NCBI GenBank assembly: GCA_000442015.1
Contig: KE560949.1
Span: 1-64,000, forward strand
Direction: 5' to 3'
DNA: 64,000 nt
DNA from: Rozella allomycis CSF55
Taxonomy: Eukaryota
Shown here in pieces: positions 1 to 64,000 of the stretch (position 1 is the first letter of the stretch; each line of letters starts with the position of its first letter). Below the pieces are notes generated by a model. It did not search any database. It was given only the letters and a program-made list of their open reading frames with translations, and was not told where the DNA came from. A program made the position numbers and the translations under genes.

Positions 1-2306
<2,306 letters not shown>

Positions 2307-2524
2307 TCAAAGGGTTAGTGTGGCTGAGTTTGAGAAATAAGGTTTTTGAAAAGTAACGCAGAATTAGAATTAAAAAAGAGTTGATAATGATTGAAATAAT
2401 AATGTAAAATAGATGTATAAAAATTAAAAAAAACATTATCAAGTTTACATGGCAAATGCCTCTCTAAATTATTAGCAATTTAGAATACAGATAATGAAAA
2501 ATTTAAAAGCCAATTTAAAGCAAT

Positions 2525-4741
<2,217 letters not shown>

Positions 4742-4875
4742 TGTTTATCGCTGCTAAGCACACCCTGGTTAATTAACAGGTCTGAAATATCTGGAAACTG
4801 TAATAAATATAGATTATCAAATTTCGAGATTGTGATTTTGAATCTTTTTAAACTTTTGAAATAAATTTTCCGAAA

Positions 4876-7866
4876 ATGTCCCTCAGTGTGAATCGTATAT
4901 CTGAAAAGAAAAATGAATTTCTTAATTGTGCACCTTTGGATCTCCCCAAAAAAAATTTGGCACTGTTAACACCATTGGATGATGTTATGGATTCTTTTAA
5001 AATTGTTGTAAATGATGAAGAATTTTCAGTTGACCATGATAGCTCAAGCAGCGAACACCTACAAATTTATTTCTTTATAGAAACAACCATCAAAGGAACA
5101 ATTACTGCCTGCTCAGGTTCTTTCTATGAATTTACTGGGTAACATTCTAGGTATTTGTGAAAATAGATTAGTTAAACATGAGGTACAAGGCAAAACTCTT
5201 GAACATTTTATTGACCAAGATGAAAAGTCGTTTTTGAATGCTGCTATTAATCATGTCAATTCGGATCTTCGAATCGAAATAGCATTTCACATTCGAAATT
5301 CCAATGGCCTCTTTTCTGAAGTAAATTTGCAAAGCTCTAAAGTTGAAATACGAAATAATTCTCTTGACAAGCAAACCGAAGGTAGCTTCATTTACTGGAT
5401 TGGAATCTGCACTCAAAAAGACTTGAAGAAACCAGAGAGTGATGACAATACAATTTTGTGTAGGATTTGTGAAATGAAAGTATTAAAGAATGTTTTCGAA
5501 AAGCACTCCACTTATTGTACTGAATTACACAGTGTTCAGAATGAAATACAAAAAATGAATGATCTCATCACAGCTATCAAGCAAGAGATCCAAGCCCAAG
5601 TGGAAAATTGGAAGGATGATGATTCATTAAAACATAAATTACAGATTTGTCATGAAGTTATAAATGTCGCAGATCAAGCATTACTTTGGAGCGTCGAACC
5701 AACGTTTTCCCAAAGTACCATGGGTTCTGCAGCTGTTTCATTTGAGTCAATAGCCTCCTCAAAATCTCTGCTAATAAGAAATGATGGGCATCTACTCTCA
5801 TTAGTGCCCACCATAAATATTGAAGAAGATACTGCCGAATCTCCATTAGGACAAAGCGATCTTGCCGGATGGAAAATGCCAGGGAATAGCGAAGATTTAG
5901 GAGAAGAGATTTACCTTCTTGGACTGGAGCTCGAAGCGTTACTAGAGGATAAGCTCAAACTCTTAAAAGTCGCAAAATTAAGTATGAAAGAACTTTCAAG
6001 GGTGACCTACACTCTGCCGAAACTTCAGGCCATGGAATCTTTGAACACACGAGATACACCCAATGAAAGCAATTTACTTCCTGTTACACAACCTTTACCG
6101 CCGAGTATAAAGGATTTTGAAATTGTAAAGCCCATTTCACGAGGAGCGTACGGAAAAGTATATCTTGCAAAGAAAAAAGTGACTGGAGAATATTTTGCAA
6201 TCAAAGTTATTCGTAAGCATGATGTTCTATCCAAAAATCAATTTGCTTCTTTGCAATCAGAACAACTTATATTGACCCAACTCGATAGCCCCTATGTAGT
6301 TAAAATGTACTACTCGTTTCAAACAAAAAATAATCTTTATTTTGTGCTAGAATATCTGAATGGTGGCGATTGTGCATCGCTGATAAAGGCAATTGGAAGG
6401 TTACCGGACGATTGGGCTAGGAAATACACTGCACAAATAGTATTGGGTTTAGAAAGTCTTCATAAAAATGATATAATTCATAGGTAAAATTACTTGAATT
6501 TTGTTACAGGGATTTGAAGCCAGAAAACTTATTGATTGACAGTCTTGGTCATATTAGATTGTCAGACTTTGGTCTATCAAAAATGAGCAATTGGCAAGTA
6601 GATTCACTGAAGTATGTGGAGGAAGAAAGTCTTGATAGTTCAGATTCGAGACTTCAAATTCAACCCGAATTACGGGGCGCGGATTCTATCATGGAGATGG
6701 ATAAACGGCTGAATATGACAAGCAGAAGGCTATCAGAAATATCTATTCTGAATAGGTCAGGCGTATTTAAATCAAGGTCTAACTCTTTTGTTTCTTCTTC
6801 AAACTCTTCTAGGTCGTCGTCAAGTTCCGCAAAAGAATCATCCGCTAGTCAAACTGACCGAGCTGTTGGGACACCTGACTACATGGCTGTGGAAGTGTTG
6901 AATGGTGAAGAGCATTCAAAGGCATTGGATTGGTGGTCCATGGGTGTTATCTTGTATGAATTTATCTACGGCATTCCACCATTCCATGGAAATACAACGA
7001 AACAAATCTTTGAAAACATAAAAAATGGAAAGATTGAATTCCCTGAAGATGAGGACGTAAGCCAAGATGCGATTGATCTCATATCTCGTCTTTTGGATCC
7101 TAATCCTAAATCGCGACTAGGGGGCAATGGTGTTGAAGAAGTCAAGAGACATCCATATTTTCAAGAAATTGATTGGCAACATTTGTATGATGAAGAAGGA
7201 GTATTCCAGCCACATGTTGAGAATGATACAGACACCACATATTTTGATGATCGCGGTGCTAATAATCTTGATGAAGTTCAAGTTGACATAGGAAATAGTC
7301 CAGATGCCGATGTAAGTGAAGAAAGTTGGATACCGGCATTTACATACAAAAATTTGAACCTTCTGGGGAAAGCGAATAATGAAGCGATTAAAGAGTTGAG
7401 GAAGTTTTCTCAGCCCAAGCTGAGTTTATCCACAACGTTTGAAGCTTTCAAATCTCCTAGGGCTTCGCGTGAATTTACCACCATCGAAACCAAATCGTTT
7501 CTTTCTAGATTGAAGAGATTTGAGTGCTTAGTGGTTGATAGCAATCCAATTTCCGTTAGAATTCTTGAAACTCTTCTAGGAAGATTGAACTGTACATGTC
7601 TAAATGCAATAGACGGGATTGATGCATTAAGGATACTCTTGGATAAAAAATTTGACATTGTCTTTATTAACATTGAGCTTCCTAGACTGAATGGCGATCA
7701 AGTTGCAAGATTGATCAAATCCACTAGAAATATAAACAGGGAAGTTCCGATTCTGGCAACAACAGCATATGGTGTAGCGAGTGATGTGGAATATTTCGAT
7801 TCATTTTTGATGAAACCACTTACAAAAGAAAAAATAGAAGACGAATTGTCAAGATTTTTAGATTAG
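4876..7866 (+). CDS. RIM15: Rim15/Cek1 (Greatwall-family) Ser/Thr kinase with PAS-like, CCHC zinc finger and C-terminal receiver-like domain
   Basis: CRICE..HSTYC; PSIKDFEIVKPISRGAYGKVYL; IHR/DLKPEN; insert between DFG and VGTPDY; receiver-like tail KFDIVFINIELPRLNG. Confidence 0.9.
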
Positions 7867-7874
7867 TCTTTATT

Positions 7875-10514
<2,640 letters not shown>

Positions 10515-10616
10515 TTAAAAATTATGAAATTTACAACTAAGTCATTGACAAGAATTTGTCAAGAGCTTGTTTATTGTGTTATAACTGCTTTATTTTTGTA
10601 TACAAATAATGCCATA

Positions 10617-12704
10617 TCATTTAAAAGAACATTCATGCAAACAACCTGAAGGACATTTCTTGAAAGATTTGAACCAATCATTTATATGTTCAGAATGTCC
10701 ACCATGTCCACAAATTACGCAAGAAATATACAACCCCTTTACTGGCAGATTGCATAAACAACATCGATAAATCGATTGATGACAATGATCACAATGGAGG
10801 CTACCCGAAGCCAGCGAGTGGTTGCAGCTAGCACAACTAGACAAGTACTTCGTAGAACGCAAGTTTAGAAATAATATTCAAATTACTTGGTTCAGTGAAT
10901 AAATAGACGGAATGGTTTGGCATGCATTTACAATCCTTGTTACTTGAACCCATAGCTTTCTTCTTTTCAACAATTCTCTATGATATAAGACTTAAATTTA
11001 CCGATGTAACCTTCAATCCATTGCTTGCATATTTTTATCTTGTCCAAAGGAATTAAGTCTCTTAATAGTATGCATGCAACAGAGCATGTCTGAATATCTC
11101 CGTTTTCTGCAATGTTTATGAGAAAATCGTCGATCACTTTTTTCATAATACTTATGCATTCATGCTAATTTAATTTAAATTTAGGTATTAACTGCAGAGT
11201 TTTCCAATATGAATTGCAAAGTCGTCCAAAACTGAAATAACTCGAATAAACCAAGCTTTTCGCACAAAATTGCGTTTTCAGAAACATCTGCTACAGAGTC
11301 AAACTTATATTCCCTAGCCAAAGTAAGAAATATAGACGGATCTGATAATTTGAATGATTCTAAAACACGGCTTTGAAACAACAATTAGTTACTACAATAA
11401 TCGTTACTGGAATATTAATGGAACTTTTTGAAGCATTATTAATTCTTGAGAGCTTGCGGTATATAATTGAAGCGCCTATGGGTACTTTTCCTGTTGGTGT
11501 CTCACATATTGTCTTGTCATTTGTGCTCTCTTCGAATTTTTCAACACTTCCATAAACTTGATCGTCCAGTCCAAATGTTGAACATGTTTTGTTGAAGGTC
11601 TTCATTAATTCATAAGAGTTTTGAATATTTTGAGAGCAAACAGTTTTATCACGAGAAACACTGATGAGATTATTTGAGTCTAGCCATTTAATACACGTTA
11701 TCACATTGGAATGGTTCTCAAATGTCATTGAAGGTACATAACTATGTGTAATATCCCATACATGAACCCTATAATCCGTGAGCAATGAAGTTGATGCGAT
11801 TTGATTGAAATCAGGGCGCCAGCTAACATTAGATACACTGGAAATATTTTGAAAGCTATAAATTGGCTTCTTCAAATCCCCTTTAATATCCCAAACCTTT
11901 TATAAACTATATTGACATTTACTTTGACTATTTTATCACGCCCGCCAGAAACGATCCACCTTCCATCTTTATGCCAATCAACGCTTAATGTAACTCCGTT
12001 ATGACAAGTAATCTTTTTCTCGGGGATCATTGGATTTCTTATATCCCAGACTTGAATAGTCCCGTTTTCAAAAGCAGCGATAAATTCGTATGCGCTGAAC
12101 GGATGATATTTTACATCCCTTACAGCATCAGCTTTACCATTGAACGTTAATTTTGATGACAATTTACTTCTCAAGTCCTTGTTACTTGAAAAACGCAGTA
12201 ATTACCCATAGTTTAACTAAACCATCCTGTGAAGCTGAAAGAAATGTTGCTGATTCAAATTGACTTGCATGTAGCTTATTGATAGATCTTTTATGTTCTG
12301 ATATCATTTTCTCTACTGAATTCACAAAAATTAAAATACCTTGCTTAATTCTATCTGCATCCCAAAGAACAATTGCTCCGTTTGGTGATGCAGTTACAAA
12401 AATTCTTTTGTTGTCTTTGATTTGAAAGTTATTTAAGCATTACAATTCGGAAGCCAAATAACGTCTGTACTAGAATAACTCATGTTCATTTTGGTGCCAA
12501 TCCTAAAGTTGACGAAATCTTTCATGTTCCTCAAATCAACAATTCCCAGAACTTTCTATAGAAGAGAAAATACGTACCTTCTCTTCCAGCAATTATAGCT
12601 TTTTTATCTTTATCTAATACTGAAACTGAAGAAATGGCAGCATTAGATTCAAACTTTTGCATTTCTAGTTGAACTTGTGATTTTTCGTTATGAGAAAAAA
12701 TCAT
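10617..12704 (-). CDS. WDR24: GATOR2/SEA subunit WDR24 (Rtc1/Sea2); start either 12704 or 12662
   Basis: WD40 repeats (AVRDVKYHP, ENGTIQVWDIR, SGGRDK) and C-terminal RING CCLCNLPVKGLYISCVICGHGGH..CPSGCLHEC. Confidence 0.88.
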
Positions 12705-13554
12705 CTGGTCCAAATATTTGAAGTAAATAGGTAGTTTCGTTACAAACAGGAATTAAACGATAAGAGCGTTGCATTATACAAGTCCAAATCTACCAGAATA
12801 GCCCAAGCAAATAGGCATGACAATAGATATAGTAACGTTTTTCCATGTAAGTTTTCAACTATGTGCAATAATAGACGATGAAAATTTACTTCAGTTTTCA
12901 AATTCTTACATTAACGCAAGCCCTATTCCACCAACCTCGGATTCTAAAATAACGTACATTGCGTCACAGGCACCTATTCCAAGCACATTCAGCACTTTTT
13001 ATCAAATGATCTGGGATTACAAAATAGAATGCATAGTGATGCTTACCACTTACGACCCACGAAAGTGCGACAGATATTTGCCTTTGTCAGAATCCGATCT
13101 GGTGCTTCCAGATGGAACATTGGTTCGAATTAAAGAAGAGATCAACATAGATGCTGATATTAAAGTTTCCGTTGTGTGTATGGAAAAAGATGGATTGAAA
13201 CATTGTGTAAATCACATCGCGTATGCAGGCTGGGAAGATCATGGATGTCCCCGTAGCTTACAATCATTTTTTAAACTCTTGGAAACTTATCAGCGTTATA
13301 AATCGACATCTCCAGTGTTAGTTCATTGCAGCGCGGGAATTGGTAGAACTGGCACCTTTATCGCCTTTGATCGATTAAAGAATAGAATAGAAGCTCAAGA
13401 TATTGTAGAAATATGTGCTAATGAAGTATTTGAACTTAGAAAGTATAGAATGATGATGGTGGAACGTGCAGTAAGAAATATTCTCTTTATTGAATAGTCT
13501 CAATTCGCTTTTCTTGTTCAAGCTTTAACTGAATATAAACAGAAAAATAAATAA
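12690..13554 (+). CDS. Classical protein tyrosine phosphatase
   Basis: NRYSNVFP, YINAS, YIASQAP, WEDHG, VHCSAGIGRTG, RKYRMMMV; three short GT-AG introns. Confidence 0.9.
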
Positions 13555-13598
13555 TACATGTTTTAAAACGCCTACAAAACCTTATTGAAATTTCCATA

Positions 13599-15858
13599 AT
13601 GAAATTTGTTTCTTTGAGGTTCAAATTGGGCCGATATTTTTCCACAAATGTAATTAGCTGTTCATATTAAAAGTAGACCAAGAATGAAATCGGTTTGGGT
13701 TTATTGAATATCAATTTAAAGGAATATAAACCCGAGTTGATACGAAATTTTTCAATCAGTAAAATGTAGACAATTCCATCCAATAGTTGCCCATGTTGAC
13801 CACGGAAAATCCACCTTATCAGACAGGCTACTAGAGCTGACTGGAGTTATATCCAAGAGCAAAGCCAACAATCAAGTTTTAGACAAATTGCAAGTTGAAA
13901 AAGAAAGGGGAATTACTGTGAAAGCTCAAGTAACAAAGATCTTTGAATTATCATCAAGACTTCTTCAATGTTTTATAATTACAAAGGAAAGAAATATTTA
14001 ATTAATTTAATTGATACACCGGTACTCAACTCAAATTTATCGGAGAGGGCCATGTTGATTTTAGTTATGAAGTGTCAAGGTCTTTAGCTGCATGCCAAGG
14101 ATGTATATTGTTGATTGATGCGAACCAGGGAATTCAAGCACAAACCGTTGCAAATTTCTATCTTGCATTTTCAGAGGGATTGACTATAATTCCTGTTATA
14201 AACAAAGTAGCCGTGTATTAAATAACTAAAAAGATTGATTTACCTGGAGCCCAGCCGGAAAAGGTGGTAGAATCATTGAAAGAACAATTCGAGCTTCCAG
14301 TTGATAATGTTTTAAAAGTAAGATCATTTGATTGGTGTAATTGATATCCGCAAAGAGTGGCGTGAATATAGAGAGTATTCTACCCACAATCATTGAGCAA
14401 GTGCCACAGTAAATTTATCTTCCCATTTAACAATAGCCCGCCTTCCTCTATTGACAAGCCTTTGAAAGCATTATTATTTGATTCGTGGTATGATGAATAC
14501 CAGGGAATAATTTATCTCATTTCTGTAGTCGATGGTACATTGAGGAAGGGTAGGCATGTTGCATGTTAATGATGAGGTGACAAAGTGATTGCGTTTCATA
14601 AACAACAAGAATTTGAGATTTTAGATTTGGGAATTATGTATCCGGAAAGAACTAGCACTGGGTTCTTGTAAATTTATTTGTTTAAGAAATAAAGAAATGC
14701 TGGTCAAGTTGGGTTTATGATTACGGGCATTAAGAACGCAAAGGAAGCTGCAATGATCGGTGATACTTTTTATCGTCAGGGGACACCAATAGAGCCTTTC
14801 CCAGGCTTTAAAAAGATAAAACCTGTAGTGTTTGCGGGATTCTTCCCATCAGATTCCAGTGACACCAATGAAATGCAGAAAGCGCTGACTAGGTTGTTTA
14901 TGAATGATTCAAGCGTGACTCACGAGGTTGAAATAAGGTAATTATATATCATCTTGATAAAAGTGATTCATTGGGATCTGGATGGAGACTTGGATTTCTT
15001 GGGACTCTTCATTTGGAGGTCTTTAAACAAAGGTTAGAGCAGGTAAATGTTTCATTGCATGAGAATAGGAATATAATGCGTCAATGGTAATAACCGTGCC
15101 TACTGTCTCGTACAAAATGATAATGAAAAATGGAACAGAAAAGATTATTAGAAATCCATCGGAATACCCTGATACCAAAGAGTTTGGCAAAGTTGAAAGA
15201 TTTGAAGAGCCTTTTGTTAAAGGGACATTAATTATTGATAAGAAATACATGGGACCAGTTATGGGGCTATGTGAGGTACAAACTTTTTCAACGTTAAGAT
15301 AGGAAAAACGCGGGCATATGTTGGAAATGAAATTTATAGACGAGAATAGATGCATGCTTGTTTATGATTTGCCAATGATGGAAATTATCACTAAATTTCA
15401 CGACCAATTAAAATCCTTGACCTCTGGGTACTCTTCATTTGACTATGAAGAATCCGGATACCAAAAAGCAAATATTCGGCAGGTTTCTGTAAAGCTGAAT
15501 GGCGAAATTGTTGATTCATTAACATTTGTTGTGCATGATTCCAAAGTTCAACAGTTTGCGAGAAACGTGGCAAGAAAATTACAAAAGATGATTGACAGAC
15601 AGCTGTTTGAAATTTCAATTCAAGTGCTCTGTGGAAGTAAAGTTGTTGCCAGAGAAAAGTATGATTCTTTTGTTATTTGTGATTAGTGTAAAAGCTGTTC
15701 ATAAAGATGTCTGTGCAAAATGCTATGGAGGCGACATTACAAGAAAAATGAAATTAATAGAAAGACACAAGGAAAAAGTCAAAGCATTAAAGATGATTGG
15801 TAAAGTACCGGTGCCCCATGACGCTTTCCTATCAATTGCCACAGATCAAAATATTTAA
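13599..15858 (+). CDS. GUF1: Mitochondrial translation factor GUF1/EF4 (LepA), about 13 tiny introns
   Basis: [76 protein letters not shown]. Confidence 0.96.
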
Positions 15859-15991
15859 CAACATAAAAGTCTAACCTGTACAATAAAGCTTCTTCTTTTT
15901 GTATAGTTTGATGTTATCATTAATTTAATCAAAAAAGTTGCTTTGTATTAAGCGACCAAGATAACCCAAGCCACCACTTGAAGAAAAAATA

Positions 15992-17775
<1,784 letters not shown>

Positions 17776-17825
17776 TCTAATTGTACATTTATTCAAAATA
17801 AATGAAAAATATTGCTTATCTGTTC

Positions 17826-19150
17826 TCAATTTGATACATTTATCAGTCCAATCCCAACAGACATCACAATCATTCCAATCAACACCGCCTTGGACACATA
17901 CTTATCTTCCTTGTCCAATTTTCTTGCGGTTGGCAGCAACCCTTGTATTGACACAAACACCATCATCCCTGCAGTAATCGCATATATTATCCCTATATTA
18001 AAACTAACTTTTTATTACCCTCAAATAATGGTGGCATATGATTGCCAAGAAAATAGAATGCAATCAATCCTCCAAGCGGTTCAGCCATTCCCGCCAATAC
18101 CCCTGAATACAAAAACGCCTTCCATCTACTGCCTGTTGCATAATACACTGGCAGTGCTACAGATAACCCCTCTGGTATATTATGAAATACTATCGCTAAC
18201 GTAACAAGAAATCCTAGCTTTATATCCGCCAACGATGACACAAATGCAGCCATTCCTTCAGGTATATTATGCAATGCAAGTGCTATAGCCGTCTTCCATC
18301 CAAGTCTAAACAATTTCTTATTCAATTCATCTTCTTTTCTGTCCCATTCTTCACGATCTTTAGTTGCATCATCGTCCTTTTTGGGACCAGTTGTGGCATC
18401 TACATCTTCTCTTTCTTTTTGTTTCACAACTTTCTTTCTGTCCTTCTTTGTTTCTTCCGACTTTGATGAGGTGGATTTACCCGCCTTCCTGGCACCAGTA
18501 ACAGGCAATGTGTGATCAGGCTTTTGTTCTTTTTCAGCGATCCTTAATGATCTCCTCGTACGCAAGGTTCTTCCTGTATCAGCCTTTTGTTTTAATTCAT
18601 TCACCTCTCCTCTTTCATCATCACCTTCATGATCATCAGAATTATCCTCTTCCTTTTCATTCTCTTCCTCATCACTCGTCTCCGTTTCTTCCCTTTTTTC
18701 AAAACTCTCTTCATTCTTTTCATTCCCATCCACTTGTTTATCCTTGTCACTCTTTTCAATGTACTCTGCAAACGTATCAATAAGCGATGTCACAAGCATT
18801 CCAATCAAAAACACCAAACAAGCATACAGTCCAGCAAACTTTTTATCAATAAACCCAAACGCAACAATAGATTTAGGAACAAGCTCAACCAGAGATACGT
18901 ACAGCATCACTCCACCAGCAAATCCAAGCGAAGATGCTAAGAAACTATGCGATTTTACTATTTGGAAATTCGTGTATCTGGATAATTTAGTATCAACAAA
19001 GGGTAAAGCGGCACCGATCGCATTACTCAGTGTTCCGATAAATGTCATCATGAATGCTTTATGGACACCGGTTATTTCATTTGAAAGTTCAGCTGTTATT
19101 TGGCCGTAGCACAGTGCAAAAAGACACAAAAACAAGATCAAGTACATCAT
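17826..19150 (-). CDS. ZIP family zinc transporter (ZupT/GufA/ZRT3-like)
   Basis: LGFAGGVMLYVS, ALHNIPEG, FHNIPEGLSVALP, AEPLGG; acidic cytoplasmic loop. Confidence 0.9.
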
Positions 19151-19283
19151 GAAAATTCGTAATTAGTAAATAATGTGAATTGAAAATATTAAACTATTGC
19201 ACTTTTGTTTGAGTTTACTTGGTCAAGATTGGATAACTGTGTCATATCGAAAGGCAATTCCTTGAACTTTTTTTGAAAATTCC

Positions 19284-20026
19284 ATGTCGTCTATTCTAGT
19301 TAACCCTAACCAAGTATCAGCACAAAAAACAATTGTTTAGAAAGGAAATGGCTTGCTCAAATTTATCCGAAATGTGCCGTGGGAATACTTTGATGATGAA
19401 GCCAAACATCCACCAGCAGACTACATTCTAGGCGACACTACCGGAGCGGTTTTCCTTAGTTTACAGTTTCATCGACTTTATCCTGAATATATTTTCGATC
19501 GTATGAAAGCTCTTTTGAGGCATTTCAAATGTAAAATTTTACTCTGTTTGGTCGATGTTGTAAAAATTTGTATTTCTTGGCATTTAGAAAGATCACGAAC
19601 GGTCGATGAAGCAGATTACCAAATCATGCTTGCTTTATGGATTTACTTTGGTTTGTGCATGGTCTAATGAAGAAGCAGGCAGGTATATGGAAACTTTCAA
19701 GGCTTATGAAAAGAAATCGGCAGACATGATAAAGCCAAAGAGTGAACCTGATTTCATATCACAGGTAAATTTGATGTAAAATAGATTTTCAGTTGACAGA
19801 ACTATTGACAACAATTAAAAGCGTTAATAAAACCGATGTAATTACACTTGTCTCAAGATTTGGTGTAATGATTTTACAATATTTAAATAGTCGTTGGCGG
19901 GAATTATGAATGCTGATATCAATGAGCTAGCTATGTGCTCTGGAATCGGTCAAAGAAAGGTAAAAACATATATTAATTTGATTATTGGCGAAATACATTT
20001 TTGATACATTTAATAAAAGCATTTGA
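19284..20026 (+). CDS. RAD10: Nucleotide excision repair protein ERCC1/Rad10
   Basis: ILVNPNQ/KGNGLLKFIRNVPWEY, ADYILG, FLSLQFHRLYPEYI, AWSNEEAGRYMETFK, VNKTDV, HhH tail. Confidence 0.93.
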
Positions 20027-20164
20027 TCTGTTTGGGGGTCAACATTTGTGGAACAAATTTTTCACGCCATAAATGCAAAGTAAGGTTTCAACAATGGTTC
20101 ATAAAAAATGATGTATATGATATTCAATTTATGTCTTTAAATCTTTGCTATTAATTTCTTTCAA

Positions 20165-20544
20165 TTAGTTTGCTTTTTGAAATTCTTCCATTGTTAAAGT
20201 TTTTAGCGACAAAGCATGTAAGCCCTTTTTAAACTCATCGTCCAACACTTTGTAAACTGAGCGGTGTCTTTGAACAGAAATCTATTTGCCAAAATAAGAT
20301 TATAGTACCTTTCCTTTAAACTCATCAGAGACTATTGTTATACTAATATTATTAAATAGAAGAATACATACTTGAAGTGCGTTTCTGGAGAAGGAGCATC
20401 AGCAACGCCAGCGTGACCAGCGTGTTGGTTGGATTCGTCTACAATAACAAGTTTTGATGGTTTAAAAGCAGCTGTTAACTTTGATTCCATTGCAGTATAA
20501 AGTGGTCCAGTCATATTTTTCAAAAGTGGCGTAACGCGTTTCAT
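20165..20544 (-). CDS. BolA family protein
   Basis: IVDESNQHAGH..ETHF, VQRHRSVYKVL, LHALSLKT. Confidence 0.9.
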
Positions 20545-20646
20545 AAAGGAGAAGCTGAATGAATTGAACCAATTATGGAAGGCTTGGTATCCATAGGTTC
20601 ATAATTGAAATGGAAATGATAAAATATACTCATAGTGAAATGCCAT

Positions 20647-23600
20647 TTATTTAGTCAATTTAGACAGTCTGGTTTTAATTGTTAACTTTTGAAAGAAACT
20701 TTTTGCAACTGGATCCTTGCGATGTATTAAGACTCTCATTAGATTGTATTGAGAAAATGGATTGTCTAGAGAGGTGTCGATGTGATTAGATTTGGGAGTA
20801 CTCTGTGTAGTTGTTTGATATTCCCGCACTTTTCAAGTTAATTAAATCATATTACATAATTCTTCTGTTGAAAGATGAAAAGTTGTTGAAACAATTGTTT
20901 TGATTTTCTTTAGATTCAAGTGAACGACTAGAATGGTTAAAGAATGAAATTACAATCTGGAGAAAGGCCAAAAGATGTAGAGTCTTTTCTGGAAAATAGA
21001 TTCTCCAAATAATCAATGTCCTCTAGAATTATTTCAGTGTTATTTGGATAATATTTTCTTTTTCTGGTAGCCCCTAGCAAGATCTTTTCGTAAACCCTAA
21101 CTAGGGTAAGAAAGAATGAATGAACAATTAAATTTACATAATCGAATGGCACTAATTAAAACAATGACGATGACTTACCGCCTGAAACAATATCGTTTAG
21201 AATGGGATCAAGTACTTGATTCCCAATTCGTACCAAGTTTGACACTGAAGCATTAGGAATGTAAAGATTTTCAATGAAGGAGCTTTTAATATCGCAGTAA
21301 ACTACTTTGATTCCAAAATATTGAATGTAAGAATCAATTAAAGATTGAAGATGATTTTGAAGGTTTGAAATGACCAGGGTAGATGGAAGATAAAATTTGA
21401 CTCTTGATTCAAACTCTATTAGTTTTTCTTTTGCGTATATTGCATTGTTTATCATTACCAACAACTTTTGAATAAATTATGGAATCGATTACCTTTGTTC
21501 TTGATTGCAAGTTTAGAATTCGCTTAATCATATCGTTCATTGGAAGTAGTTCATATTTTTTCTTTTTAAGAATAGTTTTATCAAATATTTCCATTGTTAT
21601 TTCCATGTGATCAAATGGATCTAATTCATTTTCTTTCAATTGGCGTCCAATTGATGAATTGACAATTTCAAAATATTTTTCTATTGATTTCACAAGATTG
21701 GAAATAAAATAACTGGAATATTCGCCTTTTATTTTATCTGAAGGAAAAGAAGTGAAAAATACAAATCGTGAATTTATAAAAGCGAATAGATCCATAATTG
21801 AAGAAGAATAAAATACTTTTTCTTTTTCAATTGGATGAAATTCTTTATCCAAATCTAGGCACCTTTTCAGTGTGGAATTCAATGCTTGTGGAATTTCATT
21901 CATCCAATTCTTTATTAAAGGCCTTATCCATCCATCAACATCAATAAACTGTAAAAAATACATGAAATCTGCTTTACTATGTTATCAATCAAATTTGAAT
22001 CTTCCAAATACTCTTCTGCTATTCCCTTTAAAGTTGTTTCAAGCATAATTAACTGACAATGAAGCTCTATTAAAGATGTATTTAATGTTGTTTGCTGCGC
22101 TTTGTGAAAAAGCAAATTCAATAATTCACGCTTTAAAATTTCAACAAAAGGAAACAAAATTGATTCAATTGAATTTCTTATTGTCAAAACATCTTTAATG
22201 GATTTAAACAAATTCAATTATTGCAACATTTATTTATTACCTGACTGAAATAATTAACGTCTTTAATAAACTCTTTTATGCCCATAGACCATGTTTCTAT
22301 AATCTCAATTTCTACCCTGGAAAGAATATTCTTCATTCTATTTTCTAAACTTTCTTTAAACATTTCTTGGCAATTCACATCTACAGGAAATTCAGCCATT
22401 GTAGATCCATTCCTGTAATAGAAATGTTGTAACGTTGCTGTTTTCAACACTTCTTTTTCACAATTTAACAATTCAGGTCCCAACACTTTATTAAACACTT
22501 TATTAACAAATAAATTAAATTTTTCGTTGTTTATATTTTGAGATAATGTTTTCTCTAAAAGATTTAGATCTCCGACAGCCAGGATTTTACTAGGAAATTT
22601 CATTCAACTAATTACCAAATATTCAAACAATCTTGATCAACACCAAGATTATTTTTAAGTAAAATTTCATAGTCATCATTTTTATTTTCATTCACTTTAA
22701 AGTATTGTTGAAAGGCTCTAACAATAGTCTTAATCAAATAGAACATTGTCTCATTAAAGCGATGAGTCCAATGAATGTTTTCTCCTTTATTCCTTTTAGC
22801 TGTCATAATTTCAGCAGCAATTAATTCCATTTTCTCCAAATAATTAATCATTGAAAGGTCAAAATCACTAAAAAGAGAAACAACAGAATTCTCTAATCCC
22901 ATCTCTTTTGATTCATCCAAAAGCAAATTAAATAGCAAAATCTTATTTCTTCTTTCAAACGCATTCAATTCTTCGTTATCTTTTTGCATTTCGTTTTTGT
23001 TAATGTTTCTTAACAATGTAAATCTAAACATAACAGGATCCAATACAATTGAATGGCCTTGGGCAATTATCTGATAATCGTTAGATTTTACAATAGCTTC
23101 ATAAAATTGTATCATTGATGAAATGTATTCACTCTTCTTTCGTGATATTTCAAAGTACGGCCTTATTTGATCCTCTACAAACTTTAACATCTATTAATAC
23201 AATCAAAGCATTAGTACCAGCTTGTCATTATTGCCCTTTACAAGAAGTAAAAGCAACTCATATCCACCTTGCTGCAAATCATCTTTCGACATTTCAATGT
23301 TCAAAGGCAATCTGGCAGGCAAGTTTGGTAATGGTCTTGTTGGAAGCTTAGGAGATGATAACTCTGATGAGGTACTCATTGATATAGGGCTGTGTGGTCC
23401 TCCGATAGGGACAATTTTAAATATTTGTCGGTCTGCATTCCATTCAATTCTCACAGGAGTCTTATCTAATTGAGATATTCTGGTGTAATAATATCGCATA
23501 TCTTCTGGATCAAAGTCAAACCATCGCATTCTTTGAAAGTGAATGTATAATCTTACGCATGGATGGATTCCAGCACAAATGATTGCTTCAAACCATCAAC

Positions 23601-23663
23601 TTTGGCTGTCTTGTTTTCAATTTCATTTAAAAATATCCATCTTAAAAGAACATCGCCTTCCAT
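20647..23663 (-). CDS. MUN/Munc13-homology (MHD1) domain protein, multi-exon
   Basis: WIRPLIKNWM..LKRCLDLDKEFHP..YSSSIMDLFAFIN resembles the MHD1 signature (W..W..A...D..F.....SxSxxDxF); ORFs join through 26-29 nt introns. Confidence 0.55.
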
Positions 23664-24190
23664 CTATTGCCAGCGTCAGCCACATTAAAATCCTATATTG
23701 TGAATTGACATCTTTTTGTCATGTCTCTAAACATAAAGCTTGTTTTACTCTGAAATATAAAAAATGAAATCGTTGACGAAATTAAATTAATAATTTGTAC
23801 AAAGAGTGTTTATTGACAATTCGTTCATTAAACTAGTATGTGAATATCAGGGTCTAGGGAATGGAAATCTTCTTTAGAATACTTCCGCATTTACTGTTTG
23901 GTAATAGAATTTAGGAATTCTCACTCGTCCAGTATGACCAATGGTTTAAAACTGAATCTCATCATCTAATTACATCATACATGATAACATTTAGCATCTT
24001 AATTTTCGCTAAAATTAGATTTAAATAGTCGCGTTCAAATATGTTTGCTGAAAGGAATTCCGGATATGGCTGCGATCCCAATTTCAGCTCAATTGATATT
24101 ATGATAGTAAATTTAACATCATGAACTTATTACGCGTTCTTTAAAACATCAATTTCATTTCTTCAGATCGCAATTAGGAAATTTAGCAAA

Positions 24191-24576
24191 ATGAAGCTGT
24201 TTTGGGACTTGCTGTATAAAGACCGGGTACTTAATACTCAAGACTTGTATTATCAATTCAAAAAAGGAAGATGGCTACCACCTAAAATATCTGCATTAAC
24301 TCTCAAAAAATTGGATAGAGTAGCTAAGGCTTACAATGTTGACCCGCACAAGGATTTGGGATTACCTTTACTAGTCAAAAACCCCACACCTTTGACAACG
24401 CCAGAACCCGAATTGCACGTTAAAAAGGCAATTCTAAGAAAGTACTTTATTGCAGATCAAATGGAAAAAATGCCTGAATTGGAAAAGCAATATTACGAGG
24501 TAAAAGTTTAGACTACTTAATATAGAATGAAAGAGCCAAAAGAAGGAAGAGGCGTGAAATGAAATTTCCATACTAA
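24191..24576 (+). CDS. Probable mitochondrial ribosomal protein mL59 (MRPL25-like)
   Basis: GRWLPPKIS and IADQMEKMPEL motifs, small basic protein, one 26-nt intron. Confidence 0.6.
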
Positions 24577-24596
24577 AATTTATATTCAAAATTGAT

Positions 24597-25914
24597 TCAT
24601 TTCCTCGGCTTATTTTTGCTAATAATACCATTCATCCTTTTAATTATTGTATTTGTTTCTTCCACTGTATCCATGAAAAGATACATAATTTTGGTTTCTT
24701 TTGCACTTGAGATACTCAGTTTAATAGCATTTTTCACCATTAGGTCACTAGGATCTGTTAAACAACAACCAGTAAGACCTGTCAAGTCAATGATTGTTTC
24801 CTGTAGTAATACCTAAATTGATCTTACGTTTCCAGTTTCTGAATGATAAAGTGACAAATTTCTGCCATGTAAGACAAACCAGTATCTTTTCCAGAGCTTA
24901 CTTGAGGAAGTAAAAGTAAATTACTGGGATTATCATATCTTCTTTGTATAATGTTATAAATCCTTCCTGCTCTACAGTATCTGGCACTATTTGGGCTTCT
25001 TTCTCGTCTTCTTCGTAAAATGTTGCCACATACATATTCATTTGAGCTATACCGTCTTTGTCATGTGAATTCTTTCGCAGTAAAAACGTGCCAAGTGCGA
25101 AATCAGACGTGATTTTTGATTTAATCTCCAGATTCACTGACCCAAGAATTTGATGATTATTTGATAACGCGTATCCAATGTTGCTTGATTTACCTCTAAT
25201 GGTCCCCATAAAACTTTTTGTTTTTGAAGCGATCGACTTTTCCTGAATACTTTGGTTTAAGGATATTTTTAAGGGCATGTCATATTGTAGGTCTCTTCAT
25301 ACAAAAAAACTTTAAGCTATTACACCAGGAAAGAATCTTGCACGGACATTATTTCAAATGGTGAAAATGTCTTTGTTTTCAGGCAAATATTCCCTGAAGT
25401 CAGGGTGAGAAATATTGGAGATGAAGCTAATTAAATAAACGCTTATTTGGGTACTATCTATAGTTTGCTTCAGATGGATTTTATCTATTTTGATCAGTAA
25501 CTTGGCTTCCTTTTCATTGAAGGTTTGGGTTTTCATATCGGCAATATTATTGTTGAAAACACTTAATACATCAGCATGTTTCTTTGAATTCCCTATCTTC
25601 ATAGTTTTTGTTTTGTTCAGTAAGTCTTTAAAGGTAGAGCGACTCAAGGTGCTTTTAAAGCTTTTAATGCTTTGGGTATCGTCATCACTATGCATATTTC
25701 TTTCCTTAAGTATAACATAACAGTCGGCTTTTGTGTTAACATTCAAGTTTTCAATCCATTTTAAAGCATTTTCAGAGATAGCCGTAGAGTTAATATGTAA
25801 GTTTCCTGGAAGCCTTTCACGAAGAATAGTAGGTATAGATACTTCTGTGCTTTCATATGCGGTGTCTTCGTATTGAAATGAAGATACACTAAGTCGACGG
25901 GAAATAGAGTTCAT
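24597..25914 (-). CDS. PH-domain protein (possibly anillin/Bud4-like)
   Basis: C-terminal EQEGFITL..WKRYWFVLHG..IDLTG PH-like pattern; exons joined by canonical tiny introns. Confidence 0.55.
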
Positions 25915-25994
25915 CGTGGTAAACAAAAACAAAAACTTGTGAATAAACAACAACATCATTGTTGAAATATAATACAATGTTCATGTTATATTTA

Positions 25995-27707
25995 TTATGG
26001 TTGGGGGAGTAATATTCCTAGCCCTAACAGGAATGAAAACGGCAGGTATAAAACGTAAATTCCTATCAGGACAACTCCAAAATATCTTGGTATTTTATAC
26101 TTATAAAATGTTGACGTTGATACTAGTGTTATCAATGCCGCGAGGACAAGAACAGCGAACGCAAGGTAAATATCTATCATTCCTGTAAATGCAGGAAGAA
26201 TTGGACCATCACTTAAATTTAAATTCAGCAAAGACACCCCTAACGTCAAAAGGACGTTTTGTATAGGGCCACAAAATATTGCTGTTACTGCAGTCTCAAA
26301 ACTTCCAGATCGTGCAATTGCAATGTTTGCAATTAAATCCCCAAAAGAATTACCCCATGCTAAGATAATGATACCAAGAACTGCATCTTTAATCTTTAGG
26401 ACCATGCCAATAGTTTGAAGTAGCTCAACTACATCTTGAGTTACTGCGTAGATCCAAAATATAGTAACAACAAATGCATAGATGACAATTAATAAATTAT
26501 ACACGGGATGAGATTTCCATGAAGATGTTTTAGCAAAAATAAGTGAAAATATGAAGGATAATGTCATTACGATGTACGACAAAGGGAAGCCATTGATATT
26601 CTCGTTTAACTTTCCAGAAAGAAATAAGATTAAGAAAAAAGAGCAGAATGGATTGATAACAAGTCGAATTCTATAAAGAACTAGGCTTTCAAATTTCCAA
26701 GCATTGTTTTGATCTATATCCATGTCATCCAACAAAGGAGGGACAGACAAGATTGATATTAATTCTATAGGAGATTTTAAAATAAAGATAATTCTGTCAA
26801 TTAAATTAAGATTATGAAATCCTGAATAGTCTATCAAATATTTAGGCAAGTGTCTAAAATTAAATGTTGTTTCATTGGAAACGTCTTTAACTATCTTGTC
26901 TTCATTCGCAATCAAGCTATGTTTTCTGATTTGAAAAAGTATAACAGAGCCTATATGTAATGCATAAGTTATAAGAAAAAGAACCGGAACCCACAAAGGT
27001 AGATACCTTGTCTGAGCAATAGCAACTACCCCGACCACAGAAAGTAAAAATAAGATAATATTTTTAACAAATGAAACTTTTGAAAGCGAATTTTGACGCT
27101 CACTAACAAAAAATTGGATGCTTTCTTTTCTTGATAGCGTCGTTTGCATTTCGATTGCACCAGAAGACACAGTTGTATCTGATGAAGGTTTTTGAATGTC
27201 AACATCACAAAAATCAGATTTCTTTGCAACTAATATTACAATACCAAGCACAAATGTTGTTATAAACAAGCCAGATCCAACAGATGAACCAAATACCATC
27301 CCGGCTTTTTCTTGTGTACCGGTTAATGCTGTGAAAAAATCTGGAGCGCCATTTCCAATCGCTAAAAGTGTAACACCGGCTACATCAGGCGATAACTTCA
27401 AATATTGAGATATTATTTCAAGTGACTTGCATAAATGTTTATCTGATATTACAAATAGAAACAGGAAGAATAGTATAAGTAACATCAGACCGCATAAAAG
27501 CATCAGAAAAGGGCTCTTTAATTGACAAAAATACAAAGCATTGTAATTTATCATTGACTCTGACTTACATTCCACCAACGAATATCTACATGCATCACTA
27601 CTTGACAACGATGGCAAAGTTGTACAATCAAATTGGCTGCTTGAACTTTGCCCCAACACATTCGCTAAATGACTCACTAAGAATACTAGTAAGGTAAATT
27701 TGTTCAT
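25995..27707 (-). CDS. Cation/calcium exchanger (CCX/NCLX/Ecm27-like), intronless
   Basis: Alpha-1 repeat AGVTLLAIGNGAPDFF and alpha-2 repeat LAWGNSFGDLIAN; many TM helices. Confidence 0.92.
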   Translation of the reverse strand: MNKFTLLVFLVSHLANVLGQSSSSQFDCTTLPSLSSSDACRYSLVECKSESMINYNALYFCQLKSPFLMLLCGLMLLILFFLFLFVISDKHLCKSLEIISQYLKLSPDVAGVTLLAIGNGAPDFFTALTGTQEKAGMVFGSSVGSGLFITTFVLGIVILVAKKSDFCDVDIQKPSSDTTVSSGAIEMQTTLSRKESIQFFVSERQNSLSKVSFVKNIILFLLSVVGVVAIAQTRYLPLWVPVLFLITYALHIGSVILFQIRKHSLIANEDKIVKDVSNETTFNFRHLPKYLIDYSGFHNLNLIDRIIFILKSPIELISILSVPPLLDDMDIDQNNAWKFESLVLYRIRLVINPFCSFFLILFLSGKLNENINGFPLSYIVMTLSFIFSLIFAKTSSWKSHPVYNLLIVIYAFVVTIFWIYAVTQDVVELLQTIGMVLKIKDAVLGIIILAWGNSFGDLIANIAIARSGSFETAVTAIFCGPIQNVLLTLGVSLLNLNLSDGPILPAFTGMIDIYLAFAVLVLAALITLVSTSTFYKYKIPRYFGVVLIGIYVLYLPFSFLLGLGILLPQP

Positions 27708-28043
27708 CTATGATAATGTTTGCCTGCGCCACTCTATGAATTCTTTCCATGAGCAGTTAAATAAAGCAAATAAATCTACCACTTATTACTTAAGATAAAT
27801 TATCAGGCAAAAAGCATAAGCGTCATTCATTAAATTTTTCTAATTAAACAACCTTATTTATTGCATTCCAAAATTTCATTATTGGGAAGCGATGATAAGA
27901 GATTTATCAATCAATGATGCCGCTTCCATTTCAACATGATTTTTATAGGTAAATTCGATGAACTGACCTAGGATTCAGCTTTNTTTAGGAAGCGGTGATA
28001 AGAGATTTATCAATCAATGATGACGCTTCCATTAACATGATTT

Positions 28044-28568
28044 TTATAGGTAAATTCGATGAACTGACCTAGGATTCAGCTTTTTTCTACAGATCGGACA
28101 TAACTTTGTTGTTCTGCCAGCTTCTACTAGACACGAGTAACAACCCAAATGTCCACATGCCGTGGTAGATAATTCTTCGGCTTCTTCGTTCAAGCAAATA
28201 GGACAACGGACAGATGGTTTACTTTTCTTAGATTTCCTGGTCTTACAGTCTTCTCCACTTTTAGTTCCTTCATCTTCACTTATCAAGTCAATAACTACAT
28301 GTTTAAATTTATCATTAGAACCTCTATCGTCATCGCTGTCAACAATTATGACGGGGTTCGGTTGTTTGACTACAATCGGAGAAAGAATCTTATCTTCTAT
28401 TATATTTATGGTATCTTTTTTATCCACCTTGGATTTACGGCTAGTCCTTCGTGCAGACATCGAGTTCTGAAGAGTTTGAAATTTTGGTTTCCTGGGGTCA
28501 GGAAGAATAACATTTGGAGAATATTCATCGGAAGAAAATTCATAATTAAAGTCCACATTTGAAATCAT
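28044..28568 (-). CDS. RING E3 ligase with SUMO-interacting motifs (RNF4/Slx8-like STUbL)
   Basis: C-terminal C3HC4 RING CPIC..CGHLGCYSC..CPICRK ending HRIYL; SIM-like VIIVDSDDD and VVIDLISEDE. Confidence 0.75.
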   Translation of the reverse strand: MISNVDFNYEFSSDEYSPNVILPDPRKPKFQTLQNSMSARRTSRKSKVDKKDTINIIEDKILSPIVVKQPNPVIIVDSDDDRGSNDKFKHVVIDLISEDEGTKSGEDCKTRKSKKSKPSVRCPICLNEEAEELSTTACGHLGCYSCLVEAGRTTKLCPICRKKLNPRSVHRIYL

Positions 28569-28901
28569 TTTTGAATGAAAGACGCTGGTTTTTGACCCAA
28601 TACCTACTTAGCCACACGAAATGTCCAAGTCCTAATATCGTGATTGTTTGACACCATCTAGTCTCGTGATGTAACAAAATATAATTCGTCGAAAATTTAT
28701 ATTCATATTTCGAAATTATTGATCTCTTTTTACCTTCATGTATCATCTGAAACTCTAGCATAAAAACTCTATTCTTCATTTCATGATTTCATCAAAATGA
28801 TCTAATTCATTAAGATAAAGAAATCTTCAAAAAAATTATAAGTTTGCTATAAAAGTATGCAAATAATTTATAATTTTATTATATATATTATCATTTGAAA
28901 A

Positions 28902-29847
28902 TTAGAATCGAGGACGTCTTTTGCGAGCAGTGTATTTAGAATCTTCTGGCACATTAATTTTGCCTCGTTTTCTATTTAATTCCTTCTTTCTCAACACCCA
29001 ATCCTTATCTTTAACATTCTTTTTACCCTTCCTTTTTCTCTCCCTTGTTCGTTCTGATACGCTTGCCTGCACACTATCATCTTCACCTGTACCTAGAGCG
29101 ATAGGGGCTACATATTCTCCCGAGGAGCCAGTAAACAAGCAAAGATAATACTTTTTGGCTTTTGTGCTATGAGGATAGTCGATAACAATTCCACCGGTAA
29201 ATCCTGCCTTCATAGCGCTTGTTGTGATCATAGTAATCTGATCAGGATGATCAGGATAAAATTGAAAAACCGCGCGGGCACCTCTGCAAAGCGAAGAATA
29301 CAAAGTTCCAAAAAATCTATTCAGGCGATGGTAAGGGCTATTAATTTTCTTGTCAGCGTTACATAACCATTGGAGAGCGGATACACTTTTCTTAAAAAAA
29401 GTATGTTTTCTACCTTATTGCTCCATCAAATGAACCAGGCCTAAAGCAAACACCTGTTCCCATATCGTGAAGCATCAAATCTCCATCAGCTTCTCTTTCT
29501 CTTGCGATATCTAATAAAAACCAATCTGTTCAATGTACCCAACATTGAAGAACTGATGTCCAAGCCAACCCAATGATGACCGGACTCTGAAAGGACTTCA
29601 CCGGATAATCCAGACCCGCAACCAATATCCAAAATAAATCTTGGGGAATCGTCTTGTATGTTTAGTAATTCAATACATCTCTCTGACATTTCGGCTTGAA
29701 TCTGAATGATACGAGTACTGATTTTATTTGAAAAAAGTATGGATTACTTTGAAGAGTATTTTTTAGCCTCAGATTCGTTATAAAACTATTTTATTCATAA
29801 ATTTAAATTACTATTTCAGGTGGAGCTTGAAGTTCTGGCCTTGACAT
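28902..29847 (-). CDS. BUD23: 18S rRNA m7G methyltransferase Bud23/WBSCR22
   Basis: MSRPELQAPPE, LDIGCGSGLSG, AVFQFYP, GFTGGIVIDYP, SKYTARKRRPRF. Confidence 0.96.
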
Positions 29848-29954
29848 GATTTTCTAAATTTTTTGAAGCCAAGCCCCAGAATAAAATAATGTGAAACCTG
29901 CAATCTGGCTACTAAATTCTATAATTTCTCTTATCTTTACTTAAATAGCTATTT

Positions 29955-30060
29955 CATGGTTGTCCGCCTGAAAAGCTCAAGAAAGGAATCTTTGCATTCA
30001 AGAGCATGCTTTATGAATTATGGCTTTCTGGAACAGTCAGACTACTAAGGTTGCACATCT
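29955..30060 (+). ncRNA. Candidate H/ACA snoRNA
   Basis: H box AGAGCA at 30001-30006, ACA at 30055-30057 followed by 3 nt; second hairpin has a pocket 15 nt from ACA. Folded by eye only. Confidence 0.4.
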
Positions 30061-30130
30061 TAAGTTTTATTTTTGTCTTTTGATAGTGACATGGTGCTAA
30101 GAACGTAAGCCTCAAAAATTGAAATTTGAA

Positions 30131-31177
30131 ATGTCCAATTCCATAAAGTTGATTACTGGAAATTCACATCCCGAGTTGGCTAAACTTGTAGCCAAAAAAC
30201 TTCACGTGGAAGTAGCGAAAATACTACCTGTAAAGCTAACCAACCAAGAAATATCAATCATTATTGGGGAATCAGTTAGAGACGAAGATGTCTTTATTTT
30301 ACAAACTAATTGTGGAGAGATAAATGACCATTTAATGGAATTATTGATGATTATATCTGCATGTAAATCTGCATCAGCAAGAAGAATAACAGCGGGTACA
30401 GTCTAGTTTTGAATCAAAATAGTTTTACCATGTTACCCCTATTCTCGGGCAGATAAAAAAGATAAGGCTCGAGCTCCAATTACTGCAAAGCTAGTGGCTA
30501 ATATGATAACGGTTGCAGGGGCTGACCATATTATAACGTTAGACTTGTAAGGAATACATTCGACTTTATTTCGGGCATGCCTCACAAATACAGGGATTTT
30601 TCGATATACCAGTGGATAATCTATATGCAGAGCCTATGCTTGCAAAGTATATAAAAGAGAATATTCCAGATTACAAAAACGCAGTGGTTGTCAGTCCTGA
30701 CAGTGGTGGCGCAAAACGCTGTACATCTCTCGCAGATAGACTTGACACTGACTTTGCATTAGTATATAATATTAACTATATAAACGGTAGATTCATAAAG
30801 AAAGAAAACGCGCTAATGAAGTCTCGCGGATGGTTCTAGTAGGAGAAGTGGCAGGAAAAGTGGCGATCATTGTCGATGATATGGCTGACACATGTGGGAC
30901 TCTTGGTTTGGCAGCACAAGTATTGATTGAGCATGGAGCTAAATGTGTATATGCGATTGTAGTCCACGGGATTTTGTCCGGTAAGGCCCTGAAGGTTATT
31001 AATGAATCTGCACTATCGGAGGTTGTTGTTACAAATACAATACCACACCAAGAAAAGAAAGAAATTTGTCCAAAACTAAAGACAATTGATATTTCATGCA
31101 TAATATCAGAAGCTATTAGACGTACTCACAATGGAGAATCAGTTTCTTATTTATTTTCAAATGCACCGGGACTTTAA
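30131..31177 (+). CDS. PRS: Ribose-phosphate pyrophosphokinase (PRPP synthetase)
   Basis: [63 protein letters not shown]. Confidence 0.96.
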
Positions 31178-31197
31178 AAAATAAATGTAAAAAATAA

Positions 31198-33164
31198 TTA
31201 TAATTTATTGTCCAAAGAAAAATAAGAACTTCTTTTAAACCCTGGTGTTGTAAGAGCGTCTTCTAATTCCATTGACATGTCTTCAGCATCATAATAAACA
31301 CAGCTGTCTACAGGTATATCATTTCTTAATGTAAAAGAAGCATTCTCTTCTAGCGCTTTGCACAAAAGATTATTGGTGATGGAGTCGCCCGGTTTCAAAC
31401 TTAATGCCTATTTGTATCGCATGAGACGATTTTACTTTATGATAATATTCTATAGCTTCTGAAAATTCATTTTTTTGATGATACAGATAACCGATGCACA
31501 GGTATGGATAGTAATCACTTGGTTTAACAAGCTGTGCATTCTCAAAGCAAGTCAAACTGTTTCTAAAATCGCTATAATAAAAAATAAAGTTTCTTACTGG
31601 AGATTTCTGTAAACTTGACCTAAATTTATGTTCAGCTTGAACAGCGAATCTCCTTCAGTAGAGAACGTTTTCGATAATTCTTTAGCTTTTTGGAAATAGG
31701 GGAGCGCTTTCTCATAACTTTTAATTATTTGTTTCAAATTTACTTTTGATTTTTATAATGCAAAATCCCAAGTTCATTTTGAACTTGAGGATCTTCTGGA
31801 CAAATTTTCTCGGCTTCAATCAAAAATTGTTCAGCAGCTTGAAGATTATTAGTTAAATGGTGCTCGATTCCAATAGCAAGGAGAGGCAAATGACATCCTA
31901 CAAAATGCCTTGATGCAGATGAATATGCAGAAATGGCTTGGTCATGTTCGCCCGCCATCGCAAAGGAATGTCCAAATGCTAACCACCCACTGGAAAATAG
32001 AGGTTCCAAAGAATATGATTTTGAGAGATATCTGCGAGCTTCATCAAGTTTGTTTATTAAAAGGTAATACAACCCAATAGTAAACCACGTTACGCCTTTT
32101 TGGGGATAAAGCTTTACCAACTCATGTCCCATTTGAAACAAAACATTTTTCTTTTTTAATTGATACAAAACTGAAACATGAAGTGTTAAAACGTCAATAA
32201 CGTGGGGATCCTTTTTAAGAATCTTGGACGTCGTAGTTAAACAATCTTCATACGCACCTGTAATAAAATATCTTTCGGCTTGTTGTAAAAGTACAAATGG
32301 TGTTTCTAAAGAGTTTAAATTCTCTTGACTTGACAAAATCCCTCGATTCGCATAGTCTAATGCCAAATACTTTTATTGCGGGTAAAATATTATTACTTTC
32401 TTTAATTTTATACTGTACATTTGGTATAGAAAAGTACTTGCTGTTGAAGGAAGCTGAGAAAATTGAATGCTTTGTAAAAGTTCAATCTCCTCCTCTTTGG
32501 TTAACATATGATTGCTCATCAATGCATTAAATGCTTGAAAGCAAGTGGGATCAGCCAATATAGCCTTTCTATAAAATTCACTGGATCGTTTAAAGTTTTC
32601 CAATTTGTAATGAATTGAGGCCATTAGACAATATACTTGCGGTAAAAGCTTACGATCACCCAATGAATGAACTTTAAAATCAAACATTTCTAATTACCTG
32701 GATCAAAATTTTCCAAGAGACAAAGGGCCTGCTCAAATTGCTCAAGCTTAATGTGGCATTTAGCGGCAATTATCATGGCTTTTGGATTTTTAATGCTTAA
32801 AAACTTTGAGGCATGAGCTAAACATCTATGGTATTGGTTATTTTTATACAGAAGATCACAAAATTCTAGCTCCTCGTTAATATCATCTACACAATCATTT
32901 AAACCTGCATTGTGTACCAGTAATTCCTATTAATGTCTCATGGTAAAATAAAGCTGTTTCAAAATCTCCTAAATTGTTGTAGTTGTTAATTTCTTGTTTC
33001 AAAAACGGAATCAGATGCTTAAACGCTGAAACATCTGATTTCAAATCAAAATTATCAGGAATTTCATAATCAACATTCGCATGACTTTTGGGGCTATGAG
33101 CAAATGGTGAAAATGAAAATATTAAACTCTTTCTGTTATTCGGAGTCGTAAACGCTCTCTTCAT
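31198..33164 (-). CDS. CDC16: Anaphase-promoting complex TPR subunit Cdc16/APC6
   Basis: TPR repeats; DPTCFQAFNAL, ARRYLSK, GWLAFGHSFAMAGEHDQAISAY, HLPLL, NELG. Confidence 0.92.
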
Positions 33165-33312
33165 TCTCCAAGCCACTGAGTCAACATCAAGTGAAATTGT
33201 TAATGAAATAAATTGAAAACATTCATTTTTTAAATGATTATTATGGTCGCCGATTTCCACTTTATTATTTTTTGTAAAGTGCCTAACGTAAACAAACAAA
33301 TTCATTGCAGCA

Positions 33313-33979
33313 ATGTCGTCGGTTATTCGCAAGAAAATAGTCATAGTAGGGGATGGTGCCTGTGGAAAGACATGTCTTTTAATTGTTTATTCTAAGAAAG
33401 AATTTCCAGAGGTAGATGTCTTTATGCATGAGATAACTTAGAAATACGTACCCACAGTTTTTGAAAATTATGTTGCAGACATTACTGTGGATGGAAAACA
33501 CATTGAATTGGCTCTATGGGATACGGCTGGACAGGAGGATTATGATCGATTAAGGCCATTGTCTTACCCAGACACTGACACAGTGCTTGTTTGTTTTTCT
33601 GTTGATAATCCAGTTTCATTGGAAAATGTGGAATCTAAGGTACCATCATCCTATATGATCAAGTTAGTGGTATCCGGAAGTAGTCCACTTTTGTGAAGGT
33701 GTCCCAATTATACTGTTGGCTTTGAAGTCTGATCTTCGAAATGATGAGAGGACTATAGAAGAATTAAAAAAGAATAATCTAAAGCCTGTATCTTTCGATG
33801 AAGTACGTCTAACATATCGACCTTATTAGGGATTGGCAATGGCCAACAAAATAAATGCATACAAGTACATTGAATGTTCAGCAAGAAAGAATGAAAAGGT
33901 CTACGATGTGTTTGAGCACGCAACGCGGGCTGCTTTAATGTCCAGAAAGAAAAACAAACTCAAATGTCTATTGATGTAA
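33313..33979 (+). CDS. RHO1: Rho GTPase (Rho1/RhoA subfamily)
   Basis: [52 protein letters not shown]; three introns. Confidence 0.85.
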
Positions 33980-34005
33980 AAATAATAAATCTAATTCTTC
34001 TTACT

Positions 34006-34830
34006 TTATTGGCTTTTAAAACAACACATTGATAAGTGACTGAAAGACCATACATCATTTTCTTTATGGATCACCCCGTGAGATTGCGATGACGCACCAT
34101 TGAAAATAAGCAAAGGAAGAAAATGGTCAAGTGTAGGATGTGCCTCAAAAAATGTTTCAATTCCCATGGCAGCATCCATAAATTTTTTGCCATTCAACCT
34201 TACACTTTTAGTCAATAATTCGAACAATTCATCCTTAAATTTCATTGCGTAAGGGGCCGGTGGAGAATCAACCTTTAGATGCCCCATATCCTTAAATGCT
34301 TTACTGAGATTATGAGTAACACTTCCGCTACAAACAAGTGCATAATTATCATTCAACAATGGTTCTAAACTTTGTCCTAGTTTTGTCAACAAGTCAAAAT
34401 CTTTTGTTTCAGGAATTTGAATCTGCAAAATTTGCATATTACCATCTGGAAACATATACTTGCATGGTATCCAAACACCATGATCTAAACCTCGCTCGCT
34501 TTTTTGAACTGACACACCCAAACCCATTTCAATAGTCTTTGCAAGCAAATCTACGGATTCAAGTGATGGTTTAGGGAATGAATACTTTATATCATATATG
34601 CCTTTAAAAAACTCTCCGAAATCATGTATTATCTTGTTTGCCACATTGATGTGGATTGTTTTGTTTGCCTGATAATTGAAATTGTACCAGTGAGCACTGA
34701 GGAAAATAACTCCTTTAACTTTATCGTTTTGCATCGATCTACCAAGATTAGACCAATATTTAATCGTTTCCTTGTCTTCGCCTTTTAGTAAGGAGCCTGG
34801 ACCACCATGACCTAAGAAATAACAATGCAT
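34006..34830 (-). CDS. Extradiol ring-cleavage dioxygenase class III subunit B (LigB/DODA-like), intronless
   Basis: HGGP, SAHW, RGLDHGVWIP, SGSVTHNL, AHPTLDHFLPL. Confidence 0.9.
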   Translation of the reverse strand: MHCYFLGHGGPGSLLKGEDKETIKYWSNLGRSMQNDKVKGVIFLSAHWYNFNYQANKTIHINVANKIIHDFGEFFKGIYDIKYSFPKPSLESVDLLAKTIEMGLGVSVQKSERGLDHGVWIPCKYMFPDGNMQILQIQIPETKDFDLLTKLGQSLEPLLNDNYALVCSGSVTHNLSKAFKDMGHLKVDSPPAPYAMKFKDELFELLTKSVRLNGKKFMDAAMGIETFFEAHPTLDHFLPLLIFNGASSQSHGVIHKENDVWSFSHLSMCCFKSQ

Positions 34831-35131
34831 TATAGTTATGTAAAATTTGTAATTTGTGGATTAAATTGTTGAAAAATAAAGCATGAAGAATTGTGTCCAT
34901 GTCTTCAAATTTGTGAGAGAGTCAGTGGGAAAATTTAATTGTCAATTATTGTTTTCTAACACTTTATGAAATAAATCGCAATTAAACCTAAAAATTAATG
35001 AGCTTGACCTTCATTACACGTTACAACGAGAGACAAGTTAATCATTTTCTAGATCCATGGCATAATAATTATTATAGAGACTTTGGCAAATATTTTTTAC
35101 TTTCAACATCGCATTGGTGGCTCAGACAATC

Positions 35132-38100
35132 ATGAACACGTTAATTTATCATTTTGTGCTATTAGCACATTTGCTATCAATCATTGCCTCGAAATGTGTC
35201 ATGAAAGGATTTTGCAATCCAAAGAAAAAGCTATATTGTGCAGTGGACACTGAACCGGTGCCTGTAAACTAATTGTATTTGAATCATGTAGATTACCGAT
35301 CAATTATTTAAAAGAGACCTAATTAAACTGTGCGGTAAAAAATACGATCGGTTCGCTTGTTGTGACAAGGAGCAGTTAAAGTACTTTTCATCCCAAATGG
35401 AACGTGCCAGACTAATTGTTGGAGATTGCCCAGCTTGTTTTGAAAACTTTAAAAATGTGTGGTGTTCGGCAACATGTTCTGCATCTCAATCTGATTTCAT
35501 GAAGGTTAATGAGATTGACAAGCGGGATAATTCTGTGTTGAAGTTGACGTATGCTGTTACCGAAGCCTACGCGGATGGACTATTCGACTCGTGCAAGCAA
35601 ATAACATTGGGAATGAGTAATAAAAAGGCGTATGAATTTATTACTGGGAATACTCCAGTGAGGAATGGTAAAGATTTCTTGGACATTTTGGGCCGGTCTG
35701 TTGATGAGAAGGGAAACTCGCCTTATCATATTAGTTTTGTTGTACAAGATGATGATGTAAATGTGAATGATACGATTTTAAAACCATTGAATAATAAAAT
35801 GCATACATGTTTTGATGAGGAATACAAATGTAACTGTGTGGATTGTTTGGGGTCATGTGGACCGCCTGATCCATGGCCTATCAATAAATCGCCATGCTTG
35901 ATTGCAGAAATGAGATGTTCAACATTGTTTTTGATTATTTCACAATCAATTTTTCTGATTATCATCTTTATCGCCTTTCTGATTTCCAAAAGGATTGAAA
36001 AATGGAAAGAAAATGTTGAGGTTGAAAGCATTGAAAGTGAGCCATTCATCTTTGGAACACAAAAGCTGAAGAGTGGAAAATTGAATGATTTAAGCCATCG
36101 ACTATTTTACAGGCTTGGATTGACGATGGCCAGGCATCCATATAAAGTATTATCAATTACTTTATTTATTGTGTGTTTGAGTGCTCTTTCTTTTCTGTGG
36201 AATGAATTTCAGGTAGAAACGGACCCAGTTAAGCTGTGGGTGAGTCCGAATTCTGAGAGTCTTCGACAAAAGGAATATTTTGATAATACATTTGGTCCAT
36301 TCTATAGAATTGAGCAGTTGATTTTTACAACGAGTGGTGGAGATAGTATTGTTCAAAGAAATGTGATTGATGAGGTATTCAAGATTGAAATGGATATTAT
36401 GAAACTAAAAGCAGAACACCAAAATAGTACAGTGAAGATTAATGATTTGTGTTTTGAAGCTATCCCTGGGCGCTGTATGGTTCAAACAGTTACGGATGTA
36501 TGGAAAGATTATGACACATTTAAAAAGTCGAGTGATTGGAAAAGTGATTTTAATAAATGTACAGAAACGCCTGTGAATTGCTTGTATGGAGATAGAGCGC
36601 CATTAATGCCCGAGGTTGTTCTTGGCGGGAAAATTGGCAATCAATTTGACCAAGCCTCTGCTTTTATAACGACAATTCTGTTGAATAACTATGTAAATAA
36701 AACACGTTTAGCTCCAGCTGAAATTTGGGAATCTAATCTAAGAAAATATTTGGTTGAAAAGAAGGTTGAATTGGCAGAGAAAGGGATTAACTTGTCGTTT
36801 TCTACAGAGAGTAGTCTTGAGATTGAATTGAATAAGAATAACTCTGCCAATCTAGTTGCGATAATATTGAGTTATTTAATAATGTTTGTGTATGTTCAGA
36901 TAGCATTGGGTAGATTTTCTACGTGGAAAAGAGTGTTTATTGATTCAAGGGGATTATTAGCATTTGGTGGGATAATGATAGTTGGGTTTTCCATTTTGAT
37001 ATCATTTTCATTCTTTAATGCGATTAGATTAAAGACGACGATGATTATAGCTGAAGTGATACCATTTCTAGTGTTGGCTATTGGTGTTGATAATATTTTT
37101 ATTCTTGTTCACATGTTTGATAGAACGAGTCATAATCTTTCCATTGAAGAGCGAATAGCAAGAGCATTGGGTAGAAGTGGTCCAAGTATTCTTCTAACTG
37201 CGTTGACTGAGACAGCCGCTTTTTCCATTGGTGGGTTTATTTCAATGCCATCTGTGAGTTCATTTTCACTTTATGCAGCTGTTGCCATTTTTGTTGATTT
37301 TATTCTTCAAATTACTTGCTTTGTGAGTTTATTAACGATTGATTCTAAAAGACATTTAGATAATAGAATTGATTGCTTTCCTTGTGTTTCTCTTCCAAAA
37401 TCTTCATATAACTTTAAATCATCAATTTTACATCGATATATGAAAAATATTCATTCTAGATTCCTTTCAAAGACCAGAGTCAGATATTCCATTCTAGTTT
37501 TGTTCACTACAACGTTTTTTGCGTCACTTTATGGATTGTTTAATATTCAAATAGGATTGGATCAAAAGGTAGCGTTACCGAGTGATTCTTATCTTGTTGA
37601 GTATTTTAGAAACGTTGAAAATCATTTGATGATTGGACCACCCTTGTATTTTGTTGTGCGGGGGTTAAACATTACAGATCAACAAGGACAATATATAATA
37701 AGCAGCAAATTCTGGAAAGATGCAAACATTTATTCATTGGTAATAAATTTAACTATTTTATTTGAATAGAATGCAATAATTGAAACAAATAGACAAGTTT
37801 CTGATACAATGATAGCCACTCCAGTTTCTAATTGGCTTGACGATTATTTTGTTTGGCTTTCAAATCCTGATGGTTGTTGTGTTGATGAAGAAACAGACTT
37901 TTGTATGGAACCAGAATTTAGATTTATGAATGAATCTTTAAAAGGAGAAAAATTTCTTTCTTATCTTTCTCAGTTTCTTAATCAAGTCCCAGATGAAAGT
38001 TGTCCTTCAGCTGGTAGAGCTGCTTATTCATCTTCAATCGTTCCTGACTACAACAAGACAACAATTGTAGCATCAAACTTTAGAACTTATTTCAATGTTT

Positions 38101-38859
38101 TAAAAACCCAAAATGATTTTATTCAAGCAATGAAATCTGCAAATGCAATGACAGAAATAATAAAGCGACACAACAAAGTCAATGATGAACCAATTGATAT
38201 TTATCCTTATTCAATCTTTTTTATCTTTTTTGAACAATATTTAACTGTTGTTCAAACAGCTTTAACTGTTCTTTCAATCGTCACAGCAATCATCTTTGTC
38301 TTTTCATTTCTTTTATTACAAAGTTTGTCTCTTGCTATTCTCATCACTCTAATGATCATTTCAATTCTGGTTCATCTTGGTGCCATAATGTCTGTATGGG
38401 ATATTACACTCAACGCTGTTTCAATAGTCAATATGGTCATAGCTGCTGGCATCTCCGTTGAATTCTGCTCTCACATTACTAGAGCTTATCTCGTCACAAT
38501 TGGAAGCAAAATAGAAAGAATGCAACAAGCTCTAAGCGACTTTGGTAGCTCTGTAATCCATTCAACTCTCGTTCATCTAGGTTCTCAGTGGAATTACACT
38601 AACTAAACTCTTTGGTGTCATTGTTCTATTGCTAGCTCCATCAAAAATATTCCAAATATTCTACTTTAGAATGTACATTTCTATCGTCCTCTTAGGATTC
38701 CTCCATGGGTTAGTCTACTTGCCCGTCCTATTGTCCTTCTTTGGCCCAAATTATGTCCTGGTCACTAAACACGTCCCCTTTTCTGAAGTAGATGACGTAC
38801 CAGAAGACGAAGACGCTATCAACACCAGTGATCCAATAATAGGCTCTGATGAACAATAA
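35132..38859 (+). CDS. NCR1: Niemann-Pick C1 sterol transporter (NPC1/Ncr1)
   Basis: Signal peptide, Cys-rich NTD ([12 protein letters not shown]), [17 protein letters not shown], sterol-sensing [26 protein letters not shown]. Confidence 0.95.
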
Positions 38860-38923
38860 ATAAATTAGATTTCTCTCAATTTCACCTCTTATCTCAACTT
38901 GGCGCTAAGCCATCCACACAAAA

Positions 38924-39197
38924 ATGGGCAATGGTCAGAAAGCTCAAATGAAGCGCGAAAAAAACTCAAAACTCAACAACGGTGCCGGAAAAAGTCAATT
39001 AAAATCTGTAAAATTTAAAAACCATAAAGATTAGAACCAAAATGCAAAGTCAATCATTTGCAAAATTTGCAGGTCAACATTCCTTTGCACCGCAAATATC
39101 ACGCAGTAATATTAATTTATATAATTGGAAAAGACTATCAGATCACGCCACGAATAAACACAACAAACAAGTCAGCGAGTGCTTTGACGGATACTAA
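38924..39197 (+). CDS. Small ZNF706-like C2H2 zinc-finger protein (not in ORF track)
   Basis: Spliced MGNGQKAQMKREKN..GKSQLKS/NQNAKSIICKICRSTF..Q/LSDHATNKH..CF; introns of 27 and 28 nt. Confidence 0.8.
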
Positions 39198-39225
39198 TGC
39201 GAAATAAATGTAAATAAATTGCTCT

Positions 39226-39732
39226 TTACTTGCCACATGAGCCGTCCTTTGGTCTATTCTTCCACCTCTCAAACACCTTGGAGCAATCAAATATCGGTTT
39301 CCCCAGTCTGTCATTAACTTCATTGTGCATCTCGCACATCCACATTGATAAATCAGTTCGCGATTTAGTTCTAGGCGGGTCCTGCTTCAAGTACTGCTGC
39401 ATATGGTCTGCACAATATCCACACGGATAAAACTTTGAAAACTTTTCCAACAAGATCTGCATATCCTTTTCCTGCTGCGATGTGGGCTTCTCGGGATAGT
39501 ATGCAGCCATAGTATGCAGGTATGTCCACGTATGTGCGCCCAGTTCTTTAGAGTCTGGAGGGCACGGCATCTTTTGGGTCTTTTTCGTGGTTGCTGCTTT
39601 CATTATGCCTGCGGCCGAGGCTGCAAACGCTTCTGGAGTGGCAGTCGATTTAAATGCATCTTTTTGCGCTTTGGTGGCCCATTCGTTTATATTGTCGCAC
39701 ACTCCACAATCCTCTGAGCTGTTTTTGGACAT
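39226..39732 (-). CDS. ERV1: FAD-linked sulfhydryl oxidase Erv1/ALR
   Basis: N-terminal CGVC, CPPDSKELG..TWTYLHTMAAYYP, YPCGYCA, WMCEMHNEVN.RLGKP.FDC. Confidence 0.95.
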   Translation of the reverse strand: MSKNSSEDCGVCDNINEWATKAQKDAFKSTATPEAFAASAAGIMKAATTKKTQKMPCPPDSKELGAHTWTYLHTMAAYYPEKPTSQQEKDMQILLEKFSKFYPCGYCADHMQQYLKQDPPRTKSRTDLSMWMCEMHNEVNDRLGKPIFDCSKVFERWKNRPKDGSCGK

Positions 39733-39759
39733 TTGCGAAAATCTGGAATTCTAAATTGA

Positions 39760-39933
39760 ATGGCATTGACGTGTTCTGATATCTGTAAATTTCTTGTAGC
39801 TGTATTTGTTCCTCCTCTTGGTGTCTACTTTGAAGTTGGGTGTGGTAAAGACTTGATCATTAATGTGCTTTTGACAATTTTCGGTTACCTTCCCGGGATT
39901 CTTCATGCTATCTATATAATCTTAAAGTACTAG
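39760..39933 (+). CDS. PMP3: Plasma membrane proteolipid Pmp3 (57 aa, not in ORF track)
   Basis: MALTCSDICKFLVAVFVPPLGVYFEVGCGKDLIINVLLTIFGYLPGILHAIYIILKY. Confidence 0.92.
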   Translation: MALTCSDICKFLVAVFVPPLGVYFEVGCGKDLIINVLLTIFGYLPGILHAIYIILKY

Positions 39934-39996
39934 CCGAAACTACAATGTTTGAAGTTAATTTAAATAAATTCTTTTAATCAAAAGCTATAATTTATT

Positions 39997-41148
39997 TTAT
40001 AGGATAATGCAACAACCAGATTTTTCATCTACTTGCGGCTTCTCTTCCCTTACAACTTCTTGATTATCTGAAGCTACAGGACTACTTTCTATTATTGGTT
40101 CAGGAATTTCAATTGGGCTTTGTTGAACTTGTTTTGTTTCCACAATTATAGTCTCGGGCAATTCTGGGACAACTTGATCTTCATTTTTCTTTTCTTGGGT
40201 GTCGATTATTTGAGGAGGCTCGACGACTACTTGGCATTCTTGTTCCGTTACATCATTTTCGCAGAGTGTTGATTCAACAACTGCCGATTCAGGTTCCTGG
40301 GAAGCATGATTTTGTTCGACTTCACTGATTTCCTCTACTTGTGGTTCATATACTGGCACAGCTTCTACTATTGGCTCTACTTTTTCCATCTCAACAACTT
40401 GTTTAATAGTTTCTTCTTCAACATTTTCTTTAGGAATGGAAACTTCTTCGATTGGCTTTTCACTTTGGTCTAGATTTTCTTCTTCAACATGTTCATCAGC
40501 AGGGGCTTCAGCCTTTTCATTATTTTCAACTTCTTTCTCTTCGGTTTCAATCTTTTCTTCTTTCTCTTCAATTTCAACCTTTTCCTCTTTCTCTTCAATT
40601 TCAATCTTTTCTTCTTTTTCCTCCTTTTCACTTTCCTCAGACTCTTCCTTTACCTCCCCACTCAACACCATCTCCACGACATTTTCATCTCCATCCAACG
40701 GAATCTCCTGTCTCACAACCTCTCCCCCATTCTCCTCGCCCTTGACACTGTCATCGTCCGTCTGATCATTTGCCGTCACAAACGACTGTTCCACAAACGT
40801 AATCTCATGTTTCGCATTTTCATCCTCCTCCATCATAATTTCCTGGCAGCCTCTACTTTCAGCACCAACGCAACCCTGGTCGATGGGAGTGTTTGTGTGA
40901 TGATTGCTATTTATGTCGTGATTTGAATCACCGACTGATTGCACTTTGGGATCTTGCATAGTAGGAATAGAATCGGGATTTTTGTCCAGGTCGAGTGTGT
41001 CGTGCGACGTGATGGCTGTTTGAGGAGTCGTTACTAGTTAATAAAGAGATTGTTTTTTACGACCATTGGCTTTTTTAGATCTCAGGGTGGCACGCTTTTT
41101 GAGTGTTGCTTGGCGCTTTTTCTTGTTGGATTTTTTTAGTTTGGTCAT
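39997..41148 (-). CDS. Glu-rich low-complexity protein with basic N-terminus and CAAX tail
   Basis: Lys/Arg-rich first exon, 27-nt intron, EEKEEK repeats, terminal SGCCIIL. Confidence 0.65.
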
Positions 41149-41287
41149 AGGTGGCTGATAACGAATTGTATGGGATGTAAAATTAATGTGAATGAAATGA
41201 GAAAATATGTCGTTATTGAAGGTTTTTATTTGTTTCTGTTGGATGATTTATTTCCTTGGATAACTGTTGTTTATATCTAGAGTTGTT

Positions 41288-44200
41288 ATGAATGAAGATA
41301 TAGGAAATGAATCGAGTGAAGTTATTAATAAAGATAATAATGTGAACGAGCAAGAAGATGTAAATGACAATGTGAATGAAGAAACTGAAATAGTTGAGCA
41401 ACCACAAGATGACTCGAATGCAGAAATAGAAATTCAAGAGACTAATGAACAGCTAGAATCTAATGTACCGTTAGAATCGGATGAACAAATTGAATCAAAT
41501 GATCAAGAAGCTGTGGGTGTAACTCTGTCAAAAGAGCAAGCTGAATCACCATTAGAAGCAGATGCACAGCTTAAATCTAGAGATCAAGTACCGAATACCC
41601 AAGTTGAATCAAATGCACCAATCGAAGAATATTTACCACTTGAATCAAATGATCAATTGCAGACTAACGAGCCAGTAGAATCAAATGACCAAGTACCAAA
41701 TAATGAACCTGACGCAACAAATGAGCTATTCGAAGCTAATGCACAATTTAAATCGAATTACGAAGCACTGGATAATGAGCCTGTAGAATTAAATGAGTTA
41801 GTTGAAGCTAGTGCGCAATTTGAATCAAATCAACAAATAGAATCTAATGATGAAAGAGATGTAGTATTATCGAAAGATAATATACTATCTATTAGTCAAA
41901 CAGAGTCTAATAGCCAACTAGAGTCTAATAACCAAATCGAACCACAACGAAGCAATGTACAATCAAATGAAATACTAGCTACCAGTGAAGCTATGGAATC
42001 AATGGAGTTGAATAATTTGCCAGACTTGTCATTGATAGATCCCAGCAACGTAACAAGAATAATAAAAATAAAAATAGCCATTGATTTCCAGAGTGCAAAA
42101 GACCCTGTACAATTTACTGCAAGAAAGAGCCAACAAACTAGAGCAAGAATTTAGCGAAAAAGTAAATAAATTAATTTAACGATTTAAAGGAAGAAGAAGC
42201 CAAAAGAGTGAAGAATGAGCGTGAAGAGTTGGGCGTTGNAAGAGTGAAGAACGAGCGGGAAGAGCTGGGCGTTGACTTGTACCACATCCAGCAAGAGTTA
42301 GCGCGCATGCAAGCGGACATTAATTCCAAGGAAGCAATGTTGAAAGATGTGCAGCGAGAACGACAAGAGTATGAGAGCAAGTTGGCTAGTATTTCCGAGG
42401 AGCATCAAGAGTGTTATAAAAAGTGGATGGACAAGAACAAATCGCTGGAGAAGAATAAGCTTGAGCTTGAGAGGGTGAGCAAGGCGGTTACGCAGGTGAC
42501 AAAGTACCAGCGGGAGGTTGAAGATGAGATTATGATAGCGAAGCGGACGACGTTGAAGGCGGAGAAGGAGTTGATGGAAAGAGAGATTGAAAAGAAAAGG
42601 CAGGATTATTTTATTGAGAGGCTGGAGGAGCAACTTAGGCAGTTGCAGGAGAGGTGTGCGATGTATGAGAGTCAGTTGGAGAGTCAGAAGAAGGAGACGC
42701 AAGTTGCGTTGGATACGCTTCATGATGCGAATTTTGAGATGGAGGTAATTAAAGAGATTGAAATTTAAAAGTCTGTGTTGTTGGAAAAGAAGCAGTTGAT
42801 TCAGCAGTGGAACTATTCATTGATATCGTTGCAAAAGAGGGAAGATTTGCTGAGGGGGATTGAGGGTGAGATTGAAAAGGAGAAGAATGAGTTGTTGAAT
42901 TTGAATGGCGAGATTAATGGGTTTAAGCATTCGATGAGAAGGCAGCAAGAGCAGGAGGAGATATTGACTGGACTGTTGATGAAACTGGAGAATGAAGTTG
43001 AGAATATAAAGAAGCACATTCAAGCAATGAATGAACAAAAGGATAAATTGAAGGATTCGTATGCGTTGTATTCAAAGTCGCTGAACCAAGCGCAGAATGA
43101 ACTGAACATTGTTTCACATGTAAGAGATGAATGATTGATAAAATAAAGGAAAAAGCGCAGGTTGAGAATGAAGTGAATTCTGTGCAAAAGCAAACAGTGA
43201 AAGTGCAAGAAGAGATTAAGAGGTTGGATGAAGAGATAATGGAACAATTGCAAAACCAACTTTGTTTGAACAAGGGATCAGATAGTACAAAGAGAGATGA
43301 TAAAAAGATGAAAAGTTTAATTCATGAAAAAGTAAAAATAAAGATTGAAAGATTTAAAGGAATCGATTGTTTCTCAATTGCAAAATGAGATTTCATTGAA
43401 TTCAGCAGAAATTTTGAATTCGAATGGAAGAATATTGATTTACAAGAAGAGATTGAAAGAGTTGAGTGAAACATTGAAAGAGAATGATGAAAATTTAGAG
43501 AAATATGAAGTTGAGATTAGAAGGAATAATGATTTGTTAACAAAGAAGCAATCGCAGGTAGATTTGTTGAATAAAAAGTATGAACAATTGTCAAGCAAGT
43601 TGGTTGATGGAAGTGAAAGTTTGGGACCATTAGAAGCCAATTTGTATCAATTAACAAAAGAGTTTAATGAAACAGAAAAAGAGAATTTAAATTTATCAAA
43701 TTATTGGTTGAAAGCACAAAATGATCTTGTAGTGTTGAATCAACAAATGGAATTAGAACAAGAAGAAATTCATCAAATTTCAATGAAATTAAATATTTTA
43801 AAAAGAAAAAAATTATTGTTGAATCAAAAATATGAATCTGAAGAAAAAGAATTTTTTCAATTTCAAAAAAATATTCGCAAACTTCAAAACGATATTTCTA
43901 AAATAAATTTAATCTTGAGCAAACAGAATTCTATTCAATCGCAATTAGAAGAAAACAATTTAGGCTTAGAAATTCATTTTAGAAATAAACTCAAAGTAAA
44001 TTGTTTAAAGAAATCATCAATAGGACTCTGAAATTGAATCACTCAGATTAGAAGATGATTTGTACAATTTAAAACAAGAAAAGAAACAAATTTTAATTGA
44101 TTTAGTAGAGAAAGAGTAAATCTATTTCAATTCATTCAATAGACGCCAAATAATGTTATGGGAAAAGAAAATTCAAATTGCAAAAGAAACTCAAGAAGCT

Positions 44201-44880
44201 CTAGATCCTTCTGTTGGTGCCAAACAAGTAAATGAAATGGAAAAAGAAATTCATAAAATGAAAATTAGATATTCTCAAATTGAAAAATTACAAGAAAAAA
44301 TGGTTTCTGACATGGAATTATGTCTATTCAAACACGAAGCTATAACAACAAAGTAAATCAAGTTATTTTAAATGAAATAGATCAAAAACTATTAAAAAAT
44401 CAACTACTCTAATAAACATTCAAAAAAATATTTCAGATTTAAACAAACGACTCAAAAACATTATCCAAGAAATCAAAGACACTGACAAGAATTTATCCCT
44501 TCTAAAAGACTCTCAATCTAAACTAGAATTATTCGTCAAAGACACTGACACTGCTTGCAAAACACTCTCTTCAAAAGAATCTGAACTTTTAAACAAAATT
44601 AATCAATTAATAGAAATAAAACAAAAAGTAATTTCAATCATTATATCAATTTTAGAATTCTTATGATCTACTCAGATGTCAATTGCAACAGAAAAGATTC
44701 AGTCAAGTTAAAGAAGGGAAATACAAATTTGCTTGCAAGGATTTAAATCAATTTCCAAATGAATTCAAAAAACAGAAAGAAAAATGTGGAAAAATTAAAA
44801 ATGTTTTGGATTCTCTAGTTTCCTCTTTTCCGCATGTAAAGAATGATGTTGAGAATATCATGAAATTGGCTCTTCAATAA
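41288..44880 (+). CDS. CCDC40: Axonemal ruler protein CCDC40/FAP172
   Basis: REELGVDLYHIQQELAR, EKKRQDYFI, LGPLEA, QIMLWEKKIQIAKETQEALDP, EIHKMKIRY; nine 27-29 nt introns; N at 42239. Confidence 0.88.
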
Positions 44881-45001
44881 ATTGGTTTTTTTAAACTTTA
44901 TTTAAGTATATTAAAAGCTGAGGTTTTAAACATTTAAGATTTTAGACATGTCATTGACAAATGTTTAATTTTACAATCTATATTTCTATTTATACCCCGG
45001 N

Positions 45002-46356
45002 ATTTGGATATTCCATATTCAGTTAATATGTTAGTTGTAATTATGTATTTTGTTCCTTCTAAAAGAGGTATTAATGTTAAAAGTCCTTCTGTTTCAGATT
45101 TATCCCCTTATATCGTTACCCGCCGTCCCATTTACGAAATCTACAAAATGGGACGGCGACATTGCAAAACACTTTTATAGCAAAAAAACTTGAAATTTTG
45201 GTGCTGTTTTACGATATTTAATCATTATTAAATCATGTTTCATTATTTGAGTATATTATCGACTGTTGGTTGTAATTTTAATTTGCATTTTNTACGTCGT
45301 TGGCAAGGTATTTCTAGTATAATTTATCGTATTGGGTCTTCATGAACGATTATAAAATTTATGTTAATTATCTATAGAGTAACGTTAATAGCTTTATTAA
45401 AGTTTTAATTCTAATCTATCGTCAATGACTTTGGCGGATTTTCTCTAGCGTATTTTAAGATTGAGGTTTTTAGTGGCGGATGTTATCATTGTATTTAGTA
45501 CTACTGGTACTACCTTTAAATATGTGTCAGGGTATAAGTACTTATGCTATCGTCATAGACTCTTCTTGGGTCAGATATTAATTATTCTATTTATTTATTC
45601 TAAATTGTATGGTTCTGTGTATGGATATTTTTAATATAGGTAAGAATATTAGTTGTAACTTAAATTCATTTTACACATTGTTTGGTTTTGTTCAGTTTGT
45701 TACTATATACAATTTTTTATTTCAGGTTAGATACTTGAAATGTAAAGTTTTAAAATTTATTTTTATTATATGTGAAATAAGTTATTGCATTGATAAGTAT
45801 AAATCATTTAACTTTTTAGGATATTTTTGCCATATATTTTGTTTTGTGTCAATCGATAAGTCATGAATTCGTTTCAATTCTGCTAAATGATCTTTTGTTG
45901 GTTTATGTTTAAGGATTTGATCTTTAGACATTGGTTCATTAAATAAAATGAGGCCGTCAAAATCTTTAACTCTTAATAAGACAGTGTATGTTTCTAAAAA
46001 AAGATTTACATTGCTTAAATTAATGATAATGTTTGGAATAGTTTGACTTTGTGCTCTGTAAAATGTATAAGAATGCGCAGGACATATGGGAAAGTGTGTT
46101 CTCTTAATTGATATTGTCTTTAAAATGTTATTGTTCGTTACGTAATCTAATTTTATATACTTTTGAATTGGAAATATTATTGCTCTTTTGTCATTGGTAG
46201 TTGTAAATATATTATTCCAGTTAATAGGTTTTATTTTTGAATCAAATTCTACTTCTAAATATGATGGAATGTTATTTTCATAAAACATTTTTACTAACGT
46301 AAATGATGTACATTTGGATATTCCATATTCAGTTAATATGTTAGTTGTAATTATGT
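45002..46356 (-). mobile_element. Helitron fragments (PIF1 helicase C-terminus and downstream region) between assembly gaps
   Basis: Near-identical to about 56365-57480; encodes RTHFPICPAHSYTFYRAQSQT and TYTVLLRVK (helicase motifs V/VI-like). Confidence 0.8.
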
Positions 46357-46789
46357 NCCTGGTCTCTTCTTTTTCCAAATCACTTGATACAATCTTTTAA
46401 TGATAGTGTTGATTGTGAAAGATATATGAGGTATAGTAATAATGCTCCAATCATGAATTCGTCTGCGTATACTCTTTCTAACAATTAAAATATAAGAGAT
46501 TTCCGCCAAAAACATTTCGACTTGTATTTTGTCAAACTTGTCAATTTATATATTCCATTCACAAATATTCACCTTTAAATTATAAATAATATAATTACTC
46601 ATAATTTCAATCATCTAGGCATGACACGTCAGGCATCGTTCTGGTTCAAAATTAATTCTTTTCAGCCCACTGTTACGTCATTATAGTATATCTTCCTTAT
46701 TTTCTATGTGGAATAATTTGTATTTTTAATTTAACCTGCATCGTGGATCTGCCTATTTTAGCAGGTACAGGGATGATTGGAAATTTGGT

Positions 46790-48196
46790 AATGGCTATTT
46801 TTAAATGTGGCGCAGTGAAGCAAGGGTGCGTATAAAAGTTGCTTCGAATTTCTGAACCCTGGCCAAATGAAATATTTTGCTGTTTGGACTACCTGTGCTT
46901 TCTTATTTAGTGCGTTTGTACTCTGTGAAGATCTAAGAAAGTACGAAACACTCAAGAAACGCCTTGCTAGTGTACGAGGAACGAAATAGTCATATCTCTC
47001 TTTTGTTTCCATACGCAGGAACTCTATGGAATCAAATGGACGACAAAGAATTTTTTTTCCCAAGATATAATTACGAAGAGTATGTGAGACTAGAAAGTGG
47101 GCAAGTGGTTGAATATTTACCATATTTAATTGAACAAAAACAAGAAAATTAAAAGTTTCTTCGGATGATTCTCTTTTGGATCCTAAAAGAAATTATATGT
47201 CTGATGCTGTTGAAAATGATTATGTGAATTTAGTTAAATTGTTGGTTGGCACAAATAGCGATGAAAGATACTTTTCCTTCTTATCATCTAAAGAGTTACC
47301 AAATCATTTAATTTATCAAATTATTGAATTGAAGCGCATTGAAATACTTAATTATCTAATGGACAAGGGTGTTATTAAAGAAGAAATTCTTTTCGCATGT
47401 TTGCAAACATTTAAAGATCGCCAAAAAGTTGATGAATTCTTAAAAGAAGTTCAAAGTGTTTCTCTACCTTTATTGGAATATGTTTCTTCTGTTCAAAGTG
47501 ACGTATCAGTTGAGAAAATGAGCTCCATTTAAATAAAGGAATTGAATTCTCGAAAATTATTGTTGTCTATTGAACCAAACCTCATAATTCAAGATACAAA
47601 GGAAGAACTAGATTGAAATGATCCAACGGTTTTACTAAAGAACATTTTTGACACCAGCCCAGAATCATTTCCCAAAGAGTATGAAACTTTAAAGGAGACA
47701 TTGAATCCGCATTTATTTTTCTACACTGATAAAAAAGAAAAATCCATCAAATCTGTTCTTGAACCGCTTTTCAGTAATAGAATAGAAAATAGAATGGTAA
47801 TTTTAAAAGAAATCCTGAAAGATTTCCCTGAAGTATTTTACACTGAAATTGTATTTTTTGAAATATTTAAGAAAGGCGTTCAATTGTTTAAGTTTGTTCT
47901 TGAACCTACAAAAGACTTTCACATCTATTTACAAAATCTTTACATTGAAGATTCTAATAGAAAGCAATCCTATTTCGTTTTTGATCAGTATAAACCCTCA
48001 TTTGATATCTATTCTTGTTAATTCTGGTGCCTTCCCACTTTCATTTCGTTTGAATAATTCATTTAACGTCGCTCAAAGAATATTGGTGTCTGACGTTTAC
48101 AATTCGCTTCGTAACTATAATCAAGTTGAAGTGGAAGAAGCATTGACGCATCCTAGTCTTGGAATGAACTTTTCTCCCAATTGTCTAAATCAATAG
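46790..48196 (+). pseudogene. Fragmented coding-like sequence of unknown family
   Basis: Successive short plus-strand ORFs (46964, 47176, 47701, 47849) broken by stops and frameshifts without clear tiny introns. Confidence 0.35.
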
Positions 48197-48220
48197 TTGG
48201 AATATTGTCTCTGTAAGATA

Positions 48221-49133
48221 ATATACCATTTACATATATCATACTATCTTGAATTTCTTCTAAGTCTTCAGTTAGAAATGTAAGACTTTGAATTTTAATT
48301 ACTGATAAAGAATCTTCTTCATTATCATTGGGTACTTTGAATAACATAGGCATTATTAAGTATTTNATAATAATAATAAGAAATAATCAATTAATCCATA
48401 CTAAGAAAAACACATATATTAAAATTAAGATATATGTAGTTAGAGGCTTTTTCGTTCGTCTGTTTAGTTTGTCGTAAACTTTGTTATCTTCTTTGTACTT
48501 TGCATCAAGTCTTTTTATGTGCATGTATTGCTTTTTCTTTTTTCTAAGTTGATTTTCTTTATGTATACTATATGGCATTACTGTAACCAGGGTGTATGTT
48601 TTATTAAAATAACGTTAAAATGTAAAATTTAATTTTTTTAAAGACAATGTCAATGTGGTTTATTTTATAATTGAAATGATTTTGTTTTTTACGTACTTTA
48701 TGCATTTAGAGTATCTTAATCCTCAAAAATTGGATAGTAAAATAACAAATTCATATTGCGTCCTCATTAATGAGTATGAAATATTTAGAGTAACTTCAAT
48801 AGCCTTATTAAGGTTGTGAATTCTATGGTATCGTCATACCATTTACATATTTCATACTATCTTGAATTTTTATGTACGACTTTGAATTCTAATTACTGAT
48901 AAAGAATCGTCTTCATTATCATTGGGTACTTTGAATAACATAGGCATTATTAAGTATTTGTTCTTAGTCGACTTAATATTTTCTAAAAGTAATCCTATTC
49001 CATTAACTTGTACACCCGCAATAGGTATTTTCATTAAAAGTTTCATCATTTCAAGTAGTCAATTTATAACCTCTTAAAATAAACTTTAATAAGATAAAAA
49101 AATTCGTTAAAGTCTATTTTTTTAGTAAATTTC
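48221..49133. repeat. Helitron-associated repeated sequence
   Basis: 48222-48365 recurs at 48836-48959; 48763-48836 matches 56293-56366, downstream of the Helitron helicase. Confidence 0.7.
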
Positions 49134-49154
49134 NCTTAGAATTAATCTCTCTCC

Positions 49155-50234
49155 ATGTATCACATATTTTTAACATTATTATACTGTACTCTAGTCGTCT
49201 CGCAAACAGAACCAAAAGATATTCAAATCACTTCACTCCACCAGCTAAAAGATTTTGAAATGTTCAACGGGAAATTTGAAAAATATCAGTACATTCAAGA
49301 TCCTATATTCAAGGAGTTTCCATTGTTCTTGGGAGAAAGAAAAAGGAGTGAACAGTGCGTGCAATACATAAGTGCAAAATTTGTTAGTGCAGATAGTCTA
49401 AGAATAACTGTGGATAAATCGCTTATTAAAAATTACACCGTCTTTTGTTTGGATAAACTTCATATGGTTGCTGCATCTCGTCAAGTATCATCTATGAACA
49501 CCTTTGACATTGATTATATTGTGAATCAAAAGGCCGCTGAGATGTTTCTAACGAGAGAAATGATAGTTTTTCGAAAAGCTAAATTCCAGAGCTCATCGAA
49601 AGTGGAATATGGAGCATTTGTCTATGACGAAAACGGCCGCGCAAACGAAGTCGGAATTATATCAGAACAATTTAAGACAGAAATTAACGATTCTCACTTA
49701 ATCATAGAAGTACCGGCCTCCAAAATACTTCAAAGTCCAGTTCTTGTAGATTGGGATATACATCACCTAGAAGGTGACGGTACAACTTTACCGATAAAAA
49801 TCTCAGTTAAAAAGGTACTTCCACCGTTTAAAACTTTGACTGAAATGACATTATGGCCAAATCATCATACTTTCAATCAATGGCAAATGGGAGTTGATGA
49901 AATACATTTACGTGTCATTAAAGTCAAGGATGATGGAAAATTAGAAGAATTTCAAATTTTAAAAGTTAACCTTGAAGAAAAACAATATTTTCAGACGGAA
50001 ATTCCTTTTGGTGTTTACCTCGTTTGTAATGAGTATGGAATTTGCCTAAACGTTTCTTTTTTTACACGAGATCGCCATATAGAGAAAGTATTTGATAATG
50101 CTACAGCTAAACCTCTCACGGATGACCGCCGTGAATATTTTGTCGGTATCGCTGCAATTTGTATTTTTGTAACATTTTTCCTTGTCCCTGTAATCGCCCT
50201 CGTTTATTTGAAACGCGTGAAAATTGAAGCGTAA
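49155..50234 (+). CDS. Orphan type I membrane protein (359 aa), intronless
   Basis: N-terminal signal peptide, beta-rich ectodomain, C-terminal TM FVGIAAICIFVTFFLVPVIALVYL, short basic tail. Confidence 0.75.
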   Translation: MYHIFLTLLYCTLVVSQTEPKDIQITSLHQLKDFEMFNGKFEKYQYIQDPIFKEFPLFLGERKRSEQCVQYISAKFVSADSLRITVDKSLIKNYTVFCLDKLHMVAASRQVSSMNTFDIDYIVNQKAAEMFLTREMIVFRKAKFQSSSKVEYGAFVYDENGRANEVGIISEQFKTEINDSHLIIEVPASKILQSPVLVDWDIHHLEGDGTTLPIKISVKKVLPPFKTLTEMTLWPNHHTFNQWQMGVDEIHLRVIKVKDDGKLEEFQILKVNLEEKQYFQTEIPFGVYLVCNEYGICLNVSFFTRDRHIEKVFDNATAKPLTDDRREYFVGIAAICIFVTFFLVPVIALVYLKRVKIEA

Positions 50235-50280
50235 ATGATAAAATAAATGTATTTTTTATTGGCTATCAAAATGTCTTTAT

Positions 50281-52038
50281 TTATATTTTAGGCTTGTGTG
50301 AGATTGGCGATGAGGCTTCTTGGTAGAATGGAATTGCAAAATTATTCAGCATTCTTTGGTTAGAACTTGCTTTTGATTTACTCCTTATAAAGATAACGGT
50401 TTTGATTGATATGATTAATGCTATGATACTCACAAATACTAATAGAAATGATTTCAAGGCAGTTTCAATTGTTTCAAAAGGGCTCCTTATCGCTATGAAA
50501 CAGCTATTAACAAAGGCGCCAAGTTCAGTAATATAATCTGTAGTTGAACATAACTCATGATCTCCTTCATCTAGTAATACGTTTTCAGCGTTTGCGACCA
50601 TTGAATTCACTTCATACTTCACACTTTTACGAACTCCCGCGACAGTCCTGCAAATCCCTAATGGAGTGCATACAAAAAATTGAGTTTTGCTTTCCCCATG
50701 AGTTAACAAACGCATATGCAACCTAAGCTTTAGTCCCAATAAAGTAAATCCTTCTACTTTATCAATATGTGAGCAAGACGAAGGTTGATATAAGTATAAA
50801 GCAACGCCTCCAGGCGACCCTATTCCTGTTATAATACATTCTATTATGTCGTTAGATTTTTGTTCGCAACTGAAGTCGTTTATCTCACCATAGTTTTCAT
50901 AAAACGTGTTAATTTGAACTTCGGATTCGAGAACAGTTGTCAATCGGGCATCAGGATTAATACCGCGGAAGTTGAACGTGTTGAAGGAAGTTCTTTCTAC
51001 TTTAAATTCTTCAAAATCATTGCTAGGTTCGAACAAAGGTAGGTTTGACCAGTCAGATTTGCTATATTCCATGTTATAATCTTGAAAGGAATATGATTCT
51101 TGGACGATCATGTCCCCTTCAACTTCCAAAAAGAACTTCTCGTAAACTTTTACAGTGTCAATTGTGTTAGATCCTATAGGCTCAAATAATTTTCCATTTT
51201 TCATGACGACTAGCTTTTTGAATAAAGGGTTGACGAAATCTGATTTATGAACCAAAGAAATCTTAATATCGTTAATATCATTATCCGAATGGTTCGCTAA
51301 GGCTTCATTAATTGTACCTGTTATTTGTGTAATATCATCTGAAGAAATGACTTGGCCATCCGGAGAAATACGTTGCACTTCATATACTGCGACCTCCGTT
51401 ACTTTACTACCAAATTCAATAAGCTGAACATTATCCTCATTCCAAACGCATTTCCAAAATATACAAAATTTGGTAGAACATTTGGCCACCTTCCTTATTT
51501 CCTTTGCATTAAAAAATGAATATTGCTTATTTCCAGGTAAAATCCAAAATTTTATCATTTTAACATTACTTTCAGTAGAACAAAATTCTTTAGGATTTCT
51601 TTTTATAATTTTCATATCATTTTCAGCATCATCAGTACATTTTGGACCATTCTCAGTTACGTGTATATTGGCTCCCCTCAATGCCTTTCTATCCACAGAA
51701 AATTCTTCCCTTAGTTCTTTGAGCTTTATTTTAAATCCTTCATTAACTGTATATCCATTTGGCATATCTTGTTTGGTGTTGAAACATAACACTGCATGTG
51801 GGTTCATTGAAACTTGCGATACAACTTTCAATTGTTCAATTCCATTTCTGGTTATACTAAACGAAGAGCTAGACTGAGTATATGCACTATGACAATCATT
51901 CCAAATGCCAGGATCGGTTGTTGGAGGCGGATCAAGAAATTTACAAGTCTCACCGTTTGCGTCAGTTGGCCTTTCGGTATTTGCCTTTGAAAGTGACACT
52001 AGCACGAAGAATATATTTACAATATGCGATCTTAACAT
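50281..52038 (-). CDS. Type I membrane glycoprotein (585 aa), putative class II fusion protein (bunyavirus Gc-like), intronless
   Basis: Signal peptide, Cys-containing beta-rich ectodomain of about 500 aa, amphipathic stem, single TM; motif order resembles phlebovirus Gc. The ORF is solid; the fold call is by eye. Confidence 0.55.
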   Translation of the reverse strand: MLRSHIVNIFFVLVSLSKANTERPTDANGETCKFLDPPPTTDPGIWNDCHSAYTQSSSSFSITRNGIEQLKVVSQVSMNPHAVLCFNTKQDMPNGYTVNEGFKIKLKELREEFSVDRKALRGANIHVTENGPKCTDDAENDMKIIKRNPKEFCSTESNVKMIKFWILPGNKQYSFFNAKEIRKVAKCSTKFCIFWKCVWNEDNVQLIEFGSKVTEVAVYEVQRISPDGQVISSDDITQITGTINEALANHSDNDINDIKISLVHKSDFVNPLFKKLVVMKNGKLFEPIGSNTIDTVKVYEKFFLEVEGDMIVQESYSFQDYNMEYSKSDWSNLPLFEPSNDFEEFKVERTSFNTFNFRGINPDARLTTVLESEVQINTFYENYGEINDFSCEQKSNDIIECIITGIGSPGGVALYLYQPSSCSHIDKVEGFTLLGLKLRLHMRLLTHGESKTQFFVCTPLGICRTVAGVRKSVKYEVNSMVANAENVLLDEGDHELCSTTDYITELGAFVNSCFIAIRSPFETIETALKSFLLVFVSIIALIISIKTVIFIRSKSKASSNQRMLNNFAIPFYQEASSPISHKPKI

Positions 52039-52399
52039 TTTTAGAGGCTAAGCAAACGTTTGATTAGTTATTAATGTCATCAAAATTGATTTCATCAAAA
52101 TTAATTTCGGATAAATTGAATCAATGGTGACTGAATTATTAATTAAAAACTATTTGTCATCTTAGATTATGTACTTTTGACACTGTAAGACTGTACTTAC
52201 AAAATGCGAAGCCAAAATCATTCATCATCTTTCAATTTTGTCATGACTCATGATTCATCTCTACTTCCACAACATAAACGAAATTTTAATTCAATAATTA
52301 AAATATTGCAGCGATAAGTTTTGATGACCTGTGTCCTTCATATTAATTATAAATCAAAAATCAAATAATATATAACAAATTAACAATAAACGGAAAATT

Positions 52400-52715
52400 T
52401 TATTCAACAGATGCGGATTGCTGTGGGTTCTGGAATTTAGTCATTTGTCTGAGACCAGTCAGGTGACGCTGCTTCATCATAAGTAAGTTTTCAAGATGTT
52501 CAATATCCGCTCTGAGTTCTTCAAGTCGCCACATAATCATGGATTGATGTAAATAATTTTCAGCCTTGTTGAACGGGGCTTTCGAAGCGTCCCAAGTTTG
52601 CTCTGGAGTCTAATCCTTAAATTTGACTTAAATGAATTACTTCTGCTTTGTTAGGTAAAAGAGTACCGAGTTGAACGCTCTGGAGATACTGTTCAGAATT
52701 TTCCACGTTCGTCAT
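52400..52715 (-). CDS. Small hypothetical coiled-coil protein (not in ORF track)
   Basis: MTNVENSEQYLQSVQLGTLLPNKAE, 31-nt GT-AG intron, then TPEQTW..WRLEELRADIEHLENLL..SVE stop. Confidence 0.55.
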
Positions 52716-52868
52716 TAGTCTGAAAAATTTACCGGGGTCGCCCGCAAGCCATTTTAGTAACTAAAAATAAAGCGAGATCACAATAACATTGAAATCGAAT
52801 CATAAAGGAATTTATTTTCGTTATATTGGAAATTAAGAGATCAGTGATGAATTATGAGGGATATGGCA

Positions 52869-53474
52869 TTAAACTTTTAAGGTTTTTTGTCTTGATAATT
52901 TAATCCTATTATCCAAATCAAATGCAGATATGTCATTATTTTTATACGCCCATGAGTAGAAGCTAGAGATTATTATGGTAAGGATAATGTGAATGCCGTA
53001 AACACAAAAAGTGAGAACACTCATAATAATTCCATTAAAATTGTCTATTTCTGTGTAATCTTTAACTTCAATGAACGATATATCAACTGCTGTTGCCAAA
53101 AGAATTGTTCCAACCAAACTAATTAGGAAAGGCGAGATCACTAGGAATGCAACGAGGAATACAGACCTCGCAGGAGAACGATCAAGCATTATAAAATTGA
53201 TAAAGATATAGATCATAAATAGAATCTGAAGCGTAATACTAACAATGAACAGGATTTTTGAAGTGTTAAATAATTTGCCAGATTCTCCCTCTAATATATC
53301 ACCTCCAAATATTTTAAATGAATACGTAATATGATGGGAATTCTTTGAGTAAACCGCCACTGCAAATGGAGTAAATAGTCCTAGTAAACCCAAACACGCT
53401 TGAATGGCGGCAAGAAATATGTGAGCTATGTAAACCTGGATGGGTGCAGAAATTTTAAGAATATCATAAATCAT
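52869..53474 (-). CDS. Hypothetical four-TM membrane protein
   Basis: 201-aa ORF with four hydrophobic segments. Confidence 0.6.
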   Translation of the reverse strand: MIYDILKISAPIQVYIAHIFLAAIQACLGLLGLFTPFAVAVYSKNSHHITYSFKIFGGDILEGESGKLFNTSKILFIVSITLQILFMIYIFINFIMLDRSPARSVFLVAFLVISPFLISLVGTILLATAVDISFIEVKDYTEIDNFNGIIMSVLTFCVYGIHIILTIIISSFYSWAYKNNDISAFDLDNRIKLSRQKTLKV

Positions 53475-53587
53475 ATAAAGACGTTAATGTAAAAATGATC
53501 ACGCAGAAGCCTCGAGATTAAAATCATTCACGTGAAAATTTAAAAATAGAACAGAAGTTATGAATGGCTATTTTTATTGCAGAATAC

Positions 53588-54224
53588 TTATTTTCCAGAA
53601 ACAATTCCATCAAACTTGAATCAATAAAATAATTTAATCTTACAGTTTTCTTGTACCATTCGATGGCGTCTTGTTTGGTCAATTTGTGTGGACGGCCAAC
53701 CTTAGCACGGCAGTGCTTGCGGCGAGCAACACGGAAACCAGGGCGGGAAAGGACAACATAAAAGTCCATACCGTAGATACCGATATTTGGATCATATTTA
53801 ATTCCAAGATCAATGTGTTCTTGAATACCGAATCCAAAGTTTCCAGTGTTAGAAAAGTTTTCTGATTTAAGTTCGTATTCCTTGACCTTTAATCCTCTTT
53901 CAAGAATTTCCTTTGCTTTTGGTCCACGAACAGTGCAGTGAACAGCGATCTTTTCATTACGACGAACACCGAATTGACGAATAGTAATGGCAGCCTTGGA
54001 GAAAACTGGGGTTTGACCAGTGAGTTGTTCAAGAACTTTAGCAGCACGAGTGAGACGATCTCCGGATTCACCAACACAGATATTTAAGCAAAGCTTCCAG
54101 ATATAGATATCACGCATGACGTTTTTCTTTGCTGATTCCTCGGCCTAAATATTAGTTTGCACTTTTAAAAAATAAAATAACATGTTCAACGTTAAAATAA
54201 CAAAAGTGGACGTATTTTTACCAT
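53588..54224 (-). CDS. RPL11: 60S ribosomal protein L11 (uL5)
   Basis: [42 protein letters not shown]; introns 54145-54221 and one of 29 nt near the 3' end. Confidence 0.97.
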
Positions 54225-54306
54225 TTCTAATACAGGGGTGAACAGGGGTCTTGGAAAAAAAGAATTCTGAAAATTCAAAGTCCGAAATTTCAGGCGATTT
54301 TGAGTT

Positions 54307-56270
54307 TTATTTAGTTATAATAGTTATCAAGTTATTAATATGATTCGAAAGTTGAGAGGAAACTCTATTCAAATTTTGTTGAAGGTCTGTCACACTTGAA
54401 GGGTAGTCTCTGTCTAAGAGCCGAGAATTTGATGTTCCATAAGCCATGTAAATGCAGGATTGAATGTGTTGGCCTTGAAGATATTTAAGTTGACAGATAT
54501 TTTCTTTTAAATATTGTATGAAAGTGTCGAATTGCAACTTTCTAATTAAGGTTTCAAATTTTGCTATGAATATGATAAAATTGTTGTGATGTGTTTCAAG
54601 TGCTTGGAAGAAATTTTCAGTACTGGGATCCTTTTTAGAAGTTTCGCCTAAATGTTCCAATGATTGCAATAATATAACATTTGCGCTTTGAATCTTTATG
54701 GATTGGATTCGCTCTATTTTTTCACAGAATGATTCATCGAATGGAATATTAGAAAGATTATTAGTTAGAGGATAAAGATATAAAATGCTTCTTAGTCGTG
54801 ACATCCCAGGGATTTGATTAACCATTTCTCTCATCGTGTTTGAAATCATACTTTTTTGCCATTTAACAAATTCAAGATTGTATTGATCATTTATAGTTAT
54901 AGAATTTTTCATTTCTTTTAAAAGATTGAAATACTTTTCAAACATTGTATTGTAAATCATAAAGTCAAAGTGGTTAGAGGTAGAAAAGAGTACTTTGGAT
55001 AATTCTATCCAAATCAAACCCAATTTACTTATTTGTTTTAGTGTCTCTGATGTTATTTGTGTTTTACTTTCAGGATTTTTCTCATATATGTGGATTAGAT
55101 CATTGAGGCTTTGGTCTATTTTATCCATCAAAGATAGACAGTCGTTGATTAAAGGTTTACCATTACTGAAAGTTATTTGTTTCACGTTATTGCTTTCAGA
55201 TTGTTTCTCTTTAATGCCATCTCGCACTTCAAAGATTATTGGCAGCACTTTGTTTATGTCATCTAGCATTGTTTCTGATAGTCCGCTATGATTAGTCCAT
55301 AACTTAGAGATGTGATCGTCTTTATTCTCTTTTTGGGTAATATCCCATGAAATGGGTGTGTTGCAAATAGTATCGATGCATGAAATATCTTGAAAGTCTA
55401 TCAATGTTCCGTCTGCACTAAATTCTATAAGATCTTGGTCATCAATTTTATCATTTTCTATGTTTTATTTATGATAGAAATGTTACCTGAAAGACATCCA
55501 TCCTCTCCATTCCAAGAGACTTTGTAAGGAACTTTGATGACTAAATCTTTCCTTAATGCTACTAAAGCGGTTATTTTAACATAATAATCAATATTTATAG
55601 TTTTTGATAACTTTCCGTCCGGCCCTAAACCTTCTTTGAATTGAGTGCTTGGGCAAAGCATGTGGATACCTTTCCCTGTATAGACAGAAGCAACACAATC
55701 AACGGCTACATTAATGTCAGGCTTAATAGAAAATAAAATTTCTTTTTTAGAGCTTCCCTTTTCAAATCGATGCTCTACATATGCGATAGTTGATTTGTAT
55801 TGTTCACTTAAAGTGGGATGAATTACAAATGAAGCCTTTTGTTTTAAAGTTACCTTTAGCCCACTACAAACTTTTGAAGGATCTTCCAATCTAACTTTTA
55901 ACGTCAATGGGTCTTCAGGTCCAACAATATCTTTCTCTAGTGTCACTTCAAGATTCAAAAGTTTCTTTCTCGGAATGAGAAACGGTTTCGATTTGGAGCT
56001 TTCGAAGACCGATTTTGGAACAAATGATTCAACATGGCGAACATTGAACGATAAACAAGCGCATGAATGTTGATGATATATCCATGCATTTCTAAATATA
56101 TTCCCTGCTTCAATGACGCGGTTGCCAATATCTGCTATAGAATTTTGTTTGCCCAGGTACGCAAACACTATATACGAAACGCCGCATTCTTGTTCCGACG
56201 GATACATAGTCAAAGACGGTGGTAAATGACTTGGAATATTAATAGCAAACGGAAAGTAATTATCATCTGG
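54307..56270 (-). CDS. Arrestin-domain protein with helical C-terminal extension; 5' end missing at the gap
   Basis: FPFAINIPSHLPPS..CGVSY, LNLEVTLEKD..LTLKVRL..LKVTLKQ, IDYYVKI; joined to ORF 54307-55404 by a 29-nt GT-AG intron. Confidence 0.7.
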
Positions 56271-56271
56271 N

Positions 56272-59200
56272 ATAACAAATTGATATTGTGTCGTCACTAA
56301 TGAGTATAAAATATTTAGAGAAACTTCAATAGCTCTATTAAGGTTGTGAATTCTATGGTATCGTCAACGTCATTGGCAGGGTATTTCTAGTTACTTATCG
56401 TATTGGGTCTTCATGAACGATTGTAAAATTTATGTTAATTATCCATAGAGAAACTTTAATACCTCTATTAAAGTTTTTAATTCTAATCTATCGTCAATGA
56501 CTTAAGGGGATTTTCTCTAGCGTATTTTAAGATTCAGGTTTTTAGTGACGGATGTTATCATTGTATTTATTACTACTGGTACTACCTGAAAATATGTGTC
56601 AGGGTATTAGTACTTATGCTATCGTCATAGACTCGTTTTGGGTCAGATATTAATTATTCTATTCATTTATTCTAAATTGTATGGTTCTGTGTATGGATGT
56701 TTTTAATATAGGTAAGATTATTAGTTGTTACTTAAATTCATTTTACACATTGTTTGGTTTTGTTCAGTATGTTACATATATACAATTTTTTATGATACTT
56801 GAAATGTAAAGTTTTAAAATCTATTTTTATTATATGTTAAATAAGTTATTGCATTGATAAGTAAAAATCATTTAACGATTTAGGATATTTCTGCCATATA
56901 TTTTGTTTTGTTTCAATCGATAAGTCATGAATTCGTTTCAATTCTGCTAAATGATCTTTTGTTGGTTTATGTTTAAGGATTTGTTCTTTAGACATTGGTT
57001 CATTTAATAAAATGAGGCCGTCGAAATCTTTAACTCTGGATAAGACAGTGTATGTTTCTAAAAAAGTTTTACATTGCGTTAAATTAATGATAATGTTTGG
57101 AATAGTTTGACTTTGCGCTCTGTAAAATGTATAAATATGCAGGACATATAGGAAATTGTGTTCTCTTAATTGATATTGTTTTTAAAATGTTATTGTTCGT
57201 TACGTAATCTAATTTTATATACTTTTGAATTGGAAATATTATTGCTCTTTTGTCATTGGTAGTTGTAAATATATTATTCCAGTTAATAGGTTTTATTTTT
57301 GAATCAAATTCTACTTCTAAATATGATGGAATGTTATTCTCATAAAATATTTTTAATAACGTAAATGGTGTACATTTGGATATTCCATATTCAGTTAATA
57401 TGTTAGTTGTAATTATGTATTTTGTTCCTTCTAAAAGAGGTATTAATGTTGAAAGTCCTTCTGTTTCTGTTTCAGATTTATCTTTATTTTGAATTTGACA
57501 ACTTTGAATTTGTTCTTCGGTTAAATTGAATTTGTTACATTTGTCATCGGCGATTGCCCATGATATTGATTTATTGTTTAATTCAGCAATATTTATAAGT
57601 TTTTTAAAATTGATAAGCATTCGTATGTTATTGAATGGAGTCAATATTGGTGCCTTATTCCAAGGTTCTTTATTGAAACCTATGTGTTCATTGTTTGTAA
57701 GACATCTTGCATTTAATTTTGCGATATGATCTTCAGTAATTATACTTTGACGATAATTTTCTAAAAAGTTCCCATAGTCTGTACTTGCACGAAGATTTTT
57801 AGTAAGTTCAAATACATATTCTACTTCATGAAATAGCATAATTCCTTTTTGATAATTTGAAACATTTGTATTTAATAAGTTTGTATGTAAGTCCAGTTCA
57901 CCTAAATTTGTATCATAATTTTTGAAATGGTTTATATTTTTATATAAGGGATCTTTTCGAACTGGTGGTAATTGTAATAGGTCTCCTGATAAAAAAAGAT
58001 TAATGCCTCCAAATAAAGTGTCTATATCTGTGTTGACTTCATTGATTCTGTACGATGGTATACAATTATGCATTTTGTAAAAATCAGTGGCTGCAGTATT
58101 ATATATTTCGTCAACTACTAATGTATTAATATTTTGCCAACAGGTAGCTTGTATATGGTTTTGAAATGTATTTGGTTTTGTATGATGTTTATTCCAGTTG
58201 AAAAGATGATGAATGGTACTACCGTTTATGTTTTTTGCAGCTGTCCCAGTAGGTGCACATTTTTGAAAACACTCATTCAAGTTATGATATGAAAAATATT
58301 GATGTAAAGCGTGAATAATGTGAGATTTTCCTGTTCCAGCATATCCTAATATTGACATTGTTAATGGTGGTATTGGTAGTCCTTTTATTTGTCCTTCAAA
58401 GTTAGTTGCAAATGTTATAAAAGGAAGAATTTGATCTTTTTCTAATCTAAATTGATTAATAATATGTTGCATTAAGGGAAAATTCGGGGTCCAAATGTCT
58501 TCATATTTGAAAAATGAAATATGTGAGTATGTAAAGATTTTGTTTTTGTTTTCATTTATGTTATCTTTTAATGTGGTTAATTTGTTAATGGTGTCATTAA
58601 AGGATTTATTTTTTAATTCATTATATAGAATTTGTAATTCTTTGATATCGACATTGTCTTTACTGTAAGATGGTATTGAATTAAGATATATTTCAGCGTC
58701 AATTATATGATTTGCTACTAATTGGTTCCATACTAATAATGATTTATTATTACATTTTTTGGGAATGAGCGAATTAATGTATTCATCATCAATGTTTTCT
58801 GATGTTATCATATTTTCAGTGTTATCTAAGTTTTCGTTTTCTGATTCAGTAAAATAATCTTCCTCATCTTCTGTATTTGTCAAAGTAGTAGTTGTAGTAT
58901 ACATTTTTCTAGAAGAAGGTATTTCCAAATGTCCAGTTTTATATTTCTGAATTGCGTCATAAGAGTCTTGTACAATGTTAATGTTTTGATAATATTGTTG
59001 AAGATAAAAGTTAATGGTATTTCTGTTATTATTAGGAATTTGTAAATTATTGACTATTTTATTTGCTTTTGTTAAGAATGTTTCATTGTCATCTATAATG
59101 TTTTTAACATTTGTGCAAGACTAAAAGAATAACCATATAAATTTTGCAAAATCATTAGATTGTATTTCATCAATATTGTTATCTAATTTTTCATTAACAG

Positions 59201-59895
59201 GTATAAATGGATCCATAAATATTGGATGTTTATGAATAATTTTATGATATACGTTTTGTACTTTAGTTTGACTTTGTGGGTGTTTATTGTCAAAAGAGAT
59301 TTCATGCGGCAAATTATTTTTATCTACTTTTTGAACTCTTGCAAAATATTCCATCGGTGTCATGTTTATTAAAATATTGCCTCGGTGGATGTAATCTAAG
59401 TATTGATTAGAATTGTCACTTAAATTTATCCAAATTTGTTTATGAATGCTAATGTCTTCGTCGAAATAATTGTTTAATTGGTCTATAAATATTCTCCAAT
59501 AAATAAGTGTATATTTGTAAGACGTATAAAATGTATTATGTTTTCGTAATAAAAAAGCTATTGTAGCATTACCATGTTGTTGTTGAGATGTTAGTGCATA
59601 AAAACAAGTTCGTAATATTTTTGCACCTTTTGATAATTTTGTGGATTCTTTTTGATTGTTAGCTAAATTCTTTTTTAACATCATTTCCCATAGGTTTATG
59701 TTATTTATTTCTGTTAAAAATGGATATTGACTTTGATATATTGCAGTAACTAAACCTGTAATTCCTGAATAAACAAATCTTCCATTAGTGTTGCAATTTA
59801 ACAAACAATTAAGTAGTAAATTGGTTTCAACCGTGTTTTTATTTGCTCTGATCTTCGCAAATTTATATGTCCGATATTATTTGAGTATGTAAGGG
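56272..59895 (-). mobile_element. Degenerate Helitron: end of Rep region, PIF1 helicase and 3' region
   Basis: GYAGTGKS, APTGTAAKNINGSTIH, VVDEI, FGGINLFLSGDLLQLPPV; upstream LNCNTN region in the same frame but broken by TAG at 59121-59123; frameshift near 57135; very AT-rich and intronless. Confidence 0.88.
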
Positions 59896-60020
59896 TTAGG
59901 TCCCGACGTCCTGGCGGTTCCGGAACACGCAGTGAACACTGACATTAAAGNATAAACAATTACGTGTGAAAATGAAAACAATTTATTTTACATCAATCAG
60001 TATAGCATGCATTAATTGAT

Positions 60021-61618
60021 TTACCATCCAGAAAAATCACCAAACCCGCGAATTTTTGTTTTTGATAGTGATGTAATTGATGAGCCAGATGGGGTAGCGC
60101 TGTTGGATTTGCTGGTATTCACATCATTTTTCAAATACTTTCCAACTTTGCTGGTCTGGCTTTGTTCATTCCTTTTTGACATGTATTCGGCCACAGTTTC
60201 TTTGAGTTTCGGTTGGGGAGCGACTCTGTTCTTTTTCTTTTCGATTTTCTTTTTATATTCATCAAAAGGATCAGCGAGAATTTGATGATCTTTAATAAAA
60301 ATATCGCTCGTTGGTCGATCATTTGAATCTGTTGGAATATCTTCCATTTTGCTCAATGATTCCATTCCTCCGACAACTTTACCAAAAATTGAATGTTTTC
60401 CATCCAAATGAGATGCATTTCCAAAAGTAATAAAACTAATTCAATAATTTACGTAATTTTACAATTGAGATCCGTTGGTGTCTTTGCCGCTGTTCGCCAT
60501 TGATAAGATACCACGTGAATCATGCTTTAAAGTATCATGAAATTCATCTTTAAAAGATTTTTTCCAGAAAGATTCGCCGCCACGCCCAGTGCCAGTGGGA
60601 TCTCCACCTTGAATCATAAAATTTCGAATGCTTCGATGAAATTTCACATTCTTGTAATAATCAGATCTCAGAAGCATTAAAAAGTTGTAACAAGTTTTTG
60701 GAACTTTTTCAGAATACAATTCTATGTTAAGCTCACCCAAATTTGTAATTAAGCGAACATAACCTGTTTGAAGAAGAGAAATGATTTACTGTTTGTCTTG
60801 ATTGTCGTGTACATTAATTCTTCTTCGTCAAATAACGCTTGTTCTTGAACAGTTACGATAGGCATCGTAGTAGATGTTAAAGACGCAGCCATTCTGCCTT
60901 TCGAATAGGGAGCAGCATTATAAGGGTTTCTTTTTGGCTTAACGAAAGATTCCACAGTAGAAGTTTGTTTCAGCATTTCAAGCGCAGTTTCCGTATCCAT
61001 AGGCTTTTCTTTAACTTCTTTAACAACATCATTCAATCCATGTTTCAAATGATGGAAAGTAGACATGTTTTGTTTTTGGAGATGCAAAGGATCTTGTATA
61101 GTAATCACATCTTTCCTAGTAAAAGGCTCATCAGTAATCAAATCTCTCCACATTTTTATCCTTGCATTAAGCATTTCAATTGTTTGCGCCAAGTAAACAT
61201 GTCCTGATACTTTATTCGCAACGATATGTGAATGATCTGTAAAAACTTGAAATGTCACTGGATCGATGTATTCATCTTGTGAATTTTTATGGAAAGTCAG
61301 TTTAATCAATTCATCTGATTTCAACGGCTTTCCATTCACCTACATAAAGCTGTATCAAAACTCATACTGGATTTGTCCCGTATTTTCTAATAAAAGGCAG
61401 AATATAAATCAAATCAAAAACAGTTCCATCTTCCGTACAAACAGGCGTCCCAAAAGGCTGCAAAGAAAGCGCACAACAATAAAACGGCAGTCTTCTGAAA
61501 TCCGTTTCGCTGTTTTCATTATTCTTTTTTCCTCCAAATATATTCACCCACTCTGAATGCGTGATATAAAGTTTATCTATTGAATACACGAGAATAAAGT
61601 ACCTGTCCATTTGCCCAT
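60021..61618 (-). CDS. PPIL2: U-box plus cyclophilin PPIL2/Cyp60
   Basis: [70 protein letters not shown]. Confidence 0.94.
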
Positions 61619-61661
61619 TTTATTTAGGAAATTTCAGAAATAGAAATTGTTTTGTTTTTGG

Positions 61662-64000
61662 ATGGAGTGGAAGCAGAGATTGCAGCACGGAATCAAGGAT
61701 GCGAGGTATAGGCATTTGAAGGCTTTGAATGATAAATTGAAGTGGGGGACGGTTGATGTGGAGGAGATTGTGGGGGTTGAGGGCATGGAACTGCTTTTTG
61801 AGGAGATGAGGGGCGATGAAATGTTCAAGGAGATTGTGGAGAATATCATAAATGAATGTGTAAGATTATTTTTGTGGTGAGATATAAGAGACGAGTGAAG
61901 CCAGAGTTTATGGGAAATAAATTGAATAGTGTTGTATTGTTGAATGAGTTTAATCGACAGGAGAATAAAAAGGAGATATACAAACCGATTGCGTTAGGGA
62001 ATAGAGTCAAAACTGTTCCTATACCGTCGCTGACATTTAACGTACCAAAAATTTCTTCATTCTACATTTCGTTGCCAGTCGATTTATCGCCTCTTCAGAA
62101 ATATTTATTAGAAGAATTTTTTGAAAAATCATCCAGCGTTGAAAGTTTTGTTTCTCTTTCATTTGAAATTTTGTTTAATAGATTACTATCAAATGTAGAT
62201 TCAATGTTATTCCTAGGTGAGCCTAAACTAATGTCAGTGTTTAATAAAGCACTAATGAATGATGAGACTATAGATACAACGTTGCATTGTCTTTCTCTAT
62301 TGATTAGAAGAATTGAAAAGGATGTTGCGTTGAATGAGGTTGAAGTAAAGGATTTGGATAAAGCGTTGCATTATTTTTCGCATAATATATTTCATCAATT
62401 GATGCCTTTGACTAGAATAAATAGATTTATGTTTCGAATCTTGTTGATTGTTGAAAGGTTAATTCCATGGCTTAGCTTTTATGTGAAATCGACGGAAATG
62501 CATGAAGATTATCTGCAAGGGATTATGGATGTGTATATAAATGTGTTGGATTATTTAACGGAAGAAAATAAACAGTTGATGGTGTTGGTGAATTGCTCCA
62601 ATGTAATAAAGAGGCTTGCAACGGTTGGAGGTTTTGACTGTTGTAATGTTTTAAAGAGATTGATGAAATATGAATTGGTCATGAAAATAACAAGAAAGAG
62701 AATGAGATTGAATTTAATTAAAGAAGATAATCAAGAAATGCTTTGTTTGATGGATTTTCAGGATTTAATGTCGCCAGTTGAAGAAGATAGGAAGGAAGCT
62801 GTTAGAAGACTAGTAAAGACTGAGAGTGTTATGAATAATTCATGGAATGTTTTGATAGAAGATGTTTACGTTGAACCAATAAAGATTAATGGTGTTGATA
62901 AAGTTAATAATCTGAAGAGTTATTTGGAATCATTAGAGTCATTTGATGAAAGATCTTTAGGGTCTATTTGTGTTTATTTATCTAATAATAATAAAGATTG
63001 TGAGGGAAATGAATTGTTGGTTGAAATATTTAATCAGAATGTTGAAACAATTCTATCGTCTTCTATTTCTGAAATTTCGTTAATTTTGGAATGTTTGATT
63101 TATCTTTTTCCATTAATAAATGTAAATAAAGTAATGACCAAATTAAAATGCTTATTATTCCATAGTGATTTGATGATTAGAAATAGGATGGTTAAACTTG
63201 TAAAGAGAACAATTGAAGGATTGAAGATTGATGTTGATGGAGAGTTTTATGAGTTTAAGAATTATTTGATGAATGAGCAAGTGTATTTTGATAGAATAAT
63301 GACTAGTAAAAGTCATTTAGAGTGTCATGAAGCAATAAATGAGTATAAGAGTGTGTTGTATGTGATTGATCCTAATGGAGGGTTGATGAATAGAAACATT
63401 GTAAAGATTTTGGATAAATTTTTTAATGTGATTCCTGTGAGTGTTAATGATTTTAAATTGTTGCGACATATTTGTTGGTTTTTGATTAATCAAATTGAAC
63501 TAAAAAAGATTGAAGCAGAGTTTATTGAAATAACAAAAGTGTTGAATGTTGTTGAAGAATTGATTAGAGACAAGAAGCAGCCGATGGTTTATGTTGAAGA
63601 TTTGAGTGTTGAATGGAAATTAACGTTGGATGATCTTTCTGAACTTTTGTTTAAAATAAAGAGAAATAAAAAGAGTTCAAATGATTTTAAGAGAATTAAA
63701 AAGTTTATTGAATTTAGTTTGAATGATGATTTTACATTGTTTCATTTGAACATGTGGGGATTGCTAATAAATTCAAATTTTGATGATGTTTCATTTTTAA
63801 ATGATTATTTAATAAAATCAAATGACAATTTAACAAGGCCAATCCCAAAAAGAATAATTTTTGCTTTTTGTTGCCTATTTAGGTTTGACCAGGGTATTCC
63901 AATTGAATTAATTTCTTCTTTTCTTTGGATTGAAAAAGTTAATATTTTAGCATGGAATATTCTAACTAGATTATTAAAGTTTGAATTGAAGAATATATTT
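61662..64000 (+). CDS. RTTN: Rotatin-like centriole/basal body protein, 5' part; runs off the window end
   Basis: RLQHGIKDARYRHLKALNDKL resembles the rotatin N-terminus (L.H...E.R.R.L..I..K); LLSNVDSMLFLGEPKL resembles DFPAEIFLQRPK; long open frame after a short intron. Confidence 0.55.

Follow-up and report, generated by a model that had tools for sequence, protein, structure and literature searches.

Does the splicing machinery of the parasite fungus Rozella allomycis CSF55 accept introns that end in something other than AG? The question is raised by a window of 64,000 nucleotides, the whole stretch of DNA analysed here, in which six short intron-like stretches in protein-coding genes had been predicted to end in TG or GG. 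All six are present where the original prediction had placed them, each 26 to 29 nt long, starting with GTAA and ending in TTG (n = 5) or CGG (n = 1). We infer that these are probably ordinary tiny Rozella introns in which the A at position -2 has been replaced and which are removed exactly at the resulting TG or GG.

Intron class of the window

In the well-supported gene chains of the window, 76 canonical GTA..AG introns were counted, all of them 25–31 nt long (76/76). This agrees with the earlier estimate of about six non-AG ends per 70 to 80 introns, and the non-AG share would be roughly 3–8% of introns. By GTA donor, A/T-rich sequence and length the six stretches belong to the same class, from which they depart, by definition of the finding, at the AG 3' end. 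Their donors are GTAAGA, GTAAAA, GTAATA, GTAACG, GTAATT and GTAAGG. The final G is retained in 6/6 (G makes up 12% of the bases inside introns), a pyrimidine occupies position -3 in all of them, and position -2 is T (5) or G (1), so that the "NG" rule originally put forward is broader than the data. The ending AATTG is found in three of the six and is one change away from AATAG, the commonest canonical ending (14/76), which makes the non-AG sites look like point-mutated acceptors that are still functional. In U12-type introns the 5' consensus is (A/G)TATCCTT and the branch site TCCTTAAC; no donor of the six fits the former and no TCCTTAAC-like motif was found in any of the six introns.

Intron-likeness was scored from a donor profile, a pre-acceptor profile and length, with the last two bases left unscored. 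The six sites scored 9.1–15.4, the 42 training introns 6.2–16.5, and the donor scores of the six were 5.7–10.0 (training mean 7.1). Every AG alternative was 7–21 bits below its non-AG site on this scale. The scale is biased against non-GTA and long alternatives, since only GTA..AG introns served to train its donor and length profiles. The AG alternatives are 31–60 nt long, all of them at least 35 nt except for one 31-nt option in PRS. Removal of the stretch restores the conserved reading frame in PRS, GUF1 and RAD10, does so weakly in WDR24, and restores the frame only in the MUN-like gene.

Acceptors of GUF1 and PRS

The GUF1 gene (13741..15858, + strand), encoding the mitochondrial LepA/EF4 homologue, contains at least 11 introns, and its spliced product of 606 aa covers positions 7–598 of the 601 positions of the LepA profile. 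Ten of the introns are GTA..AG; the other (14318..14343, +) is 26 nt long and reads GTAAGA..GTAATTG. Its sole AG alternative lies in frame 12 nt downstream and would give a 38-nt intron, removing the ISAK/G5 motif. Against the LepA profile, built from 75 proteins, the TG model reached 768.8 bits without a gap, while the AG38 model reached 751.9 bits (-16.9 bits) with a four-residue gap over SAK. By homology, a GT..TG intron is well supported as the prediction for GUF1.

The PRS gene (ribose-phosphate pyrophosphokinase; 30101..31174, +), of which four exons were found, harbours a 28-nt intron at 30547..30574 (+; GTAAGG..TTTCGG) in phase 2, the split codon TT|G encoding Leu. In the alignment with human PRPS1 the upstream exon corresponds to residues 89–128 and the downstream exon to 130–191, the split codon supplying residue 129; the exons thus abut at D128 and H130 when the GG end is used. 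The in-frame AG options would instead substitute for a conserved 12-residue core stretch, and they scored -3.1 to -7.3 compared to 9.1 for the GG site. A GT..GG intron predicted for PRS is likewise well supported by homology. A query of metagenome contigs with the PRS exon returned 80 loci of at most 77% identity (at most 76% over the whole exon), none of them closer than human.

Acceptors of RAD10 and the MUN-like gene

Four of the five introns in the RAD10/ERCC1 gene (19284..20026, +) are canonical. The last one (19960..19987, +; 28 nt, GTAAAA..GATTATTG) has an intron-likeness score of 15.4, the highest of the six sites. Against a profile of 79 ERCC1 homologues the TG model reached 276.8 bits, the model with the intron retained 274.7 and that with a 60-nt GT-AG intron (AG60) 268.5, which is 8.3 bits below TG; the tail alone scored -21.95 for AG60 vs +5.53 for TG. 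With retention the 28 nt form an open frame, and the resulting tail is worse than that of TG in 47 of 77 homologues and better in 29. Pairwise comparison of the RAD10 tails with one Pneumocystis protein gave 47, 45 and 43. A TG acceptor fits best in RAD10 on the profile comparisons, with read-through nearly as good. The public rad10 protein takes the 60-nt intron, which leads to a 44-residue non-homologous tail and the absence of nine true residues.

The MUN/PATROL1-like gene (20677..23660, - strand), named from a weak Pfam match (TPR_PATROL1, E 6.9e-4), has nine introns, eight of them canonical. For the ninth (22215..22240, -; 26 nt, GTAATA..AATAATTG) no GTA..AG solution was found at the site. 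The AG options, 35 or 53 nt long, use non-GTA donors and scored -6.5 and -3.8 vs 14.6 for the non-AG intron.

The distance to the next AG bears on the idea that the sites are tandem acceptors of the human TG-AG type, where early recognition depends on a nearby AG in the downstream exon before the TG or GG is chosen at the second step. Both would then be used, and productive mRNAs would coexist with non-productive or shortened ones. The next AG follows after 12 nt in GUF1, 12 nt in the first WDR24 intron, 8 or 11 nt in the second, 19 nt in PRS and 22 nt in the MUN-like gene, and these five of the six sites fall within the 28-nt limit given for human TG-AG pairs in the available part of PMC2374985. 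The AG is in frame in GUF1 and in the first WDR24 intron. However, chance alone would place an AG within 28 nt in some 80% of cases (own arithmetic, rough base frequencies), so that its proximity carries little weight. In RAD10 the next AG is 32 nt away, and in PRS, the MUN-like gene and RAD10 splicing at the AG would shift the frame or yield a protein unlike the homologues, which would leave TG or GG as the sole productive site, unlike in the human cases. A tandem arrangement is considered unlikely.

WDR24 and the public annotation

The WDR24 gene (10617..12662, -), encoding a GATOR2 subunit, has about eight introns. Its C-terminal exon corresponds to residues 715–789 of human WDR24 (E 3.5e-11) and its N-terminal part matches protein P0001. 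Intron a (10860..10886, -) is 27 nt long, reads GTAATT..AAACTTG and contains an in-frame TGA. An in-frame 39-nt GT-AG intron ending at 10848 is the alternative; the scores are 12.1 for TG vs 2.9, and alignment to the remote homologue P0005 gave 168 for TG vs 163. The alignment with human WDR24 begins no earlier than residue 5 of the exon after intron a. Intron b (11379..11407, -) is either 26 nt long with its end at 11382 (..CTAATTG) or 29 nt with its end at 11379 (..TTGTTG), scoring 11.1 and 10.0, compared to -8.9 and -8.5 for the in-frame GT-AG options of 41 and 38 nt. Here P0005 gave 32 for TG vs 27. The GT-AG alternatives of both introns (38–41 nt) are outside the observed 25–31-nt range. 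The choice between TG and GT-AG is ambiguous for introns a and b, the homologue favouring TG slightly. In a second gene model, position 11392 appeared as a further candidate non-AG option at intron b.

The statement that no usable AG exists applies to PRS, RAD10, the MUN-like gene and, in substance, GUF1; it goes too far for both WDR24 introns with their in-frame options of 39 and 41/38 nt. A relaxed acceptor is backed by homology in PRS and GUF1, whereas the WDR24 sites are ambiguous. These in-frame options, together with that of 38 nt in GUF1, agree with a reading in which splicing really takes place at other AGs and altered segments or in-frame deletions set the proteins apart from their homologues. 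The public annotation follows this reading, with an 89-nt and a 60-nt AG intron. Homology rejects it for GUF1 (loss of the G5 motif), PRS and RAD10, such lengths occur in 0/76 canonical introns, and the options scored between -8.9 and 2.9. Use of these AGs appears quite improbable.

The public Rozella WDR24 protein uses the 89-nt GT-AG intron, stops at 406 aa and is devoid of the RING end. Under a gene model restricted to AG acceptors, PRS, WDR24 and the MUN-like gene are each disrupted at precisely the non-AG sites. Together with the faulty public WDR24 and rad10 proteins, this bears out the expectation that gene finders mis-annotate such genes.

Sequence accuracy and gene integrity

An error in the sequence or assembly, with AG as the true bases, could be suspected, as single Ns occur at nine positions of the window, along with at least one assembly artefact. 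Contigs of X1 and X2, which come from separate runs and studies, show 0 differences over WDR24 introns a and b, and contigs of three runs (X1, X2 and X5) show 0 differences at the PRS site. A diverged GUF1 allele differs at 14335 and 14349, with no difference listed at 14342–14343. The concern about consensus errors is thereby removed for WDR24a, WDR24b and PRS and, by inference, for GUF1, and an error explaining the six sites is extremely improbable. The comparison covered 40 of 320 differences and the acceptors of WDR24, PRS and GUF1.

Among the differences listed, eight of nine exonic ones in GUF1 (the other being V>L) and three of three in RAD10 are synonymous. With 11 of 12 synonymous, these two genes do not seem to be decaying. 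One GUF1 difference lies within the 12 nt separating TG from the next AG. Since the GUF1 TG carries no listed difference in the diverged allele, selection seems to have gone on acting once the TG was in place. These data also concern the possibility that the acceptors are dead, the introns being retained or mis-spliced and the gene copies broken or being lost in a reduced parasite. In favour of loss, other fungi can do without GUF1, RAD10 and WDR24. In addition, human AG>TG mutations inactivate acceptors according to the accessible part of PMC2374985. Against dead acceptors, the remaining introns and exons are intact (canonical introns 10/11 in GUF1, 8/9 in the MUN-like gene, 4/5 in RAD10), the PRS exons are still very near human PRPS1, and most of the allelic differences listed are synonymous. 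Moreover, 6/6 changes affect -2, with the donor GT and the final G always spared, a pattern not expected of random decay. Decay of these genes has a low probability. Comparison of the metatranscriptome X9 with the locus returned only chance pieces of 20–33 nt. Because the genes appear intact and under selection, TG and GG ends are probably tolerated by the splicing machinery.

Additional searches

A first dynamic-programming gene model with 768 introns over-predicted and was discarded. A scan for GT donors with open-frame flanks found 120 donors without an AG solution vs 67 with one; most of these cases are antisense or in-exon artefacts, so that no non-AG rate was derived from the scan. Further non-AG calls of the second gene model were rejected as well: those at 14565, 47988, 50231 and 57111 were spurious by eye or homology, that at 13471 was a bridge fusing two genes, those at 42162/42279 were hops around an N, and that at 59133 is better explained by a GC-AG candidate. 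No relatives were found with a ZIP-transporter query in the metagenome contigs, PDB searches with short exons gave no useful match, word-index protein searches returned almost only Rozella's own proteins, and Rfam and tRNA scans of the window found nothing.

Possible mechanism and comparison with known systems

In the proposed course of events the -2 A of the acceptor would have changed to T (5) or G (1), with geometry, donor and terminal G kept. In spliceosome structures the last G of the intron pairs with the 5' G at the second step, and U or G at -2 is tolerated. In yeast, exon ligation is reduced but not lost when U or G occupies -2, the requirement for the terminal G being stricter, and UuG and UgG 3' splice-site reporter mutants are rescued by second-step prp8 alleles. 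Unlike these reporter mutants, which are engineered defects, the Rozella sites are natural and putatively constitutive. The 3' site in such short introns might be set by the distance from the branch point or the 5' site and not by scanning for AG. An unused AG is located at -12 to -3 in 19 of the 76 canonical introns, and an unused TG in 28 of the 76. A wider and considerably more tentative version, possible but doubtful, would have Rozella 3' sites at a fixed short distance, with several percent of introns genome-wide, or hundreds, using UG or GG constitutively. The AG-reading and proofreading factors (U2AF small subunit, Slu7/Prp18, Prp22, Prp8 surfaces) would then be lost or diverged, on the way to the stripped-down microsporidian spliceosome.

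Human TG acceptors were reported in 36 genes; in the part of the study available they always have an AG close by, to which they are an alternative, and none is used alone (PMC2374985, Szafranski et al. 2007). The Rozella sites resemble these tandems in their GT introns of the U2 type, the TG end, the pyrimidine at -3 and an AG usually within 28 nt (same excerpt of PMC2374985); they differ in that TG or GG would be the sole productive site in at least PRS, the MUN-like gene and RAD10. Human U2-like non-canonical sites number 184 transcriptome-wide in the accessible account of PMC4176328 (Parada et al. 2014) and include GT-GG in BANP and GT-TG in GNAS and TSPYL2. The GT-GG and GT-TG ends, an otherwise normal consensus and annotation errors are shared with Rozella; the human sites, as far as that account goes, derive from AG in relatives. 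Up to six sites per 64 kb in Rozella stand against the 184 per transcriptome. The best reading of the sequence is that the non-AG acceptor rate would be far above that of other eukaryotes.

A lineage with a relaxed rule for terminal dinucleotides is also found among Fritillaria-type tunicates, where, according to the available part of PMC13326754, 95% of introns break the GT/AG rule at both termini and this is tied to changed U2AF and snRNA. In Rozella, in contrast, about 95% of introns are GT-AG and only -2 of the acceptor varies. The Microsporidia, a sister lineage, have tiny introns, and short introns of E. cuniculi are spliced to less than 20% (PMC6349667); with splicing of short introns this poor in related microsporidia, low efficiency is possible at the Rozella sites too. 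They share the very short introns and the reduced parasitic lineage with Rozella; non-AG ends are not mentioned in the accessible part of that source. Searches of the accessible literature on Rozella introns and splicing found no report of non-AG acceptors in Rozella.

If RNA confirms the sites, Rozella would be a natural system with UG or GG as the sole productive U2-type acceptor at the percent level, and what AG recognition is needed for could be put to a direct test in a lineage placed between fungi and the intron-poor Microsporidia. The public Rozella proteome, widely used in fungal and microsporidian phylogenomics, is wrong at these genes, and both intron counts and orthologue assignments may suffer across the genome. 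An intron density of 2.5 per kb has been reported (PMC8476143); in GUF1 it is about 6 per kb of coding sequence.

Introns of the window

The window is AT-rich (G+C approximately 28–38%), uses the standard genetic code and carries genes interrupted by very small introns. One 179-residue exon is 100% identical in protein comparison to 'WD40 repeat-like protein [Rozella allomycis CSF55]', and a second gene matches the R. allomycis rad10 protein. From adjacent open frames, 42 unambiguous GTA..AG introns of 26–31 nt were recovered, among which no sharp branch-site consensus was found, and a gene-chain model was trained on them. In well-supported chains of this model, 76 canonical introns are present (one of 25, 19 of 26, 18 of 27, 23 of 28, nine of 29, four of 30 and two of 31 nt), ending in TAG (40), AAG (28), CAG (6) or GAG (2), with AATAG as the most frequent 3' pentamer (14/76). 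Between positions −12 and −3, 19 of these 76 introns contain an AG that is not used and 28 contain such a TG; the Rozella 3' site seems to be picked by position and not as the first AG. In a study of single-cell fungal genomes, the median intron length of the species ranges over 29–197 bp (PMC8042348); our guess is that the 29-bp value is that of Rozella.

Six candidate introns without a terminal AG

All six stretches predicted to end in TG or GG were found at their positions: two in WDR24, WDR24a (10860–10886, minus strand) and WDR24b (11379/11382–11407, minus strand), and one each in GUF1 (14318–14343, plus strand), RAD10 (19960–19987, plus strand), a MUN-like gene (22215–22240, minus strand) and PRS (30547–30574, plus strand). 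They start with GTAA, measure 26–29 nt and end in TTG (n = 5) or CGG (n = 1). An intron score, combining donor profile, pre-acceptor profile and length and leaving the last two bases unscored, was 12.1 for WDR24a, 11.1 or 10.0 for WDR24b, 12.7 for GUF1, 15.4 for RAD10, 14.6 for the MUN-like gene and 9.1 for PRS, all inside the range of the training introns (6.2–16.5, n = 42). All AG alternatives score 7–21 bits below their TG/GG counterparts.

As read from the genomic sequence, PRS and GUF1 are the cases in which a TG/GG acceptor is real and more than chance would give. The exon before the PRS intron aligns to human PRPS1 89–128 and the exon after it to 130–191, while the equivalent of residue 129 is supplied by a codon split TT/G across the junction; the intron would therefore be exactly 28 nt long and end in GG. 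Moved by one base, its ends would be TA..GG, and the four in-frame GT-AG options break the conserved core, replacing 12 conserved residues by unrelated ones. For GUF1, at least 11 introns were reconstructed, ten of them GTA..AG introns of 26–29 nt. Against a LepA profile of 75 bacterial proteins (translated from 80 loci after removal of five products under 520 residues), the TG model reached 768.8 bits with a gapless alignment (a 15-residue stretch). The sole AG option (38 nt) reached 751.9 bits, and its 4-residue gap removes SAK of the GTPase G5 motif.

A TG acceptor is probable in RAD10 and in the MUN-like gene. Four of the five RAD10 introns are canonical. The fifth was judged by an ERCC1 profile (79 homologues, those covering the C-terminus from 150 proteins listed) and by the mean BLOSUM score of the 12-residue tail over 77 homologues. 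The 28-nt TG model obtained 276.8 bits and a tail mean of +5.53, read-through 274.7 bits and −1.73, and a 60-nt GT-AG intron 268.5 bits and −21.95. The last is excluded by the lowest value in both scores. It is the intron of the public rad10 protein, which skips VITLVSRFG (aligned to human ERCC1 235–258) and ends in 44 residues without homology. Retention of the 28-nt stretch is close to the TG model in profile bits and gives the better tail in 29 of 77 homologues, but the TG tail is better in 47 (one tie) and in the mean; a 3' end at TG is thus favoured, with retention as the less favoured, still conceivable reading. The MUN-like gene, named solely after a weak PATROL1-type match, has nine introns, eight of them canonical. 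Its junction was judged by intron score and frame: the only two in-frame AG options start at the donors GTTGCA (35 nt) and GTCAGG (53 nt) and score −6.5 and −3.8, respectively, versus 14.6 for TG.

The original prediction that no usable AG exists thus held for these four genes (for GUF1 in substance) but was overstated for WDR24, where in-frame GT-AG options of 39 nt (WDR24a) and of 41 or 38 nt (WDR24b) are present. The C-terminal exon aligns to human WDR24 715–789. With the single remote homologue found (P0005), TG is slightly ahead (168 versus 163 and 32 versus 27). The TG reading of both sites rests mainly on intron geometry, and the two acceptors are candidates. The TG/GG rate in the window would be roughly 2–6 of ~82 introns. 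Literature searches found no report of non-AG acceptors in Rozella, which appear to be a new form of a known rarity, inferred from DNA.

Effects on annotation

Misannotation by standard gene finders had been anticipated and is evident. The public WDR24 (P0001, 406 aa) and rad10 (P0002, 224 aa; 19865–20019, plus strand) models are wrong, the latter at two junctions, and an AG-only gene-chain model breaks the PRS, MUN-like and WDR24 genes at exactly these sites and assigns GUF1 a 54-nt intron. P0001 contains an 89-nt intron (11304–11392, minus strand) that deletes a conserved segment. Both public proteins carry forced GT-AG introns (89 and 60 nt) and have residues missing or added compared to homologues. 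A further WDR24 intron (11166–11193, minus strand; 28 nt, ending in TTAG) has the donor GTTAAT and not the usual GTA; it is read through in P0001, which ends there (ENSAVNT, then stop).

Sequence accuracy and alleles

Contigs of separate DNA runs showed 0 differences over 10700–12608 or 10700–13563 and over 29026–30690, which confirms the sequence at WDR24a, WDR24b and PRS; the PRS letters are identical in contigs of three runs. A second allele is present in the DNA runs. The differences listed for the GUF1 block 14179–14391 include 14335 (in the intron) and 14349 and none at 14342–14343. Since a change there would have had equal support in the same contigs, we infer that the GUF1 TG is common to both alleles. 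Among the exonic allelic differences listed, eight of nine in GUF1 (the other being V>L) and all three in RAD10 are synonymous, and an inserted A is tolerated in the neighbouring canonical intron, as expected of spliced-out sequence. This pattern argues against pseudogenes.

The second allele occurs at about half depth in places (14179–14391, 20150–20357, 23750–23944), and the allelic differences comprise clustered substitutions and small indels (6 nt inserted behind 18971, 9 nt omitted at 23944). The CSF55 strain looks heterozygous, which could serve genome-wide selection tests. Contigs of all three runs skip 101 nt (27933–28033) around an N at 27983, where 50 nt fits on either side; the join at an assembly gap has probably been duplicated here. 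At 16703–18703, covering DEAD-box helicase and ZIP transporter genes, the summed contig depth of one DNA run (X2) is roughly double (~790–890 versus ~370–420 in the nearer flanks), which may reflect allelic bubbles or a repeat.

Possible mechanism and comparison with human acceptors

Only position −2 is altered in the six sites, which otherwise retain the donor, the length, a pyrimidine at −3 and the final G; three of them end in AATTG, one step from AATAG. Considered alongside the internal AGs that go unused, this pattern suggests a 3' site set by distance, where exon ligation would tolerate either U or G at −2. Links to U2AF1, Prp8, Slu7 or proofreading factors are conceivable. The human transcriptome has 184 non-canonical sites, GT-GG and GT-TG sites included (PMC4176328). 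Human TG acceptors are reported from 36 genes; each is accompanied by an AG no more than 28 nt away and none is the only acceptor (PMC2374985), unlike the Rozella reading. A tandem-type mechanism, with TG used beside AG, is a live variant here as well, since the nearest downstream AG lies at 8–22 nt at five sites (32 nt at RAD10), although an AG this close is expected by chance.

Other unusual gene structures

Two large open frames of a gene for a PIF1-like helicase (Pfam PIF1, E = 1.6e-15) have just one in-frame TAG between them and no GT intron there. A candidate 27-nt GC-AG intron found by eye (59121–59147, minus strand; GCAAAA..TTTTAG) would remove this TAG and give the genome a non-canonical donor as well. 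At 54100–54310 (minus strand), the in-frame stops TAA (54307–54309) and TAG (54145–54147) lie between coding-like frames; no short canonical intron was found at these stops, and a longer intron of ~76 nt may be present or the gene may end there.
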